Below the pieces are notes generated by a model. The model did not search any database, had not been told where the DNA came from, and saw nothing but the letters and a program-made list of their open reading frames with translations. Below are positions 1 to 64,000 of a DNA stretch of 64,000 bases, piece after piece. The first letter of the stretch is position 1; every line of letters starts with the position of its first letter. The stretch comes from Candidatus Multivoradales bacterium. GTDB taxonomy: Bacteria; Acidobacteriota; Thermoanaerobaculia; Multivoradales; J023. Location of the stretch: NCBI GenBank assembly GCA_965250305.1, contig CBDFNS010000025.1, positions 618,766 through 682,765 of the forward strand, written 5' to 3'. The position numbers were made by a program, and so were the translations under genes.

Positions 1-2
1 CG

Positions 3-353
3 TTCGCAGTTTCGGCCCGACTGACCAACCTATCGGCCGAGCCAGTGTCCATCTGCACGACAAGGAAGACTACGCTAATTACCAAGAGCGACGGAAGCAT
101 CATTCCGATTGGAGGTGGCCCGTGGACCGATGGCTGCGGCGCCATTTCAATCGACTCTCATTCATCCTACGATCTTGAATTCCACGGGCTGCTTCTGCCC
201 AGCTGGGTCGAGGGATCAACCACTCTACATGCTCGGCTTCGCTTCGTTATTGAACTAGGTCAGTTCTTCCGGCCTGGCAAGCTATACACCCTGACTGCAA
301 CGTGCCCACTCCGTGTAGCCGAACGACCGGCAGGCTCAGGTCTGCCGCATAAC
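3..353 (+). CDS. Possible 3' part of a cassette gene starting upstream of the window (hypothetical protein)
   Basis: Open frame from position 3 that runs into the attC-like site (..PHNQALHWT..); no recognisable motif. Confidence 0.25.
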
Positions 354-421
354 CAGGCACTGCACTGGACAATTCCGCGAGCTTCGCTCGCTCCATTGCC
401 AGTGAGTTTAGGTCGATATGC
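347..421 (+). other. attC-like integron cassette recombination site
   Basis: R'' GCATAAC (347-353), inner arms CACTG(C)ACTGG..CCAGTGAGT, R' GATATGC (415-421; GAT rather than GTT). Confidence 0.6.
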
Positions 422-428
422 GGGCTTA

Positions 429-1733
429 GGGCCGCGGAAAAAAATAATCATCCAGAACCCCTATCTGCTTCGGGCCTGCATTGCTAGAATTCGCCTCATC
501 GCGAACGCTTGGAAGAATCGAATGTAGAGGAAATCGCCTTATGGAAAAATACCGCGTCGCTGCTCAAGGGCAGTGGGCGGCGACAATTCATGGGCGGTGT
601 GGTGAACTTGCTGGGCCGGGGCGGCCAGAGCTTCGCCGAGCGGTTTTTGGGCTGGAACCGCGGCACGATTCGCAAGGGCCAGGCGGAGCTTCAGAGCGGC
701 CAAGCCTTCGAAGAGCGTTTTGGACAACGAGGCAGACGCCGGTCCGAAGAACATCTACCCAATCTACTCGAAGACATCCGCTCGATCGTGGAGCCGTCCG
801 GGCAAGCCGATCCAACTTTCCGTAGTACCCGTATCTACTCGCCGCTCAGCGCGGGAGAGGTGCGGCGACGGTTGCGCACTCACTGCGGCTACAAGGAGGC
901 TGAGTTGCCTTGTACACGCGCGGTGCGGAACAAGCTCAACGACCTCGACTATCGAGTTCGCAAGGTCCGTAAGTGTCTTCCACTGAAGAAGATCCCAGAG
1001 ACGGATGCCATCTTTGAAGAGATCCATAGGATCAACGAAGCGTCTGATCAGAACGAAGGCGTGCTACGGATTTCACTGGACACCAAGGCGACGGTGAAAA
1101 TCGGACCGTTCTCGCGCGGGGGCTACAGTCGACAAGGTGAGAAAGCCTGGGATCACGATTTTCAGCCCCAGGCAACGCTGACGCCGTTTGGGATCCTATT
1201 GCCGCAAACGGGCGACAACCACTTGTGGTTTGGCCACAGCAAGGTCACAGCAGATTTCGTGGTCGACCAGCTGGAGGAGATGGTGCCGAAATGGAAAGAG
1301 CGCTTCGGGCTGCACACGCTGGTGATCAACGCCGACAACGGCCCCGAGACCAACGGTCGTCGTACTCAGTGGTTGAAGCGGCTTGTGGAGCTTGCCGACG
1401 CTCAGCAAATTGCGATCCAGTTGGCCTACTACCCGCCGTACCACAGCAAGTACAACTCCGTGGAACGATTGTGGGGCGTGCTGGAGAACCACTGGCGAGG
1501 CGAGATCCTGGACCGCGTCGACAAAGCCGTCGGTCTGGCGCGCAGTATGACCTATCGGGGCATCCAGCCTACCGTGCGCCAAGTCAAGAAGACCTACCAC
1601 AAGGGCATCTCCGTGGCGAAAAAGCTCATGCAGGGCATCGAAGAACGTCTGGAGCGAACCAAGGGCTTGGAAGCATGGTTCATCAAGATTGAAGCGCAGC
1701 CTCAAACGGGATGATTATTTCTTTCCGCGGCCC
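429..1733 (+). mobile_element. ISAzo13-family insertion sequence
   Basis: Terminal IRs GGGCCGCGGAAAAAAATAATCATCC (429-453) and GGATGATTATTTCTTTCCGCGGCCC (1709-1733), one mismatch, flanked by TA on both sides. Confidence 0.85.
509..1714 (+). CDS. ISAzo13-family DDE transposase
   Basis: Motifs ISLDTKATVKIGPFSRGG, LVINADNGPE, YYPPYHSKYNSVERLWGVLENHW. Confidence 0.9.
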   Translation: MEESNVEEIALWKNTASLLKGSGRRQFMGGVVNLLGRGGQSFAERFLGWNRGTIRKGQAELQSGQAFEERFGQRGRRRSEEHLPNLLEDIRSIVEPSGQADPTFRSTRIYSPLSAGEVRRRLRTHCGYKEAELPCTRAVRNKLNDLDYRVRKVRKCLPLKKIPETDAIFEEIHRINEASDQNEGVLRISLDTKATVKIGPFSRGGYSRQGEKAWDHDFQPQATLTPFGILLPQTGDNHLWFGHSKVTADFVVDQLEEMVPKWKERFGLHTLVINADNGPETNGRRTQWLKRLVELADAQQIAIQLAYYPPYHSKYNSVERLWGVLENHWRGEILDRVDKAVGLARSMTYRGIQPTVRQVKKTYHKGISVAKKLMQGIEERLERTKGLEAWFIKIEAQPQTG

Positions 1734-1744
1734 TAACCTTTGGA

Positions 1745-2392
1745 TTGAAGTGCAGCGACGAGAAGCGAGTGCATTTTGTTCGACTCGCAGAGGAGCAAAT
1801 TCCCAACGAGGTGCGCTTGTATGAGATCCGTAAGCAACACGGGACGAATGCTCTTGAGCGGTGTACGTATGAGAAGGCTAAGACCGAACCAATAATCCGC
1901 AAACCGGCGACGCTGAACAAGGATGGCGATGTTGCCAAAATGAGCGCGCTTGAATTTGCGGCAAAGATGGAGAGACTGATCCGACAAGAGCAATATGGAG
2001 AAGCGTTGTTTCAGCTTGAGGAGAATCTGAAATCTAATCCAGGAGATCCGATTCTTTTACATTTGAAGGGAGTAGCGCATGGTTACGCGAAGGAGCCGCA
2101 CAAGGCACTGGAGTGCTTCAGACAACTTACAATTGATCATCCTGAAGTTGGGCAAGGATGGTATCAAATGTCCTGTGCTCTTGTGGAACTTGGGAGAAAT
2201 GAGGAAGCTATCAGCGTGCTCCGGAAGGCTATTGACCTAGATCCCAATGACGCAAGCATTGCATTCAATTTAGGCGTTCAGCTATACAAGGTCCAACAGG
2301 CGAAGGAAGAGGCATTGGTCCATCTGCGACGTGCGGAACGCTTGGGGCATCGTCGAGCCCGACAGGCAATAGCGGAGGTGGAATCACAATAA
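1745..2392 (+). CDS. Tetratricopeptide repeat protein (start uncertain; ATG 1940 is an alternative)
   Basis: TPR-like helices, e.g. ALVELGRNEEAISVLRKAIDLDPNDASIAFNLG. Confidence 0.7.
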   Translation: MKCSDEKRVHFVRLAEEQIPNEVRLYEIRKQHGTNALERCTYEKAKTEPIIRKPATLNKDGDVAKMSALEFAAKMERLIRQEQYGEALFQLEENLKSNPGDPILLHLKGVAHGYAKEPHKALECFRQLTIDHPEVGQGWYQMSCALVELGRNEEAISVLRKAIDLDPNDASIAFNLGVQLYKVQQAKEEALVHLRRAERLGHRRARQAIAEVESQ

Positions 2393-2701
2393 CCATAAGA
2401 GACGAACAAGCGCATGAAGAGCAACGGCAGACCCGCCCACAATTCGAGTGACCTACCCAAATTCCAACCTTAGGGAGTGTCATGAAATAACTGAGTCAAC
2501 TACTTATCGCTTTGCGCGGATGGATCGTATAGTTCCAGTCGCTATGGAATGAGTGCCGTTTGACACAGCCGTCTCGACCGCTCTGTTAGCACCGGCGAAA
2601 GAGCCGTGTACTTCGCGTGCAAGGTGTCGACCTCCATCCATCATTGATAGATCCACAAGAACTCGAAATCAGTCACATATTTCGTTACAGACCCTAAGGC
2701 C

Positions 2702-3514
2702 TCAAACACCAGTCAGAGGGTGCGACGAGAATATGGCCTCGTGAGCATGACATCGATGGCGAGGATCCGATGGCAATCGGCAGGAGCGCGAAACTTCAAG
2801 GATATGAAAACTGCTATATAACCGTTTAAGATCCGAGTGATTAGCGTTGCTGACAACAACGCAGCATCCCTTCACGGCAAGGCGTGCTGCCACCTCGGCC
2901 AACCGTTCTTGATCCCGCCACGAGAACAACCTCTCGTTGTATCGCCTGAATCCGTTGTTGTCGTGACGCGTCGTATAAGGTGGATCGAAGTAAACTAGGT
3001 CTCCGGATCCAGCTCCCTTGACGATCTCCTCGAAGTCGGCGCAACGCAGCACCGCTGCTTCAAGACAATGGGAAGCATCCAATATTCTCTCCCTGGATAC
3101 TATGCCGCGGTCGTTATAGCCCGCATATGGCACGTTGAATTCTCCCGCCTGATTCACGCGATACATTCCGCCCCAACACGTACGGTTCAGGAAAACGAAC
3201 TGGGCAGCTCTACGATAGAGACTGCGATAGTTTGAACGGCGAATCGCATAAAACTCCTCGGAACAGTTGTTCCATGGCCTCAGATACCTCAGAACTAAGT
3301 CGGGTCGGCTTTGGACAGCGAAAAAAGCTTCTACCAGGCTCTCATTGACATCCCCCAGCACGGCTTTAGAAGGTCCAAGCGCGAAAAAAAGGGCGCCGCC
3401 GCCAAGGAACGGCTCATAATAGGTAGCTCCTTTGGGCAGCGCTAGACGAACTGCGAGCTTCGGAGCTATCCACTGCTTGCCCCCCGGCCATTTCAGAAAA
3501 GGCAGAGTGTTCAT
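2702..3514 (-). CDS. Dam-family (D12 class) DNA N6-adenine methyltransferase, 270 aa
   Basis: FLKWPGGK, EPFLGGGALFF, FLNRTCWGGMYRVN..FNVPY and catalytic DPPY; ATG at 3514 lies 1 nt after the upstream stop. Confidence 0.9.
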   Translation of the reverse strand: MNTLPFLKWPGGKQWIAPKLAVRLALPKGATYYEPFLGGGALFFALGPSKAVLGDVNESLVEAFFAVQSRPDLVLRYLRPWNNCSEEFYAIRRSNYRSLYRRAAQFVFLNRTCWGGMYRVNQAGEFNVPYAGYNDRGIVSRERILDASHCLEAAVLRCADFEEIVKGAGSGDLVYFDPPYTTRHDNNGFRRYNERLFSWRDQERLAEVAARLAVKGCCVVVSNANHSDLKRLYSSFHILEVSRSCRLPSDPRHRCHAHEAIFSSHPLTGV

Positions 3515-3515
3515 C

Positions 3516-6476
3516 TCAAGTACTGTACTTCCCTTTCGGAGGCCGAGCCGGCAAGGAGCTGCGATCAAGAATGTCGTATCTCCAGTACCTTCCGTTCGGC
3601 TCGACGGGAGAATAGGTGTAGCCTTCGGGCCGCTTATAGATGACAGTAGGATAGCCGTGAGTAAGTGCTCGGATCGACAGAGCAAGAGAGTGCGGTTTCG
3701 GGCCGAAGCATAGGTAGAAAGTATTTTCTCTTCCTGGTCGTTCTAGCGCCGCTGATTCAAGAACATGCATGGCCGCCACGGCATCGCCGGCGGGAGCCTC
3801 AAGTTGCTGGCAGGAAGGGACTGCATACCTCTCTAGCAGAGCGCGATTTGCGCCCTGCGCGATCTCTCGATAGTGGAGATCTACTTCCGGTGTCGGCAAG
3901 AGGGTTGAAATGCGATCCGGATCTTCTCTTGCGACGACTCTGGACGAGAACGCGCCTTCAAAACCCAACGAGATCAGGAAAAACTTTCTTCCGCCTGGCT
4001 CATGATGACCACGAAGACCAGGAATGGGAAACACTTCCCATCGACCCTTTGTAAATGGAATATCACGCCCGGAGTCGTCGGGAAGGGCGGCCAATGGGTA
4101 TTGACCCTCCGCATAGAAAACTGTCGCTTCCGCCACCAGGCCAGCTCTTAGGAAATGCGAAAGTAGGCCCAACCAGAAGAATCGCGGCCAGCCTGTTGAG
4201 TCAAGTAGCATCGAAAGTGGGCGTTCTACCTCCCGTGCGGTACGCGCAACGCCCTCGCTCGCTTTTCTTAGTACAGTTTTCCAAGATGATCTCAGGTCGC
4301 CTGGCTCCAAGAGTATTGGCAACTGTTCACCGCTGATTCTGCGCCCATAAGAAAACAAGCGGTGATAGATACCCTCCTGAATCCAGACCTCCTGACCTAC
4401 CCCTCTTCGAAAAAGTCCGGTTGAGCCTCGTTTGGGGTGTTCCGAGGGCCTGGGAAGGCCCGGCTGCGCGTTGGCTTTGCGCAGCTCCGCGTTGATCTTG
4501 CTGCGCTCGGGGTTGGGGACATCGCGGGTGGCGTCTGCGGGCTCGGTGTCGTAGTCCACCAGCGCGTCGAGTGCGAATTCCTCGCGCAGGTACTTGAAGA
4601 AGTTCTCCTGCCGCCAACGATCGAACATGCGGTAGGCGACTTCGATGGTGGAGAGGTCCCGGCGCGAAGTAATGATCGGCGTCTGGTGGCCGTTGTCGCT
4701 CAGGCAGGTGACCTGTCGCAGGAAAACGCGCTGGCGCTTTTTCTTCCGACCATACTCGAGGTAGATACGCTGATCGGCGAGGAGATACTCGAGCTTGCGT
4801 CCGTGGATCGTTTCCTTGATCTGCACGAACGCGCTCAACGGCACCGGGCGAAAAGGGGCCTTGCGATACGTGAGGATATCGAACCTCTCGGCGATGAGCT
4901 TGGCAAATAGCTTTGGGCTCCAGCCCCCACGGTCGAAAACGACGGTAACTCGTCGGTCTCCGAGTAGCTTTCGTACCTCTTTGAGAACGATGGGGAGCAT
5001 CGCTGCGAGCCCTTTGTTGGCCTCGGCTGGAACCACGAAAAGAGGCTCGCTCTGGGCATCATTGATCCAGTAGTCCGTGGTCGCCGGCATGGCGATGCGT
5101 ATCCGTGCCACGTGCGTTTTGGGGATCTCTCGGTCGCCGTGGTAGGCGCGCACATGCCCGTCCACATAGAGGAAGCCCATGGCATGTCCCCGCGTGGCGA
5201 CCCGACGCTGCGCCAAGGCACGGCCAAAGTCGCCAGCCCGGCCATGAGCTGCGAGTCGGGCGAGCTTGTTGCGCAGAGTCTTCACCTCTGGTGCGCGGTC
5301 GAGTCCGAGAATCTGACCCAGCTGGCGAGGTGAGCGTTCCTTGAGCCCTTCGGGTCGCTTGATCCGCAGCAGCGCCATCAAGAGCAGGGTCACCACGGTG
5401 GTGCGCAGCCCGTAGAAGGCAGGCCCGATGCTGCCGTAGATCTCGCGGGCGATGGATAGCACGCCGCTGTCCATGAGTGCAGGAATCGCCAGCAGAGCAC
5501 CGAGGCCTGGGACCTGGGTCGCCGCTCCGAACACCGGTGCCGCATCATTGAGCAGTCCCAGCCTCGCCAGAAGCCGATCGCCAGCGCGATCGGCCGGATC
5601 AAGGTCCAGCGACAAGGGGGCCCGATCCAGGTCGGGCGCCGAAGCGGACAGTTTTGGGTCCGCACCCTCTCGGCCCCCACCGTCGCCGGGATCGAGCGTG
5701 GGATTGGCGTCGGTAAGGGCGTCGTCGGCCAGCCGTTCGCCAGAAGCGGACAGTTTTGGGTCCGCACCCTCTCGGCCCCCACCGTCGCCAGGATCGAGCG
5801 TGGGATTGGCGTCGGTAAGGGCGTCGTTGGCCAGCCGTTCGCCAGAAGCGGACAGTTTTGGGTCCGCACCCTCTCGGCCCCCACCGTCGCCAGGATCGAG
5901 CGTGGGATTGGCGTCGGTAAGGGCGTCGTCGGCCAGCCGTTCGCCAGAAGCGGACAGTTTTGGGTCCGCACCCTCGAAGGGCATCGTCAGCTGCTCTGCC
6001 GGCCGTTCCTTCCAGCCTAGGCGCTTCACGAGCTTGCGGACGGCCTTCTCATTGATACCGAGCCGCCGGGCGATCTCACGATTCGACACACCCTCGGCCT
6101 TCCAGCCATTGACCGCGTCCTCGCGGGCCTGCGGCACCCGCGGCCGTCCCCGTGGAAATCCACGTGGCCGCCCCAAGGCACACAGCCCACCCTCCTCGAA
6201 GCGGCGCTGGTGCCGACGCACAGTGCGAACATCGCAGCCAAAAGCGCGCGCAACCTCGGTCTGCCGTGCCCAGCCCAAATCAACGAGGCACACCATCGCG
6301 TGGGCCTCGCCGGCCTTGTCGCTAGCAGCGAAGTGGGCAAGCGGCAGGCCACAGACAGTCGCAACCTGGTAACCGCCCCTCAGCAGGAGGCGGCAGCGAT
6401 CGTTGATGACCACGATCCCATCGGGAATCCCGGCGTGGTCTGCGAAGAGGACGTTCTCGTCGGCCGTCGGTGCCAT
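3516..6476 (-). CDS. Transposase (HTH + DDE) reading through its IR in frame into the target gene (986-aa chimera)
   Basis: N-terminal HTHs (QTEVARAFGCDVRTV, SNREIARRLGI) and DDE-like YVDGH, VFDRGG, RWRQENFFK; junction ..GQEV|WIQEGIYH.. Confidence 0.75.
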   Translation of the reverse strand: MAPTADENVLFADHAGIPDGIVVINDRCRLLLRGGYQVATVCGLPLAHFAASDKAGEAHAMVCLVDLGWARQTEVARAFGCDVRTVRRHQRRFEEGGLCALGRPRGFPRGRPRVPQAREDAVNGWKAEGVSNREIARRLGINEKAVRKLVKRLGWKERPAEQLTMPFEGADPKLSASGERLADDALTDANPTLDPGDGGGREGADPKLSASGERLANDALTDANPTLDPGDGGGREGADPKLSASGERLADDALTDANPTLDPGDGGGREGADPKLSASAPDLDRAPLSLDLDPADRAGDRLLARLGLLNDAAPVFGAATQVPGLGALLAIPALMDSGVLSIAREIYGSIGPAFYGLRTTVVTLLLMALLRIKRPEGLKERSPRQLGQILGLDRAPEVKTLRNKLARLAAHGRAGDFGRALAQRRVATRGHAMGFLYVDGHVRAYHGDREIPKTHVARIRIAMPATTDYWINDAQSEPLFVVPAEANKGLAAMLPIVLKEVRKLLGDRRVTVVFDRGGWSPKLFAKLIAERFDILTYRKAPFRPVPLSAFVQIKETIHGRKLEYLLADQRIYLEYGRKKKRQRVFLRQVTCLSDNGHQTPIITSRRDLSTIEVAYRMFDRWRQENFFKYLREEFALDALVDYDTEPADATRDVPNPERSKINAELRKANAQPGLPRPSEHPKRGSTGLFRRGVGQEVWIQEGIYHRLFSYGRRISGEQLPILLEPGDLRSSWKTVLRKASEGVARTAREVERPLSMLLDSTGWPRFFWLGLLSHFLRAGLVAEATVFYAEGQYPLAALPDDSGRDIPFTKGRWEVFPIPGLRGHHEPGGRKFFLISLGFEGAFSSRVVAREDPDRISTLLPTPEVDLHYREIAQGANRALLERYAVPSCQQLEAPAGDAVAAMHVLESAALERPGRENTFYLCFGPKPHSLALSIRALTHGYPTVIYKRPEGYTYSPVEPNGRYWRYDILDRSSLPARPPKGKYST

Positions 6477-6586
6477 ACCCGATCATGCATTGGCACAGGG
6501 AAAAAAGCGGACAGTTTTGGGTCCGCACCTACGACAGCGTAGGCCCAGAAAACTCGCCAATTTTAAAGGGTATGTCAGGAGTTCTG
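4384..6586 (-). mobile_element. Unclassified (ISNCY-like) IS with HTH+DDE transposase and 5-bp TSD GAATC
   Basis: IRs CAGACCTCCTGACCTACCC (4384-4402) and GGGTATGTCAGGAGTTCTG (6568-6586), 17/19 match; GAATC at 4379-4383 and 6587-6591. Confidence 0.85.
5641..5975. repeat. 102-bp in-frame tandem repeat (3 full units plus a 29-bp partial) inside the transposase
   Basis: Units start at 5641, 5743, 5845 and 5947; encode a 34-aa repeat (EGADPKLSASGERLADDALTDANPTLDPGDGGGR). Confidence 0.95.
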
Positions 6587-8528
6587 GAATCCCGTCCGGG
6601 TCACTGTCCGACATCTTCACAAGAAACGTCGACCCGACGCGCAGGTCGGTTGCCTGAGTGATACTGCTGCTTCGTAGATCCCAGCTTGGAGATAGGAAAG
6701 CGATGTCATAATGCCTGCCAAGCAGACTGCCGGGATCTGCCTCCAAATAACTCCTCGCAGTCACGAATCCATCAGCGAACTCTGTTTGCAGTTTCATATA
6801 TCACTCGTAGTCGAAGAGCGATGGCTCATTATCGATGATGGGTTGCTTTGCAAGCCGATCGATGGTCCGTCGATATGTGGCTGGGTCTTCTGCCAGGCGG
6901 ATCTGGGTAAGATCACGGATGTCGATCGACATGTCGTAGTAGGCGCCTCGATACGAGAAGTCAAAGCTCGCTGCTAACGATGTGTGTACACGGAATCGAA
7001 ACTCCGATACCGATGAATCAAGGATACGGAGGTAGCCCGTATCTGCGGTCTCTTCGATCAATGCAATGGTTTCGAGGTCGGACGCGGAGCGATATTCTCT
7101 AGGATCAAATACAAAGCGCCCTCGTTCAGATGACCGTAGGGCTTCGGCACCCGTCACATCACCCTGGACAAGGGCGGTGAGTGTTGCCAGACCCTCTACG
7201 AGGCGTTTGGCCTCGCTGGGGGCGCCGACTCCACTAGCTTCTAGAGAGTTGCGCTTTTGGTCGCTTGCCATTCTTAGGGCCTTGGCTTGTTGTCGCCAGT
7301 GTACCCGCTTGCCCTTCAGGATCTGATTTGAGCTTGTCCGAAAAAGGAAGTCCATGAACAAGAGGAAGTCGCGGATGCAGTTGTCACTCATTTGCAGGAA
7401 CATTTCTGCGAACGCGTAGCGAGGTCTCTGCCGAAGCTCCTTGAATAGCACAAGATAGGCAGCTACCATTCGCTTCCTTATCTCACGGCTTTTTTGGGCG
7501 CGACGTCGCCACGCGGGACTATCTGGCCTGGGCAACTGAAGATTCAGTCTTTCAGCTAGGAAGGTCTGGTAGATCGGGGGTGCTTCGCCCTCCTCGCTGG
7601 AGGTAGTGAACAGTGGGGAGTTAGCGAGACCCTGAGATTTCTTCAGCCACTCCTTGGCAGATTCGCTCTCAGCCTTCTTGAGTGCGTCCATCAACAAGAG
7701 GTTCAGATCCAGATGGCCGAGAGTCTCTCCGATGTTGAAGTCTCCGGAGTACTCTGGTTCGTGTGCTCGAAGGCGTACACTGGAAACGCCAATCGCTAGC
7801 TCGCGGAATTCAGAGCCTTTTAACTCATCTATGAGGACTACAAAGCGGTCTGCGTTTTGGAGATCCATTCCTTTACCGAGAAAGGTGCTAGTGGGGTCAG
7901 GCGGTAGCCGTACAAATGAGAGGACTGGAAACACCGGAAACTCGGCGAGGCGAACGATAGTATTCATGGTCTTGATTCCAAACGGACTCAGTGCCTCGCT
8001 CTCGTCGTAACAAACTCTGAAGGACCAGCGCCGCGAGTCCTCGGTGGCGGAGTCACAGTACTCGGCCAACATGCGTCCGACTACTCGCCCCAGGTGGCCT
8101 ATCTGTCCAGACGGGTAGTCTTCTATTAGGCCGGAGAGAGGTTTTTGGCATCGAGAAGACCGGTCCAAACGGACCCTTAGGTTTCTAAGGCGTGTTGCGA
8201 GACCGAGGAGCGTAATGTGACGCCCACGCGGGACCGCGTCCCTTAATTCTGGGAATCTTGCAACGATGGACGCAGTGACACTGTGCTCTGACTCAGGCTC
8301 TCCGACAAAGATCTCGGTGTCAACCAGTTCCACTATAGCTCTGCAAGCGATTTCTAGCCAAGCAAGGTCGAGATAGAGTGCTAAGATTTCTGCACGAGTT
8401 TGATTGGGTATTTCCTGAAGCCATTCATCGAACGACTGCATGGAGAGGGCAGAAATCTTGAGGTAAATTCCCATCTTACGATCCGCGAACGGACCGTTGG
8501 GGAGAACGCTAGCCAAGTTTTCATTAGT

Positions 8529-9820
8529 GGCTCTTCAGGATTTCGAGTGGGTGAAGGTTTCTGGATAGAGGTCCAAGCCACCAAGATGGAAGTAGATGGC
8601 ATTGCGAAAACGCTCTCGGTTGCGAAAGCCCCTTGCTGCTCTTTTCAGACCCTGGATGACGGTGTTGATACCTTCAAGGCGGGCATTGGTGATTCCGAGT
8701 TCGATGGCGTTGAGAATTCCGGTGAGGTGATTCTTGATCGTTTTCGCAGCGCGCTTGATCGGTTCGAGTCGAGAACGAATCGCCCATGAGTAGAAGGCGT
8801 CGAAGACCGTCTGAGCATCGAGCCGATTTCCGGCCTCCCACATCTCCATACCGAGTTCTTTGATCATCCAGGCACGCCCAGTCTTGAGTGCTTTCTTGAT
8901 CAGCTGGTCGAGTTTCACGGCTCGCTCTTCTCCGAGGTGATCCGGGTGGAAGAGCCAAAGGTAGCGTGTGTTCTTCAGACTCTTGTCCCCGACGGCGAAA
9001 AGTGCGCGATTCTCGGCTCGTCGCACTTGATCCACGGCCTTGCCGAGGTGCATGGCAACGTGGAACTTGTCGAATGCGATCTTCTCGTTGGCGTCGGGAA
9101 GAGCGGCTAAAGTGTCCGATATGTACGGTCCCCACATGTCCATGGCGACGCTCTCGATCTGACCCAATTCGCCTTCGCTGAAGCTGTCGTAGTAGGCGCC
9201 AAGGGCTCCCTTCTTATGGCCATCGGTGACGTATTGGACGCATCCGGTCTCCAGATCCGCGACCACCGTCACGTATTCATGCCGCTTCTGGAACGACATC
9301 TCGTCAACGCCTATCCGTCGAGGCACTTTCAAATCACGACGTGCAAGCCCACGCCGGACCGCACGCTCCATCACCCCACTCACCTGGTCCCAAGTGACGT
9401 CGAGCTGCCGCGCCACGGCTGAGATCGTCGCTTCCTGGAGCCAGTCGATGATCAACGCTTCAAAAAGCGCAGTGAAGCCCGAACCTGGATCCGACCACGG
9501 AACGCTCATCGTCTTGACCCCGTGCTCCGGGCAACGAACCCGTGGGACATCGGCGACCAGAATCGTCTTGTACTGGCAGGTCGGGAGGTGCCGCCACCGG
9601 CGCCAACGGCTGTCGTACCGACTGCTCGCCTCTCCACATTCAGGGCACGACAAAGCTTGCTCGCGCCCATGCTCGACAAAAACCTCCACCTCGCCATCAC
9701 CAAGCCGGAGGGATACGTCCGTCACCTTCCAAGGCGCTGAAACGCCAAGGATTTGCCCATATAGGTCGGTATCTCGCATTCACCGAGCCTACACCGACCC
9801 ACCATCTCTCCTGAAGAGCC
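8529..9820 (-). mobile_element. ISL3-family IS, copy 1, with 8-bp TSD TCATTAGT
   Basis: IRs GGCTCTTCAGGA / TCCTGAAGAGCC; TSD at 8521-8528 and 9821-9828. Confidence 0.95.
8535..9779 (-). CDS. ISL3-family transposase
   Basis: Zn finger CPECG..PRVRCPEHG, IGVDE, VAMDMW, FDKFHV, TNARLEGINTVIQ, ARGFRN. Confidence 0.95.
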   Translation of the reverse strand: MRDTDLYGQILGVSAPWKVTDVSLRLGDGEVEVFVEHGREQALSCPECGEASSRYDSRWRRWRHLPTCQYKTILVADVPRVRCPEHGVKTMSVPWSDPGSGFTALFEALIIDWLQEATISAVARQLDVTWDQVSGVMERAVRRGLARRDLKVPRRIGVDEMSFQKRHEYVTVVADLETGCVQYVTDGHKKGALGAYYDSFSEGELGQIESVAMDMWGPYISDTLAALPDANEKIAFDKFHVAMHLGKAVDQVRRAENRALFAVGDKSLKNTRYLWLFHPDHLGEERAVKLDQLIKKALKTGRAWMIKELGMEMWEAGNRLDAQTVFDAFYSWAIRSRLEPIKRAAKTIKNHLTGILNAIELGITNARLEGINTVIQGLKRAARGFRNRERFRNAIYFHLGGLDLYPETFTHSKS

Positions 9821-10001
9821 TCATTAGTCAACCTCTCCTTGACTGAAAGTGCCTTGAGCAGGGTGGTCTTACCGGCGCCGCGCGAACCAACGATGTAGAC
9901 AGGACGTGATGTCTCTAGGATGGAGAGGGCCTTTTGAGACAAGAAGTAGAGTGGGCGTTCTTCATACTCAAACCGATTCTCCGAGAAGGGGGAATGTGGC
10001 T

Positions 10002-11291
10002 TCACTCGTTGATCCTCCGGACTTGCCAGCGTTCAGGCTCAGCTTCTCGGTCAAGAATCTCTACGAGGGCCAGCCACTCGCAGTCGCGAAGGGTCTCTGC
10101 GAGGGTCGCTGGGCGAATCTGGCGGCCAACCTGATCACGAGCGAGACCTAGGACGTCCTTGAATCGGCGAAAATTCGTTGGAATATTCCTGACAAGGGCT
10201 AAGGTGTCCTCTCCTAGGATGCTGAGTGCCTCTCGTGACGCATCACCTTGAAGTGGCAAACGCACTCGGTCTCTTTGTTTGACGAGCCCGTCAGACTTCA
10301 TCAAGTACTTTGTCACAATGCAGCCTAGCGGGTAGCCGCTCTTGCTGTACTCGATGTCTATCGCGTTGAAGCCATCTGACAGGAGCGGTGCAGAGATCGA
10401 GAAAATGGGTGAGTTAATATTCTGTGGGTCCGTTACGACTTCGACTTCGCCATTGTGAGTGTGTCCATGCAGGTACAAGATCGTCGGATTGGCTCCGGAC
10501 AGTTGCCGGCGAGCAGCTCCGCTATTGAGTAGGTGGCCGTAGAGCGCGACCTGAGTGAGCATCTGAGGCAACAGGTTGTGGTGGGTCAGAAGCAAGGCGA
10601 CGTCCGTAGTCTTTGATGCTTCAAGGTGCGAGGCGAGTTCTTGGAGGTCCTCTTCGAGGAAGGCTGGTGTGTCGAGAGTCTCTCCCAGAATATCGAAGTT
10701 CTTGTGGCGACCGCTGCTATTAATGTGTTCCTGTAGTAGCTGTTCCAAGACGGTCTTGATTGGTTCCGGATAGCTTCTCAATTCTCCACAGCCAATACAG
10801 GAGTTGATCGAGAAGAGCTGTACGCTGTTCCCAGCGGCGTTGCTCAACAGTGTCTTTCGTAGACCTTCGAGTTTGAAGATGGAAATGTGACATGCGTTCC
10901 AGCTCGCACCAAGGGGGCGGAACTTTTCAAGAAGTTCTGTGGATTCCTGCGCGACACCTCTGTCTACGTCGTGGTTGCCTGGTACAACGTGAATCTTATC
11001 TCTTGAGATTCTGCTTAGCGTTAGCGCTTCTGCAAGGTATTTTACACACTGCTTGTAGCCTTCGAGGTCGCCCCGAGACGTCAGGTCCCCGCAGATTGCG
11101 ACGCCATCTGCGGTTCGCACCTTATCAGCGAGTTTTCGGACGACTGTCTGAAGACGGTTGGGGGCGACAGCGGTTGAGAGGTGCTGGGGAAAACCTGGGT
11201 CTTTGATGTCACATTCTAGAGTGGCCTGGCAATCAGGCAGGTGAACATCGCCAATGTGAAGGAGTCGAATTGTTCGTGTTTCTGGCCTCAT
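10002..11291 (-). CDS. Calcineurin-like metallophosphoesterase with a C-terminal extension (possible wHTH)
   Basis: Full motif set HIGDVH, CGDLT, VPGNHD, LTHHN, LHGHTH; stop overlaps the NTPase ATG (ATGA). Confidence 0.9.
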   Translation of the reverse strand: MRPETRTIRLLHIGDVHLPDCQATLECDIKDPGFPQHLSTAVAPNRLQTVVRKLADKVRTADGVAICGDLTSRGDLEGYKQCVKYLAEALTLSRISRDKIHVVPGNHDVDRGVAQESTELLEKFRPLGASWNACHISIFKLEGLRKTLLSNAAGNSVQLFSINSCIGCGELRSYPEPIKTVLEQLLQEHINSSGRHKNFDILGETLDTPAFLEEDLQELASHLEASKTTDVALLLTHHNLLPQMLTQVALYGHLLNSGAARRQLSGANPTILYLHGHTHNGEVEVVTDPQNINSPIFSISAPLLSDGFNAIDIEYSKSGYPLGCIVTKYLMKSDGLVKQRDRVRLPLQGDASREALSILGEDTLALVRNIPTNFRRFKDVLGLARDQVGRQIRPATLAETLRDCEWLALVEILDREAEPERWQVRRINE

Positions 11292-11779
11292 GATATTGAA
11301 TCCAGGCAGGTGAAGACTTGTTCCTGCTTGAGAAAGGAGTTTGCTTTTCCTGCCAGAGGCAATTGTGGGTTTCGAGCGCTAGTTCTGGAGAAAGAGGTGG
11401 GGCTCACGTCATTTTCTAGTCAGTTCACTTTAGTTGGCTGGTGTTAGAGCTTAAGCCGCCCCTCAGGTCATGGCTCCTCTCCGTGACCTGAGGTTGCAGA
11501 CACCACTTCCTTTGCACGGCGCTCCTTCACTATACCGCATAGCGCGCAAGCAGAACCTCAGCTCATCTGCAGAGGCTTTCCTGCCAAGCAAGAGCTTGTC
11601 AGATAGTAGAAGCGAGGATGCACACGACTCACCCCGACAGGCCGAAGGCTTCAGTTTCTACGAGGGTGCCAAGACCGATAGCGAGACGACGGCGCAGGTG
11701 ATGGTGCGGAAGGGCGGGCAGCTAGTGCTGACCCAGGCCGCTGTGGCCACGCTGGGTGACGGGGTACAAGCTGTCTAGA

Positions 11780-12460
11780 TCGGGTACAGTCAAGACGAAG
11801 CTGTGCACGAAGCTGCCGGCCATCGACCCGCCACAGTGCGCAACCAGGTCGGCTTCAATGTAGCCGGGAGCCGGATCGCCCCAATCGCCGAACGTGCGCA
11901 CAGTTACCTGCCTCCGGATCGCCGAGTTGACGCCACCGCGTTGCTTTCGCCCTGTTTTCTCCCGAACGTGTCACGAACGGGCGCCAGTAGCCGGTCGATC
12001 GCCGATGCGCTCACCGTCAGCAGCCGTCGGCGCACCTCTTCGTCGAGTCGGAGGTGGACGTGTCGCTCCATCGACTCGACAAAGCTCGGCAAGATGGCTT
12101 TCAGGCGCTTTCCGCAGATCCGATCGGCCGTCTCCCACACGATGATCAAGGCTGTTCGAACAGCCTCGTCGTAGATCCGCTGACCTACTCGCTCAGGCGT
12201 GCCTGGCTGATCGGCATTCTGATTCAGAAGGCGCAACGCGTGCCTGCGATGGTAGCCAGTTACAGCCACGAACTCGTCGAGGATTCTGTTTTTCTCAACG
12301 CGCCCCTTACCTCGATACCGATCCTTGATCGCTGCCAGCAGCTCCTTGCGTGTTGCCATACTGATGCGTCTCCCCATGGGTGCCTCCCAGCGTCCATTCG
12401 GTGGGTAGCATTCTCATGAGGCAACGACACGCTACGGGTAGCAGAATCGCTGAGGCAACG
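11780..12460 (-). pseudogene. Truncated, frameshifted integrase-core (rve-type) transposase remnant with its terminal repeats
   Basis: ORF 12377-11904 (..ILDEFVAVTGYHRRHALRLL..ICGKRLK), continuing in another frame (..DLVAHCGG..); repeats GGGTAGCA..TGAGGCAACG at 12403-12426 and 12436-12460. Confidence 0.7.
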
Positions 12461-12790
12461 CGCCGGCCATTCTAATTGTCGCTGATCAGTTCGTACGCAT
12501 TCGCTACTTCGGCCTGCTCAAATCGCAATCGCGCCGAGACAACCAGACAGCTGCGCCTGCTGCTCGATATCGTGGTAGATGCAGCGGCGCCCGATGCCTC
12601 TGAGCCGAGCTCATGGGAGGCGCAGCTAACGCGCCTCGTCTGTAGCGATCCCAAGTGCTGTGGGAACTGTCACGGACACTGCCAGAATTCGCGTTAGTGA
12701 ACACGAAGTGTGACGACCCCTCTATAGAAGATCGGGTGATGAGGCGAGTTGGCCTCCAGCGGGCTACCGTAGCCGGCTGGAGGTCAGCCG

Positions 12791-14059
12791 ATGCCGAGAC
12801 GCCTGAGCCAGGAGGAGATCGTGACGATACGCGTACTGGCCGAGAAAGGTCAGAATCATTGTGAGATCGGGCGCACGGTGGGTGTGACGGAGAGCACGGT
12901 GCGGTACCACCTACGGCGCTCGGCCGAGGGCGCGGAGGATGGGCGTCGAGACAAACCACAGCGAGCCTCTACGCTGACGGAGGTGATCGCTGCGTGGCAC
13001 GCAGATCGAGAGGGCTACGCACGCCCGATTAACGTGATGGAGCTGTACGAGCACCTGGTGGGCGAGTACGACTACCCGGGCTCGTACCAGTCGGTGCGCC
13101 GCTTCGTTCGCCGGCACTACCCGAAGCCGCGGATGCGGACCTATCGACGAGTCGAGACGGTACCGGGAGCACAAAGCCAGACGGACTGGGCGGAGTTCCG
13201 CAAAGTCGATGTCGGCGCGGGCCCAGAGCCACTCTCGGCGTTCGTGATGCAGCTGTCGCACTCGCGCAAAGCGGCTGTGGTGTGGAGCCGTCGCAAGGAT
13301 CTGTTGAGCTGGCTGGCATGCCACAACGCCGCCTTCGAGCGCCTGGCTGGGATCGCGGCGGTCAACCGGATCGACAATGTCCGCACGGCGCTGGCCTCGG
13401 GAGCCGGGCCGTGGGGCACGATACACCCGGCCTACCGGGCCTACGCTCGGACCGTGGGTTTCCACGTGGACGCCTGCATGCCGCGGGATCCGCAGGCCAA
13501 GGGCAAGGTGGAGGCCGCGGTGCGGCTGTCACGTCTGCGTGTCGATCCGAGGCCGCAGTGTTTCGATCACCTCGAGGACCTGCAACACTGGACGGATGCA
13601 CGCCTTCTGGCTTGGTCGAAACGGGCGCTCTGCCCAGCGACAGGCCTCACCGTCGATGAGAGCTGGCATCGGGAGCTCGAGCGGCTGCAGCCGCTACCGA
13701 TCCTGCCCGAGCCGTTCGACATGGCGGTCACCCGGCCGGTGCACAAGGACTGCATGGTGCGCTTCGAGGAGCGCTCCTACCCGGTGCCCTTCCAGTGGGT
13801 CGGGCTACGCGTGGAAGTGCGCGGCTGCGCCGGTAAAGTCCAGATCCTGGCTGAGGGGCAGGTGCTTCGCGAGTACCGACGGCACACCCCGGAGCGCATA
13901 CTGATCGATCCGAGTTGCTACGAGGGTGAGGCCACCGATCGCGTGTTACCGCCGAGGCCGCTTGGCAAGATGGGTCGCAGGCTGCAGGAGATCTACGAGC
14001 AGCCAGTCGAACAGAGACCGGTCGATCTGTACGCCGCCCTGGCAGAGGTGGCGCGATGA
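12791..14059 (+). CDS. istA: IS21 transposase IstA
   Basis: HTH, ETVPGAQSQTDW, RIDN, PQAKGKVE motifs. Confidence 0.95.
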   Translation: MPRRLSQEEIVTIRVLAEKGQNHCEIGRTVGVTESTVRYHLRRSAEGAEDGRRDKPQRASTLTEVIAAWHADREGYARPINVMELYEHLVGEYDYPGSYQSVRRFVRRHYPKPRMRTYRRVETVPGAQSQTDWAEFRKVDVGAGPEPLSAFVMQLSHSRKAAVVWSRRKDLLSWLACHNAAFERLAGIAAVNRIDNVRTALASGAGPWGTIHPAYRAYARTVGFHVDACMPRDPQAKGKVEAAVRLSRLRVDPRPQCFDHLEDLQHWTDARLLAWSKRALCPATGLTVDESWHRELERLQPLPILPEPFDMAVTRPVHKDCMVRFEERSYPVPFQWVGLRVEVRGCAGKVQILAEGQVLREYRRHTPERILIDPSCYEGEATDRVLPPRPLGKMGRRLQEIYEQPVEQRPVDLYAALAEVAR

Positions 14060-14823
14060 CAGCGCGAAAGGGAAAGGTCGACCTCGATGCCACCTGCGCG
14101 CAGCTCGAGCAGGCGGGCTTGGCCCATGCCGCCGCCCGACTCGCGGAGCTGGTCGAGGAGGCTGCGAAGCAGCAGCTTTCAGCCCACCGCTTCCTCGACC
14201 GGGTCCTGACGGCCGAGCTCACCGAGCGCGAGGAACGCCGGATCAAGACGTCGCTGCGACTCTCCGGACTACCCACCGGCCAGACCCTCGGGAACTTCGA
14301 GTACGGCTTCCAGCCGTCGATGGAGAAGAGTCGCATCGAGACCCTCGCCACCTGCGCCTGGATCCGTGAGCACGCCACAACGGTGATCGCCGGACCCCCG
14401 GGAACGGGCAAGACTCACATCGCCATCGCTTTGGGCGTCAAGGCGATCGAGAACGGCTTCTCCGTCGCCTTCTTCCGCCTCGACGATCTACTGCACGCCA
14501 TGAAGCGCGACGCCGAGTTGGCGCCGCAGCGGCTACGACGCAAGAAGTACAACAACGTCTCGATGTTGATCATTGATGAGGTGGGCTTTCAGCCGCTCTC
14601 CCGGCCCGAGGCGAGCCTGTTCTTCCGCCTGGTCAGCTACCGATACCAGCGAGGCGCGACTCTGATCACCACCAACAAGGCGGTCAAGGACTGGCCCGAA
14701 ATCCTCGCCGGCGACGAAGCCATGGCGGCAGCGCTGCTGGATCGCCTGCTGCACCACTGCTACGTCTTCAACATCAAGGGACGCAGCTATCGACTCAGGG
14801 ACCTCGAGAGGATCCTCAAGTGA
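14056..14823 (+). CDS. istB: IS21 helper ATPase IstB
   Basis: GPPGTGKTH, LIIDEVG, LLDRLLHH, GRSYR; ATGA overlap with istA. Confidence 0.95.
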   Translation: MTARKGKVDLDATCAQLEQAGLAHAAARLAELVEEAAKQQLSAHRFLDRVLTAELTEREERRIKTSLRLSGLPTGQTLGNFEYGFQPSMEKSRIETLATCAWIREHATTVIAGPPGTGKTHIAIALGVKAIENGFSVAFFRLDDLLHAMKRDAELAPQRLRRKKYNNVSMLIIDEVGFQPLSRPEASLFFRLVSYRYQRGATLITTNKAVKDWPEILAGDEAMAAALLDRLLHHCYVFNIKGRSYRLRDLERILK

Positions 14824-15444
14824 GCCGCCCAAACCAAGAGGGCCATGGAAGGCGACGCGATATGGAAGCCGTGGAAAGCTGCTTCCCCCGACCCACCACC
14901 GCACCTCCCCACCGCTCCCACAACGCTTGGAAAACCCGCCCCAGGCCCCCGCCCGCGGGTTTACGACACCTCCCACAGCCCCGGCGACGACCGGTAGAGA
15001 TTGGAAGAAGCAGATGAAGAACCAGAACCAGGAACGGGGTCGTAAGAGTATGCGCCCCCTGACGTCGTAGAACGTGTCCATTGACAATCAGGGGTCGTCA
15101 AACTAGATGTTCACCAAGGTCGCGAAGGTACGTGTTCATTGACACCCTGTCGCCCGGCGTCAGCGAGCACCGCCATGAACCTCGGGTCTCATGCGAGCCG
15201 TTTCGGCGAGCGTATCCGTGCGCTCGCAATGGTTGACGTGCGCTCCACATCATGCCGCCTGCTATAGTCGATGTCGCTACTCGCAATAGGAGGCCGTGGT
15301 GCCTCTCCGAGACGCCAGTCAAGCTGCGCAATGCGCTGCGACTCGTCTCGGCGAACCCCACTCGGTCACGGAACGCTCGGCATCGAGGTGACGACGGGAA
15401 GTATTCAAACCCCATAGCGACCATACCCGCGCGGGCCGCGCCTC

Positions 15445-15577
15445 GTCCAACCTGGTCTATCCGAAATCTGGTTGATCTCGTCGGCCGACGTCCACCGCAT
15501 TGCGAAGACGGCGAGTTGTCGTGGGAACGTGCTGCGTAGACTTCGGATACTTCGGATAGACCACTATTCTGTTCTAC
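15445..15577 (+). other. Hairpin at the end of the IS91 remnant that forms the start point of a cassette (att-like), copy 1
   Basis: GTCCAAC..TGGTCTATCCGAA..TTCGGATAGACCA-CTATTCT-GTTCTAC; homology with copy 2 ends at the G of GTTCTAC (15571). Confidence 0.6.
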
Positions 15578-15621
15578 GGCTTCTAGCTGAACAATGAGAA
15601 CAACTGAAAAGGACCCGATCT

Positions 15622-16485
15622 ATGGGTGAGGGATGCGATGTAGCAGTGGACCTTTCCTCCAATGTGCGGCGTTGGATATCCCGCCAAGCCGCCGTCGGCG
15701 AGGAATCGCTCACAGATTGGCTCCTCTACGAGCTGTCTGATCGGCTTTCCTGGGTCCACTATCTGAAGTTCAACCGGCACCAAGAAGCACGCTCCACAGG
15801 AGCAGACTGGGATTGGTGGTTCGTTGGGGACGGCGGCAGTCTTGCTCTAAGAGTTCAAGCAAAGCGTCTGCGCTTCGGAGAAGATTGCTACAAGGGCCTT
15901 GCACATACGAATCGACATGGCCTGCAGATCGAGAAACTGATCGAGAGTTCAACTTCGAAAAACCTGATGCCCATGTATGCATTGTACTCTTCTCCCAGTT
16001 CCGATCCTTCCCTTCTCTGCGGAGGCAGACCCGCGGCAGCAGGCCAGGATGGTGTCTTCATTGCTGGCGCCATCGAGCTATATAACGGGTTCATCACTAA
16101 AGGCAGGGGCAAAGTCGAAGCTAGCGAGGTACTGGAACGGTCCAATCCATTGTCCTGCCTATTCTGCTGCCCGAAATCGCCACTGGCACGAGCTGTTGGA
16201 GGCGGTCCAGATCGTTTCAGCGACTGGTTCCGGATCTACTACAAGGACACTGTTGAAGGGATGATGGATCGTCTCCAAAAGCAGAAGATTCGGAATATCC
16301 GCGAAGACCAATCGCCAGGATTCCATAGGGAGCCTGCGCCTGCGGTGGTTGGTGCACTTCAGAACATCGAAGAGGGAATTCCAGACTGGTATGAGCAGGA
16401 ATTCTCCCGATACATGGATGATACAAACGCGCTTGTGATCTTTGATTTGCGCGGGCGCTTTGAGGATCACCATTATGAGCCGTAG
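15622..16485 (+). CDS. DUF6615-like protein, probable PD-(D/E)xK nuclease fold, carried as a gene cassette
   Basis: EESLTD, E..TGADWDWWF and LRVQAKRL motifs; stop codon lies in the attC R'' box. Confidence 0.7.
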   Translation: MGEGCDVAVDLSSNVRRWISRQAAVGEESLTDWLLYELSDRLSWVHYLKFNRHQEARSTGADWDWWFVGDGGSLALRVQAKRLRFGEDCYKGLAHTNRHGLQIEKLIESSTSKNLMPMYALYSSPSSDPSLLCGGRPAAAGQDGVFIAGAIELYNGFITKGRGKVEASEVLERSNPLSCLFCCPKSPLARAVGGGPDRFSDWFRIYYKDTVEGMMDRLQKQKIRNIREDQSPGFHREPAPAVVGALQNIEEGIPDWYEQEFSRYMDDTNALVIFDLRGRFEDHHYEP

Positions 16486-16548
16486 AACCCAGCAGCTCGA
16501 GACGCACGGCACGGCGCGGCGCCGGCGCTCAGCTGCGTCGCGTTATGC
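16478..16548 (+). other. attC-like site
   Basis: AGCCGTAGAAC (16478-16488) is the exact reverse complement of the cassette start GTTCTACGGCT (15571-15581); arms GCAGCT(C)GAG..CTCAGCTGC; R' GTTATGC at 16542-16548. Confidence 0.8.
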
Positions 16549-16569
16549 GCCGCACACGGGAATGTAGAT

Positions 16570-17283
16570 ATGAGTGATCACGGCGAGGAAACTCAAGCGG
16601 ACTCGCAAGGCGGCTCGCTAGCTGCAGATACGAGCACCTCCTCGGAGCAGAGAGTTCAGCTATTTAGCCTTATTGCAGCCTTCCTGACCATTTTCACGTT
16701 CCTGAAGGATGCAGCAGAGATCATGGAATTCATGGTCCAGAACATGGCGATCTCGCTCCTAGTTACGGCAGGGCTACTGGTCCTATTTGCCAGAGATTTG
16801 TTTGGGCTGAAAGCGGGAAGGCTGTGGTCCTATTTCGGTCCGATGATCAGTAGGCTGGGTCTTTTCTTGAGAAAGCTGGTCGATAGCAAAATAGCGATCT
16901 TCGGACGCGCCGGTATCGTCGTGGTGGCGTTGATGATCCTAGGAATCGCTTCGCTTCGAGTCTATGTTGCGGGGGTGTATTACATCCTATTAGAGAGCAG
17001 CCGCAATCAAGAGGCCACTGAAAAGCGGGTCGATCAGTTGAATGAGATTCTGCTCGAGAATGAGAAGGCCGACCTGATTCTGGAGGCAACTCGGCCTCTC
17101 GGAAGAAGCCAATACTACGGGATTACTATCGGGCCCATCTACAGCGAGGAGAAAGCCGACGAAATGTTCGAAGACCTAAAAGAGGTTCTTGGAGAGCAGG
17201 AGATTCGCGATGACGCGGGGGTTAAAGAAGTCCCGTTGTCTGTGATCTGGCGGAAGGCGACAGGATTCTTAAAATTCGATTGA
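16570..17283 (+). CDS. Hypothetical membrane protein with a possible C-terminal SPOR-like domain (cassette gene)
   Basis: About three hydrophobic segments, then YYGITIGPIYSEEKA; starts 21 nt after R'. Confidence 0.6.
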   Translation: MSDHGEETQADSQGGSLAADTSTSSEQRVQLFSLIAAFLTIFTFLKDAAEIMEFMVQNMAISLLVTAGLLVLFARDLFGLKAGRLWSYFGPMISRLGLFLRKLVDSKIAIFGRAGIVVVALMILGIASLRVYVAGVYYILLESSRNQEATEKRVDQLNEILLENEKADLILEATRPLGRSQYYGITIGPIYSEEKADEMFEDLKEVLGEQEIRDDAGVKEVPLSVIWRKATGFLKFD

Positions 17284-17304
17284 GGTACCCAAATTGGGGG
17301 AAAT

Positions 17305-17331
17305 GCATATCCATAACATGCAGGGGACGCC
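17305..17331 (+). other. Left half of an attC-like site, truncated by the adjacent IS
   Basis: GCATATC-CATAA-CATGCAGGGGACGCC closely matches the left arm of the site at 30244. Confidence 0.5.
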
Positions 17332-17350
17332 ACCGCCGCCTGGGACAAAC

Positions 17351-18787
17351 CTAGCAGGCCGTGGTGAAACCCCAATTGGCCCGCAACGAGAGTTCGCTGG
17401 CGATCGGTATGAAGGCCAGTGTTCTGTACGCGGATCCGAGGCGAGATTGGGCTTGGTAGGCGCTCGTCGCCTTGAAGGGGGCCAAACAACGTGGAATGCG
17501 GTTCCAAAAGGTAAGAAAAAGGCCGACAAGGGCCGCTTTCCGGTCTCTGAGACCCTTGGGCGTGCCGCTTCCGACGAGTTCGCGCATGACGAGGCCGAGA
17601 TTCAAACCGACTATGTGTACAAGGAGCCGCTTGCGAATGTTGGCGTGGCGGCGAAGGTGACATCGGCGGAGATTGCCTGACTCGTAACCATGGGCAAAGC
17701 CGCGTTCGAGCTTCTCGCCGCGTTGGCGTAACAAGGCTTTTCCTCGCTCGCCTCGAATGCGACGTCGATTGGCGTACGTTGCATCGCGCTCGGCCGGCTT
17801 CCCCTTCCAATTTCGACGGCCCCGACTGGGTTCTGAGATGTAGGAGCGAATGCCGTGATCGCGACACGCGGTAACCACGGCATTCGAGTGATAGCCCTTG
17901 TCTGCGACGATCTCGGCCATCGGTGTGTCGCTGACTCCTTCTGCGCTCTGCGGATCCGCGACGACCGCGCCAAGTGTCTCGAGGGCCTCCGAAATCGTTT
18001 CTTCAAAGGTCTGTGTGTCGCCCTTGCAACCGCCGTTGATCGTTACAGCTACGACCGCACCGCTGTCCATGTCGACGGCATGCTCGACCTTGTGAGCAAG
18101 TCTGGTACGACCGTCTTTCATCTTGGTGATCTTGGAATCCGGATCGTTCGGATTCGTCCAATCGTCGTTCTTGCCCTTGCCTTTACGTTTGCGATCCAGC
18201 TTCGCCAGATCTGATCGCGTCGGCGTCTCGATTCCTGAATCTTTGGCAAGCTGCTCCAGGAACTCGTCATACCGCTCGCCGCTGTCGCGGCGCACGATGC
18301 TGCGCAGAGCCGCATTCGCTTCCAACGTCGTCGAGTCAATACCAAGCGTCTTCGCACGAAGGAGGCCTGACTTTGCCAGCGTCCGAAGTGCCCACACGAA
18401 GACCGCTTGATGGCTCTCCAGTGAAATCAGCCGTCGATTACGAGAAATCGTCGAATGATCCGGTGGTGCGTCGCTGAGCTCGTAGCCCAGAAACTCGCGC
18501 AGCGAGATCGAGTCAGCTACGCGCCAAGCAATGCCACGCTCGGAATCGATCCCTTCGAAGTAGCCGATAAGAAGCAGACGAAAGTACACGGCCGAAGCAA
18601 GAGACGGGCGACCGACCTGGTCCGCGTAGAACTGAGCGCATTCGTTCTCGACGAAGGCGTCGAAGTCGTGCTTGTTCAAGAGCTGATTCAGCCGACGGTA
18701 GAACGGGTGGCCGGGCCCTCGAGCTAAACGATCCGCCCGAACGAACAACGAACGCTGCTGATTCTTCTTTCGTCGGCCCATCGCCAT
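17351..18787 (-). CDS. IS1182/IS5-like DDE transposase
   Basis: GRPS..Y, PDHSTISR, GIDST, VADKGYH, EKLERGFAH; stop TAG supplied by the CTAG target. Confidence 0.9.
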   Translation of the reverse strand: MAMGRRKKNQQRSLFVRADRLARGPGHPFYRRLNQLLNKHDFDAFVENECAQFYADQVGRPSLASAVYFRLLLIGYFEGIDSERGIAWRVADSISLREFLGYELSDAPPDHSTISRNRRLISLESHQAVFVWALRTLAKSGLLRAKTLGIDSTTLEANAALRSIVRRDSGERYDEFLEQLAKDSGIETPTRSDLAKLDRKRKGKGKNDDWTNPNDPDSKITKMKDGRTRLAHKVEHAVDMDSGAVVAVTINGGCKGDTQTFEETISEALETLGAVVADPQSAEGVSDTPMAEIVADKGYHSNAVVTACRDHGIRSYISEPSRGRRNWKGKPAERDATYANRRRIRGERGKALLRQRGEKLERGFAHGYESGNLRRCHLRRHANIRKRLLVHIVGLNLGLVMRELVGSGTPKGLRDRKAALVGLFLTFWNRIPRCLAPFKATSAYQAQSRLGSAYRTLAFIPIASELSLRANWGFTTAC

Positions 18788-18879
18788 TGGCTGCCTCCTC
18801 TGTTGCGGAGAATCTACACGCTACACACCAATACCCCAAAATCGGCTATCGGCTGAATCGAGACTTTCACCACGCCCTG
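17355..18879 (-). mobile_element. IS1182/IS5-like IS inserted at CTAG
   Basis: IRs CAGGCCGTGGTGAAA / TTTCACCACGCCCTG; CTAG at 17351-17354 and 18880-18883. Confidence 0.85.
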
Positions 18880-18883
18880 CTAG

Positions 18884-19266
18884 ACGGAAACTACGACCTT
18901 GGAGATCTGCTGCCCAGCTCTGTGAGCCGCATGAAGCGCCATCTGAATATTGGCGTGAAGTCGGCGAAGGCGTGGAAGAACGAGGAAGCGCAGAAGGCTG
19001 TAGAAGAACGACAACAGTGCTTCAAAGAGTGCCAGACGCGTCAGGGTGATGAACAGTGGGTGGTCAACAAAGCTGTGCACTACAATGAGTGGGCAGATTT
19101 TGCGCCAGAGGAGTTCGAGCCGGTGGTCGCAGCTTGCCACGATCTAGCCGAGTGCTTTCGGTGCAGCAAGTGCGGCTCGTGGCTGAGCGCGACCCCCAGG
19201 ACCAGTGCCAAGGTGCTGAAGTGCGATTGTTCTGAAGTAGCAATAAACTTAGAAGTGCCGCGGTGA
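18884..19266 (+). pseudogene. 3' fragment of a larger gene ending in a Zn-ribbon (CSKC..CDC)
   Basis: Open frame starts at the IS edge; N..VHYNEW and CxxC..CxC motifs; 5' part missing. Confidence 0.5.
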
Positions 19267-19387
19267 GGCTTACCGAGGCGTGAGCGGCGTGCTATGCCGA
19301 TCTTCAGCAATCTCCGGAACGGGGAGCGAAGGCTTCTGCGGACCAGGCAATGGACAGGACGTCTGGTGAGCGAACGAGGAATACGAG

Positions 19388-19924
19388 ATGGGATTTGTCG
19401 TCAGCGCGTGCTGCCTCGGCTGCGATTTTGAATCTGAGAGCCTCACGATCGGAGACGCAAAGCATGTCGTGTGCATCTGCCGCTCGTGTAATTCGGTCGT
19501 CAATCCCGAGATTGTTCCGTTTCGCTTCGAGTTGAGACCCTGTCCGAAATGCGAAGCACCGCTCGATGTCGCTGAACGGCTCGACATGCTGAAGACCGTG
19601 ATGGATCACGAGGGGACGATACCGAGCGACTACGATTGTCCTCGGTGCGGCCCCAACCGGCTTGCGTTCAAGGACGTGATCCACTTTTCGATGGGACGCG
19701 AGAATGTGGCCCCAACCGCAGGTTCCAGGGTGCACGGCCGGTTGCGTGACGGGAGCCTCCATGTCTCAGGGATGTTCCTACCACACGGTGTCGAGCCAAA
19801 GGTGGCGGGTTTGCCGCCTGCCTCTGAGGGCCGCAGAATGGAGTTGCTCACTGGAGATGTCGAGCGTGATGAAGGGGCGATAGAATCGATTTCATTCTCG
19901 TTCGTCAAGTACCTCGACCGATGA
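19388..19924 (+). CDS. Hypothetical Cys-rich (Zn-ribbon) protein
   Basis: Four CxxC pairs; RBS-like GAGG upstream; ATGA overlap with the next gene. Confidence 0.6.
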   Translation: MGFVVSACCLGCDFESESLTIGDAKHVVCICRSCNSVVNPEIVPFRFELRPCPKCEAPLDVAERLDMLKTVMDHEGTIPSDYDCPRCGPNRLAFKDVIHFSMGRENVAPTAGSRVHGRLRDGSLHVSGMFLPHGVEPKVAGLPPASEGRRMELLTGDVERDEGAIESISFSFVKYLDR

Positions 19925-20376
19925 AACCGCCCATCTGCCACCTGTGCAATCGCGATTTTCTCCATACAAGCCACGACGGAGACCTTGTGCGTTTTGCCGA
20001 CTACGAGCCACTTCCTCCCGAGGTCGATGGGCACCCGTGCGGACTCGAGTGGTTCTGTGCCGACCACCTCGAGGCAGCGCGGATGTTGGCGACTTTGACT
20101 AGCGCCGAAGCAATGGTCTCGTTGCGAGCGCGGTTTGTTGACTTCCCGCCATATGACCCCGATTGGCGACCGTCGCTCTGGGTGACTGCAATGGGGCCAG
20201 GTCGCATACGGGTTCTCTCGCTCTTTCGCCAAGCCAATCGAGTGAGCCCTTTAGAGGCCAAGGTTCTCTGTGCCGAAGCTGAGTTCGAGTTTGCGAAGGG
20301 GTGGCCATACGAGTTCGAGCCGTGGCGACAGGCCCTCTCCAAGCTCGGGGCGAGTGCCGAGATCCGGAAGGACTGA
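19921..20376 (+). CDS. Hypothetical protein (N-terminal CxxC..CxxH; C-terminal L7/L12-like segment)
   Basis: ICHLC..WFCADH and ..SPLEAK..LSKLGASAEI; translationally coupled. Confidence 0.55.
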   Translation: MKPPICHLCNRDFLHTSHDGDLVRFADYEPLPPEVDGHPCGLEWFCADHLEAARMLATLTSAEAMVSLRARFVDFPPYDPDWRPSLWVTAMGPGRIRVLSLFRQANRVSPLEAKVLCAEAEFEFAKGWPYEFEPWRQALSKLGASAEIRKD

Positions 20377-20377
20377 G

Positions 20378-20956
20378 ATGTTCACAGTTGCCACCAAAAC
20401 GGAGATGAAGGGACGTTGCCACCGGTACGAAGTCTTCCGGGATAGAGAAATGCTGCCATTCTCGGATGCCTTGCAGCTGTGGCAGACCAATGATGAATTC
20501 CGAGCGTTCTTTGTAGGGATCCTGGCGGAGTCGCCGTTCAAGGCGTATCGGTGGGAGACTCCGCCACTTATACGAGGCACGGTCGGACGCCCGTTCGAGT
20601 TCGTGCTCGTGGACTCGCCAGGCCTCGATCGTCCGGCGAACGACACCGCATTTCACCAATACTTCAGCCCTGCGGGTCACGGCGTCGTCTCCTTCGAGAG
20701 CCTGGGACGGGATGCGCTGATGGTCGTACCGTCTCCGCGAACCGACAGCTCGGCCTACGTGCATCTCGCCGCGTTCATCCGCAACGGTCCCACTGACCAG
20801 GTCGATGCGCTGTGGCGGTTGGTAGGGCAGTACGTTGAGCAGCGACTCGACGATCGACCAGTTTGGCTGAGTACCGCCGGAGGTGGCGTGGCGTGGTTGC
20901 ACGTTCGGTTGGATTCTCGGCCAAAGTACTACTCCTATTCGGCGTACACGCGCTGA
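20378..20956 (+). CDS. DUF6940-like hypothetical protein
   Basis: WETPP, FEFVL, LGRDALMVVP, WLSTAGGGVAWLHVRLDSRPKYY. Confidence 0.7.
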   Translation: MFTVATKTEMKGRCHRYEVFRDREMLPFSDALQLWQTNDEFRAFFVGILAESPFKAYRWETPPLIRGTVGRPFEFVLVDSPGLDRPANDTAFHQYFSPAGHGVVSFESLGRDALMVVPSPRTDSSAYVHLAAFIRNGPTDQVDALWRLVGQYVEQRLDDRPVWLSTAGGGVAWLHVRLDSRPKYYSYSAYTR

Positions 20957-21213
20957 ATCGCACCCGTCCAGTAGCAGAGAGGCCATGCGTACCGAAAATG
21001 TCTCCGCCAACGCGTTGAGATCGTGGATCGCGCAACGCGGCACGACGGAGCTTTGGTCCCTGGCGCGGTGATCACCCATTCGTCACGATTTCGGGCTGGC
21101 TTGTCCCTGGGATCACCGATCGGGCCCAAGGAAGCCTCTGTTTTCTTGGTGGTGGCGCCGCTTGGAGTAGACGCGTGGGCACATCGCCCGTGCCGACACT
21201 CCAAGGAGTTACG

Positions 21214-23739
21214 ATGACCAAGACACTGGCTTTGGCGACCTTCACCATGCTTGCGGCGTCGCCGTTGTGGGCAGGTGGCCCACCGGAGTGCGCGTACCGC
21301 GCGCCCGTCGAGTGCCGCAACGCCAACTCGACCAACGCTGATCTCAGCATCCTGCCCACCGAGCCCGGAACCCATGGGCCACTCCGGCGGGAATCTGGCG
21401 TTCCGTTCTTTGTCGACGCCTACGATCAGGGTGTGTATCTCACCGGATCGCATACCTGGAACAACCTTCAAGATTGGGGTGACTGTCGATCCGATCCCGC
21501 GCAAGAGGGCCAACCCTTCCCCTACGACACCTACCTAGACATGCTCGTCTCCTGTGGCCACAACTTCATTCGTCTGTGGGCCTTCGAGGGGCCGTCCGTA
21601 TCGGAGAACGACGACATTCTGCCGGCCAACATCAACCCACTTCCTTGGGTGCGCGACGACGCCCGCAAGAAGGGGACCGAGGGTCTCTTCGATCTCGACG
21701 ACGTGCCGGTCAAGATCAATGAAGCCTATTTGAGCCGACTCGAAGACCGGGTCGCTGCCGCCAAGGGAAAGGGGATCTACGTCGGGGTCATGCTCTTCCA
21801 GGGTTGGAGCATCCAGCGCCGCGCCCTCGACATCCAGCCGTGGCCCAGCCATCCGTTCAACGGCGACAACAACAACAACGACATCGACGGCGATCTGAAC
21901 GATGACGGGCAGGGCACGGAAGTCCACACCCTCGCGAAGGGAACCGAAGACCTCCGCGTCTTGCAGGACGCCTATGTGGCGGCGGTCGTGGATCGATTGA
22001 AGGACTACGACAATGTGCTGTGGGAGATCACCAACGAGAGCCTGCCCTCGTCCAACGCCTGGCAGAACGCCATGGTGACGCGGATACGCAATCTCGAGGC
22101 GAACAACACGATCCAGCATCCGATCGGCCGGACGAGCTATGGCACGTCGTTCTCGAATGCCGACCTCTTCGCCAGCGGTGCCGACTGGATCTCGCCGACC
22201 CGGAGGGCCACCGAAGGGCAGGACTACGCCTCCGATCCCCCGGCCAACGACGGGTCGCAGGTGGTCGTGATCAGCGATACGGACCATGTCGGCGAGATCC
22301 TCGGCCAGAACGCCGACGTGCACCGTCCTTGGATCTGGAAGAACCTCACGCGGGGCCTTCAATCGATCTTCATGGATCCGGTGACCAATGGATTCTCCGA
22401 CGACTTCTTCGCAGGTACCAACCCCGCCAATCCCGAATGGCCCAAGATTCGGGCGCAGCTCGGCCGCGCCAGCCGCTTCGCCAACAAGCTCGATCTGGTG
22501 CGCGCGGCGCCGCTCGATGCCGCCCAGTGCTCGGCCTATTGCCTTGGTGTCGCCCACCAAGGGCAGGCCCACGAGCATTACCTCATCTACAGTCCCTCGG
22601 ACGATGACAATCCGATCCAGATCCGTTTGGATCCAGGGATGTACGACGGCGAATGGCTGGACCCCGAGGACGGCTCCATGATGACGGAGACATTCGACAG
22701 CACGGGCTCCGCACAGACGGTCACAAAGCCCTATGACGAGGCGGTGCTCTACCTGAAGCGCCGGCCGCCGTCGGTGAAGCTGGTGGGCCACTACGTGCCA
22801 CGCTTCGGCTTCGACTCGACGACCTCAGAGTCCGAGACGACCAACCCGGAGTCCTTCGACTTCTTCTTCGATCCCAACCGGGGTACCTACGAGGAACGGC
22901 CGAGCGGTCCTTGTGACAACCAGGCCGAGAACCCCACCTACCTCAAGGTCTCGATCGACACCAGTCAGCCGATCAACGCGTGCAGCTACTTTGCCAAATG
23001 GGATTCGCAGCCGAGGGCGTGCACCCAGGAGGAGGTAGATCTGCTCAACCAAGGTGGGATGCTGGTGCTCAACACGGACGACATCAAGACGGCTTCGACC
23101 GGGACCTGTGACGACCTGCCAGGCGAGCAGGCGCACGTGAGCTACAGCGTTTCGCAGTATTTCGCCATGGACCTGGAGATCGACGGCACCACCTTCTCGC
23201 GTCGCTTGAACTTCCGTCCCCGGGCACAGGTTCTGCGCATTCATCCGACCGACGACGTTCATGTCTGGGAGCAGACACCGGACCTGAACTACGGCACGGA
23301 GTGGTTGCTCGAGGTCCGCGGGGCACCGGCGAAGATCAAGCACGCGTTCCTGAAGTTCACGAACCTCAACGGACCCAACGGTGCGGTCCTGGTATCCAGC
23401 CAGCTGCGCCTCTCGGTGACCGAGGGATCGACCGCGTCACTCGAGGTTCGGAAGCTCTGCGGCACGGGCGCCTGGACTGCGACCGGCGCCCAATGGAACA
23501 ACTGGCTGACCCAGACCGGCGGGTTGTGCGACGTCATCACCACCCTGCCGGCACCGGGGATCGGCGATCGGCTGCGGATCGACGTATCCGGCTCAGTGCA
23601 GCAGGCGGGGACCGCGCTCTGGCAGGTCGGCCTGGCAGCGGGTGGACCGTCGACTGGTGATTTGGTGTTCTTGTCCAACGACAGCGGCGATCCCAAGTTG
23701 CCTACGCTGGTCCTGGTTTTCCAGGCACCGGAACCGTAG
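21214..23739 (+). CDS. Secreted glycoside-hydrolase-like TIM-barrel protein (DUF6298/DUF4038-like) with a C-terminal DNRLRE/CBM96-like domain
   Basis: Signal peptide MTKTLALATF..LWA, RBS AAGGAG, GSHTWNNLQD, NFIRLW, WEITNE, DTDH, IFMDP; C-terminal PTDDVHV..PDLNYG..FLKF. Confidence 0.7.
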   Translation: MTKTLALATFTMLAASPLWAGGPPECAYRAPVECRNANSTNADLSILPTEPGTHGPLRRESGVPFFVDAYDQGVYLTGSHTWNNLQDWGDCRSDPAQEGQPFPYDTYLDMLVSCGHNFIRLWAFEGPSVSENDDILPANINPLPWVRDDARKKGTEGLFDLDDVPVKINEAYLSRLEDRVAAAKGKGIYVGVMLFQGWSIQRRALDIQPWPSHPFNGDNNNNDIDGDLNDDGQGTEVHTLAKGTEDLRVLQDAYVAAVVDRLKDYDNVLWEITNESLPSSNAWQNAMVTRIRNLEANNTIQHPIGRTSYGTSFSNADLFASGADWISPTRRATEGQDYASDPPANDGSQVVVISDTDHVGEILGQNADVHRPWIWKNLTRGLQSIFMDPVTNGFSDDFFAGTNPANPEWPKIRAQLGRASRFANKLDLVRAAPLDAAQCSAYCLGVAHQGQAHEHYLIYSPSDDDNPIQIRLDPGMYDGEWLDPEDGSMMTETFDSTGSAQTVTKPYDEAVLYLKRRPPSVKLVGHYVPRFGFDSTTSESETTNPESFDFFFDPNRGTYEERPSGPCDNQAENPTYLKVSIDTSQPINACSYFAKWDSQPRACTQEEVDLLNQGGMLVLNTDDIKTASTGTCDDLPGEQAHVSYSVSQYFAMDLEIDGTTFSRRLNFRPRAQVLRIHPTDDVHVWEQTPDLNYGTEWLLEVRGAPAKIKHAFLKFTNLNGPNGAVLVSSQLRLSVTEGSTASLEVRKLCGTGAWTATGAQWNNWLTQTGGLCDVITTLPAPGIGDRLRIDVSGSVQQAGTALWQVGLAAGGPSTGDLVFLSNDSGDPKLPTLVLVFQAPEP

Positions 23740-23815
23740 GACGGGGCCGAGGGTCGGGACGTCCCAGGAAATGCAGGTGCCAAGAAATGCAGGTGCCAGC
23801 CGAACATTGACGGGG

Positions 23816-24201
23816 TACGAGCCACGGTCGGGCGTCCGTTCGAGTTCGTTCTCGTGGACTCGCCAGGGCTCGATCGTCCGGCGAACGACACCGCATTTCA
23901 CCAATACTTCAGCCCCGCAGGTCACTGCGTCGTCTCCTTCGAGAGCCTGGGACGGGATGCACTGATGGTCGTGCCATCTCCTCGAACCGACAGCTCGGCC
24001 TACGTGCATCTCGCCGCGTTTATCCGCAACGGTCCAACTGAACAGGTCGATGCGCTGTGGCGGTTGGTGGGGCAGCACCTTGAGCACCGACTCGACGATT
24101 GACCAGTTTGGCTGAGCACCGCCGGAGGTGGCGTGGCGTGTTTGCACGTTCGGTTGGATTCTCGGCGAAAGTACTACTGCTATTCAGCGTACACACGCTG
24201 A
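23816..24201 (+). pseudogene. Degenerate second copy of the 3' part of the DUF6940-like gene
   Basis: Direct repeat of about 20571-20990 with a CGA>TGA stop at 24100-24102. Confidence 0.85.
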
Positions 24202-24274
24202 ATCGCGCCCGTCGGGTAGCAGAGAGGCCATGTGTACGAGCGCGATAGGCGGGAAACGTCAGCCCGCCACGCGC

Positions 24275-25440
24275 TCAGATTCGGAGGATCACCCCAAACC
24301 CCGCTGCACCCCACGAACAACCGTCTGCGCCAGCATGACCCCATGCACCATCGGCGGTGAGAAATGGTAGAGCATGCCGATAGGCGCCTTGACCATCCAC
24401 GACGCGCGCAGCACCGAGCGCAGAGCGCGTGGCGTGAGGCGTGAGGCGATACACGACGCGGCGCCGTGCCGAGCGCATGAGGTAGCTGACGGCGTTGGCG
24501 GCGGCGCGCTGGCGCTTGGAGCCGGGAGTGGCCTTTTCGAAGCCGGCGACTTTCTCCAGGATGTCGCGCAGGAAGGTATCTTGCTCGGCACGTAGCTGGG
24601 TGGCGAGCTGGCGATCGTTGGCCGGCAGCCGCGCGATTTCCTGGGGCGTGAGGCTGGCGACTTGAACGGCGAGGTCGACGTGAAGCTGCTCGTGATCGCC
24701 GAGCGCCGTCAGGCGCCGTTCGGCATCGCGCAATGCCCTGCGTAGTGCAGGGCGGTCGTCCGCCGAGGCGCGACCGAGCTCGAGCGTCAAGCGCTCGCGA
24801 CTGGCCATGGCTCTGTTCATCTTGTCGAGATCGCGCAAGGTGCGGCGGATGGCGGCGAGGCGGACTTTGGGATCGCCGATGGCACGCGGTGCCCGTGGTT
24901 CGAGCCGCGTTTCCCGTCGTGGCCGTAAGGCGCGCTCCTCGGCCAGCAGCTTCTCGGCTAGGGCTCGCGATATGTGGTCCAGGACGAGATCCTTGCGCGG
25001 CACCCTCGAGAACGCCTTCGCCAACGCGTCGAGATTCTTGATGTAGCGACGCGGCACGACGACGCGGAGCGTCTTGCGGTGCCTCGTGAGGCCGACGTAC
25101 GCTGCACCGCGGTCGATCAGGGAGTCGGCGAGCAGGTAGGCACGGTCAATGGTGATGCCTTGGGCCTTGTGGATGGTGGTGGCGTAGCCGTGGGCGAAGC
25201 CGTGATAGTTCTTCGGATCGAAGGCCACCAGCCGGCGATCGTCGATGCGGACGCGCATCTCCGTCTTCACGATCGCCACAATCGAGCCCAGGCTGCCGTT
25301 GCGCACGCCGCCCTCGCCTTCTAGGACCCGCACCACCTTGCCCTTGGGGTCGTTGGCGCCGAGCAGGAGGCGGTCACCGACCGAGTACTGCCGGCCCGCA
25401 AGCCGAACACCGCCTTGGATCTCGCCGGCATCGCGTCGCG
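24275..25440 (-). pseudogene. traA: C-terminal helicase part of a Ti-type conjugative relaxase (TraA-like)
   Basis: GDRLLL..ND, GVRNGSLG, HGYATTIHKAQGITID, YVGLTRHR; relaxase domain absent. Confidence 0.75.
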
Positions 25441-25830
25441 CTCGGCGATTCATTTGCGACCGCAAGAGAATGGGCCTCGAGGCGTCGGAATTCATCCGTC
25501 GCTTCCTCCTGCACGTCTTGCCTCGGAGGGTTCGTAGCAAGCGCTACTTCGGCCTGCTTTCAAATCGCAGCCGCTCCGAGACAACCAGACAGCTGCGCCT
25601 GTTGCTCGATGTCGTGGTAGAGGCAGCGATGCCCGATGCCTCTGAGCCGAGCTCATGGGAGGAGCAGCTAACGCGCCTCGTCGGTAGCGATCCCAAGTGC
25701 TGCCGGAACTGTCACGGACGCTGCCAGAATTCGCGTTAGTGAACACGAAGTTTGACGACCCCTCAAGAGATCGGGTGACGAGGCGAGTTGGCGTCCAGCG
25801 GGCTACGGTAGCCGGCTGGAGGTCAGTCCG

Positions 25831-27099
25831 ATGCCGAGACGCCTGAGCCTGGAGGAAATCGTGACGATACGAGTACTGGCCGAGAAGGGTCAGAATCATT
25901 GTGAGATCGGGCGCACGGTGGGTGTGACGGAGAGCACTGTGCGGTACCACCTACGGCGCTCGGCCGAGGGCGCGGAGGATGGGCGTCGGGACAAGCCACA
26001 GCGGGCCTCTACACTGGCGGAGGCGATCGCGGCGTGGCACGCAGATCGTGAGGGCTACGCCCGCCCGATCAACGTGATGGAGCTGTACGAACACCTGGTG
26101 GGCGAGTACGACTACCCGGGCTCGTACCAGTCGGTGCGCCGCTTCGTTCGCCGGCACTACCCGAAGCCGCGGATGCGGACCTATCGAAGAGTCGAGACGG
26201 TACCAGGAGCGCAAAGCCAGACGGACTGGGCGGAATTCCGCAAGGTCGACGTCGGTTCGGGCCCAGAGTCACTCTCGGCCTTCGTGATGCAGCTGTCGCA
26301 CTCGCGCAAAGCAGCTGTTGTGTGGAGCCGCCGCAAAGATCTGCTGAGCTGGCTGGCGTGCCACAACGCCGCCTTCGAGCGCTTGGCCGGGATCGCGGCG
26401 GTCAACCGGATCGACAATGTCCGCACGGCGCTGGCCTCGGGAGCCGGGCCGTGGGGCACGATCCACCCGGCCTACCGGGCCTACGCTCGGACCGTGGGTT
26501 TCCACGTTGACGCCTGCATGCCACGGGATCCGCAGGCCAAAGGCAAGGTGGAGGCCGCGGTGCGGCTGTCACGTCTGCGTGTCGATCCGAGGCCACAGTG
26601 TTTCGACCACCTCGAGGACCTGCAACGCTGGACGGATGCACGCCTTCTGGCTTGGTCGAAACGGGCGCTCTGCCCGGCGACAGGCCACACCGTCGATGAG
26701 AGCTGGCATCGGGAGCTCGAGCGGCTGCAGCCGCTACCGATCCTGCCCGAGCCGTTCGACATCGCGGTCACCCGGCCGGTGCACAAGGACTGCATGGTGC
26801 GCTTCGAGGAGCGCTCCTACCCGGTGCCCTTCCAGTGGGTCGGGCTACGCGTGGAAGTGCGCGGCTGCGCGGGCAAAGTCCAGATCCTGGCTGAGGGGCA
26901 GGTGCTTCGCGAGTACCGACGGCACACCCCGGAGCGCATACTGATCGATCCGAGTTGCTACGAGGGTGAGGCCACCGATCGCGTGCTACCGCCGAGGCCG
27001 CTTGGCAAGATGGGTCGCAGGCTGCAGGAGATCTACGAGCAGCCAGTCGAACAGAGACCGGTCGATCTGTACGCCGCCCTGGCAGAGGTGGCGCGATGA
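25831..27099 (+). CDS. istA: IS21 transposase IstA
   Basis: Near-identical to 12791-14059. Confidence 0.95.
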   Translation: MPRRLSLEEIVTIRVLAEKGQNHCEIGRTVGVTESTVRYHLRRSAEGAEDGRRDKPQRASTLAEAIAAWHADREGYARPINVMELYEHLVGEYDYPGSYQSVRRFVRRHYPKPRMRTYRRVETVPGAQSQTDWAEFRKVDVGSGPESLSAFVMQLSHSRKAAVVWSRRKDLLSWLACHNAAFERLAGIAAVNRIDNVRTALASGAGPWGTIHPAYRAYARTVGFHVDACMPRDPQAKGKVEAAVRLSRLRVDPRPQCFDHLEDLQRWTDARLLAWSKRALCPATGHTVDESWHRELERLQPLPILPEPFDIAVTRPVHKDCMVRFEERSYPVPFQWVGLRVEVRGCAGKVQILAEGQVLREYRRHTPERILIDPSCYEGEATDRVLPPRPLGKMGRRLQEIYEQPVEQRPVDLYAALAEVAR

Positions 27100-27863
27100 C
27101 CGCGCGAAAGGGAAAGGTCGACCTCGATGCCACCTGCGCGCAGCTCGAGCAGGCGGGCTTGGCCCATGCCGCCGCCCGACTCGCGGAGCTGGTCGAGGAG
27201 GCGGCGAAGCAGCAGCTGTCGGCTCACGGCTTCCTCGACCGGGTCCTGACGGCCGAGCTCACCGAGCGCGAGGAACGCCGGATCAAGACGTCGCTGCGAC
27301 TCTCCGGACTACCCACCGGCCAGACCCTCGGGAACTTCGAGTACGGCTTCCAGCCGTCGATGGAGAAGAGTCGCATCGAGACCCTCGCCACCTGCGCCTG
27401 GATCCGTGAGCACGCCACAACGCTGATCGCCGGACCCCCGGGAACGGGCAAGACTCACATCGCCATCGCTCTGGGCGTCAAGGCGATCGAGAACGGCTTC
27501 TCCGTCGCCTTCTTTCGCCTCGACGATCTACTGCACGCCATGAAGCGCGACGCCGAGCTGGCGCCGCAGCGGCTACGACGCAAGAAGTACAACAACGTCT
27601 CAATGTTGATCATCGACGAGGTGGGCTTTCAGCCACTCTCCCGGCCCGAGGCGAGCCTCTTCTTCCGCTTGGTCAGCTACCGATACCAGCGAGGCGCGAC
27701 TCTGATCACCACCAACAAGGCGGTCAAGGACTGGCCCGAAATCCTCGCCGGCGACGAAGCCATGGCCGCAGCGCTGCTGGATCGCCTGTTGCACCACTGC
27801 TACGTCTTCAACATCAAGGGACGCAGCTATCGACTCAGGGACCTCGAGAGGATCCTCAAGTGA
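27096..27863 (+). CDS. istB: IS21 helper ATPase IstB
   Basis: Near-identical to 14056-14823. Confidence 0.95.
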   Translation: MTARKGKVDLDATCAQLEQAGLAHAAARLAELVEEAAKQQLSAHGFLDRVLTAELTEREERRIKTSLRLSGLPTGQTLGNFEYGFQPSMEKSRIETLATCAWIREHATTLIAGPPGTGKTHIAIALGVKAIENGFSVAFFRLDDLLHAMKRDAELAPQRLRRKKYNNVSMLIIDEVGFQPLSRPEASLFFRLVSYRYQRGATLITTNKAVKDWPEILAGDEAMAAALLDRLLHHCYVFNIKGRSYRLRDLERILK

Positions 27864-28524
27864 GCCGCCCAAACCAAGAGGGCCATGGAAGGCGACGCGA
27901 TATGGAAGCCGTGGAAAGCTGCTTCCCCCGACCCACCACCGCACCTTCCCACCGCTCCCACAACGCTTGGAAAACCCGCCCCAGGCCCGCCCGCGGGTTT
28001 ACCACACCTCCCACAGCCCCGGCGACGACCGGTAGAGATTGAAAGAAGCAGATGAAGAACCAGAACCACGAACGGGGTCGTAAGAGTATGCGCCCCCTGA
28101 CGTCGTAGAACGTGTCCATTGACAATCAGGGGTCGTCAAACTAGATGTTCACCAAGGTCGCGAAGGTACGTGTTCATTGACAGGAACTGCGGGCAGGGTC
28201 GGCTGGTGCTGCTGCGCCAAGTCTCTGTCGCTCGGCGCCAGCGAGCACCGCCATGAACTTCGGGTCTCATGCGAGCGGTCTCGGCGAGTGTATCCATGCC
28301 CTCGTCATGGTTGACGTGCGCCCGCCCATCGCGCCGCCTGATATAGTCGAGGTCGATACTCGCATAAGGAGGACGTGGTGCCTCTCCGAGACGCCAATCA
28401 AGCTGCGCTATGCGCTGCGACTCGTCTCGGCGAACCCCACTCGGTCACGGAACGCTCGCCATCGAGGTGACGACGGGAAGTATTCAAACCCCATAGCGAC
28501 CGTAACCGCGCGGGCCGCGGTTTC

Positions 28525-28647
28525 GTCCAACCTGCTCTATCCGAAATCTGGTTGATCCCGTTGGCCGACATCTACCGCATCGCGAAACGGCGGGCCGCCG
28601 TGGGTACGTGCTGCTTAGATTTCGGATAGACCACTATTCTGATAGGC
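28525..28647 (+). other. Hairpin at the end of the IS91 remnant, att-like cassette start point, copy 2
   Basis: GTCCAAC..TCTATCCGAAATCT..AGATTTCGGATAGA-CCACTATTCT-GATAGGC. Confidence 0.55.
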
Positions 28648-28873
28648 GGCCTGGAGGTCGAATGGAAGGCGCGCGAGCGAGGACAAGACTGTTTGATGGG
28701 TATCAGGAGGTCTTTACTCCGATGGCGGCGGCTCCTGGAAGTCTACCGTGCGTGGCCGGCGCAGGTCTTGTAACTTCGCCGAACGTCAACAGCTGGTTGA
28801 ATGGGCGCCCGTGAGCGCCATTCAAGATAGGAGTCTAGAGAAATGAACACCGTTTCTCTTGAAGACTTAAGGA

Positions 28874-30165
28874 GGCTCTTCAGGAACTTGTGTGGGCGAA
28901 TGATTCCGGATAGAGATCCAAACCACCGAGATGGAAGTAGATGGCGTTGCGAAACCGCTCTCGGTTGCGAAAGCCCCTTGCTGCTCTCTTCAGACCTTGG
29001 ATGACGGTGTTGATCCCTTCGAGGCGGGCATTGGTGATGCCGAGCTCGATCGCGTTGAGAATTCCAGTGAGGTGATTCTTGATCGTCTTCGCCGCGCGTT
29101 TGATGGGCTCGAGCCGAGAGCGAATCGCCCACGAGTAGAAGGCGTCGAAGATCTTCTCGGCCTCGTGGCGATCCCCGGCTTCCCACATCTCCATGGCGAG
29201 TTCTTTGAGCATCCACGCGCGACCCGTTCTGTGTGCCTTCTTGATCAGCTGGTCGAGCTGTACGACGCGTTCCTCCCCGAGACGATCTGGGTGGAAGAGC
29301 CATAGATAGCGTGTGTTCTTCAAGCTGTTGTCGCCGACGGCGAAGAGTGCGCGACTCTCTTCTCGGCGCACCTTATCTACGGCCTTACCGAGGTGCATGG
29401 CGACGTGGAACTTATCGAAGGCGATCTTCTCGTTGGCGTTGGGAAGAGCGGCTAAAGTGTCCGATATGTACGGTCCCCACATGTCCATGGCGACGCTCTC
29501 GATCTGTACCAAGTCGCCTTCGCTGAAGCTGGCGTAGTAGGCGCCGAGGGCTCCTTTCTTGTGGCCGTCGGTGACGTATTGCACGCATCCGGTCTCCAAA
29601 TCCGCGACCACCGTTACGTACTCGTGGCGCTTCTGGAACGACGTCTCGTCGACGCCGATCCGGCGAGGTACTTTCAAATCGCGTCGGGCCAGCCCACGTC
29701 GGACCGAGCGCTCCATCACACCACTCACCTGGTCCCAAGTAACGTCGAGTTGCCGAGCAACGGCCGAGATGGTCGCTTCCTGGAGCCAGTCGATGATCAG
29801 CGCTTCAAAGAGCGCAGTGAAACCCGAACCACGATCCGACCACGGAACGCTCATCGTCTTGACCCCGTGCTCCGGGCAATGAACCCGCGGAACATCGGCG
29901 ACCAGAATCGTCTTGTACTGGCAAGTCGGAAGGTGCCGCCACCGGCGCCGACGGCTGTCGTACCGACTGCTCGCCGCTCCACATTCCGGGCACGACAATT
30001 CTTGCCCGCGTCCGTGCTCGACTAGAACCTCCACCTCGCCATCAGCAAGCCGAAGGGATACGTCCGTCACCTTCCAAGGCGCCGAAACACCCAGGATCTT
30101 CCCGTACAGGTCGATATCTCGCATGCGTGGAGCTTACACCGACCCACCATCTCTCCTGAAGAGCC
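28874..30165 (-). mobile_element. ISL3-family IS, copy 2 (no TSD)
   Basis: Same 12-bp IRs as copy 1; flanks CTTAAGGA and GAGCGAGA differ. Confidence 0.9.
28880..30124 (-). CDS. ISL3-family transposase (diverged paralog of copy 1)
   Basis: Same motifs as 8535-9779 with scattered substitutions. Confidence 0.95.
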   Translation of the reverse strand: MRDIDLYGKILGVSAPWKVTDVSLRLADGEVEVLVEHGRGQELSCPECGAASSRYDSRRRRWRHLPTCQYKTILVADVPRVHCPEHGVKTMSVPWSDRGSGFTALFEALIIDWLQEATISAVARQLDVTWDQVSGVMERSVRRGLARRDLKVPRRIGVDETSFQKRHEYVTVVADLETGCVQYVTDGHKKGALGAYYASFSEGDLVQIESVAMDMWGPYISDTLAALPNANEKIAFDKFHVAMHLGKAVDKVRREESRALFAVGDNSLKNTRYLWLFHPDRLGEERVVQLDQLIKKAHRTGRAWMLKELAMEMWEAGDRHEAEKIFDAFYSWAIRSRLEPIKRAAKTIKNHLTGILNAIELGITNARLEGINTVIQGLKRAARGFRNRERFRNAIYFHLGGLDLYPESFAHTSS

Positions 30166-30239
30166 GAGCGAGATTTCCGGAAGTCGGAAAGCATGACTTC
30201 AGGAGCCTGGCGGGAGAGAAAGTCGAAAACTGGGGAACT

Positions 30240-30367
30240 GGCCGCATATCAAGGCGCATGCAGGGGGACGCCAACACACGTCGACCGGCTTTGGCGACGG
30301 GACGGGCGTTGTCTTCAGTGAATGGCCGAGGTGTTGGGAGGGGCGCCCCTGATGCGTGTCGTTCGAC
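30240..30367 (+). other. attC-like site
   Basis: R'' GCATATC, arms GCATGCAGGGGGACGCC..GGCGCCCCTGATGCG with unpaired bases, R' GTTCGAC at 30361-30367. Confidence 0.75.
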
Positions 30368-30396
30368 CCATTCTCGGATCGTGATGGATACGCGCT

Positions 30397-31263
30397 ATGA
30401 TTGATCAAGACGAGGACAGCGGATTGTCTGAAGAAATCAATCGTCAGATGAATGCTCGGCTTGATGAAATGTCGAAGCGCATCGACCGAATGCAGTCCGC
30501 GATTGATGCGCCGAAGCCCAGAAAGGCTTGGTATCGACCGAGTACACCGGGTGAGTTCATCACCTTCATTGGTATTCCAGCGGCCCTGATCGCGGCTCTG
30601 TGGGGCTTCTACGATGGGGTCTGGCTAAAGCTTCAGCGCCTTGATGCAGCCACGTTGACTGTGGCCCAAGAGCGGCTGGTCGAGCTTCAAGATCTCAGAT
30701 CAGAGATCTTCGTCCTTCAGGCGCGCCAGAACGACGCCGAGATCGCTGCAATACTCGAAGCCAAAGCCAGCCGCCGCGACCGCCTTGTAGAGGAGAGCTT
30801 CCTCTATTGGACCAAGCAGCCGTCCTACTTTTCCAAGAAGGAGACAATCCTATTGGCTGAAGAACTGCAACTGCAGCAGCGTCAGGGAGATGCGCTCACT
30901 GTCGTTGCAAATGTTGAACCCGTTGGCATAATCGAAAGCGCTGACGTGGACCGTTTCAAGGGTAGTCTCTTTGGTACGGAGGGTCCAAGTCAAGATCTTG
31001 ATGCAGCGCGTAAACATTATGAGGCCGCGTTGCAGCACGCATCTCAACATTCTAGCGAAGCGGGCAAGCAGCAGCTTTGGGCAAAGATATCTTACTCTTG
31101 GTTGATCACCGAGCTCTCCAATCGCACCGGCTGTCAGCACGCTGCGCCAGTCGCTGATATCCTCGCTGACCTCTTGGCCGATGATCCAGATGGGTACAAC
31201 CTAGGTGTCCTCGACCCTGAGGCGCGGAAGTTGCTTGAAGTCGAAGCTGCACGATGTGATTGA
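30397..31263 (+). CDS. Hypothetical membrane-anchored helical protein (cassette gene)
   Basis: One TM segment (FITFIGIPAALIAALWGF), coiled-coil/TPR-like remainder; starts 29 nt after R'. Confidence 0.65.
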   Translation: MIDQDEDSGLSEEINRQMNARLDEMSKRIDRMQSAIDAPKPRKAWYRPSTPGEFITFIGIPAALIAALWGFYDGVWLKLQRLDAATLTVAQERLVELQDLRSEIFVLQARQNDAEIAAILEAKASRRDRLVEESFLYWTKQPSYFSKKETILLAEELQLQQRQGDALTVVANVEPVGIIESADVDRFKGSLFGTEGPSQDLDAARKHYEAALQHASQHSSEAGKQQLWAKISYSWLITELSNRTGCQHAAPVADILADLLADDPDGYNLGVLDPEARKLLEVEAARCD

Positions 31264-31334
31264 CCGTGAACCGTCATGGAGATATGAAATCGCATTCGCC
31301 AGTGATGCGCCTCCGTAATGCGTTATGCAAGTTC

Positions 31335-31386
31335 GCCGAACCGAGCGCACGGCGCGGCTCCGGCGCTCAGCCGCGTCGCGTTCGGT
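31335..31386 (+). other. Short or degenerate attC-like site
   Basis: GCCGAAC..GCACGGCGCGGCTCCGGCGCTCAGCCGCGTCGC-GTTCGGT; right part nearly identical to the 16482-16548 site. Confidence 0.55.
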
Positions 31387-31395
31387 AACCCTCGA

Positions 31396-31880
31396 TCACC
31401 CCAACCCCCACCGAACCCCACGCACCAGAGTCCGCGCGAGCATCACCCCATGCACAACCGGCCGCACCATCGGCGGCGAGAGGTGGTAGAGCATGCCGAT
31501 GGGCGCCCTGACCATCCACGACGCCCGCAGTATGGACCGCGCGACGCGGGGCGTGAGTCGGTAGACGACGCGGCGTCTTGCCGAGCCCATGAGGTAGCTG
31601 ACGGCGTTGGCGGCGGCACGTTGGCGCTTCGAGCCTGGTGTGGCCTTTTCGAAGGCGGCGACCTTCTCCAGGATGTCGCGCAGGAAGACACCTTGCTCGG
31701 CGCGTAGCTGGGTGACGAGCTGGCGATTGTCGGGCGCCAGTCGAGCGATCTCCTTGGGCGAGAGGCTGGCGACTTGGACGGCGAGGTCGACGTGGAGCTG
31801 CTCGTGATCACCGAGCGACGTGAGCCGTGCTTCGGCACCGTGCAATGCCCTGCGTAGTGCAGGGTGGTCGTCGCCCGTCG
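31396..31880 (-). pseudogene. Second, diverged remnant of the TraA-like C-terminal tail
   Basis: Homologous to about 24289-24760 (..LGDHEQLHVDLAVQVASL..FLRDILEKVA.FEKATPGSKRQ..). Confidence 0.75.
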
Positions 31881-31939
31881 CAGCCGAAGGGCTGGTCTTG
31901 GCCCGCGACCGACGCGGCGCCAAGGAGGATCGTGCCGAG

Positions 31940-32589
31940 GACGAGCGTTTCGCTTTTTTGGTCTCGAGGTCGAGCTGTGGCGAATCGGCGATTCACCGGC
32001 CGCACCCAAGTTCAACATGGTCGCCAAACCCAATTCCTGGTCACGAGCGGTGCGCGAGGCGGCATCAGGCGTGACGACCGAGCTACAGTCGACCCGTCAT
32101 GCCTTCTGGACAGCCTTTCTGAGCCATCTGCGCGAATCCGGCAGCCGGATCAATGGTCAGCGTACGCCCACCAAGGACGCATGGATGAGCTGGGGCATCG
32201 GTCGTACGGGTTTCTTTCTCGCTACACCCGTCGGCTTTCGCGACGGCTATGTGGGTGCCGAGCTAGCCATCGAGCGAGATCATGAGAGCTTTCATGCGCT
32301 CCAGGCGCGCCAGGGTTCGATCGATGCGGAGCTCGGCGAGCCGCTTTCCTGGGAGTTCGACCCGGATCGCAAGGTTAACTACGCCCGCTTGCGACGTACC
32401 GGAGTCGACCCCGGCGATCGCGAGCAATGGTCTGATCTACACCAGTGGCTGGGCGAGAAGCTCGAAGCCTTGCGCCGAGTCTTCGCACCCCTGGTCGCGA
32501 GGATCGACGAACTCGAGCCGCTCGGCGATCCAGCAGAGGTCACCTCGAATGCGCTTCCGAGGAAGTCTCGCGATGACCGACACCCTTAG
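31940..32589 (+). pseudogene. 5'-truncated DUF4268-domain protein
   Basis: FFGLEVELWRIGDSPAAPKFNMVAKPNSW..FWTAF.. typical of DUF4268 proteins; N-terminus replaced by the TraA remnant. Confidence 0.7.
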
Positions 32590-32745
32590 CTTTCTGACCG
32601 ATCCGACCGAGCTGGTGGTCGATGCCGCGTTGATGGGTTGGCTCGACTACCGTTGTTCGGCGATCCAGACTCGGTCGTGATGTGTTGCAAGTATCGGTCA
32701 AGGTAGCCGCACCACGGAGCCAGACGCGTCCACTTCGACGAAGTA

Positions 32746-33591
32746 TCAGTGAAGCGGGTACGAGACGTTCGCAACCTTCGTGCTCCAGCAGGTGCGGCAG
32801 GAGCCACAAGCCGGCGGTGTCGAATTGGCTGCACGGCAAGTGAAGCCCTGTGCCAGTTCGGGAAAGTAGTGCACTGTGCTGGTCGGTAGATCGAACTCCG
32901 GCGGCAATTCGTCGACCAAGCGTGCGGAAATTCGAATCACCAGGTTTGCTGGCAATGTCGAGGACGACCTGTATTTCTCGACGATTCTCAGCTCCCGTGT
33001 CGGAAGCCAGTGGCGAATCTCGGGGGTCTGTACCGCAACCGCCGCGATCGAGCGGAGCATCTCCACACTCTGAAGATCGCCCGTATCGAACCAGCGGAAG
33101 AACGGCACACCGGTTTCAACCGCTTGCCAATAGACCAGCTTCACCATCGCCGGAACCCACTCTGGATGCGCTGCTCGTTCGAGCCGGCGCGCGTTCGCAT
33201 TCTGCACCTGCGGCATCCGGTATCGGCCCTTGAGCGCGTAGCAACTCGCACATACACTGCCGGCGATATCCACCAGCTTGCCGCCCATGCGGCAGGCCTG
33301 AGCCGGCAGGCCCCAGGCATAGCAGGGCATTTTCGAAGGTCTCGACAGACCGCCAACGATTTCCCACGCTTCTCTCCTCGAAACACGGATAAGGCGGGCG
33401 AGGAAATCGGAGCCGTGCTTGCTCGCCTCGGGAACTGAGGTCTCCAAGATCTGAGATGTCGACGGCCCATGATCGTCGTCGGATGCGGTCTGCACCGAGT
33501 CTCTGCGGCTCCTCCTCCTGCAGGACGACGTCGCGACAGTGAGGTAGTCGAAGATCTTAGGTTCGCGGTCGTTGTTTTGTGTCGTGGCCAT
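32746..33591 (-). CDS. Phage GP88-family protein (start uncertain)
   Basis: GGLS.PSKMP, C..G..L..SVC..CYA.KGRY, FRWFDTGD, HWLPTRE, PANLVIRIS. Confidence 0.75.
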   Translation of the reverse strand: MATTQNNDREPKIFDYLTVATSSCRRRSRRDSVQTASDDDHGPSTSQILETSVPEASKHGSDFLARLIRVSRREAWEIVGGLSRPSKMPCYAWGLPAQACRMGGKLVDIAGSVCASCYALKGRYRMPQVQNANARRLERAAHPEWVPAMVKLVYWQAVETGVPFFRWFDTGDLQSVEMLRSIAAVAVQTPEIRHWLPTRELRIVEKYRSSSTLPANLVIRISARLVDELPPEFDLPTSTVHYFPELAQGFTCRAANSTPPACGSCRTCWSTKVANVSYPLH

Positions 33592-33937
33592 GCGGCCGAG
33601 ACAGCGCGGGGACAGAGGACGCCGGAATAGGGGCTTGCCGATCGGGCCGCCCGATCGGTCGCCTCAGGCGACCCCTTGTAGGCGCCCGACCTTGCGCTAG
33701 GCTGGCCCGGGCCAGGACATCACAACGACGGCGGGCCAGGGGCTATCGTGGAATCGAGCTGCCGGCAGGCCACGCGATCGTCATCGGCGCGATCGTCATC
33801 GGCGCCAGGCACGAGGATTGGAACGACTGGAAACCTCGGCTTCTATCAGGAATCCGGCGCTTCTGAAGCCTTCCGCTATGGGGGACTCATGGGGGAGTGT
33901 CTGTGTTTTTGGCCCCTGACCCGTTGTGGAATCAGCG

Positions 33938-35056
33938 CTACGAGCCCCAACTCAACTTCGGTCCCAGTTTCGCGGCGATCTCTCGCGCATGAGCCTCGAC
34001 AAGATGGGCGTAGCGTTGGGTCGACTGGGGCGAGCGGTGACCGAGTTCACGCCCGACCTCGGCCAAAGTGAGGCCCTCGCGTAGGGCCACCGAAGCATTG
34101 GTGTGACGGAGAGTGTGGAAGACCACGTATGTATCCTCGAGACCCGCGGTACGGCGCACACGGTCCCAGGCGAGTTTGGGAAACGTGATCTGCTTGGTCT
34201 CCGGTGTGGTTCCGGGTGTCGCCATGACCAGCTTGGACTGGAACATGCGCACCTGGAACGCGGCACGCAGGGCGTCGAGTGAATCGCCAGCGGGCACACC
34301 TACCGGCCTCGGATGCCCGTTCTTCGTTTCAAAGAATGTGAGGACGGCACCATCTTCGTAGAACTTGACGTTGTCCCACGTGAGCTTGCCGAGATCGCCT
34401 TGACGGGCGCCGGTCGCCAGGCCAAGGACGATCCAGAGCTCGATTCTCGGGTGCTGGTCCTCGCGGGCGGCGACGACCAGGCGCGTTTGCTCCTCCGCCG
34501 AGAGAACGCGATCGCGCTCTCTTGGCTCGGATCGACGAAGCTGCGCTCCGATCAAAGGGTTGCGTTCAAGTCCGTATGTTCGTTCGCGGACCGCCCAAGA
34601 GAAAACCGCCGAGAGCGCGCTGAGGTAGCGGTTGGAGGTGGCGTTGCTGATCGGCTTGTTGCCATGGCCGCCCTTGCGGAACGCAGCGAGCTCGCGGGCG
34701 ACGTCGGCCGGCTGCAGCATTGCTAGAGCGTAGTCGCCCAATCGCTGCTCCCACCAACGCAAGCTGCGGATACGGTTTCGTTGATCCGGCTTGGCCACCT
34801 TGCGCGTCGCGGTGACGCGTGGGCAACCCTCTTCGATGTAGGCTTCGAGCAGTTGGCCGACGGTCAGGTCGCGGACTTCGGCAGGAACCGCCGAGAGTCG
34901 GCGTTCGTCGATCGCCGCCTCGATTTGGCGCGCCCACTTGACGGCGTCGGCCTTGCGCCTAAATGTGTGAGCCTGGGCCGGGAATCCCTTCACCCGTACC
35001 TGGGCGCGGTAGGTCACCGAACCGTCTCGCTTCTGACGCTTCTCGATGTAGGCCAT
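33938..35056 (-). CDS. Phage-type tyrosine recombinase/integrase
   Basis: N-terminal arm-binding YRAQVRVKG; catalytic TGAR, TKNG, HTLRH, LGH, RYAH. Confidence 0.95.
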   Translation of the reverse strand: MAYIEKRQKRDGSVTYRAQVRVKGFPAQAHTFRRKADAVKWARQIEAAIDERRLSAVPAEVRDLTVGQLLEAYIEEGCPRVTATRKVAKPDQRNRIRSLRWWEQRLGDYALAMLQPADVARELAAFRKGGHGNKPISNATSNRYLSALSAVFSWAVRERTYGLERNPLIGAQLRRSEPRERDRVLSAEEQTRLVVAAREDQHPRIELWIVLGLATGARQGDLGKLTWDNVKFYEDGAVLTFFETKNGHPRPVGVPAGDSLDALRAAFQVRMFQSKLVMATPGTTPETKQITFPKLAWDRVRRTAGLEDTYVVFHTLRHTNASVALREGLTLAEVGRELGHRSPQSTQRYAHLVEAHAREIAAKLGPKLSWGS

Positions 35057-35166
35057 GAGGGAATACTAACATCTCATTCCCCCACTACTCCCCCATTGGG
35101 CTGTCGTGCGCGGTGATGGCTATCAGAAAATTCGAGGTAAAACCTGTTTTTTCAATGAGTTGAAGG

Positions 35167-35242
35167 TGGTAGGCCGTATAGGGATCGAACCTATGACCCG
35201 CGGATTAAAAGTCCGCTGCTCTACCAACTGAGCTAACGGCCC
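35167..35242 (-). tRNA. tRNA-Lys (anticodon UUU), 76 nt with encoded CCA
   Basis: Minus strand reads GGGCCGTTAGCTCAGTTGGTAGAGCAGCGGACTTTTAATCCGCGGGTCATAGGTTCGATCCCTATACGGCCTACCA. Confidence 0.97.
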
Positions 35243-35976
35243 ACCGAGGTCGCGGAGTATATCCATCGAGAGGCCATGGCGGCAATCGTCGCGGGCGGCT
35301 TTGGCGTGGTGGTGGTTGAAGCTTGTCTACTGGTCGTGAGTTCCGACGACATCAGTCGGAAGCTCGTCTGCCCGCGGCAAACCACGTCCAGGCCACCGAC
35401 AAGCTAGCGAATCATCCGTGCCGCGATCCATTGGCTAACCGTTGTGAGTAAAAGGGGCGAGACGGTTACCGAAATCGAAGCGTACTCGATTGGTAGGCCG
35501 CGTATCGCAGGCTGCATGAGGTGGTTGAGCCCCGGCAACTGCATGATGGCGAAATCGCGGTTCTTCCGAAAGGAGAGGACCAGCATGAATCCCGCGAGAT
35601 TCGTTTGCGCGCGCAGGCATGTCCGGTCGTGCGGAAACCGCGCCCGCGGTCGACAAGCGGCTGGCGGCAGCGAGCGCCTCGAGGCTGGCCTCGGGCGGGG
35701 CAGCATGTGTCACCGACGCCAAGGAAAGGATGATCGAGATCGCAGCGGCGAGGACGAAAAACGTGTTCCGCCGTGGGTAACTCGGGTGAGTGATCACAGC
35801 AACAGGTACGCCGACGGTCGGTGTTTGTTGCGTAGCTGTCCGAGGCACCACGGAATGTCCACGGAAGAGAAGAACAACGGTCGTACTCGTAGTCGTCGGT
35901 TTCGGGATACGATGAAGAATCCGTGTCCCAACTTGATTCCCACACAGCCGGCGCCGAGCGCCAGGCTTGTATTCCA

Positions 35977-38900
35977 ATGTCGCGCCGGCACGCGCAAAAG
36001 CTGCGGCTTCCGAGCGACTTGCTTTTGGTATTGCTTCCGTGCCTAGTGTGGCTTCTTTTGCCGTCGCTTGGACGAGCAACCGCGTCAGCGATTCGGTCCG
36101 AGTCGGTGGCTGCCGCGGGGCAGCAGCGCGAGATCGCACCGGGCGAGGAGCACGCGTGGAGCCTGGTGCCCGATCCGCATCGAGCCACGTTGTTGGTGAT
36201 TGAACAGCACTGTGTCGATGTGACGGTCGATGTCGTTGGACCTGATGGGGTTCTCTTGGTTGCGACCGACAGCCCTTTTGATCGCCGGGGTGAAGAGCTG
36301 GTGCTGATCGAGGCTGGCGAGGCCGGCCCGCTGACCATCGCCATTCATGCTCGCGAAGCCGGTGCCCCGACGGGCCGCTACACGATTCGCCGAGAACAAA
36401 TGGATGCGGGTGCCGAGGGTATGGTCGCGCTTCGAGCCATGACCGAGGCCGCTGGCCTCTATCGAGCGGGCACCCACGACGCCTGGCGGGCAGGTATTGT
36501 GGCTTACCAGGTGGCGCGCCGGAACTTTGCCGTGGCGGACCAAGCCCGACACGGCGCCATTTGCGCCTATGCTGCCGCCGTTCTTCTCCGACTGATCGAT
36601 GAGGCTACGCCCGCTCTGGAGACCGCGGAAGCCGCGTTGGCCGCTTGGCGAGAGCAGGGCGATCGAGCATGGGAGGCTAACACCTGGAACGAGATCGGGC
36701 TCGACCGCTGGGCGCTTGGCGAGATCGCTTCTGCGCGGACCGCATTTCACACGGCGCTTGGTCTCTTCGAGGAGGCCGCCGACGCCTATGGGGAGGGCAC
36801 GGCTCGAGCGAATCTTTGCTTGATGCATCTGGTGGCGGGGGAGCTGCGTGCGGGGCTCGTGTGTTACGAGCAAGCATTGCCGATCCTCGCGGCGGTTCAA
36901 GCCACCGAGCTCGAGGCTGCGGCCCTGACCAGTGTGGGGCGCGCCTGGGACGTGATCGGTGAGCCTGGCCGTGCGCGACAGAGCTACCGGCGGGCTTTGG
37001 TGGCCATGGCACGAGCTGGCAACCAACGCGGTGAGGCCCAAGTACAGAATAACCTGGGCGCTCTGCTCCAACAGCGAGGTGATCTCGATGGCGCCTTGGG
37101 GGCATACGATCGTGCCCTCACCACCTTCCGACAGCTCGAAGACCGTCGCTGGCAGGCCCGCGTCCTGGGCAACCTCGGGCGGACCTACTCTGAGTTCGGC
37201 GAGCCGCGTCGCGCAGTGACTTTTCTCGAGCAAGCGTTGGCCGGTTGGCGGGCGGTTGGTGATGTGCGCGGCGAGACCCAAACGCTGTCGAATCTTGGTC
37301 GTGCCCATGCCGTGTTGGGCGAAATCGAAACCGGCGCGCGTTTCCATCGCCAGGCACTGGAGCGGGCTCGCCGCCTCGAGGATCCGCGGGCCGAGGGCAT
37401 CGCTCTGTACGAGCTGGGCCGCGTGGTGGCCCGTCAGGACGAGCCTGAACAGGCTCTGCCGTTGTTCGCCGAAGCCCTCGACCGTTTGGCTGCCGCCGAG
37501 GTGGGTCGAAGCCGAATCAGGGTGCTTCTCGAACGCGGGGGCTTGTGGTTGCGTCTCGATGATCCCGGCTCGGCGCGTCGTGATCTCGAGCAAGCGCTTT
37601 CGACAGCGCGTACCCTGGGTGACGATGCTGCTGAGGCCCAGGCCCATGAATTGTTGGCGCGAACCGCGCGCGCTCGTGGCGACCTCGAGACCGCCCGGAT
37701 CCACGCCGAGCTGGCGGTAGCCGCGATCGAAGGCGCGCGCACCCGCATCGCGCACCCGGACCGGCGTGCTGCCTATGCCAGCATGCAGCCCCGGGCGTAT
37801 GACCTTTTGGTCGATTTGCTTATGACCGCCCATCAGACGGCGCCGAACGCGGGACATGACCGGCGCGCCTTCGAGGTTCGAGAGCAGGGTCGAGCACGAG
37901 GCCTGGTCGAGCTGCTGACCGAGACACGGACGGACGGTGGCCATGCACTGGCGAACGAACACCATGACCTGTTGGAGCGGCTCAGCGCCCGGGCTGAATT
38001 GCGGTCGGGCGGCGACACGGAGCGCGAGACTCAGCGTGTCGAGCAGGCCGAGATCCTCCGCCGACTCGACGTGGTCGAAGCCGAAATTCGCCGCCAGGAT
38101 CCTGCCTGGTCGGCGCTTACGCGACCCGAACCGACAACGGCAGCGGCCATTCAACGCGTTCTGGATCGGGAGTCGCATACGCTGCTGTTGGCGTACCACC
38201 TGGGCGAGTATCGCAGTGTGCTGTGGGCTGTTACCGCCAAGACCTTCACCAGTTTCGAGTTGCCGCCCCGGGCGGCGATCGAGGCCATGGCTCGGGACCT
38301 TCACCCACGGCTCGCCGACGGGGATCCGCGTCAGAGGGCTGCCGAGACTGCGACCATGGTCGCGCTGGGTGAGATGCTGCTTGGACCCGTGGCCGATCGC
38401 TTGGGGACCCAGCCGTTGGCGATTGTTCCCGATGGGGCGCTGCACTTTCTCCCGTGGTCGGCACTGCCGGTGCCCGACCGGTCTGTCAGCGGGTCTGACA
38501 CGGGTCGTGCACCAACCTTGGTGGACGGCCATGCCATTGTGGTGTTGCCTTCGGCGCGGGTACTTGTCGCGCTTCGTCAGCCCGGCCGGCCCCGCGCGAC
38601 GACGAAGCGCATCGCGTTGTTGGCTGATCCTGTATTCGATTCAGGCGACCAGGGGAATGCCGATTTCGGGCCCCTTCCCTGGTCACGAACCGAGGCCGAG
38701 ACCATTGCCAGCTTGGTACCAGCCGAGCAGCGCTGGCTTGCCTTGGGCGCTGACGCCAGTCGTCAAGCGGTCCTCGGTGACGGCCTCGTCGAGTTCCAAA
38801 CTGTCCATTTTGCCACCCATGGTGTTCTCGATGCCGAATATCCGGCGCTCTCTGGATTGGTACTTTCACGAGACGATCAAGCTGACCAGCCCAGCTATGG

Positions 38901-39243
38901 TTTCCTGCCTCTGGCGGAAATCTACGGTTTGCGGCTCAACGCGGACTTGGTGGTCCTTTCAGGTTGCCAGACTGCGCTGGGGCGAGAGATCCGAAGTGAG
39001 GGCCTCGTTGGGCTCACCCGTGGTTTCCTCTACGCCGGGGCATCGCGGGTGGTTGCGAGCCTGTGGCGGGTCGAAGATCGTGCTACGGCCGAGCTCATGA
39101 GTCGATTCTACCGCGCCATGTGGTCCGAAGGTCTGTCGGCCGCCGAGGCCCTGCGGGTCGCCCAGAGGCATGTTCGCGATCAACGACGTTGGCGTGATCC
39201 CTACTACTGGGCGGGGTGGATTTTGGTGGGAGAGGTGCGATAG
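35977..39243 (+). CDS. TPR-CHAT (caspase-like) protease with an N-terminal signal/TM segment
   Basis: Many TPR repeats; CHAT motifs IVPDGALHFLP, HFATHG (His), LVVLSGCQT (Cys), ASLWRVED, PYYWAGW. Confidence 0.9.
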   Translation: MSRRHAQKLRLPSDLLLVLLPCLVWLLLPSLGRATASAIRSESVAAAGQQREIAPGEEHAWSLVPDPHRATLLVIEQHCVDVTVDVVGPDGVLLVATDSPFDRRGEELVLIEAGEAGPLTIAIHAREAGAPTGRYTIRREQMDAGAEGMVALRAMTEAAGLYRAGTHDAWRAGIVAYQVARRNFAVADQARHGAICAYAAAVLLRLIDEATPALETAEAALAAWREQGDRAWEANTWNEIGLDRWALGEIASARTAFHTALGLFEEAADAYGEGTARANLCLMHLVAGELRAGLVCYEQALPILAAVQATELEAAALTSVGRAWDVIGEPGRARQSYRRALVAMARAGNQRGEAQVQNNLGALLQQRGDLDGALGAYDRALTTFRQLEDRRWQARVLGNLGRTYSEFGEPRRAVTFLEQALAGWRAVGDVRGETQTLSNLGRAHAVLGEIETGARFHRQALERARRLEDPRAEGIALYELGRVVARQDEPEQALPLFAEALDRLAAAEVGRSRIRVLLERGGLWLRLDDPGSARRDLEQALSTARTLGDDAAEAQAHELLARTARARGDLETARIHAELAVAAIEGARTRIAHPDRRAAYASMQPRAYDLLVDLLMTAHQTAPNAGHDRRAFEVREQGRARGLVELLTETRTDGGHALANEHHDLLERLSARAELRSGGDTERETQRVEQAEILRRLDVVEAEIRRQDPAWSALTRPEPTTAAAIQRVLDRESHTLLLAYHLGEYRSVLWAVTAKTFTSFELPPRAAIEAMARDLHPRLADGDPRQRAAETATMVALGEMLLGPVADRLGTQPLAIVPDGALHFLPWSALPVPDRSVSGSDTGRAPTLVDGHAIVVLPSARVLVALRQPGRPRATTKRIALLADPVFDSGDQGNADFGPLPWSRTEAETIASLVPAEQRWLALGADASRQAVLGDGLVEFQTVHFATHGVLDAEYPALSGLVLSRDDQADQPSYGFLPLAEIYGLRLNADLVVLSGCQTALGREIRSEGLVGLTRGFLYAGASRVVASLWRVEDRATAELMSRFYRAMWSEGLSAAEALRVAQRHVRDQRRWRDPYYWAGWILVGEVR

Positions 39244-39302
39244 CAAGGGCCTTCGTCCCACTCCATCGATACCGTCAATCAACCGCTACTCGAGGAGACG
39301 AG

Positions 39303-39671
39303 ATGGATATCAGCGACTACTTTGCAACCTATACCGTCCGCACCGACAGCCTGGAAACCCCAGGCTTCCGGTATTCGGGTCCTTCGGTCGCGATCAACGA
39401 CACCATCGTGATTGGCGAGGGACCCTTGAACACAGCCCGCGTGACCTTCAACGACGACCGCCACTTTGATTTCCGGTGGTGCGAAGACAGCAGGACCTTG
39501 TACTACGAACACCGCGTGGAGTTCACCCCGATAGGTGGGACACAGGAAAGCGGGCCCGCGCGCTGTCAGCTTTCCCTGGCCATCGACGGTCAATACAAGA
39601 TGATCTATGCTGGGACCTATGTCGGCGATCCGCAGCAGGTGGGGGTTTGGGGAGCGGACACCGGCGGTTGA
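39303..39671 (+). CDS. Small hypothetical protein (122 aa) in the CHAT/ECF cluster
   Basis: RBS GAGGAG; beta-rich sequence ending ..DPQQVGVWGADTGG. Confidence 0.65.
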   Translation: MDISDYFATYTVRTDSLETPGFRYSGPSVAINDTIVIGEGPLNTARVTFNDDRHFDFRWCEDSRTLYYEHRVEFTPIGGTQESGPARCQLSLAIDGQYKMIYAGTYVGDPQQVGVWGADTGG

Positions 39672-39726
39672 TCAATACCCGACCTTCCTTCGGTTTGCGG
39701 TGATGCATCGCTAGAATAGGGTATCC

Positions 39727-40428
39727 ATGAATCTTGATCCTGCTGCCTCTGAACCCGCTGCGCCGAACCGTCGCCCGGCATGGGCCGGCGACGATCCGGT
39801 GCATCTTGTGCGCCGCATCGAGGCCAGCGATCCGGAAGCCGAAGCAACCTTGGTCGCGCGTTATGGGCGCGCCGTGTCGCTCCTGCTCGCCCGTCATACC
39901 GGCGGTCGTCCGGAAGCGGAAGATCTTTTTCAGGACACCTTTACGCTGGCCATTGGCAAGCTGCGGCGTGGTGAGCTTCGTGACCCCTCTCGCCTGCCGG
40001 GGTACCTAGCGAGCATCGCGCGCAGCTTGGCCACCGAGCACTACCGCAAGCACCTACGGCGCAAAACCGAGGCCGACTCGGAAACCGTGGTTAACGTTGC
40101 GACGGCGCCCGCGAGTCAGCTCGGTGATCTGTTGCTCGGGGAAAAGGCGGGTATCGTTCGCCAGCTCATCGACGGCCTGCACAATGAACGTGACCGTAAT
40201 TTGTTGATGCGCTACTACGTTGCCGAGGAGGATCGGGTCACGATTGCCGCGGACTTCGGTGTCGACAACCTTCAACTCAACCGTCTGCTCTACCGGGCGC
40301 GCCAGCGCTATAAGAAACTGTATCTGGCCTACCGCAACGCCGAAGGTCGGGCAGCCGAGCGAGCGGGATTCGCCGCGATGGTGATGGTCACTCTCATCGT
40401 CTTCTCGTACCGACAGAGGATGCGGTGA
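39727..40428 (+). CDS. ECF RNA polymerase sigma-70 factor
   Basis: Region 2 AEDLFQDTF..LPGYLASIAR; region 4 IAADFGV..LYRARQR. Confidence 0.85.
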   Translation: MNLDPAASEPAAPNRRPAWAGDDPVHLVRRIEASDPEAEATLVARYGRAVSLLLARHTGGRPEAEDLFQDTFTLAIGKLRRGELRDPSRLPGYLASIARSLATEHYRKHLRRKTEADSETVVNVATAPASQLGDLLLGEKAGIVRQLIDGLHNERDRNLLMRYYVAEEDRVTIAADFGVDNLQLNRLLYRARQRYKKLYLAYRNAEGRAAERAGFAAMVMVTLIVFSYRQRMR

Positions 40429-41144
40429 TGGATCATCAGATCATCGAAAAGCAAGCATTGGTCGAGCGCTATTTCCGTGGCGACCTTCCGGCGGCGGACG
40501 AGGCTGCGTTCGAAGCGCATTACTTCGGTTGCGCGCGGTGCCAAGAGGCCCTGGTCGAGGCTCGGGACTTGAGCCAAGGCCTGAAGGCCGTCGCCGCGCA
40601 GCAGGCGACCGCGGCCGCGGTCAACGTGGGTCTGTTCGCCTGGGCTCGCCAGGGCCGCGGATGGGCCTTGGCTGCACTTTTGGCAAGCGTCGTGGCCGTG
40701 CCGGCATTCCTTCTCGGACGTGCCGACCGTGGCCCCACCGACCGATCGAGCGATGGTACGGCGATCGCATCAGCTGGGGCCAACTTGGTGCGTCCACTCG
40801 CGGCGGCGCCGGTTTTTTTGCTGGCCGCGGTTCGCGACCAGGACGTTGAGCCGGTGGTCATCGATCGGGCATGGGCTGCCACAGCCGAGGCATTCACGCT
40901 GGCGATCGACGCTGGCGTGGATGCCGGGTTCAGCAGCTACTCGGCCAGCGTCGTCGATGGCGAAGGCGTCGAACGATTCAGGACGACGGGTCTCGAGGTG
41001 AGTCCGCTCGAGGCCATCATGTTGACCTTTCCGGTCGAGTTCTTTTCGCCCGGAGACTACCGCTTGATTCTCGACGGCCTGGGCAGCGATGGGGTCATCG
41101 AGGACGTAGGAACCTATTCGTTCCGGGTGACCGCATCTCGGTGA
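40425..41144 (+). CDS. Anti-sigma factor with zf-HC2 motif and TM helix
   Basis: FEAHYFGCARC (HxxxCxxC); TM GWALAALLASVVAVPAFLL; 4-nt overlap with the sigma gene. Confidence 0.85.
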   Translation: MMDHQIIEKQALVERYFRGDLPAADEAAFEAHYFGCARCQEALVEARDLSQGLKAVAAQQATAAAVNVGLFAWARQGRGWALAALLASVVAVPAFLLGRADRGPTDRSSDGTAIASAGANLVRPLAAAPVFLLAAVRDQDVEPVVIDRAWAATAEAFTLAIDAGVDAGFSSYSASVVDGEGVERFRTTGLEVSPLEAIMLTFPVEFFSPGDYRLILDGLGSDGVIEDVGTYSFRVTASR

Positions 41145-41293
41145 ACGACGGCGTTGGATGACCTTCCTCTTCTCGAATCGGGAAACGCCGTGCGATGATA
41201 AATCGTCGCGCTATGAGTGTGCCCGCCTTCGCGGGCTGATCGAGTGAATCGTTCCCAGCATCCGGTCCCGGAGGGACCACCTTGCCTAGGCTA

Positions 41294-42982
41294 GATCCCA
41301 TCCAGAAATGCGGTTTCGAGCCCACAGGCCTGTCGAATGGGCCCTCGTCTAAGGGTCCATTGGGGGTGCTGCTCACCGGGTGATCGTGGAATCGACCGCC
41401 AGAGGTGCGAATGCGGCAAGGACTGCATTCGCGCCCATATCTCATCCAGGCGGCCCGTCGGGGTGCCGCGTGCTTTGACCGCCGGTCGGCTGATCAAGCT
41501 TGGCTGAGAATGGTTCGGGCCATGACCAATAGGTTGCAGGAAACGATCGAGCTCCAGACGTAGCTCTTGAACGACGACCAGGAGCGCCAGGTGCAGCGAT
41601 GCAGTCCGAAGGTACGCTTCAGGAACGAGATACATCCCTCGATGCCGGCTCTGAAATTGCGTAGCTTGCGGTAGACGTAGAGGCTCTTGGCCATCTCGGA
41701 GATCTTCAGAGAACTCTTGGAAAAGACAACATCTTGGGTCCCCAGTTCTTGGATCTTCTCAAGGTTGCTCGCCGAGCTGAAGGCTCCATCGAACACGACT
41801 TGGCGCGGCGCTTTGCCATAGATGTCTTGCTGACGTTCGACGGATGGCACAGCCATGTTGGCATCGGCGGGATTGCCTCGGAAGATCTGGCAATCCAGAA
41901 CCATCGAGGACTTGCCACCGGTGAGACAGATCTTGTGGCCGTAGTATGTGTTCTTGAAGTCTTTGCGGATGATGTCGGAGTGGTCTTCGAAGACGGAGAC
42001 GAGTTTCTCCGAGGCGTGTACGCTCTCGCCGTCGAAGACCCGGCGACGAGTCTGATCCAAGGTGCGCTCGATGAGGTCGAGAAACCGGGCCAGCTTCTGC
42101 TCGAGGGCCGGGTCGACGACCCGGTGAGCCTCCAGCAGGGCAACCGCTTCCAAGGCCTTTTGCTGGATCTCCTCGGCAACCTTCACGAGATCCCTGTAGG
42201 ACTCCCGGCGCGCCACTTTCCTTCGCGCTACAGAGATCTCACGGCAGCGGCGCTTGGCTCGTTTCTTCCGGTTCGGAAACGTGAAGAGGCCGGCCGGTAG
42301 ATGCGCCTGCACCCGCTTCATTAACCGGAGGAGTACCCGGATGCAGTCCCACAACTGCTGCGAGTCCGCGGGAGGATGCATCAGCGTTTCGACCACCGTG
42401 CAGTCGACTCGGGAAAGCTGCCCGCTCTCGACCTTGCGCTCGCGGGCCTCCAGCAGCAAGAGGCGATTGATCGCTTCGAGGGTTTCGGCCCGAACTTTCT
42501 TGATCGCCGCCGCCAACGTCGATCTGGCGGGCGTTTTTTGAGCGAAGCTCATGCCGCAGAAGGATCTATAGGTCTGCGAGTCGGCGAGGTGAAAATGGAG
42601 TTCGTCGTAGCTCCAGGTATTCATCTGTTTGAGCAACAAAGCGCGGAACACCAACTCGGCCGTCATGCCTCGTGCGCCGGTTGAATGCGAGGCATTTCGG
42701 GTAAGGTCTTGCCAGACGAGATCGGCGATCTTAGGATGTTGGTCGATCAGGCCTGCGAGGGTCTGTAGCTCTTTGGCATGGTCCAGATCGAGCCAGTTGT
42801 AGGTGAGATTGGGCTGAGATTCGCGAGCTTTGCGCATTCTGGGCTCTCACTTTCCGAGTTAAGTTCTTTGGACTCTGTGTTTTAATCGACTTGAGTCTAT
42901 CAGAGAACGTCTCAGAAAATGAGCTCAGAATGCGCGTTTAACCCTCTTGTTTTCAGCTGATTACGGGTTATTGGATGGGATC
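41294..42982 (-). mobile_element. ISNCY/IS5-like IS
   Basis: IRs GATCCCATCCA / TGGATGGGATC; CTAGGCTAG repeated at 41286-41294 and 42982-42990, so the exact IR/TSD split is ambiguous. Confidence 0.85.
41494..42837 (-). CDS. ISNCY-family DDE transposase
   Basis: RVDCTVVE, EKLVSVFE.H.DII.K, VFDGAF, FRAGIEG.IS.LKR.FGL.RC.W. Confidence 0.9.
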   Translation of the reverse strand: MRKARESQPNLTYNWLDLDHAKELQTLAGLIDQHPKIADLVWQDLTRNASHSTGARGMTAELVFRALLLKQMNTWSYDELHFHLADSQTYRSFCGMSFAQKTPARSTLAAAIKKVRAETLEAINRLLLLEARERKVESGQLSRVDCTVVETLMHPPADSQQLWDCIRVLLRLMKRVQAHLPAGLFTFPNRKKRAKRRCREISVARRKVARRESYRDLVKVAEEIQQKALEAVALLEAHRVVDPALEQKLARFLDLIERTLDQTRRRVFDGESVHASEKLVSVFEDHSDIIRKDFKNTYYGHKICLTGGKSSMVLDCQIFRGNPADANMAVPSVERQQDIYGKAPRQVVFDGAFSSASNLEKIQELGTQDVVFSKSSLKISEMAKSLYVYRKLRNFRAGIEGCISFLKRTFGLHRCTWRSWSSFKSYVWSSIVSCNLLVMARTILSQA

Positions 42983-42986
42983 TAGG

Positions 42987-44042
42987 CTAGGCGGTACGGG
43001 AGCGGAGGAGGCAGCACTTTTTGTACTTGGTGCCGCTGCCGCATGGGCAGGGGGAATTGCGCCCGAGCCGTTTGTTGCCGGTGAGGACGGCGTTCGCCAT
43101 GGCCTTGGCTCGGGTTGCGAGGTCCTGGCGGAAGACGCGCGCGAGCATGGCGTAGAGTTCGGGGTGTTTGCGCTTCATGACCCCCGGCTTCTCGAAGAAA
43201 TACTCCGAGGTCACGGCGAAGAACTCGGCTTCGTTGGTGAGCCCGTAGGGGTTGATGTCGGAGTCTCCAGCCTTCATCTCGAGCATCTTGCGACGCACGA
43301 GGTCGACCCACGGGCCGATGAAGGTCCGGTCCAGTCCGACTTGGGGTATGCCGTCCACGGAACCGTCGGTCTTGTCCACCAGGTGAGCGAACTCGTGCAG
43401 ACCGACGTTTTTTTTGTCACCCGCGTTGCGGAACCCGTGCAGCAGGTCGGGCTTGGTCAGGATCATGATCCGATCCATGGCGCCCGTGCCCACCATGCCG
43501 AGAATCTGCTTGCCCTCGGCATCCTTGAACTCGAAGTCCTCATTGAAACGGTTGGGGTAGATCAAGATTTCGCTGATCTCGTTCCACTCCCAATCGGGAA
43601 AGCCGAAGATGGGGATAATTGCCGACGCGGCGGCGAGCACTCGCACGGTGGCGTCGAGGGTTGTGCCGATGCCCGTGATGTGCTTTTCGCCGATGAAGAT
43701 CTGCAGCTCTTGCCGAAACCGCGCTTGGTCCGCTGGGTCGAGGGTCTGGAAGAAGACCACGTGGCGGCGAAGCACACCCTCCCATTCAGACGGGAACGGT
43801 TGGCGTCGAAGCTGCTCACGCCGGCGCGCTTTTCGAGTCAGGAGCTGAAAGAGACCCCACCCGCCCATTGCCGCGAAGATCAGTGATAGAAAGTGGCCGA
43901 GGGTCGAAGTCGGTAGCTGCCATCCGAGGACGCCGAGAAACACAAACGCGACGATCGCGAATCCGAGTTCCCAGCGGTAGGTCTTCGGATTCGCGTTAGA
44001 CGCTTGGGGCACTTCGGACGGCTGTGGCTCGTTTGATCCCAT
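42987..44042 (-). CDS. MtfA/M90-like zinc peptidase with N-terminal TMs and a C-terminal SEC-C motif
   Basis: NVGLHEFAHLVD, YGLTNEAEFFAVTSEYFFE, GRNSPCPCGSGTKYKKCC. Confidence 0.85.
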   Translation of the reverse strand: MGSNEPQPSEVPQASNANPKTYRWELGFAIVAFVFLGVLGWQLPTSTLGHFLSLIFAAMGGWGLFQLLTRKARRREQLRRQPFPSEWEGVLRRHVVFFQTLDPADQARFRQELQIFIGEKHITGIGTTLDATVRVLAAASAIIPIFGFPDWEWNEISEILIYPNRFNEDFEFKDAEGKQILGMVGTGAMDRIMILTKPDLLHGFRNAGDKKNVGLHEFAHLVDKTDGSVDGIPQVGLDRTFIGPWVDLVRRKMLEMKAGDSDINPYGLTNEAEFFAVTSEYFFEKPGVMKRKHPELYAMLARVFRQDLATRAKAMANAVLTGNKRLGRNSPCPCGSGTKYKKCCLLRSRTA

Positions 44043-44124
44043 TGCGCGATCGTACCAGGCTCCTGCGTGAGCGCGGTCCACGGCTGAAGGCGCCTCCAGC
44101 CACGTTACGCCGAGCCTGGGATGG

Positions 44125-46773
44125 TCAGCCTTCGCGCAGGGTCTCAATGGGGTCGATGCGTGTGGCGCGGCGGGCGGGGAGCCAACTGGCGACCAGCACC
44201 ACCGAGATCAGCACAAGCGCCACGACGGCCACGGTTGCGGGGTCGAAGGCTTCCGTCTCGTACAATAAGTGGCGGATAAGACGGGTAGCGGGCCAAGCAC
44301 CGGCGAGTCCGAGGGCCAGGCCAACGCCGGCGAGACCGAGGCTTCTGCGCAGGACCATCGAGACGATATCGCGGCCGTGTGCGCCCAGAGCCATCCGCAG
44401 GCCGATCTCGGCCCGGCGTTGGGCGACCGATTCTGACGCGAGTCCGTACACGCCAAGCGCCGCGAGCGCGAGCGCGATAGCGGCAAAGGCGCTGAGAAGA
44501 CCCCGTACGAACCGTTGGATCGCGAGTGACCCACGGAGTCGTTCCCGCATGGTCTGCATATCGTCGATCGCCAGCGACGGGTCGTGTTTCCACACCACGG
44601 CGCGCGCGGCCGCCGCCAGCGATTCGGGCGCCGTTTCGGAATGGAGGATCACGGCCATGGAGTCGAACGGAACCTGGGTGTGGGGCACATACATTGAGCT
44701 TGGACGTCCGCGCTCCAGACCGTGCTGGTGGACATCGCCAACCACCCCCACGACTCGTCGCGGAACGGGCTCGTCGTCCGCGCCGCTGTACCCCATGAGG
44801 ATGAGTTGGCCGAGTGGATCCGTGTCGCCAAACGTGCGCTTCGCCAGGGTTTGGTTGATCACCATTACCGGTTCGGCGTCGAGGTGGTCGGAGGCCAAGA
44901 AGCCACGACCCGATAGGATCGGGATCTCGAGGGTCCGAAAGTAGTCGGCGTTGATCATCCTCAAGTTGCCACCATGTCCCTCGCCAGGCTCGCGTTCGGG
45001 CTCACCAACCACTTTGAAGCTAAAGGACCACCCATACTGAAGCGGTAGCCACGGCACCAATCCAACCGCATGAACGCCGGGCAAGGCGTCGAGGTCGCTC
45101 GCCAGCGCTTCATAAGATAGGGCCATTTTCTCGACGGGGTAGCGGGCTTCGGGGAGTTGCAGCTTGAACGTAAGCAGATTCTGAATCCGAAAGCCAGGAT
45201 CGACATCGAGCACCCGGTCCATACTGCGGATGAGAAGCCCCGCGGCGATCACCAGAATGAGGGCGAGAGCCATCTCGCCCACCACCAAAGTGCGACGCAA
45301 GCGTCCGTCGCGGAGGCGGGTCTGGAGGCCACGAGCGGCGTCTTTGAGCACGCCGTTGAGGTCGGTTCGCGCCAAGGCGCGTACCGGTGCGAGTGCACAC
45401 AGGAAGCTGGTCAACAACGTAATGACGATGGCGAAGGCAAGTACCCGACTGTCGAGGCTCGCTTGGTCCAGGCGGGGTAGGTCACGCGGAAAGACAGCCG
45501 TGACGGTGCTCAGGGTCGCACGAGCGACAAGAAGGCCGGTGATCGCGCCCGCGCTGGCCAGCAGCGTACATTCGAGGAGCAATTGGCGGACCAGCCGCCA
45601 CCGGCCCGCGCCGAGGGCCGAGCGTACCGACAACTCGCGCAGGCGACGCGCGGTGCGAGCGAGACTCAAGCTCGCGACGTTGACGCAGGCGATGAACAGT
45701 ACGATGCCGACCGCGGCCAGGAGTGCGATCAGCATAGGCCGCACCGCGCCGACCATTTGCTCGTGCAAGGGGACCAGCAAGACGCCGCGATGGGTATTGG
45801 TTTTGGGATAGATCTCGGCCAGACGTTGGGCTACGGTGTCTATCTCGGTCTGGGCCTGTACCAGATCGGCGCCATCGGCAAGACGGCCGATCACCCGCAG
45901 GTACTGGGCGCCACGGGAGCCCGCGACATCGAAGTCGAAGACCAGCGGTCGCCACAACGCGGCGCCGGTGGGAAATTCGAAGCCAGGCGGCGTTACGCCC
46001 ACAACTTCGTGGGCCTCACCGTCGATCTCGACCGTCTTCCCAATCATGGCTGAGTCGCCTCCAAAGCGGCTCTGCCAAAGGCGATGTCCGAGGACGACGA
46101 CGGGTACGCCGCTCACATCGAGCGGATCACGGGCAAACAACCGGCCCAACGAGGGCTGAGCGCGCATGGTCTCGAAGAACGCGTGCGAAACCAACGCGCC
46201 TTTGACGCGCACCGGATCCCCATCGCCAACGAGGGTTGGCGCGTCGCGGTCAAAAGCGGCCAACCCTTCAAGCAGGGAGGACTGGTTTCGCCAATCAAGG
46301 TAGTTTGCCGGCGTTGCGGTTCCCCGGTCGCCTTTGCGCAAATCCCATACCGCGACCAGACGCTCGGCATCATCGTAGTCCAACGGCCGCAGGACGACAG
46401 CGTCGAGTAGGCTGAATATCGCACTGCTGCCGCCAATACCGAGCGCCAGAAGCGCAACGGTCAACGCGGCAAATACCGGCGATCGACGTAGCCCGCGAAG
46501 AACCGTAACGAGATCATGTGCGAACCCGACGGTCCAACTGTGCCAAAAGCGGTTTCGCCGGTGCTTCGCATCGATCGCCTGGCAGGCCGAACGGTATCGG
46601 CGTGGGTCGCCAAACCGGTTCTCGGCTTCAGCGCGAGCGGTTGCTGCTGGTTGGCCGTTGGTTGTCAGCTCCTCCGTCAAGAGATCGATATGAAGGGCGA
46701 TCTCCTCATCGATTTCTTGCTCGACGGGGTTGCGACCATCGCCGAAGCGCCGCCAGCGCCGCCACCCGCTCAC
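44125..46773 (-). CDS. ABC transporter permease, acidobacterial duplicated orphan permease (ADOP/MacB-FtsX type)
   Basis: Permease prefix, LALGIGG..AIFS, LFIACVNVA, RRAEIGLRMALGA, PARRATRIDP. Confidence 0.9.
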   Translation of the reverse strand: MSGWRRWRRFGDGRNPVEQEIDEEIALHIDLLTEELTTNGQPAATARAEAENRFGDPRRYRSACQAIDAKHRRNRFWHSWTVGFAHDLVTVLRGLRRSPVFAALTVALLALGIGGSSAIFSLLDAVVLRPLDYDDAERLVAVWDLRKGDRGTATPANYLDWRNQSSLLEGLAAFDRDAPTLVGDGDPVRVKGALVSHAFFETMRAQPSLGRLFARDPLDVSGVPVVVLGHRLWQSRFGGDSAMIGKTVEIDGEAHEVVGVTPPGFEFPTGAALWRPLVFDFDVAGSRGAQYLRVIGRLADGADLVQAQTEIDTVAQRLAEIYPKTNTHRGVLLVPLHEQMVGAVRPMLIALLAAVGIVLFIACVNVASLSLARTARRLRELSVRSALGAGRWRLVRQLLLECTLLASAGAITGLLVARATLSTVTAVFPRDLPRLDQASLDSRVLAFAIVITLLTSFLCALAPVRALARTDLNGVLKDAARGLQTRLRDGRLRRTLVVGEMALALILVIAAGLLIRSMDRVLDVDPGFRIQNLLTFKLQLPEARYPVEKMALSYEALASDLDALPGVHAVGLVPWLPLQYGWSFSFKVVGEPEREPGEGHGGNLRMINADYFRTLEIPILSGRGFLASDHLDAEPVMVINQTLAKRTFGDTDPLGQLILMGYSGADDEPVPRRVVGVVGDVHQHGLERGRPSSMYVPHTQVPFDSMAVILHSETAPESLAAAARAVVWKHDPSLAIDDMQTMRERLRGSLAIQRFVRGLLSAFAAIALALAALGVYGLASESVAQRRAEIGLRMALGAHGRDIVSMVLRRSLGLAGVGLALGLAGAWPATRLIRHLLYETEAFDPATVAVVALVLISVVLVASWLPARRATRIDPIETLREG

Positions 46774-47144
46774 GCTGGGGCCTCAGCTGCCTCGAGCACC
46801 CGTGAAACAGCGACGACGTACTGTTGCCATCGCGAGGTTTGCTGAACCAGGGTTTCGCGGCCCTGCTCCGTTGCGCGATAGAACTTTGCACGGCGGTTGT
46901 TCTCGGAAACACCCCAATCGGCCACCACCCAACCGCGGGCGGTCATGCGGTGAAGGGCTGGGTAAAGGGCGCCCTCTTCGATTTGCAGCGCGTCTTCCGT
47001 CGTATCCCGAAGCCAGCGCATGATGCCGTAGCCATGCCGCGGTGCCCCTAGAAGCGCCTTGAGCACCATCATGTCGAGGGTGCCTTGCAGAAGCTCCAAA
47101 GTCTTCCCATCCGGTTTTGGGCGCGGGTCGGTGTCCTGGGTCAT
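46770..47144 (-). CDS. PadR-family transcriptional regulator (acidobacterial type)
   Basis: LLQGTLDMMVL, HGYGI, EEGALYPALHR, WGVSENNRRAKFY; GGAGG precedes ATG 47144. Confidence 0.9.
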   Translation of the reverse strand: MTQDTDPRPKPDGKTLELLQGTLDMMVLKALLGAPRHGYGIMRWLRDTTEDALQIEEGALYPALHRMTARGWVVADWGVSENNRRAKFYRATEQGRETLVQQTSRWQQYVVAVSRVLEAAEAPA

Positions 47145-47161
47145 TTCGGCCTCCATGGTGT

Positions 47162-47218
47162 ATCTCCCCTAAAGCGCTTAGGTAAGATAAACCATCTCCC
47201 CTAAAAGGGCAAGGGGAG
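47162..47218. promoter_or_regulatory. Two tandem palindromic boxes, probable PadR operators
   Basis: ATCTCCCCTAAA at 47162 and 47194; CTCCCCT..AGGGGAG dyad just upstream of padR. Confidence 0.55.
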
Positions 47219-47353
47219 TGTGGGGCGCGGCCGAACCAGATTCGTTTCGGCGGGTCCGAGCGGTGGAGGAAGTCGCCTGACGTGACGTTACGCGCGTCGT
47301 TGGGTCATCACACCCAACGCGGCCAGGATCAGTGCCAAGCCGACGAGACCTAG

Positions 47354-47514
47354 TCCCAAAACCAGCGCATCTTGAAGGCGATCTACACAAATCTCTTGGG
47401 CTCAATCACTTCCGAAAATGCTCAACGAACCTTCGGGTGCGCCTGCGCTTTTCGTAAGCACTTGAGCCTCAAGATCTTCGCGCATCTCATCCTTCGTATG
47501 CGCTTGTTTTAGGC
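47354..47514. mobile_element. 161-bp MITE, copy A, flanked by CTAG
   Basis: TIRs CCCAAAACCAGCGCAT / ATGCGCTTGTTTTAGG; CTAG at 47350 and 47515; inverted copy at 61801. Confidence 0.85.
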
Positions 47515-47600
47515 CTAGTGTGAGTAGGTTACGCGTTTCGAGGCCGAAGGTTCTGGTACCAGCGAAGGCACGCTCGGCAGGTTGGGGTCCTTCGTTTGGG

Positions 47601-48779
47601 CTACGTCTTGAGGACCAAGCGAACCATGTCAGCGCTGATCGTCACCCGATGTCCGCCCCCTTCACGTTGCTCGAGGGCGTCGTGGGTCCATGGGTCGAAT
47701 TCGAGGGGATTGACGATTTCGCTCATGATGGGGCGTAGCGCGCGCGCGCCGGTGCGGCTGTCCTTGGCCGCATGCTCGGCGATGAGCGAGGCGGCAAGAT
47801 CATCGATTTCGAGCTCGATGTCGAGTACTTCGAAGAACGTTCGTGCGCGCACGAAGGGCGACTCGAACGACTTCAGCAGGATCTCACGCAGTACGTCGAT
47901 CGAAAGATCGTCGAGGAGAACCGTCTTTTCGAAGCGGGCCATGAACTGCGGGACCATACCGAAGGTAAAAAGGTCACGCATCTTGAGCTGATCGTTGAGC
48001 GAGAACACGGTGTCGATGCGCACTTGGCCTTCCGCGGTACGCATGGTCTTGGTCTTGAGCTTGACGCCGCTGCCCGGTTTGGTCACACGCTCGAAGACTT
48101 GGTCGTAGAGACCCTCGAAGGCACCACCACAGATGAACATCATGTGCCGGGTATCGATCTCGATGGTGACGAGTTTCTCTTTGCCGTCGACCCAGGCATG
48201 AACCGAGTACGCTAGGGTCTCGCCCTCCATCAGGGTCAACAAGCCTTGTTGCAGGACCACACCGAGCGCGTTGGGCTTACCCGCCAGGATGGCCGACATC
48301 TTGTCGATTTCGTCGATACAGATCGTCGCGCGTTCGATGGCGATCTTGAGGGCATCCGGTGTTGGGCGATGTCCGGCAATGGCGCGTGCGCGTTGCTCTA
48401 CGGCTTTGAGCAGGCGCTCAGGTCGGAACTCGAGTCGATCCGCGTCGACCAACAAGTTGGCATTGATGATGGTGACGGCTCGAAAAGGCTGGTACTCCGG
48501 CACCTCGTTGTAGAGGCGCTGGATGTTGTTCATGATCGTGGTCTTACCGGTACCCGAGTTGCCCACCATCAGGAGGTTGCCCGGCACTTTGCCCGTAGTG
48601 TGCTTGAAGATCGCGACCGCGACGTAGCGCAGCGACCGGTCTTGGCCGAGGACTCCGCGGCCGAGCTCATCGAGAATATCCGTAGGGTGGATCTGCTCGA
48701 GTGACCGAAGCTGGTGCTCGGCCGGTGCGGCGGCGGCCGGATCGTGGGTGTTGGTTTCGGCGGTGGCAGTGGTGGGCAT
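47601..48779 (-). CDS. ClpX-like AAA+ ATPase (no Zn finger, no IGF loop)
   Basis: GNSGTGKT, ICIDEIDK, LQQGLLTLMEG, FICGGAFEGL, TGARALR. Confidence 0.8.
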   Translation of the reverse strand: MPTTATAETNTHDPAAAAPAEHQLRSLEQIHPTDILDELGRGVLGQDRSLRYVAVAIFKHTTGKVPGNLLMVGNSGTGKTTIMNNIQRLYNEVPEYQPFRAVTIINANLLVDADRLEFRPERLLKAVEQRARAIAGHRPTPDALKIAIERATICIDEIDKMSAILAGKPNALGVVLQQGLLTLMEGETLAYSVHAWVDGKEKLVTIEIDTRHMMFICGGAFEGLYDQVFERVTKPGSGVKLKTKTMRTAEGQVRIDTVFSLNDQLKMRDLFTFGMVPQFMARFEKTVLLDDLSIDVLREILLKSFESPFVRARTFFEVLDIELEIDDLAASLIAEHAAKDSRTGARALRPIMSEIVNPLEFDPWTHDALEQREGGGHRVTISADMVRLVLKT

Positions 48780-49091
48780 GCGGACGCTCCTGATCTACGT
48801 TGGGGCCGGGATGGTACCCGTTGGCTGAATGGTTGCTCCCACTGCACGTACGAATGGGGGCGAACGAGCGTCTATGTTGGGTACCCAGACGATCGCACCC
48901 ACGGATGCGTGTGTCCCCGAGGGACGAGGCGATGTCGTGCCCGTCGATTCCTCGAGCGGGCCTATAGGGTGCATCGAGAGCGTGGAGCAGGGAAACGAAT
49001 TCAGGCAAATCGACACTAAAGATGCTGTGAGGACGGATGACGTGGCTGGACTGTTACCATCATCTCCTCTGGTGAACGAGGGAGCTTACGA

Positions 49092-50441
49092 ATGATGACG
49101 TGGACCAAGATGCTGTTCGTTGTTCCGATGCTGACCGTCTTGGGCGCGAGCCACCTCCATGGAGACTCTGGGGGAGACGAAAGGAAACGTTTCGAGTTTG
49201 GATTCGAGGTCAAGGGCCACTACCGCGACACCGACGCGGTCGTTTTGCCGACGAGTTTTGCGGACCCGTTCAACCCCACGACTCCGGTGATGCTGACCAG
49301 CGTCGATCCTGGCGATCACTTCGAGCTGTCGGTCGTGACCCTGTTTTTCGATGCGCGTTTTGGGCGCAATCGCCGACACCAGTTTCACGTCAAGATCGAC
49401 ACCATCGACCTGCACGACCGCAATCCGACCTCGGAGGGCTCGCCGATCAACGTCGATGAAGCCTGGGTTCGCTTCGGGCGCGAAATGGAATCAGGTGATC
49501 CGTTTGAAGGCGCTGGTAGCTACCTCAAGGCCGGTAAGTTCCCGCACTTCGAGCGCCAAGACGACCGTCATCTCGAGAGCTACGGTCTGATTTCGACGGC
49601 CTTCAACCGCATGGAGGACATTGGCCTCGAGACAGGTTGGCGTTTGGGCCGTCACTTCTACGGCAGAGTCTCCGTGACCCAGGGCAATCCCGTTTTCTTT
49701 CGCGATCCAACCGCGCTGGCTGGCGACAACGGTGATGACCGCTTGCTGCAAGGCGAAGAAACTCCGCGCGGTGACGGCCTGGCGATCCTCTATGACTTCG
49801 AGACCGACGAGGTTGACTTGAATGGACGCGACCCCGAGGTCGGTTTGGGTTTGGGACTGCGCTTTGGCGACGAGGCCGGTGCGCGGGCGGCGGACGTTTT
49901 GGTGTGGGGTTATCGTCGTGATTTGGATCAAACCGTGTCGATTTCGAACAGTTTCTACGGCGGTGATCTCGATCTCCTGCGCGGCCCGCTCAGTAACAGC
50001 ATCAGCGCGCCCTTCTCGTTTGCCGTCACCAACGATGAGAAACGCGAATTCGGCGCCAACCTTTGGCTCTATCTGGGCGGCTTTTCATTCTTCGGCCAGT
50101 ATGTCGATCAGGAACTCGCGGGGCTCGATCGGACCGGTTTCGAGGCCGAGGTTGCCTGGCAGATCGAGCTGCCGCTGATGGGCTCCATCGGTGGCCGGCA
50201 GCTGTTTCCGGTGATCGCGCCCGCCATCCGCTACTCCAAGCTCGAGCCCGACTTCGCCATTCCCAACCCGTCGCCCTCGCCATCCTTCGCGTGGGAATGG
50301 GAGAAGATCGACATCGGTCTGCGCGCGACCATCATCGAAGGCGTTGATCTGACCCTCGAATACGCGATCAACGAGTTTATTCGCGGTGGCAAGCCGGTCA
50401 ACAACGACGAGGCCCTGGCCACCGTTCGCTGGCGAATGTAG
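49092..50441 (+). CDS. Putative outer-membrane beta-barrel protein
   Basis: Signal peptide, amphipathic beta-strands, C-terminal ATVRWRM. Confidence 0.6.
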   Translation: MMTWTKMLFVVPMLTVLGASHLHGDSGGDERKRFEFGFEVKGHYRDTDAVVLPTSFADPFNPTTPVMLTSVDPGDHFELSVVTLFFDARFGRNRRHQFHVKIDTIDLHDRNPTSEGSPINVDEAWVRFGREMESGDPFEGAGSYLKAGKFPHFERQDDRHLESYGLISTAFNRMEDIGLETGWRLGRHFYGRVSVTQGNPVFFRDPTALAGDNGDDRLLQGEETPRGDGLAILYDFETDEVDLNGRDPEVGLGLGLRFGDEAGARAADVLVWGYRRDLDQTVSISNSFYGGDLDLLRGPLSNSISAPFSFAVTNDEKREFGANLWLYLGGFSFFGQYVDQELAGLDRTGFEAEVAWQIELPLMGSIGGRQLFPVIAPAIRYSKLEPDFAIPNPSPSPSFAWEWEKIDIGLRATIIEGVDLTLEYAINEFIRGGKPVNNDEALATVRWRM

Positions 50442-50457
50442 CCGGGAAAGACACGCT

Positions 50458-51264
50458 GTGGCTGATCAGGCGATTCGGCTTGTGGCCCTGGGCGCGAGCA
50501 ATCTGTACCGTGACCTACCGACGTTGACGGCCGCCCTGGCCGCGCGCTCGTCCACGCCGATCGATGTGGTGGCGGCGTGCGGGAACGGCCGGGCGTACGG
50601 CAGCTGGAGCCAGTGTGTCGCCATCCGCGCGCTGCCCGGCATCATCGAGTGTGGGTTGTGGCCTGCCTTGGCAACGAAGCCGGCGCCGCCCAACCATGGC
50701 CTGCTCATGGACATCGGGAATGACCTCGTTTACGGCGCGCGAGCGCGCGATGTGGTGGCCTGGGTCACGACCTGCGTCGAGCGACTCCAACAGGCGGGGA
50801 CCGTCAACATCGCGTTGGTCCTGCCACCGATCGAGGTGGTGTCGGCTTTGCCGCGGTGGCGCTATCACCTGGCCAAGGCCCTGCTGTTTCCCAGTCGCCA
50901 GCTCGACCATCATGTGCTCAGTGCGCGATTGGACCGGGTCGAGACCGAGCTTCGCATGTTGGCCGATCGTCATGGGTTGCGCTTGATTGAACAAGATCCA
51001 GGATGGTTCGGGATCGACCCGATTCATCCCCGGCCGCCGGGCCGCAAGGCCTTACTGGCGAAGTTACTGGCGGCGTGGTCGAAGGATCAGAGCGATGGTG
51101 GCGTGTCTGGGCAGACCGTGGATCCGGTTGTCGCCACGACCCTCGAGGCCCGTCTCCGTTGGCGACCGCTGGTTGCGGCGCAGGCCAAGATCCTGGGCCG
51201 TGTGCGGCATCAGCATCAACCCGTGTTTCAGATGGAGAATGAAGCCACCGTCGCCTGTTACTGA
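50458..51264 (+). CDS. Hypothetical protein, SGNH/GDSL-like
   Basis: LVALGASN, DIGND and D.IHP resemble SGNH blocks. Confidence 0.55.
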   Translation: MADQAIRLVALGASNLYRDLPTLTAALAARSSTPIDVVAACGNGRAYGSWSQCVAIRALPGIIECGLWPALATKPAPPNHGLLMDIGNDLVYGARARDVVAWVTTCVERLQQAGTVNIALVLPPIEVVSALPRWRYHLAKALLFPSRQLDHHVLSARLDRVETELRMLADRHGLRLIEQDPGWFGIDPIHPRPPGRKALLAKLLAAWSKDQSDGGVSGQTVDPVVATTLEARLRWRPLVAAQAKILGRVRHQHQPVFQMENEATVACY

Positions 51265-51431
51265 ACCTAGCTTTGCGTTCGATTGCGAGGCGGGTGTGGT
51301 GAGGCTACGACGATCGGAAATGCGAGGACGTGGCGAACGGTGACTGAAGTCACCGCCTAAACAAGGTGGTCCCTGAGGGACCGCTGTCGGGTTCGATGCG
51401 GCGGTGTGGCGCGTCACGTACAATTGGCACC

Positions 51432-54188
51432 ATGAGGAATGAACGTCCCTTCCATCGCGCCTGGATGGCTGTCGCAGCTTTGACGCTTGTCGCCAGCGCC
51501 GTCCCATTCGTTCGCGCCGACGGCGCGTTGCACGACCCCCGCGAAGTGCGCCTGGCCGAAGTTCGACAGCTTACCTTTGGTGGCGAGAACGCCGAGGCCT
51601 ATTGGTCGTTCGACGGCCAAGAGCTGATCTTTCAGTCCACCGCGCCCCCGCATGAGTGTGATCAGATCTTCCGCATGCGTCCGGATGAGCCGGGAAAGCG
51701 TCGGCTCGTTTCAACCGGCAAAGGGCGAACCACGTGCGCCTACTTCTTCCCGGGCAACGAGCGAATTCTCTATGCGTCGACCCACGAGGCGCACGTGGCG
51801 TGCCCCGCCAAGCCCGATCGCTCCCAAGGCTACGTTTGGCCGATCTATCCGGGTTACGAGATTTACAGTGCGTCGGCGGATGGTAGCGACTTGACCGCCC
51901 TGACCGATAATGACAGCTACGACGCCGAGGCGACCGTGTGTGCGGTGGACGGCTCGATGGTGTTCACCTCCTCCCGCGACGGCGATCTCGAGCTGTACCG
52001 CATGGACGCTGATGGCGGCAATGTTACCCGCTTCACCGACGAGCCCGGTTACGACGGCGGCGCGTTCTTCAATGCCGACTGTAGCCAGATTGTTTGGCGC
52101 GCCTCGCGGCCCGAGGGCGAAGCGTTGGCCGACTACCAGCGCTTGCTGGCGCAAGGCCTGGTGCGGCCGACCAAGCTGGAGCTCTTCGTAGCCAATGCCG
52201 ACGGCAGCCAGGTTCGGCAACTTACTTACTTCGGCGCTGGCACGTTTGCACCGTTCTTTCACCCATCAGGTGAGCGGGTTCTGTTTTCGAGCAACCACGG
52301 TGACCCGCGAGGCCGAGAGTTCGATATTTGGGCGATCGACGTCGACGGCACCAACCTCGAGCGCATCACGTTCTCGGAGGGTTTCGATGGCTTTCCGATG
52401 TTCTCGCCCGACGGGCAAACGCTCGCGTTTTCGTCGAACCGCAATCAGGGCAAGCCCGGCGAGACCGACGTCTACGTCGCGCGCTGGGTTGAGGAGCCCG
52501 CGACGGCGCCGGTGATCGAAGTGTCGGCGGCGGACCGATACCGCGACGATGTTGCTTGGCTGGCCGACGACGCGCGCGACGGCCGGGGAATTGGGACGCC
52601 TGGACTCGAGGCGGCCGCTGCCTGGCTGCAAACGCGATTTGCCGAAGTCGGGCTCGAGCCGGCGGGTACGGATGGGTTCCGCCAGGGCTTCACCGTACCG
52701 GTAAAGGTCGAAGCGGGCGCGGCGACGGCGTTCGCGATCAACGGCGAGTCGGTGGCTAGCGATCAATTCGTCGCGGCTTCGTTTTCGTCGTCCGACTCGG
52801 CGCAGGGTGAGGTCGTGGCGGTCGGCTATGGCATCAGCGCCGCTGAGCTTGGGCACGACGACTACCACGCGCTGGACGTCAACGAAAAAATCGTCGCGGT
52901 ACGCCGCTACGTTCCGGCGGGTGACACCTTTGCCGAGGATCGTTCTCAACGGCGCTATGGTGACTTGCGCTACAAGGCCTGGAACGCCCGTGAGCATGGT
53001 GCCGCGGGGGTGATCATCGTGGATTGGCCCGTGGCCGTCGAAGGCGAGGCAAGGCCCGAGGAAGCACCCTTGCCACGGTTGGGCATCGACCGAGAGGGTA
53101 CAGCTGGCTTGCCGGTGGTGATCGCGAGCCGAGCGTCGGCAACGGACTTGTTCGGTGACGAGGCCCACCAAGCATCGATCACGGTGGCGATTGACATCAC
53201 CACCTCCGAGACCCACAACATCGTCGGACGGCTCCCGGCGAGCGGTCAACCGATCGGTGGGCCGGTGGTGATCGGCGCGCACTACGATCATCTTGGCCTC
53301 GGCGGACGTGGCTCGTTGGCACCCGACGAGGAAGCGCCTCACAACGGCGCCGACGACAACGCGTCGGGCACCGCGGCACTGATCGAGATCGCGCGGCAGC
53401 TGGGCGAGCGACGGGATGCGCTGAAACGTGACATCTATGTCGTGGCGTTTTCGGGCGAAGAGTCTGGTTTGCTCGGTTCCACACATTTCGCCAAGGAGCC
53501 ACCCTCGGACCTGGTCTTGGACAGCGTCGTGGCGATGATTAATCTCGATATGGTGGGCCGTCTACGCGACAATCAGGTGGCGGCTTTGGGCGCGGCCTCG
53601 GCAACGGAGTGGCACGACCTGGTTCCCGGTGCGTGCGACCGAGCAAAGATTGGTTGCACCTTGGGCGGCGACGGCTACGGCCCATCGGACCAAACCCCGT
53701 TCTACGCCGCGGGCATCCCCGTCTTGCACTTCTTCACGGGCACCCACGAGGAGTACCACCGTCCCTCGGACGATAGTTGGCGGATCAACGCCGCGGGAGG
53801 CGTGCGCATCGCTACCGTCGTCGCGGATATCGGTGCCGCGCTCGGAGCACGGGAAGCACCGTTGACCTACGTCGAAGCCGAGGCGCCCGCACCGCGAGGC
53901 GACAGCCGCTCCTATGGCGCGTCGCTCGGCACCATTCCAGACTACGCCGACGACAGTGGTGGGGTCCTGCTCGCGGGCGTTCGTCCAGGCGGCGCGGCCG
54001 AGCAGGGTGGCATGAAGCGTGGGGATCGGTTGGTGGAGTTGGCGGGTCACGCCGTTGGCGACATTTACGACTTCATGTTCGTCCTGCGTCAGTCCAAGCC
54101 GGGCGACACCGTTTCCGCGATCATTGAACGTGCCGGCGAGCGTGTCTCCTTGGAGGTCACCTTTGGGGCGACGACATCGTTGCAGTAG
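51432..54188 (+). CDS. M28 family peptidase with PD40 propeller, PA and PDZ domains
   Basis: GENAEAYWSFDG and FSPDG repeats, IGAHYDHLG, GADDNASG, FSGEESG, PSDQ, YHRPSD, LGTIPDY..PDZ. Confidence 0.9.
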   Translation: MRNERPFHRAWMAVAALTLVASAVPFVRADGALHDPREVRLAEVRQLTFGGENAEAYWSFDGQELIFQSTAPPHECDQIFRMRPDEPGKRRLVSTGKGRTTCAYFFPGNERILYASTHEAHVACPAKPDRSQGYVWPIYPGYEIYSASADGSDLTALTDNDSYDAEATVCAVDGSMVFTSSRDGDLELYRMDADGGNVTRFTDEPGYDGGAFFNADCSQIVWRASRPEGEALADYQRLLAQGLVRPTKLELFVANADGSQVRQLTYFGAGTFAPFFHPSGERVLFSSNHGDPRGREFDIWAIDVDGTNLERITFSEGFDGFPMFSPDGQTLAFSSNRNQGKPGETDVYVARWVEEPATAPVIEVSAADRYRDDVAWLADDARDGRGIGTPGLEAAAAWLQTRFAEVGLEPAGTDGFRQGFTVPVKVEAGAATAFAINGESVASDQFVAASFSSSDSAQGEVVAVGYGISAAELGHDDYHALDVNEKIVAVRRYVPAGDTFAEDRSQRRYGDLRYKAWNAREHGAAGVIIVDWPVAVEGEARPEEAPLPRLGIDREGTAGLPVVIASRASATDLFGDEAHQASITVAIDITTSETHNIVGRLPASGQPIGGPVVIGAHYDHLGLGGRGSLAPDEEAPHNGADDNASGTAALIEIARQLGERRDALKRDIYVVAFSGEESGLLGSTHFAKEPPSDLVLDSVVAMINLDMVGRLRDNQVAALGAASATEWHDLVPGACDRAKIGCTLGGDGYGPSDQTPFYAAGIPVLHFFTGTHEEYHRPSDDSWRINAAGGVRIATVVADIGAALGAREAPLTYVEAEAPAPRGDSRSYGASLGTIPDYADDSGGVLLAGVRPGGAAEQGGMKRGDRLVELAGHAVGDIYDFMFVLRQSKPGDTVSAIIERAGERVSLEVTFGATTSLQ

Positions 54189-54245
54189 TGTGCGGTAGGA
54201 TTGTGGGGCGTTCGCCCCACACCCATACAGCGAAAGGAGTCGGCC

Positions 54246-54635
54246 ATGAGCAAAGCCGTCATGATCGCCCGTGTTCTCTTGGGCCTGATTTTCGTCGTCT
54301 TCGGTACCAACTACTTCTTCAACTTCCTACCCCAGCCGCCCATGAACGAGCAGGCAGGCGCGTTCATCGGTGCACTTTTGGCGAGTGGATATCTGTTTCC
54401 GTTCATGAAGGTCGTCGATATCGCGGCCGGCATCATGCTGCTGATGGGGCGTTTCGTGCCATTGGCCCTGGTTCTCTTGGCGCCCATCGTGATTAACATC
54501 TTCTTGTTCCATGTGTTCCTCGATACCTCGGGTATGGTCATGGCGCTGGTTATCCTGATTCTGGAGCTTTTCCTCGCGTGGGCCTATTGGGGGTCATTCC
54601 GGGGCATGCTGAGCCCGGCCCAGCCCGACGTTTGA
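54246..54635 (+). CDS. DoxX-family membrane protein
   Basis: RVLLGLIFVVFG.N.F, LASGYLF, LAPIVINI.LFH; RBS AAGGAG. Confidence 0.8.
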   Translation: MSKAVMIARVLLGLIFVVFGTNYFFNFLPQPPMNEQAGAFIGALLASGYLFPFMKVVDIAAGIMLLMGRFVPLALVLLAPIVINIFLFHVFLDTSGMVMALVILILELFLAWAYWGSFRGMLSPAQPDV

Positions 54636-54822
54636 GTCCTATGAGCCTCCCTTCTCGATACCGAGCGGGGAGGTGCTAGAACGCGCGACACGCTCCGTGC
54701 TCGTGAGGTCGCCATATCGACGCAACCGGATGCCGTGGTTGCCCATTTCGGGTGGCGTCACAGGTGGCGCCAGTAAGTAAATGCTGTTCTCGCAATAACA
54801 GTCTCAATCAAAGCTGCAAGAT

Positions 54823-57800
54823 ATGTGCTCTAGTCTGATATTGGTTCTCTTCGTGGTTTCGTCCAGCGCCGTTGTTCCAGACAGCGGAGCGCTGGCGTCG
54901 TTATCGCTCTCGGGTCACGTTCGTGACGAGCGCGATAGGCCGATCCGCAAGGCTACCGTTCATCTCTATCCCATCGAGAACGAATACAAGCGGGCGCACG
55001 GTTGGCTTTCCGGTCGTGAGAAAGAACCCGTTGCTCAGACTTGGACCGGCCACGATGGTGGTTTCGTGCTCGCCGTACCTGGCGAGGGATTTTGGGAGAT
55101 TGCCGTCTCCTCTCCGGGACGCCTATCAATGCGGTTGCCGTTGACGCCGCTTCTGGAATCAACCGAGCTGCCAGCTTTGACGTTGCCCGAAGCACGGCAA
55201 CAGAGTCTGACGGTGCGTTCATTCGCTGGCGAGCCACTCACGAGCGCACGGGTTGGCATCGAGCTTCAACCTGCTCGACACGGGCGTGACCGAACACCCG
55301 ATTGGCGACCGACGCGGCAGTGGGTCCGAACCGATCAAGGAGGTCTTGCGAGGCTCGAGACTGCAGCAGGTTTCGTGGGTCGGATGAGCGTGGTGGCGCC
55401 CGGCCATAGCCCGCGGATTGCATGGTTTCGAGGCGGGTCCGTACCCCTCGAGAATCGACTCGACCACGGCAAGCCGGTCCGGCTCGAGGTAACAACCGTT
55501 GATGGGAGCAATGCCGCCAGGGTATTGGTTTGGCTTGGATCGACATTGGTCGCGAAAACCGACGATTTTGGTCGTGCGAGGCTTCATCTTCCCACCACCG
55601 GTACGAGCACGATCTTGATCATGGCGGAAGCGGGTGAGTTCGGAATCGCGACGCTCGACGGCGAGGCGACTGAGGCGACCGAGCCGGAAGTCGTTGGCAT
55701 CACTTTGCGGGCACCGCCAGCCGTGGCCGGTCTCGTTCTAGATGGCAGTACGAAAATGCCTGTCGAGAGTGCCTACGTTTGGGACGCTGCGGATCCGGCG
55801 ACGTTCGTACGAACCGGCAAGGACGGTCGTTTCCGGAGCCCTTACCACGAAAGAGACGTTCACGCCTCATCCTTGATGGTGGCGGCAAAGGGCTATGCCT
55901 CAGCTACGGTTCGAGCCTTCGAGAGTACAAGGGCGAACGTCTATTTGGCGCCGATCGTCGAGGTCTTCGGGCTCGTGCAGGACCGCGGTGGGACACCGTT
56001 GGCTGGCGTCCGGGTGTCCGCGGAGCCCAGCGAAACTAAGGCAGAATCGGGAAGCGATGGGCGTTTTGTGCTGCCTTTGGTTGCCGGCGGCCGCTACACG
56101 CTGCACGCGTTCGAGACGGGCTTACTGCCCTCCGAGTTGGACTACTTGGTTGGCGGCTCGAACAACGGGTTCAATTCACCTGTGGTGTTGACTCTCGGTC
56201 GCGGCAGTGTCGTGGCTGGCAGGATTGTTGATGGGCACGGTAGGGGGCTGGCGGGTGCCCAGGTCAGGGTCCAATCGTTGTCATCGGTGCTGGCTGATAC
56301 CGCGACCTCGGTTTGGCCGCGCGACCAAATGACGCTTGGAACGGTGACGGATCCGGAGGGACATTTCGAACTAGGGCTCTTACCCTTCGGGCGCCTTCGG
56401 ATGGTGGCATCGGCGCCAGGTTTCATCAGCTATGACTCGGGTGCGTTTTCGATCGATGAGTCGTATAGGACCCTCGACCTTGGTCCGATCGAGCTACAGC
56501 CTGGTCTTGCTCTCGAGGGATGGGTGGAGGATCAGCGCGGCGATCCGATTGAAGGCGTCCGGATCAAGGCGACCAACGCATCGTCGGCATCGGCTGGCGA
56601 TGACGGTGAGGTGGGCCGGTTGGTGACCTACACCAACAAGGAAGGTCGGTTTGCTCTTCGGGAGTTGGGTGCGTTCGACGTTGTTGATCTGCTCTTCGAG
56701 GGCGACGGTTTCAGTCGACTTCTCAAGCGTGGCATTCGGTTGCCCCGTCGCGAGCCTCTCGAAGTAACCATAGAGGAAATGGCGGAGATTCGCGGACTCG
56801 TTGTGGGGCCTGACGGCAAAGGCGTACCCGGCGCCATCGTCATGCCGCATCGCAGTGAGACCCTGGCCGGTAGCAGTGCCAAAGGTCTGTCGACTGATCA
56901 AGACGGTCGTTTCGAGTTGGCGTCGCCGCCGGGTCGGGTGCTTCTGACGGTCGCCGCCGCTGAGTTCTCGTCCGCTCAGAAGTGGATCGAATTGTCGCCA
57001 GGAGCCTCGGTCGACGGTTTGGTCGTCGCGCTCGATGAGGGAACCACGCTTGCCGGCATCGTGAAGACGGCCGAGGGCGATCCAGTGGTCGGAGCGAGGG
57101 TAGAGCTACTGCCAGGCTCGCTTGGCAACCAGCGACCACGAAAGGCCACGACCGATGAAGAAGGCTTCTACCGGCTGGTTGGTCTGTCACCTGGGCACTA
57201 TCCGGTGCTGATTAGAGCCAACGGTTATCCGAGCCTCATGGTGGAGGAATTGTGGGTCGGGCCCCATGGTGCGCAACACGATTTCACGCTTGTTTCGGGC
57301 CACCGCGTCGCAGGCCACGTTGTTGATGCCGAAGGACTGCCCGTTGCCGATGCTCGTGTCTACGCTCGCGATGAAACTCAGCGTTCAGCCGGTTACGCGG
57401 CCACCGATCCCCACGGGGCTTTCGAGCTGCGAGGTGTCCCCGATGGGAGGTACAAGCTCCAAGTGACAGCGAAAGGGTTGGCAACATCGTGGAGTGACGA
57501 CATCGTCGTCGCTGGAGGCCAGCGGCAAGAGATTCGGGTTCAGATGGATGCGGGTTTTTCGGTGCACGGTACTGTGCGTGGCCTGTCTCCCGATGACCTT
57601 GGTGCGGTGGAGATCTCGCTGCCGGCACTGTCGAACGACATCAGCAGGACAGACGGCAAGGGCCAGTTCTTGCTGGCGGGTGTGCCATCGGGAAGGTGGT
57701 ACCTGATGGCGCGGGAGACCCGGTCTGGACGCTCGGTGGGACGGTGGTTCGAGGCGGACGCGGGCGAGGGTGAGGTCTTCGTCGAGATCTCCTTTGATGA

Positions 57801-58338
57801 GGGGTTAAGCGTCCGGGGTCGTCTGCTGGTAGACGGGCACCCGCAAGCGGGAGCGTTTGTGACGGCGGAGTTCGCTGGGCTACCACAAGGGGTGAATGCC
57901 TGGACAGATGAGACTGGTGCTTTCTCGTTCCAAGGATTAGAACAAGGAGGCATCTTGCTACGGCTCAGCAGCCCCTTGCAGGCCTTGGCCCATCGCTCCG
58001 CACTCAACCTCGAACACGACGAGGAGATCGTCTTCGAATTCGTGACCCATGGTCTTGCCGGTAAGCTGCATGAGGCAACCACCGGTAACGCCATTCCTGG
58101 GGTCCTCGTTACGGTCGAGCCACACGTAGATTCGTGGAGCCAGCTCGAGACCTCGGGTTGGATTGTTACGGATACCCTGGGCCGGTTCGACACCGGGCTG
58201 ATCGCACCGGGACGCTACACCGTAACGGCTGATGCTCCTGGATTTGAGCTGAGATCGGTCCCATACGAAGTTGGGCTTAGTGGCCACAGTGAAGCGTTGT
58301 TGATCGGGCTCGAGCCAGCCGGCGAGGTGTCGGATTGA
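54823..58338 (+). CDS. Secreted carboxypeptidase-regulatory-like (beta-sandwich) repeat protein
   Basis: Signal peptide and repeated G.V.D..G.P..GA.V..TD..G.F units. Confidence 0.8.
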   Translation: MCSSLILVLFVVSSSAVVPDSGALASLSLSGHVRDERDRPIRKATVHLYPIENEYKRAHGWLSGREKEPVAQTWTGHDGGFVLAVPGEGFWEIAVSSPGRLSMRLPLTPLLESTELPALTLPEARQQSLTVRSFAGEPLTSARVGIELQPARHGRDRTPDWRPTRQWVRTDQGGLARLETAAGFVGRMSVVAPGHSPRIAWFRGGSVPLENRLDHGKPVRLEVTTVDGSNAARVLVWLGSTLVAKTDDFGRARLHLPTTGTSTILIMAEAGEFGIATLDGEATEATEPEVVGITLRAPPAVAGLVLDGSTKMPVESAYVWDAADPATFVRTGKDGRFRSPYHERDVHASSLMVAAKGYASATVRAFESTRANVYLAPIVEVFGLVQDRGGTPLAGVRVSAEPSETKAESGSDGRFVLPLVAGGRYTLHAFETGLLPSELDYLVGGSNNGFNSPVVLTLGRGSVVAGRIVDGHGRGLAGAQVRVQSLSSVLADTATSVWPRDQMTLGTVTDPEGHFELGLLPFGRLRMVASAPGFISYDSGAFSIDESYRTLDLGPIELQPGLALEGWVEDQRGDPIEGVRIKATNASSASAGDDGEVGRLVTYTNKEGRFALRELGAFDVVDLLFEGDGFSRLLKRGIRLPRREPLEVTIEEMAEIRGLVVGPDGKGVPGAIVMPHRSETLAGSSAKGLSTDQDGRFELASPPGRVLLTVAAAEFSSAQKWIELSPGASVDGLVVALDEGTTLAGIVKTAEGDPVVGARVELLPGSLGNQRPRKATTDEEGFYRLVGLSPGHYPVLIRANGYPSLMVEELWVGPHGAQHDFTLVSGHRVAGHVVDAEGLPVADARVYARDETQRSAGYAATDPHGAFELRGVPDGRYKLQVTAKGLATSWSDDIVVAGGQRQEIRVQMDAGFSVHGTVRGLSPDDLGAVEISLPALSNDISRTDGKGQFLLAGVPSGRWYLMARETRSGRSVGRWFEADAGEGEVFVEISFDEGLSVRGRLLVDGHPQAGAFVTAEFAGLPQGVNAWTDETGAFSFQGLEQGGILLRLSSPLQALAHRSALNLEHDEEIVFEFVTHGLAGKLHEATTGNAIPGVLVTVEPHVDSWSQLETSGWIVTDTLGRFDTGLIAPGRYTVTADAPGFELRSVPYEVGLSGHSEALLIGLEPAGEVSD

Positions 58339-58437
58339 GCCCAACGTTCTATTCAATATAGGAGAAAGAAAATGAGGCAAGGGACCCGAATCGTGATCAA
58401 GGTTGGAGCCGTGAACGCTGTCCTCTTTGTTGCGATG

Positions 58438-58506
58438 GCCACCGATCCTCTTCATGAAGAACTCGTCGAGATTGGAGCTGACAATGGCAAGGAACTTGAC
58501 GCGCTC
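58438..58506 (-). pseudogene. ppk1: 23-codon orphan fragment of polyphosphate kinase 1
   Basis: Translates to ERVKFLAIVSSNLDEFFMKRIGG, the conserved PPK1 N-terminal motif; flanks unrelated. Confidence 0.7.
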
Positions 58507-58915
58507 CGTGGCTGAGGCAGGGCGGCTGGTCTCGAGACCGGTAACGCTGGCCGGTCGGGTCGCCCGGATCGCGGGGAGCCTGGCAGCCGAAGATCTCGCG
58601 CGATTCTTCCGCCCGGCCTTCCCACACTACGACGTCGCCTTGGACGCTCTGGGTTGCCCGCCTTGCCGAGACAGCAACGCATCGGTGGGTCGGTAGCGAG
58701 TGCACCGTGCCGCGCTTCGCGATAGACCGAGTAGAATCCCGAAAGAGACGTGACAGGCGAAGTATCGACATCCCAGGCTTTCTCGTCGTTGCTGAAAGCA
58801 TCGTCGACAGTTGAGTAGTCGGCCGCTCGAATGCCCCTGGCCGCAACCCCTGGCGCTCCGGTGACGTAAGATCTACCGACAAGCCCTCAGTGATTTCGAG
58901 CGAGAAGGAGCTTCC

Positions 58916-60103
58916 ATGCAGACATCGGTTGCAGCCCAGGCTGGCGCCGTGCCCAACGTTCGGACCGCGGCCTTACCTTGGTACGTCGTGGCGATGGCGG
59001 TGGGCGCCACCAGCATCGTGATTGGTGTGATCTGGGATATCTCGTGGCATAGCACCATCGGTCGCGACAGCTTCTGGACACCGGCTCACATTGCCATCTA
59101 CCTCGGCGGCGTGGTCGGTGGACTGTGCGGTGGTTGGTTGGCGATCAAGACCACGTTCTTCGGCACACCGGCCGAGAAAGCGTCAGCGGTACGTTTCTGG
59201 GGCTTCCGGGCGCCGCTGGGTGCCTGGGTGGCGATCTGGGGCAGCATCGCCATGATCACCTCGGCGCCGTTCGACGATTGGTGGCACAACGCCTATGGGC
59301 TCGATGTCGAGATTCTGAGCCCGCCGCACACGTTGTTGGCCTTGGGCATGTTCGGTGTGACCTTGGGTGCTCTGCTGCTCGCCGTGGCGCAGCAGAACCA
59401 GCGGTTGGCGACCGAAGGAACTCCGACGGCCGCGTCGTGTACGGGCTTTGGTCTCAACTATGCCTACTTGGCGGGGGTTACGCTGGCCCTAGTTGCGATT
59501 ATGGGGACCGAGTACCGGTGGACCCATATCCAGCATAGCGGCGAATTCTACTTGGTCTCGTCGGCGGTTTTTCCCCTGTTTCTGATTGGCCTCGCCAGCG
59601 CCGCCCGGCTGCGATGGCCGGCAACCGCGGTGGCGTTCTTTTATATGGCGATCAACGTCGCGATGATCTGGATCCTGCCGCTATTTTCGGCCGAGCCGAA
59701 GCTGGCCCCCATTCACAATCCGGTGACCCACATGGTCGTCGACTGCTGGCCTCTTTTCCTGTTGATACCGGCGGTCGCCATTGACGTGATCTCTCGCTGG
59801 TGGGGTGATCGTGGTGATTGGCGACTGACGGTCCTGCTGGCCACCACGTTTCTCGGCTTCTTCGTGCTCACCCAGTGGAACATCTCCCGCTTCTTGATCT
59901 CTGATAGCGCACACAACTGGTTCTTCGCGGGCGACAAGATCTGGAGCTACAACAGCAGCCCAGGTGAGTATCAGACACGGTTTTGGCGCCTCGAAAGAGA
60001 TCCACTCACTGTGGGCAAGCTCGGGATTGCGTTGGCCCTAGCGATGGTCTCCAGGCGCTTGGGGTTGTGGTGGGCGCGTGGTTTGGCGCGGGTGAAGCGA
60101 TGA
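58916..60103 (+). CDS. Multi-pass membrane hypothetical protein
   Basis: WDISWH..IGRD.FWTPAH and DDWWHNAYGLDV..LSPPH motifs; many TMs. Confidence 0.75.
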   Translation: MQTSVAAQAGAVPNVRTAALPWYVVAMAVGATSIVIGVIWDISWHSTIGRDSFWTPAHIAIYLGGVVGGLCGGWLAIKTTFFGTPAEKASAVRFWGFRAPLGAWVAIWGSIAMITSAPFDDWWHNAYGLDVEILSPPHTLLALGMFGVTLGALLLAVAQQNQRLATEGTPTAASCTGFGLNYAYLAGVTLALVAIMGTEYRWTHIQHSGEFYLVSSAVFPLFLIGLASAARLRWPATAVAFFYMAINVAMIWILPLFSAEPKLAPIHNPVTHMVVDCWPLFLLIPAVAIDVISRWWGDRGDWRLTVLLATTFLGFFVLTQWNISRFLISDSAHNWFFAGDKIWSYNSSPGEYQTRFWRLERDPLTVGKLGIALALAMVSRRLGLWWARGLARVKR

Positions 60104-61668
60104 AACGGTTGGGGGTCCGGAACTTTCTGCTCGGGCTTGGCATCGTGATCGCCGCTGTGCCGGCCGCAGCACATATTGGTAGTCCCAATACGTTCTTCGA
60201 GGGTCAGGCCGGGCCGTACCCCATCCGGGTGATGGTAATGGTGTCGGGGGTGGTGCCTGGGTTGGCCGAGATCTCGATTCGGGTCAAGGAAGGGGTTGCA
60301 GACACCGTGACCGCGCGGCTGGTCCGTTGGGACGTTGGTGTAGCGGGTTCACCCTCTCCTGACCTGGCGACGCCGTTGCGTGGCGAACCCGGTCTCTATA
60401 CGGCCGAGCTGTGGCTCATGACCTCGGGCTCCTACAGCGTTCACGTGGAGGTTGCCGGTGCTCAGGGCCAAGGCATCGCGATCGTGCCGGTGCCGTCCGA
60501 CGCCACCGAGCAATTGACCATGAGCCCGATTCTGGGCTGGATTCTCTTCGGGTTGGGTTTGCTGTTGTTCGTCGGTGCGGTAACCGCGGTGGGTGCGGCA
60601 GTGCGTGAGAGCGTACTGACTCCAGGGGTCGAACCGGATGAGAAGCGCATGGGTCGCGCCCGTTGGGCGATGGTCGGCACCACGGCGGTGTTGGCGTTGG
60701 CGCTCTATGGCGGCAAGCAGTGGTGGGAAAGCGAAGAAGCGCAAAACGCCGCGAGCCTGTTTCGACCGTTGGCGGTCTCAGCCAGCGCCTCCGTCGAGCC
60801 ATCAGGGCACCGAACGTTGGTGTTCCGGATCGATGAAGAAGACTGGCGTGCCCGCCGTTGGACGCCGATCGTGCCGGATCACGGCAAGCTCATGCACATG
60901 TTCCTGTTGCGTGAGCCCGATCTCGACGCCTTCGCACACATTCATCCGATCAAACAAGACGAGGACACCTTCTCGGTATCCGTCCCGCCGTTGCCGGCGG
61001 GTCGGTATCGGATCTACGCCGACGTCACCCAAGGCAGCGGCTACGCCCACACCATGACCGCGGAGGTCGAAATCCCAGGTCTCGAGCCCGGCGTTGCGAT
61101 CGAGCCCCGCGTTGATGCGTTGGCGCCCGATCCGGACGACTCTTGGCACACCGGCAACGGGCAGGGTGGCCCAGTGTACACATTCGACGACGGCATGCGC
61201 ATGGTCTGGGAGCACGGCGGCGACCCGCTCAGGGTCGACGAGGCGTTTGCCTTGCGCCTGCGTTTGGAAGCGGCCGATGGCGTTGTCGCGCCGCTCGAAA
61301 ACTACATGGGCATGTTGAGCCACGCCGCCGTGCGCCGAACCGACGGCGCCGTGTTCACCCATCTTCATCCCACGGGTACGGTTTCGATGGCGGCCCAGGC
61401 CCTGTTTCGTGCCGAGAGCTTTCAGCGGCGCGATGAGGAAGGCAACGCCCCCAGCGATGCTGCGCTCGAGGCCTCGACGTCCGGCATGCACAGTGAGCAT
61501 GGCATGCACGAAGGGCATGCCATGCCGGCGGTCACCACCGTTGACTTGCCCTACGCCTTCCCCAAACCGGGCACCTATCGAATCTGGGCCCAGCTCAAAA
61601 GTGGGGGTCGGGTCTACACCGGTGTTTTTGACGCGGAGGCGGTGGAGTGGCCGGAACGCGGACTATGA
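60100..61668 (+). CDS. Exported/membrane His-rich putative metal-binding protein
   Basis: Signal peptide ending AAAH, DHGKLMH, AHIHP, YMGMLSHA, FTHLHP, MHSEHGMHEGH; ATGA coupling. Confidence 0.7.
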   Translation: MKRLGVRNFLLGLGIVIAAVPAAAHIGSPNTFFEGQAGPYPIRVMVMVSGVVPGLAEISIRVKEGVADTVTARLVRWDVGVAGSPSPDLATPLRGEPGLYTAELWLMTSGSYSVHVEVAGAQGQGIAIVPVPSDATEQLTMSPILGWILFGLGLLLFVGAVTAVGAAVRESVLTPGVEPDEKRMGRARWAMVGTTAVLALALYGGKQWWESEEAQNAASLFRPLAVSASASVEPSGHRTLVFRIDEEDWRARRWTPIVPDHGKLMHMFLLREPDLDAFAHIHPIKQDEDTFSVSVPPLPAGRYRIYADVTQGSGYAHTMTAEVEIPGLEPGVAIEPRVDALAPDPDDSWHTGNGQGGPVYTFDDGMRMVWEHGGDPLRVDEAFALRLRLEAADGVVAPLENYMGMLSHAAVRRTDGAVFTHLHPTGTVSMAAQALFRAESFQRRDEEGNAPSDAALEASTSGMHSEHGMHEGHAMPAVTTVDLPYAFPKPGTYRIWAQLKSGGRVYTGVFDAEAVEWPERGL

Positions 61669-61800
61669 TCCTCGATTCGTCGCCTATTTCGCTAACTTTG
61701 CTATGAGGTAGGGTTCTGAAGGGCGTCACCACAATCGGGCGACCACGCTGTGTGGCAACAGCTCGATGCGATTTGTGGTGGTTTCCGCTGCAGCGTCTAG

Positions 61801-61961
61801 CCCTAAAACAAGCGCATACGAAGGATGAGATGCGCGAAGATCTTGAGGCTCAAGTGCTTACGAAAAGCGCAGGCGCACCCGAAGGTTCGTTGAGTATTTT
61901 CGGAAGTGATTGAGCCCAAGAGATTTGTGTAGATCGCCTTCAAGATGCGCTGGTTTTGGGT
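61801..61961. mobile_element. 161-bp MITE, copy B (inverted relative to A), flanked by CTAG
   Basis: Reverse complement of 47354-47514 with three differences seen; CTAG at 61797 and 61962. Confidence 0.85.
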
Positions 61962-62028
61962 CTAGCCTAACGCCTAAATCGAGTGAGCGGTTCGAGGGAG
62001 TTGTCGTCGTGTGCTATCCGTCGCGTTG

Positions 62029-64000
62029 CTACTCTGCCTGCAGTGCCTCGAGCTTGCTGCGCAAGTGCTCGATCTGAGTGGCGATCTCGGCTTCGACGTC
62101 GCCACTCGCATTCTCACGTTCAGCCTCGAGTGCCCGAATTTTCTCTTCGATCTCGCGTGCGAACTGCTCGTCGGTACTGCCGCGATCGACCGATCGGAGG
62201 TACTGCTCGTGCTCCCGCTCGAGGGCCTCGACCTGGGCGAGGTGCTTGGCGGCGTCGTCTTCGACGCGCCCTTCGAGCACTTTGGCTTTCGCCATCGAAG
62301 CCTCCATCTCGGCTTCGACGGACGCGGCCTCCTGTTCGAAACGTTTGGCGATGGCCATCCGCTCGCTCTCAGCTTGAGCTTGTTGGATCTTCATGGCGCG
62401 TTCGAACTCTCGAGCCTCTTCCATCAGGCCCGCGGCCTCAGCAAAGTCGCGTTCGTGGCCGCGGGTTTGTTGGCGATGCGCCATTGCTTCTTTTTGGAGC
62501 GCGATCGCTTGTTGGCGGTGCTCATGCTCGACCTCGGCGCGTGCTCGCTGTATCGCGCGCGCCTGGTCGGCCAACTCACGCGCGTCGCCGTGGGCGCCGC
62601 GTGCCTCGAACTCGCGAGCCCGCTGCGCATGCTCGCGGGCTTCGCGGGTTAACTCACGGGTGCGTGTCCTCGTTTCGCGCTCGAGCGTACGCTCGCGCTG
62701 TCGCAGCACCAGCTCGTTTTCGAGCCGCTCACGTTGTCGTGAGATTTTCTCGATGCTGGCGGTGTCGCCTTCGGCCTGAAGGGCGTCGACCTGAACCTCG
62801 ATCTCCGCTCGCATGGTGTCGTACTCCAGCGCGATGGCTTGATCTTCGAGATCCAGGCGTTGGTCTTCGAGCGCCTCCATTTGCGACTCGAGGTCGTGTG
62901 CAGAGCGTTCCAATTCTTGCCGCTGGGCCTCGAGGCGTTTCAAGGCTTGCTGGTGTGTAGCTTCTTTGGTTGATGCCTCGCGGTCGGCACGAATCGGCAA
63001 GACAGCCAACACGGCCAGGGCGAGCACGGCGATCGCGCCGCGGCTGAAGGGGGAGAGCAGCTTGGGGGTTCGTTCGGTGATGATCATTGTCAGTCTCTCT
63101 TCCAAGTCGTCGCGGGTGTTCATGCCAGTGGCTGTCGCGGGCAGGGCCGCGACAGGCTGGTTGGTCGGAGCGGAGGTCAACACGGTGAGGGTTTCGAGCA
63201 GGCCGGTGGCATAGGCTCTGGCGGAGCCAGGTAGCGCGAAGGTCACCCAGGCATCGCACGAACGCTCTTCGGCGCGTCGTAGATTGCGGCGGGCTAGCCA
63301 AACGAGCGGGTGCCACCAATACAGAACCGTGGCCGCGAGCTCGATCATGCGCACCCAGTGATCCCGACGTCGCAAGTGCGCAAGTTCGTGGGCGAGCACG
63401 GCGTCGATTTCATCTTGATCGAGCCGGTCGAGTAGAGGGGTTGGAAACAGCACGACTGGACCGCGCCAGGTCGAACACAGCGCGGGAGACATCGGAACGT
63501 CCACCAGCCGTAGTGCTGGCAATCTACGGAGGCCGAGGCGTTTGCCGATGGTAGCGAGGCGTTCGTACAGCAATGCCGGTGCCTCAACGGCCGCTGCGAC
63601 GCAGCGTTGGAAACGCGCGATCCGGACGGCGACCACGCTCAGAATCGTCAGACTTCCTAAAGCGAACAGCACGACAAGCAACGGCAATACGACGGAGGAC
63701 CGTACTTGCTGCGAGGCCTGCGGTTGACGTAGCGGTCGTGCTGCCGAGTGGGCTTGCGGCGTAGAAAGCCCCGGAAATGCGATCACGCCTTCGAGAGATG
63801 GAGCCTGGGTCATTGCCATGGCCGGTGGTAGGGGCGTCGAGGCAGGGAGCACCGCAACTTCGATGATCGGCGGCGTGACCAGCTTGAGCAACACCAGCAA
63901 CCACAGCGCGTGGCGCGTGGGCGCGTGTCGAATAATCCGACTGGCGATCAGAACGGCGATTCCCAAGGCGGTTGCCGTCAACAGATGAAGGGCCAGTAGC
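62029..64000 (-). CDS. M56 family (BlaR1/MecR1-like) peptidase with a coiled-coil C-terminus; 5' end probably beyond the window
   Basis: HALWLLVLLKLVTPP, AHELAHLRRRDH, WWHPLVW, EERSCD, LEERL..I. Confidence 0.85.
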   Translation of the reverse strand, partial: LLALHLLTATALGIAVLIASRIIRHAPTRHALWLLVLLKLVTPPIIEVAVLPASTPLPPAMAMTQAPSLEGVIAFPGLSTPQAHSAARPLRQPQASQQVRSSVVLPLLVVLFALGSLTILSVVAVRIARFQRCVAAAVEAPALLYERLATIGKRLGLRRLPALRLVDVPMSPALCSTWRGPVVLFPTPLLDRLDQDEIDAVLAHELAHLRRRDHWVRMIELAATVLYWWHPLVWLARRNLRRAEERSCDAWVTFALPGSARAYATGLLETLTVLTSAPTNQPVAALPATATGMNTRDDLEERLTMIITERTPKLLSPFSRGAIAVLALAVLAVLPIRADREASTKEATHQQALKRLEAQRQELERSAHDLESQMEALEDQRLDLEDQAIALEYDTMRAEIEVQVDALQAEGDTASIEKISRQRERLENELVLRQRERTLERETRTRTRELTREAREHAQRAREFEARGAHGDARELADQARAIQRARAEVEHEHRQQAIALQKEAMAHRQQTRGHERDFAEAAGLMEEAREFERAMKIQQAQAESERMAIAKRFEQEAASVEAEMEASMAKAKVLEGRVEDDAAKHLAQVEALEREHEQYLRSVDRGSTDEQFAREIEEKIRALEAERENASGDVEAEIATQIEHLRSKLEALQAE

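Follow-up and report, generated by a model that had tools for sequence, protein, structure and literature searches.

Calcineurin-type effectors have been reported in linkage with N6-adenine methylases that have no restriction enzyme and with modified-base operons, and one such system, PUA-Cal-HAD, responds to Dam-derived m6-dAMP by depleting dNTPs (bioRxiv 10.64898/2026.01.15.699771). ATPases of the ORC/Cdc6 clade have been proposed to act in related systems as sensors of selfish-element DNA (bioRxiv 10.64898/2026.10.19.760177), and the parts of BREX include the AAA+ ATPase BrxC, the phosphatase-fold protein PglZ and the adenine methylase PglX (10.1101/2025.10.09.681413). In this study, a 64,000-nucleotide stretch of DNA from a Candidatus Multivoradales bacterium (the window) was analysed, and a four-gene operon was found in it that encodes a calcineurin-like metallophosphoesterase (gene A), an ORC-CDC6-like ATPase (gene B), a two-domain Rossmann protein with a CARF-like N-domain (gene C) and a Dam-family methyltransferase (gene D). 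Our preferred reading, which is offered tentatively, is that the operon belongs to a modular and horizontally mobile conflict system, probably anti-phage, in which a B-C sensor would be combined with an effector that targets nucleotides and a partner that methylates bases, and that the copy in the window was recently inactivated.

The operon lies on the minus strand, and its two middle genes are each split by an insertion sequence (IS). Its features, in the direction of transcription, are as follows:
10002 to 11291, minus strand: gene A, calcineurin-like metallophosphoesterase (PF00149), 429 aa, intact
9821 to 10005, minus strand: 5' piece of gene B, with the N-terminus and Walker A motif of the ORC-CDC6-like ATPase, 61 codons plus 2 nt
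8529 to 9820, minus strand: IS1, an ISL3-family insertion sequence inside gene B, 1292 bp
6801 to 8520, minus strand: 3' piece of gene B, 572 codons plus the stop
6587 to 6797, minus strand: 5' piece of gene C, with the start of the CARF-like N-domain, 70 codons plus 1 nt
4384 to 6586, minus strand: IS2, with Transposase_29 and HTH domains, inside gene C, 2203 bp
3516 to 4378, minus strand: 3' piece of gene C, with the remaining N-domain and the entire second Rossmann-like domain, 286 codons plus the stop
2702 to 3514, minus strand: gene D, Dam-family N6-adenine DNA methyltransferase, 270 aa, intact

Gene B starts with a GTG at 10005 and ends with a stop codon at 6803-6801, gene C runs from an ATG at 6797 to a stop that ends at 3516, and gene D begins with an ATG at 3514. 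Of the spacing given in an earlier note on this DNA, the gaps of 3 nt between B and C and of 1 nt between C and D were confirmed, but the overlap of A and B, described there as ATGA, is GTGA (10005-10002). The same note had suggested that the IS elements hide the middle genes, and this was borne out by in silico excision and joining of the pieces, which restored a gene B of 1905 nt (634 aa) and a gene C of 1074 nt (357 aa) with 0 internal stops. Moreover, rejoined B aligned to the profile of its intact homologs at positions 3-634 of 651, and rejoined C at positions 4-342 of 345. A promoter and terminator scan was uninformative, with one promoter-like site found against 3.1 expected.

Both interruptions carry the marks of transposition. 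IS1 encodes a 414-aa transposase (PF01610, E 4.8e-66), has matching termini and is flanked by an 8-bp target-site duplication, ACTAATGA, at 9828-9821 and 8528-8521. IS2 carries a Transposase_29 gene (PF21804, E 5.8e-63) and imperfect inverted ends, and its 5-bp target-site duplication, GATTC, lies at 6591-6587 and 4383-4379; because its transposase frame reads on without a shift into the 3' piece of C, an ORF of 986 aa is created. Six full-length copies of IS2 with 100% identity, this one included, are present in the genome from which the window derives, and IS1 is accompanied in the same genome by one further copy at 100% (covering 1-1171), one at 96% and nine at 89%. Since B and C are thus split by two active IS elements, the operon is dead in this genome, with A and D remaining intact. 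The inactivation appears to be recent, judging from the identical IS copies elsewhere in the genome and from the conserved residues that are still kept by A (51/55), B (76/84) and D (61/65). The genome is 97.9% complete by marker genes, and the loss of the operon through IS insertions in an otherwise near-complete genome indicates that it is dispensable.

The earlier note had also placed the operon in a tRNA-linked island. This remains unproven, as the sole tRNA in the window is a tRNA-Lys at 35167-35242, 24 kb from the operon. It adjoins an integrase at 33938-35056, and a second copy of its 3' end that could serve as an island border was not found with up to 3 mismatches allowed. Many IS elements lie between the operon and this tRNA-Lys.

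Gene A belongs to the calcineurin-like phosphoesterase family, matching PF00149 over residues 8-280 with 50.2 bits against a cut-off of 21.5. Metallophosphoesterases bind their metals through the motifs D.H, GD, GNH[DE], H and GH.H. The columns that A keeps, as defined by 15 homologs, include GD.H, GD, GNHD, HH and GH.H, and the corresponding residues (G14 D15 H17, G68 D69, G105 N106 H107 D108, H237 H238, H275 G276 H277 H279) all fall in columns conserved across these homologs. The strongest NCBIfam matches of A are anti-phage phosphoesterases, led by NF053862, "DS9_1 anti-phage phosphoesterase" (E 4.3e-15). Membership of A in NF053862 was nevertheless rejected, because the match, which takes in only the N-terminal motifs of A and profile positions 193-295 of 486, scores 55.5 bits, far under the equivalog cut-off of 420. 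NF053862 itself probably represents the PUA-Cal-HAD protein, since the matched region fits the position of the Calcineurin-CE domain in that protein. No SbcD or Mre11 model in NCBIfam matched A at E <= 0.1, and searches of PDB sequences with A and with B returned noise only.

Gene B is a member of the ORC-CDC6-like family PF24389, which Pfam curates alongside PF24391 (HD-CE). The 5' piece matched profile positions 4-57 (E 1.2e-9) and the 3' piece positions 74-570 of 571 (E 1e-27), and two intact homologs spanned positions 5-571 with E 2e-58 and 2e-52. The Walker A motif GSRGAGKTT is present in the translation of the 5' piece, and its P-loop residues G40, R42, G43, G45, K46 and T47 are invariant across 18 homologs; the 84 conserved columns counted for B are those covered by the window protein. 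The 3' piece had 0 NCBIfam matches, and B gave only P-loop noise in PADLOC. The window proteins thus have intact motifs throughout, namely the metal-binding motifs of A, Walker A of B and DPPY of D, which supports the interpretation given in the earlier note.

Gene C was less readily placed. Its 5' piece is collinear with the N-termini of intact homologs of 336-362 aa, and its 3' piece is 35-50% identical to eight intact homologs. In PADLOC, C matched six CARF6--CARF_CARF_CARF profiles at near full length, the 3' piece alone reaching E 1.5e-10. The pieces had no NCBIfam match, a profile of C found nothing beyond noise among PDB sequences, and the Pfam family HFX_2341_N was matched in one of 10 relatives at 26.6 bits, below its cut-off of 30, and more weakly in two more. 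The structural model of C (pLDDT 95.3) has two alpha/beta domains, and the N-domain was also modelled alone (pLDDT 92.6). The top seven PDB fold matches of this N-domain were all the CARF domain of T. thermophilus Csm6 (E 7e-4 to 4e-3, TMq 0.47-0.51, rmsd 4.3-5.0), and Csa3 with cA4 was matched with a probability of 0.97 and a TMq of 0.48. CARF domains carry the consensus [DN]X[ST]XXX[RK] after the fourth strand, and a D.S...R motif is found at this site in the N-domain of C. These models offer moderate, not decisive, support for a CARF-like fold of the N-domain, nearest to the CARF domains of Csm6 and Csa3.

With whole C, the Foldseek search was led by tandem USP-like domains of cation-chloride transporters (TM about 0.23-0.26, rmsd 17-19); these matches were rejected as homology and read as two Rossmann-like domains, but they count against the CARF assignment. 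The same search contained one CARF protein, 9jxx (E 6e-4), and a search of the ESM Atlas returned unnamed clusters only. An hhalign comparison of the N-domain with the C-domain gave a probability of 0.1%, that is, no significant internal duplication. Of the tandem CARF-like protein that had been proposed for gene 3, the two Rossmann-like domains and the CARF-like N-domain were recovered, and the support for a CARF assignment is confined to the N-domain.

Modelling also suggests that B and C bind each other. The model of the complex reached an ipSAE of 0.75, against 0.00 for the best of three controls; 58 of 80 solved complexes attained the mark applied, as did 2 of 110 mismatched pairs, counts that are only a rough guide here because our own alignments were used for the B-C model. 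At least 73% of the contacts were common to three runs, with a partner pLDDT of at least 84, and the predicted interface joins residues 185-259 of C to residues 10-15, 47, 80-118 and 172-183 of B.

Gene D is a Dam-family enzyme (TIGR00571, 203 bits against a cut-off of 114.85; PF02086, E 5.5e-43) that has the catalytic DPPY motif, in which D177, P178 and Y180 are conserved. Among the 34 loci compared, a Dam gene is present in 26, usually overlapping C or a few bases away from it. It is absent from the other eight, and in four of these a ThyX-like gene takes its place; a ThyX-like gene occurs in 6/34 loci overall. In all three genomes checked, the ThyX-like gene is an extra copy alongside a housekeeping ThyA or ThyX. 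Such a recurrent ThyX-like partner was unexpected. Neither Dam nor ThyX was found nearby in four of the 34 loci, nor in the region examined of an Agrobacterium plasmid that carries A, B and C, from which it follows that a dedicated modifying enzyme is not essential. The earlier proposal that the methylase marks self DNA is weakened as the whole story by the eight loci without Dam and the four ThyX-like genes among them. The accompanying view that the methylase acts without a restriction endonuclease fared better, since no restriction endonuclease and no fifth gene is conserved beside the operon; furthermore, the restriction endonuclease models of PADLOC gave no match to A, B or C.

The four genes are conserved together in distant lineages, as the earlier note had required of a genuine system. 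Synteny was assessed in 37 loci other than our own, from 3 genomes, 33 metagenome contigs and 1 viral contig. C directly follows B in each of the 25 loci that leave room for it, and B directly follows A in 21/21. Among the hosts are Spartobacteria, Sulfuricella and Bryobacteraceae MAGs. The family is sizeable, as a profile search returned 1004 representative clusters at E <= 1e-3, of which 223 remained at E <= 1e-30; within the phylum of the window, family C was found in 3 of 401 genomes, the window's own counted. Thirty-one plasmid records carry it, 28 of them conjugative. The A-B-C triad on the Agrobacterium plasmid matched the profiles with E values of 1.9e-79, 3.5e-105 and 1.7e-48, and in RefSeq its A is annotated as a metallophosphoesterase and its B and C as hypothetical. 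One IMG/VR contig contains the system, a phage collection yielded no match for C, and in one locus (L002) the operon stands directly behind a P2-type gpA gene.

The surroundings of the operon were surveyed through 90 flanking ORFs from 20 loci. These include type I restriction endonuclease, SoFic, AbiU, AbiV, DndB/DpdB, AIPR and HepT genes, and also type IV restriction endonuclease, resolvase, relaxase and housekeeping genes, in a survey that carries no background rate. One weak cross-locus pair was the only recurrence among them, and no fifth conserved gene emerged. ORFs of 782 aa (L013, L027 and L028) and 786 aa (L014) were considered as a fifth gene and rejected, as they are not mutually homologous.

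Distant relatives retain the B-C pair, with the effector swapped for HD-CE or SIR2 and the methyl-transfer enzyme for a C5 methylase, an N4/N6 methylase or ThyX. The gene order is HD-CE, B, a C-like gene (hhalign probability 98%) and a C5 methylase in L058; a kinase-ORC fusion, a C-like gene (95.8%) and ThyX in L061; an N6_N4 methylase followed by B, a C-like gene and ThyX in L056; and Dam, A, B and a C-like gene in L057. L062 carries SIR2, a kinase-ORC fusion and ThyX.

In our preferred reading, the constant core would be the ORC-CDC6-like AAA+ ATPase B bound to the two-domain Rossmann protein C, whose C-terminal domain is predicted to dock on the ATPase module, leaving the CARF-like N-domain free for a small nucleotide ligand. 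We infer that the genes act as sensor, receptor and effector, such that the B-C sensor would govern an exchangeable effector, here the calcineurin-type metallophosphoesterase A. The presence of HD-CE and SIR2 in the slot of A in relatives makes it likelier that A destroys nucleotides than that it cuts DNA, and its predicted action would be an abortive infection of the dNTP or NAD type. The fourth slot would hold a base-methylating enzyme, which is Dam here and a C5 methylase, an N4/N6 methylase or a ThyX-like enzyme elsewhere. This enzyme may supply a modified deoxynucleotide that would be sensed by the CARF-like domain when a phage degrades the chromosome, in the way that m6-dAMP serves PUA-Cal-HAD. 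The defence role, the depletion of nucleotides and the nature of the ligand are putative at each of these steps. Against the proposed sensing, the operon has no linked nucleotide cyclase or synthetase, the constitutive product of ThyX would be an odd alarm signal, and a sequence-specific methylase encoded in the operon is just the enzyme expected of a restriction-like or BREX-like marking of self.

Such self-marking by a BREX-like or restriction-like epigenetic system, in which the methylase marks self DNA, B with C as an accessory reads the methylation, and A cuts or blocks the invader, is somewhat unlikely but deserves serious weight. A DNA methylase is close to or overlaps C in 26/34 loci, its type varies among relatives (Dam, C5, N6_N4) as it does in restriction-modification systems, ATPases of the ORC/Cdc6 clade bind DNA, and an AAA+ ATPase that occurs with an adenine methylase and a phosphoesterase-type enzyme resembles the parts of BREX. 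A separate restriction endonuclease would be unnecessary if A were the nuclease, and A would then be, with the same limited likelihood, an Mre11/SbcD-type nuclease acting on unmethylated invader DNA or a block to replication. However, A matches no SbcD/Mre11 model of NCBIfam at E <= 0.1, no BREX, DISARM or restriction-modification nuclease model of PADLOC matches any gene of the operon, and HD-CE and SIR2, which occupy the effector slot in relatives, are not DNA nucleases. Furthermore, four of the eight loci that lack Dam have instead ThyX, which is incapable of sequence-specific DNA marking, the A-B-C triads of conjugative plasmids have no adjoining methylase in the region examined, and the CARF-like domain would be left without a role.

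The CARF-like domain would have an obvious role if C sensed oligoadenylates, whether cyclic or linear, that another system such as type III CRISPR or CBASS produces, and activated the ATPase and phosphoesterase as a trans-acting effector module. The nearest solved folds are indeed the cA4-binding CARF domains of Csm6 and Csa3, PADLOC groups the family of C with CRISPR-accessory CARF profiles, and the operon encodes no signal-producing enzyme. Nevertheless, this explanation is improbable, for no cas or cyclase genes occur in the 90 flanking ORFs among the best 25 families per library. Dam and ThyX would moreover have to be unrelated passengers, an assumption that deserves just as little credence, as the tight linkage to methyl-transfer genes, in 32/34 loci and in the distant variants, makes hitch-hiking unlikely. 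A non-immune function is also hard to credit, whether as a selfish addiction or maintenance cassette or in replication or repair, carried by plasmids and prophages. It agrees with the presence of the module on conjugative plasmids and beside a phage replication gene, and with the housekeeping relatives of ORC-like and Mre11-like proteins. On the other hand, swaps of the effector slot with SIR2 and HD-CE are typical of conflict systems, and the family is very patchy (3/401 genomes), is dispensable here and was lost through IS.

Within our preferred reading, we venture that CARF-type sensors extend beyond cyclic oligoadenylates and that C, on its ORC-like ATPase, reads methylated deoxynucleotides, although we regard this as rather unlikely. 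The candidate ligands, which are put forward with equally low expectation, would be m6-dAMP for Dam, m5-dCMP or m4-dCMP for the other methylases and a 5-methyl-pyrimidine nucleotide for the ThyX-like enzymes. If true, the methylome or a dedicated nucleotide methylase would be turned into an alarm that unleashes nucleotide-destroying effectors, the principle of PUA-Cal-HAD would extend to a second, unrelated class of sensors, and a homolog of thymidylate synthase would gain an immune role. The family is widespread on plasmids and prophage-like elements, and an experimental characterisation of it was not found. It offers a modular test bed in which the B-C core stays constant while the effectors (metallophosphoesterase, HD-CE, SIR2) and the methyl-transfer enzymes (Dam, C5, N4/N6, ThyX) can be exchanged, and it bears on the immune use of DNA methylation without restriction enzymes and on the ligands of CARF-like domains beyond CRISPR.

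In line with the earlier note, which recognised no named system, no system model of PADLOC-DB v2.0.0 or NCBIfam 20.0 fits the operon. Its standing as undescribed is less certain, given that Pfam already curates the family of B and that PADLOC already has CARF6 profiles. No description of the four-gene operon was found in the literature searched, which comprised papers other than Nicastro et al. 2023 (NAR 51:11479) and Makarova et al. 2020 (NAR 48:8828). These two surveys probably catalogue such operons, and should the four-gene architecture be described by Nicastro et al. 2023, the present operon would be a member of it and not a variant. The papers examined on "ORC-CDC6-like" proteins do not describe this operon, no paper was found that brings together CARF, Cdc6, a phosphoesterase and a methyltransferase, nothing relevant appeared among the matches listed for ThyX and defence or in the literature on CARF6 and on HD-CE/PRTase-CE, and the PUA-Cal-HAD preprint was the sole relevant match for Calcineurin-CE.

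Comparison with known systems places the operon between several of them. With the systems that pair CE effectors and ORC-CDC6-like proteins it shares B, a full-length member of PF24389, and a relative operon has HD-CE in place of A. The CARF6 profiles of PADLOC, which presumably derive from Makarova et al. 2020, stand for lone accessory proteins rather than for a system that includes A, B and D, and the architecture of one of them, CARF6--CARF_STK_AAA, is echoed by the kinase-ORC fusions of two relatives (L061 and L062). The CARF sensors of type III CRISPR, Csm6 and Csa3, have the closest fold to the N-domain of C, but C carries no fused effector, has no cas or cyclase genes linked to it and has an AAA+ ATPase as its predicted docking partner; two CARF domains within one chain are found in Can1. 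Like BREX, the operon pairs an ATPase of the ORC/STAND clade with a phosphoesterase-type enzyme and an adenine methylase, has no classical restriction endonuclease and lies in a defence or mobile context. There is, however, no family-level homology, with 0 BREX models among the PADLOC matches of the six pieces at E <= 0.1, and the methylase here is of the small D12/Dam type, and some lineages can do without it or have ThyX instead. PUA-Cal-HAD likewise has a calcineurin-type effector, a separate ligand-sensing domain and a dependence on Dam without a restriction enzyme. In contrast to that system, the present operon has neither PUA nor HAD, its sensing would proceed through a CARF-like protein on an ORC-like ATPase, and its Dam is encoded in the operon, whereas PUA-Cal-HAD borrows Dam from the host.

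The cassette examined here occupies one strand of the window and is broken by two mobile elements:

11291-2702, minus strand: four-gene operon A-B-C-D
11291-10002, minus strand: A, calcineurin-like metallophosphoesterase of 429 aa (PF00149, 50 bits)
GTG start at 10005, minus strand: B, ORC-CDC6-like AAA+ ATPase, both pieces of which match PF24389
start 3 nt past the B stop, minus strand: C, which matches PADLOC CARF6--CARF_CARF_CARF profiles
ATG start at 3514, 1 nt past the C stop, minus strand: D, Dam-family methyltransferase (TIGR00571, 203 bits)
9820-8529: IS1, ISL3 element of 1292 bp in B, whose termini match and which has duplicated 8 bp of its target
6586-4384: IS2, 2203 bp in C, carrying a Transposase_29 gene, bounded by imperfect terminal inverted repeats and flanked by a 5-bp duplication

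The 3-nt and 1-nt gaps described in the earlier note were both found, and the A/B overlap, given there as ATGA, is GTGA. The two pieces of B matched PF24389 (profile length 571) with E-values of 1.2e-9 (profile positions 4-57) and 1e-27 (74-570). C was assigned no family by Pfam or NCBIfam profile searches, and six PADLOC profiles named CARF6--CARF_CARF_CARF matched it (best E 1.5e-10).

Both interruptions are genuine insertion sequences. Deleting each element by script, along with a single copy of its duplication, restored open frames for B (634 aa) and C (357 aa), just as had been claimed, and both rejoined proteins aligned end to end with profiles built from intact homologs. IS1 and IS2 are multicopy in the 7.7-Mb genome, where IS2 has six full-length copies at 100% identity. 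Moreover, at columns at least 90% conserved in homologs, A kept 51 of 55 residues, B 76 of 84 and D 61 of 65, including all of their catalytic motifs. Identical element copies together with these retained residues indicate that the knockout is recent; the system has been inactivated and decay has not yet set in. The IS2 transposase frame continues without a shift into the 3' portion of C, giving a 986-aa ORF (window 3516-6476) that could possibly be a transposase-C fusion protein, and for this reason gene C is invisible in plain ORF lists. Within the transposase gene (window 5637-5975), a unit of about 102 bp also occurs three times in tandem, with 98% identity, and encodes repeats of a 34-aa acidic, proline-rich segment between the HTH and catalytic regions.

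The 3' piece of C retrieved 8 proteins of 286-362 aa in a word-indexed search. In a search of 1.84 billion representatives, the family profile matched 1004 at E <= 1e-3, of which 223 reached E <= 1e-30; lengths were mostly 330-360 aa. Loci were collected by pattern scans from genomes (3: Spartobacteria, Sulfuricella and Bryobacteraceae MAGs), from metagenomes (33) and from a viral contig (1), and their gene content was scored with local profiles. The four genes proved to be co-conserved, as the earlier note had proposed: B lay immediately upstream of C in all 25 loci with at least 300 nt of upstream sequence, A immediately upstream of B in 21 of 21, and Dam adjoined C downstream in 23 of 34 informative loci and occurred anywhere in the locus in 26 of 34 (L010 has it upstream, L027 in inverted orientation and L040 at a distance of 3 kb). 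C is identical in two pairs of these loci (L021 and L022; L026 and L028), and no further gene was common to the flanks of different loci. Two loci with nearly identical C, L013 and L039, form one lineage without Dam, in which A of L013 is reduced to a fragment (L013:4759-5070); this lineage is a second case of decay.

The family is scarce in its own phylum, where C occurs in 3 of 401 genomes, the present one included, and PF24389 in 11 of 401, including G049, an unpublished genome that entered this count only. Distant C homologs were found in 31 plasmid records, 28 of them conjugative (Agrobacterium, Sinorhizobium, Ensifer, Bosea and Mesorhizobium). The one plasmid region examined (L065, NZ_CP049219.1 272997-277444) carries a distant A-B-C triad, with B and C annotated as hypothetical proteins and no annotated methylase within 7 kb.

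In four Dam-less loci, C is followed directly and on the same strand by a homolog of ThyX (Pfam Thy1, E 3e-38 to 8e-53), and two further loci possess both Dam and ThyX. Similar genes lie beside distant ORC-CDC6-like systems:

L011:1503-2495, L018:1379-2443, L024:766-1764, L035:720-1499: ThyX-like genes directly after C, without Dam
L010:7987-9003, L030:1511-2338: ThyX-like genes near C, with Dam
L056:4533-5450, L061:8948-9925, L062:8699-9625: ThyX-like genes by distant systems

The homologs of L010, L011, L018 and L024 bear a C-terminal extension of about 90 aa. In a quick tree of C with many open forks, three ThyX loci fell in one clade with Dam loci, and L035 stood apart on a branch that is long and unresolved. 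In all three genomes checked, the ThyX linked to the system is additional to a housekeeping enzyme, which is a ThyA encoded elsewhere in G034 and G040 and a second ThyX in G399.

Distant variants, gathered around PF24389 genes of the same phylum, retain B-C; HD-CE or SIR2 can stand in for the effector, and a C5 methylase, an N6_N4 methylase or ThyX for the modifier. The order is Dam, A, B, C-like in L057; HD-CE, B, a 300-aa remote C homolog (hhalign probability 98%, E 2e-13) and a C5 cytosine methylase in L058 (477-5427); and N6_N4 methylase, B, C-like, ThyX-like in L056 (4533-10152). L061 (5019-9925) encodes a protein-kinase-ORC fusion, a remote C homolog (hhalign probability 95.8%) and a ThyX-like protein, and L062 (3978-9625) combines SIR2 and a kinase-ORC fusion with a ThyX-like gene in convergent orientation. 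The B-C pair is constant, and the effector and methyl-transfer-enzyme slots are variable.

The AlphaFold2 model of C (120-sequence alignment; pLDDT 95.3, pTM 0.93) comprises two alpha/beta domains, and the whole model retrieved only loosely similar tandem Rossmann proteins from the PDB. For the N-domain modelled alone (pLDDT 92.6), the seven best matches were all to the Csm6 CARF domain of T. thermophilus (E 7e-4 to 4e-3, TMq 0.47-0.51), and Csa3 bound to cA4 matched with probability 0.97 and TMq 0.48. A sub-threshold match to Pfam HFX_2341_N lies in the same domain. Invariant D128 and R134 belong to a D.S...R motif after its fourth strand, which we take to be the place of the CARF signature. 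Of the "tandem CARF-like" description, the N-terminal half appears sound in the models; the second domain is modelled simply as alpha/beta, and its mean column identity is 58% versus 45% for the N-domain. A complex model of B and C from L002 gave an ipSAE of 0.75 in three runs (best of 3 controls, 0.00). Among solved complexes 58 of 80 attained this mark, and among mismatched pairs 2 of 110, counts that hold only roughly for our self-built alignments. The runs had at least 73% of contacts in common, with partner pLDDT of at least 84. The predicted interface joins the second domain of C (residues 185-259 and 313) to residues 10-15, 47, 80-118 and 172-183 of B, in its N-terminal ATPase module. 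These models support a predicted binding between B and C.

In L002 the gene preceding the operon is a replication gene A of P2 type (PF05840, E 1.3e-95), a site known in P2-like prophages as a hotspot of anti-phage cargo. Among 90 flanking ORFs of 20 loci, PADLOC and Pfam matches within the 25 commonest families per library included type I and type IV restriction enzymes, SoFic, AbiU, AbiV, DndB/DpdB/PbeA, AIPR, HepT, three PDC candidates, a resolvase and a relaxase, together with ordinary metabolic genes; this defence context is qualitative. The window itself is IS-dense (509-1714, 12791-14823, 17351-18787, 25831-27863 and 28874-30165), with one transposase each of the ISAzo13 and IS5/DUF772 types, two IS21 copies (istA/istB) and a further ISL3 element that shares 88.5% identity with IS1. 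Its sole tRNA, a tRNA-Lys (35167-35242) with an adjacent integrase, is 24 kb from the operon, and a search for a repeat of the tRNA 3' end found no second copy, so the proposed tRNA-linked island is unproven. Accessory-looking genes in between (15622-16485, 24275-25540, 31864-32589 and 32746-33591), possibly also cargo of an island, encode a DUF6615 protein, a protein with weak UvrD_C/viral helicase and DUF922 matches, a DUF4268 protein and a member of the GP88 family.

The earlier note did not recognise the combination as a named system, and indeed no system model in PADLOC v2.0.0 or NCBIfam 20.0 covers it. Full-text literature searches found no description of the operon; two relevant comparative-genomic surveys were outside their scope. 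The Pfam number of B's family is adjacent to HD-CE, and PADLOC has CARF6 profiles, names that we assume derive from these surveys; the odds that the architecture has already been published as a prediction are roughly even. The operon would belong to a general kind already known, conflict systems that are controlled by an NTPase, act through a nucleotide-targeting effector and are coupled to methylation. We know of no experimental work on it.

B-C would be the sensor and switch, and A the output. Degradation of nucleotides by A, leading to abortive infection, is favoured over DNA cutting, because HD-CE and SIR2 fill its slot, because the nearest curated NCBIfam models are anti-phage phosphoesterases (NF053862, E 4.3e-15; NF053861, E 1.6e-5) and because no SbcD or Mre11 model scored in that profile search. 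The input may be a nucleotide-level signal. The main rival is a BREX-like logic, in which the ORC-like ATPase would read DNA methylation as a self mark; we consider it only a little less probable than the nucleotide-level reading. A nucleotide-level signal fits better than sequence-specific self-marking, since C resembles a small-ligand Rossmann sensor, since the operon-encoded methylase varies in chemistry and, above all, since a ThyX-like enzyme takes the methylase slot. That C, with its CARF-like N-domain, senses oligoadenylates produced elsewhere in the cell is improbable, and a non-immune, mobile-element function is equally so. A nucleotide-level signal sensed through B-C, with A as the nucleotide-degrading output, is accordingly our tentative preference, at somewhat less than an even chance.

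The closest precedent for such an input is PUA-Cal-HAD. In that system, phage degradation of the chromosome releases m6-dAMP derived from host Dam methylation, the sensor domain binds m6-dAMP, and the Calcineurin-CE effector depletes dNTPs (bioRxiv 10.64898/2026.01.15.699771). The same paper links effectors of this type to N6-adenine methylases without restriction enzymes, and also to modified-base synthesis operons (bioRxiv 10.64898/2026.01.15.699771).

Follow-up and report, generated by a model that had tools for sequence, protein, structure and literature searches.

Four truncated copies of an IS91-family element in the genome of a Candidatus Multivoradales bacterium end, to the base, at the boundaries of integron gene cassettes, and in two other genomes full-length relatives separate the body of an attC from its GTT core. 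Two of the copies (A and B) are in the window, the whole 64,000-nucleotide stretch of DNA that was analysed here (Table 1), and the left half of this window is a decayed chromosomal integron invaded by several insertion sequences. Junctions were mapped to the base in six elements. The explanation preferred here, judged about evenly balanced between right and wrong, is that the copies belong to an IS91 subgroup that inserts 5' of GTTN with a preference for the GTT following an attC hairpin, which would explain why its ends coincide with cassette boundaries; the junctions would then have been made by the transposase and not by the integrase, and the preference would be a structural one.

Table 1. 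Integron and insertion-sequence features in and beside the window (window positions; negative values lie to its left).
Feature	Position	Strand	Details
intI pseudogene	-3690 to -2746 (C25:615075-616019)	same as cassettes	TIGR02249
attC of third cassette after intI	347-421	+	R'' GCATAAC, R' GATATGC; R2 27.7 bits (E 6.9e-5), R1 18.9 bits
Copy A of IS91-remnant/IS21 block	12489-15571		
IS91-family transposase 3' remnant, copy A	12489-12667	+	92% identity to 25530-25709 of copy B
IS21-family element, copy A	12668-15144	+	istA 12791-14059, istB 14056-14823; Pfam IstB_IS21 (245 bits), rve, Mu-transpos_C_2
IS91-family non-coding ori-side tail, copy A	15145-15570	+	inverted-repeat box GTCCAAC 15445-15451; hairpin arms 15454-15469 and 15547-15562; spacer ACTATTCT 15563-15570; four copies in genome; same architecture in related IS91 elements
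GTTCTAC	15571-15577	+	R' core of cassette boundary, also the GTTC tetranucleotide beside the IS91 ori end
Gene cassette 1 (ORF 15622-16485)	15572-16542	+	start against R'' 11/11; Pfam DUF6615, 45 bits
attC of cassette 1	16482-16548	+	R'' GTAGAAC 16482-16488, R' GTTATGC 16542-16548; R2 (trained without it) 56.0 bits (E 2.4e-12), R1 64.9 bits
Gene cassette 2 (ORF 16570-17283)	16543-17351	+	start GTTATGC
IS5-like element (transposase 17351-18787)	17352-18876	-	Pfam DUF772, DDE_Tnp_1; interrupts attC of cassette 2
Copy B of IS91-remnant/IS21 block	about 25455-28641		
IS91-family transposase 3' remnant, copy B	25455-25709 (left edge approximate)	+	Y2_Tnp
IS21-family element, copy B	25710-28182	+	GGAAC target duplication 25705-25709 and 28183-28187
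IS91-family ori-side tail, copy B	28183-28640	+	box 28525-28531; end motif to 28640
Cassette after copy B	28641-30367	+	start GATAGGCGGCC; ISL3 inside at 28874-30165 (Pfam)
attC of cassette after copy B	30244-30367		R'' GGCCGCATATC; R2 20.5 bits (E 0.0057)
Next cassette (ORF 30397-31263)	30368-31386	+	short attC 31335-31386, GCCGAAC...GTTCGGT

The integron is identified by its integrase gene and by its attC sites, imperfect hairpins of conserved structure flanked by ...AAC and GTT.... In a profile search the integron integrase model TIGR02249 was matched over its full length (positions 1-315; 453.7 bits, cut-off 265), the next-best tyrosine recombinase reaching 92.9 bits, and the translated integrase contains the IntI-specific stretch ALARKYPSAAGQWHWQFVFPA. 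The reading frame is broken by one TGA and one TAG, both in frame. This pseudogene is outside the window, 2.7 kb to its left; the statement of an earlier sequence-only reading that no IntI is in the window is thus literally true, yet misleading. A conserved promoter-bearing element of ~230 nt, which may or may not act as attI, given its presence at about 11 loci in the genome, ends AAGG|TT immediately upstream of the first cassette and 0.85 kb past intI; an Rfam search of the intI-to-cassette spacer gave no match at E<=1, and the whole window at gathering thresholds gave one tRNA and nothing else. Across five attC sites, 91.4% of cells were paired, compared with 78.9% in shuffles, and seven pairs were altered on both sides (slid controls, 28-43%). 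The two covariance models used for attC (R1 and R2) were home-made from sites of the source genome and are tuned to its attC type; R2 was trained on 14 other sites, excluding 16482-16548, and the short attC at 31335-31386, which MAFFT placed wrongly, was left out of the first model and was matched by the models only in part (17.5-20.2 bits). A crude scan for AAC...GTT hairpins proved too noisy for use alone. The region has been much rearranged by IS21, ISL3, IS5-like and ISAzo13-type elements.

In the cassettes examined, the start complements the R'' box of the cassette's own attC, as seen at window positions -1133/-221 (GTTGAAC and GTTCAAC), -168/344 (GTTATGC and GCATAAC) and 15571/16478. At the last of these, GTTCTACGGCT (15571-15581) and AGCCGTAGAAC (16478-16488) are perfect reverse complements, the latter overlapping the stop codon of ORF 15622-16485; of 20,000 random 11-mers drawn from the window, only 14 (0.0007) recurred perfectly in inverted orientation within 1.1 kb. 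As the sequence-only reading had recognised for this DUF6615-like gene from its complementary ends, ORF 15622-16485 is an ordinary cassette bounded by attC, and so are its neighbours; the second cassette gene and attC half that the same reading described are likewise present. Candidate R'' boxes for cassette 2 match its start at 6/7 positions, and of its attC-like site just the 5' half remains (17305-17351, boxes GCATATC and CCATAAC), cut at 17352, where the inverted repeats (CTAGCAGGCCGTGGTGAAA and TTTCACCACGCCCTGCTAG) of the IS5-like element begin. Covariance models for attC, a check suggested at that stage, scored the attC of cassette 1; this half site received no score with R1 or R2. For the cassette after copy B, the complement of its start was found at 30240 with one mismatch.

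Copies A and B are copies of one block, as had been claimed from the sequence, with the IS21-family element inserted after the same GGAAC in both and the target duplication retained in B. This element has only two copies in the genome; its ends in copy A are TGTCACGG... and ...CATTGACA, and a 40-bp deletion follows it there. The left edge of copy A is GTTC (12489-12492, reading GTTCGTA), and homology with B begins exactly at that point. The transposase is represented in B by a C-terminal remnant only (Y2_Tnp, PF04986, 36.9 bits on 25245-25739, profile positions 144-181 of 183), which is matched by 110 IS91-family proteins at E<=0.001 with a best identity of 48%. On the right, alignment confirmed that homology stops precisely after ...GGATAGACCACTATTCTG, the final G being 15571 in A and 28641 in B; the last bases common to both remnants are ...CTATTCTG, and the flanks read TTCTACGG (A) and ATAGGCGG (B). 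The claim that this is the position of an integron G|TT crossover also stands, the IS91 end lying one base from the crossover in A, in B and in two further copies (C17 and C20).

The comparison of all genomic copies that the sequence-only reading had proposed showed that the four tails diverge at the same point. All four end ...TTCTG, and each abuts a different cassette closed by an attC whose R'' complements the junction, with no mismatch in 11 positions for A, one each for B and C17, and two for C20; R2 scored the C17 and C20 sites at 54.7 and 43.9 bits. The cassettes comprise the DUF6615 gene, a small one lacking an ORF, a ParA-like ATPase and a 206-aa protein, and the flanking tetranucleotides are GTTC (A), GTTA (C20), GTTG (C17) and GATA (B), such that T occupies target position 2 in all but B. 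The tails at C17 and C20 lie outside the main integron, apparently with one cassette each, the attC of which is followed in both by the identical GTTCTGCGGC, a canonical GTTC target. The four copies form a nested series truncated on the 5' side, with one common ori end, the left edge of C20 (GTTGCCG) starting with GTT as that of copy A does. The ter (left) end of this lineage is absent from all four, and the source genome contains no intact transposase of the lineage, PF04986 giving three fragmentary matches. No attC body was recognisable on the left of any of the four tails, which is weak counter-evidence because the copies are truncated there; direct proof of the kind available in the relative L077, an attC body at the left of the element, is accordingly missing from the source genome. 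In a search for the empty site of the C20 copy, the upstream ATPase gene was present in 7/61 genomes (source included), but homology stopped at its stop codon and no empty site emerged.

Related elements in other genomes show the same habit. The ori architecture recurs in 13/80 related loci, nine of which also have the left end GTTGRACTAAACCGC..., and left ends of the form GTTGRAC-hairpin were confined to relatives and to other elements of the source genome. In L077, one of the two genomes with a full-length relative between attC body and core, the element separates an attC body (48.9 bits, R'' GTCTAAC) from the flank GTTAGAC, the two being complementary at 7/7 positions, and a tyrosine-recombinase gene lies upstream of the transposase gene. 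In L015 the element lies within an array of four attC hits, the insertion point in L063 is directly adjoined by a perfect 13-bp hairpin, and the one in L016 has a hairpin 12 nt away. Among the related loci (80 fetched, 61 scanned), attC arrays were found at two of those scanned; the preference for attC is not obligate, and the home-made model may miss foreign attC types. Because ori ends were selected by a hairpin with AAC in front and GTT behind, the finding that GTT follows the end is partly by construction; support independent of this selection comes from the pairs L016/L017 and L058/L061, in which homology stops at GTT, and from the four source-genome copies. A tail search among 100 relatives returned a single weak 51-nt match, and the conserved tail pattern had no matches in genome_contigs. 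A looser hairpin pattern matched 116 stretches in metagenome_contigs, and these were set aside as chance matches, none of the 80 loci kept having a matching arm; the loose motif CGCTCAG-N(8-18)-GTT was similarly unspecific, with 167 occurrences in the source genome.

The mechanism proposed for these observations would involve an element carrying a tyrosine-recombinase gene and a Y2 transposase gene, with a left end of GTTGRAC-hairpin and a right (ori) end of GTYCAAC, hairpin and 6 to 8 nt. It would insert without target duplication directly 5' of a GTTN, which would remain beside the ori end, and the GTTN favoured by the subgroup would be the R' core of attC, where a hairpin followed by GTT resembles the element's own ori end. 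The transposase would cut at |GTT, one base from the G|TT crossover of the integron integrase, and this offset would account for the single base that separates the IS end from the cassette boundary. Copies A and B would represent separate insertions of an element already disrupted by IS21, and different cassettes would therefore follow them; copy A would be a rolling-circle product with early termination at an internal GTTC. In the published sections cited here, IS91 targets CTTG, GTTC or GTCC beside oriIS, makes no duplication and is cleaved at ter at GTTC, and T at position 2 is retained in all target motifs of the assays they describe (PMC13181058). Targeting of cassette R boxes by the element had been offered in the sequence-only reading as its alternative, and it fits better than the hypothesis favoured there, given the 7/7 complementarity in L077 and the GTTC edge of copy A, with the exception of copy B, whose GATA flank breaks the T-at-position-2 rule. 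The A in GATA looks original to the cassette and not a later mutation, because the matching R'' reads ATC instead of AAC.

Because of this GATA flank, the hypothesis originally favoured, in which the hairpin works as an entry site for cassettes, stays alive as a real, if rather unlikely, possibility. The IS91 ori end (GTYCAAC, hairpin, short spacer, G|TT) would serve as a surrogate attC or secondary site for the integrase or for the element's own tyrosine recombinase, with cassettes inserted or exchanged at G|TT after the element had landed. The G|ATA junction of B suits a cassette with an R box of GAT/ATC and does not suit the IS91 target rule. Such a scheme also accommodates a cassette after 4/4 tails with a left attC body at none, the position of C17 and C20 outside the main integron, and termini that match the core and inverse-core consensus (left, GTTGAAC/GTTGGAC; near the right end, GTTCAAC/GTCCAAC); dispersed entry sites do exist, since a different repeated head sequence precedes cassettes at about 11 loci. 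The cassette array and the IS91 end at its boundary are real, but the hairpin itself has fared less well as an attC. It lacks the bulged stem bases and near-equal unpaired spacers of attC, the stem in B being a perfect 14-bp helix without extrahelical bases (attC sites of the source genome have bulged bases) and the spacers measuring 2 nt versus 8 nt. Neither model matched 15445-15577 or 28525-28647 (R1 at E<=10, R2 at E<=5, filters off), and the IS91 tail had no Rfam match at E<=1. The hairpin folds with z values of -1.8 (A) and -3.4 (B), and the stem of the C17 tail shows compensatory changes. The frame RYYYAAC...hairpin...GTTRRRY is present (GTCCAAC, hairpin, GTT at 15571), but the left end of the element itself, GTTGGAC, accounts for the GTCCAAC box, which is its inverted copy. 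Insertion by the transposase explains the L077 junction equally well, and the resident integrase is a pseudogene. An ordinary attC with the transposase as an ordinary cassette gene was rejected as the main reading because relatives outside integrons have the same end and the four copies are nested truncations.

When circularised, the ends RYYYAAC-hairpin-GTTRRRY form a formal attC, so that the element could also be mobilised in its entirety as a cassette. The subgroup would on this account, which we consider unlikely, be a cassette mimic with core-site and inverse-core/hairpin ends, the circle of which carries a working attC analogue. If so, integrases or the element's own tyrosine recombinase could move it in and out of arrays, cassettes could be added at stranded IS91 ends anywhere in the genome, and one single-stranded DNA structure would link rolling-circle transposition with integron recombination. 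It is improbable that each tail moved together with its downstream cassette as one unit, the four junctions deriving from fewer original insertions into arrays, whether by a rolling-circle start at the cassette attC as a stand-in ori with a stop at an internal GTTC or GTTG, or by integrase excision between an internal GTT and the downstream attC; the GTT at the left edges of A (GTTCGTA) and C20 and the shared sequence after the C17 and C20 attC sites would suit such movement, but the four different cassettes demand at least four separate tail-cassette joints, meaning that a step is added and none replaced. Coincidence, with IS91 remnants at any GTTN and cassettes brought near by later deletions, could draw on the heavy rearrangement of the region by the insertion sequences named above, but is highly improbable in view of base-exact boundaries with R'' complementarity in 4/4 copies, the rarity by chance of a perfect 11-mer (0.0007) and the same arrangement in two unrelated genomes.

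Integrons are the main gene-capture devices of bacteria and are reshaped by attC-homing insertion sequences, of which, to our knowledge, two groups are known, neither of them rolling-circle; IS91 and ISCR elements notoriously bring resistance genes into positions beside integrons. The enzyme of the IS1111-attC group is a DEDD transposase, and the group IIC-attC intron is a ribozyme with a reverse transcriptase. Insertion of cassettes at integron secondary sites (consensus GWTMW) is rare and scattered; a cassette joined to non-attC DNA at G|TT or G|AT would be accounted for in this way, whereas here the same kind of site was used four times. The elements described here resemble the canonical IS91 family (IS91, IS801, IS1294; rolling-circle Y2/HUH) in the Y2_Tnp remnant, the lack of target duplication, the GTTC-type tetranucleotide and two subterminal palindromes at the ori end, and 5'-truncated copies that fit termination at GTTC. 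They differ in the tyrosine-recombinase gene upstream in the relative L077, in ends that read as integron core and inverse core, and in the location of the source-genome copies at attC cores, with one flank (GATA) that breaks the T rule. The IS1111-attC group (IS110 family) and group IIC-attC introns are described, in the sections cited, as attC-homing elements (PMC9229058, PMC7923331); they share the repeated occupancy of attC at a fixed position and orientation, but their enzymes are unrelated to the Y2 rolling-circle transposon seen here on the 5' side of the R' GTT. Two IS91-family elements that adjoin attC sites, ISShvi3 in a Shewanella integron and ISCR28 beside sul4, have been reported (PMC9229058, PMC12772301); in the sections cited these reports are partly 'data not shown' and give no base-level junction analysis, in contrast to the six elements mapped here to the base. 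The proposed rule, an ori end at |GTT of the attC core and one base off the integrase crossover, would help to explain associations of IS91 and ISCR elements with integrons and would provide a simple discriminator between transposase-made and integrase-made joints. If the integrase also uses the IS91 end, stray IS91 ends would be hidden cassette landing pads outside integrons.

Two further observations come from the source genome. A 36-nt core is common to the attC sites at 31335-31386 and 16482-16548; it was considered as a genome-wide repeat and rejected, these being its only two copies in the genome. In addition, and in favour of the preferred explanation, the left end at C20:757598 directly adjoins an ori-like ...CCTATTT| end.

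Self-comparison of the window aligns its two IS91-family remnants, A and B, at 12489-15144 versus 25530-28182 (96.4% match) and at 15147-15549 versus 28225-28628 (89.4% match), in a genome of 7.7 Mb and 25 contigs where the window occupies C25:618766-682765. Both blocks are 3' portions of an IS91-family element (Pfam Y2_Tnp, 36.9 bits at 25245-25739), and the remnant at 25452-25712 matches 110 IS91-family transposases at E<=0.001, with a top identity of 48%. Each is split by an IS21-family element of which the genome has no further copies, so both blocks come from a single IS21-disrupted element; the GGAAC duplication is retained in B, 40 bp are missing after the IS21 in A, and divergence between the blocks ranges from 2 to 13% by segment. 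Homology opens exactly at an internal GTTC and stops exactly after ...GGATAGACCACTATTCTG, the G being 15571 in A and 28641 in B. From that G, GTTCTACGGCT (15571-15581) is perfectly complementary to 16478-16488, a stretch overlapping the DUF6615 gene's stop codon. The sequence-only reading had described the doubled block with IS21 at one site, the two points where homology ends, and this complement, all of them correctly to the base.

The expectation that other copies of this IS91 end would part at the same point also holds. The 425-bp tail (the non-coding, ori-side end of the element) has four genomic copies, all of which end in ...TTCTG, diverge beyond it and stand at a cassette closed by an attC site. 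In all four, a complement of the junction 11-mer lies downstream at the start of the attC, and on the left side the copies are nested truncations.

Features of the IS91 tails, the integron and the surrounding region (window positions unless a contig is named)
Feature	Position	Details
IS21-family element in A	12668-15144	splits remnant, 3' of GGAAC
IS21-family element in B	25710-28182	splits remnant, 3' of GGAAC, site as in A
Tail copy A		starts 179 bp before IS21 site; end TTCTACGG; 0 mismatches in junction complement
Tail copy B		starts about 255 bp before IS21 site; end ATAGGCGG; 1 mismatch, at 30240, beyond ISL3 insertion
Tail copy C20	C20:236897-237295	starts about 60 nt before transposase stop; end TTATCTGC; 2 mismatches
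Tail copy C17	C17:162435-162741	starts inside tail; end TTGTGCGG; 1 mismatch
Conserved non-coding stretch	15147-15440; C20:236897-237190; C17:162435-162620	
Integron integrase gene	C25:615075-616019	cassette strand; TIGR02249
attC	16482-16548	R2 56.0 bits, E 2.4e-12
attC, C17 site		R2 54.7 bits
attC, C20 site		R2 43.9 bits
attC	347-421	R2 27.7 bits
attC	30244-30367	R2 20.5 bits, E 0.0057
Second cassette gene	16570-17283	then only attC 5' half, 17305-17351
R boxes with GAT/ATC	415-421; 17305-17311; 30244-30250; C23:98176-98182	
ISAzo13-type element	427-1737	PF07592, 222 bits; directly after attC 347-421
Direct repeats, 422 bp	20571-20992; 23816-24237	92.9% identical
Glycoside hydrolase gene	21175-23739	854 aa, GH5 + CBM96
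RecD/TraA-like helicase, C-terminal fragment	24275-25540 (-)	abuts left edge of B
Helicase fragment, repeated part	31394-31875	~480 bp, 86% identity; right after attC 31335-31386
Tyrosine integrase gene	33938-35242 (-)	Phage_integrase, 58 bits
tRNA gene	35170-35242	adjoins tyrosine integrase gene

The decayed array is a real integron. That the window contains no IntI is literally true, but the integrase gene lies just outside it, 2.7 kb left of the window start and on the strand shared with the cassettes, as the single match in the whole genome above the curated cut-off of TIGR02249 (453.7 bits versus 265, model positions 1-315); the second-ranked recombinase reaches 92.9 bits. Its translation is full length in a single frame, with the integron-specific stretch ALARKYPSAAGQWHWQFVFPA, and its reading frame is broken by one TAG and one TGA in frame. 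Downstream of the integrase are attC-type hairpin sites. Five sites (two beside the integrase, 16482-16548, and one each on contigs C17 and C20) have a 19-pair structure in common, with 91.4% of cells paired versus 78.9% in shuffles; seven of the pairs vary on both sides, and pairing falls to 28-43% when the partner is slid by 1-3 columns. The covariance model built from them, R1, recognized six additional genome sites at 30-42 bits, as well as 347-421 in the window. Because three of R1's five training sites were themselves under test, a second model, R2, was built from 14 others (six from two foreign genomes and, from this genome, two beside the integrase plus six at other locations), which R1 had picked, so that the models are not fully independent. 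R2 bears out the attC proposed for the first cassette (16482-16548). Every cassette start complements the R'' core box of its own attC (e.g., GTTGAAC with GTTCAAC; GTTATGC with GCATAAC; 11/11 at 15571/16478), and the cassette genes encode a Mrr-type restriction enzyme, the DUF6615 protein and family-less proteins. A second cassette gene followed by an attC half, likewise anticipated, was confirmed with the 5' half only: an IS5-like element with clear inverted repeats starts directly after it at 17352, and the missing half is absent from the sequence beyond that element.

Among 80 fetched loci with related transposases, a crude screen for ori ends (stem of at least 8 pairs, AAC just before, GTT just after) found one architecture in 13, namely TAG-T(T/C)CAAC, an ATCC/GGAT-rich hairpin, a spacer of 5-8 nt (e.g., ctctgc or cctattc) and GTT, the last being partly a product of how the screen was constructed. 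Homology is also lost right at GTT in two pairs of loci (L016/L017 and L058/L061) and in the four own-genome copies. Nine loci have a left end, GTTG(A/G)ACTAAACCGC-hairpin, about 2.5 kb upstream, with a tyrosine-recombinase gene preceding the transposase gene; the GTYCAAC box is thus an inverted copy of the left end, and on the opposite strand the window tail reads GTTGGACGAAACCGCGG..., as do left ends at other places in the genome. This architecture fits a published account of the IS91 family, which gives two subterminal palindromes at oriIS, a CTTG, GTTC or GTCC target tetranucleotide adjoining oriIS, no duplication on insertion, GTTC as the ter cleavage site, and a T retained at position 2 in all observed targets (PMC13181058, 2026). 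Two further left ends of this type (GTTGGACGAAGCCGCTTCGCGGCGG) occur in the genome, at C20:757598 and C18:72119; the tyrosine-recombinase genes behind them are 99.8% identical over 1165 bp, and the one in the C20 element is followed by an internally deleted Y2 transposase gene.

When R1 was run on 61 of the 80 loci (19 short loci were left out), matches at E<=0.001 were obtained in two, L077 and L015. L077 has an attC of 48.9 bits (R'' GTCTAAC) whose end falls exactly on the first seven bases of the element, GTTGAAC, and GTTAGACC, which follows the ori end, is a 7/7 complement of that R''; the element therefore separates an attC body from the R' core belonging to it, and the next cassette is closed by a second attC. 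L015 lies in an array with four attC matches on one strand, an attC body again abutting GTTGAAC. A perfect 13-bp hairpin lies directly at the insertion point in L063, and a hairpin lies 12 nt from it in L016. In the own genome, the C20:757598 left end abuts ori-like sequence (...CCTATTT), and that on C18 a weak attC-like hairpin (14.6 bits, E 0.05).

The simplest account of the junctions, and one with an even chance of being right, is the alternative offered by the sequence-only reading, that this IS91 subgroup, like the IS91 family, inserts 5' of GTTN, with a preference for a GTT preceded by a hairpin, of which the attC core is the prime example. Transposase cleavage before GTT and integrase crossover between G and TT would differ by one identical base, so the product would resemble a cassette joint, and A would have arisen from a B-like donor by rolling-circle copying that terminated early at the internal GTTC. 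The main proposal of that reading, that the integrase used the IS91 hairpin as a cassette entry site, is rather unlikely: tail ends coincide with cassette starts in all four cases, but the hairpin is scored by neither R1 nor R2, its spacers are unequal, and in B its stem is perfect, without bulges. On the other side, the B flank GATA violates the published position-2 T, and an entry site is the better fit for a joint that the cassette, not a tetranucleotide, defines; the R'' of the B cassette has ATC instead of AAC, a change that occurs in matching form on both sides, seems native to the cassette and recurs at 415-421, 17305-17311 and C23:98176. Additionally, a left-side attC body is retained in none of the four tails (truncation may have removed it), and a second kind of head sequence also precedes cassettes at many genome loci, so dispersed entry sites exist.

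That tail and downstream cassette moved together is improbable; the cassettes differ across the four tails (DUF6615 in A, a short segment in B, a ParA-like ATPase on C20, a 206-aa protein on C17). Coincidence is least credible; among 20000 random 11-mers drawn from the window as a control, a perfect inverted copy lay within 1.1 kb for only 14. Homing to attC is already known for other elements (IS1111-attC group, group IIC-attC introns; PMC9229058 and PMC7923331). IS91-family elements beside attC sites have been noted in passing, and for ISCR28 attC sites are reported to lie at the gene or directly following it, on the basis of unshown data (PMC12772301). The literature search, which covered articles and not the supplements that may hold such maps, found neither base-level mapping of IS91/attC joints nor a proposal of attC-core targeting by an IS91 subgroup.

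Although non-coding, the ~300 nt from the transposase stop to the terminal hairpin are 77-79% conserved among diverged copies and include GAGGTGACGAC.GGA.G.ATTCA.ACCCC; the stretch has no Rfam match and may serve the element as a cis site or as a small RNA. The R boxes with GAT/ATC in place of the near-invariant GTT/AAC are matched on both partners (e.g., GATATGC with GCATATC), a pattern which suggests that an A-T swap in the core triplet is tolerated, or was once used, by the integron. A copy of the ISAzo13 element type is also inserted on C16 near 24921, exactly at the ...CTAAGG end of a promoter-bearing element, so that a second IS type lands in these recombination sites. This promoter-bearing element, conserved over ~230 nt and without an Rfam match, occurs at L009:10648-10869 (window -2120 to -1898) and about ten other loci (e.g., C23:267444-267593, C23:99125-99193, C21:387937-388163 and C24:219375-220033). 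It has a strong promoter-like TTGACA-N17-TAGAAT; its start is close to a GTTATGC box, and its end is ...GACGTTCAATCTAAGG, before TT, beyond which the 11 copies diverge. At least four copies precede a cassette closed by a model-scored attC, and one lies between the integrase pseudogene and the first cassette; the element may be an attI that has spread and includes a cassette promoter, or else a mobile unit bearing a promoter.

Elsewhere in the region, the 422-bp direct repeats flank the glycoside hydrolase gene, and part of the RecD/TraA-like helicase fragment beside B recurs downstream. The tyrosine integrase/tRNA locus probably forms the right-hand edge of a genomic island in which the entire IS-ridden array lies.
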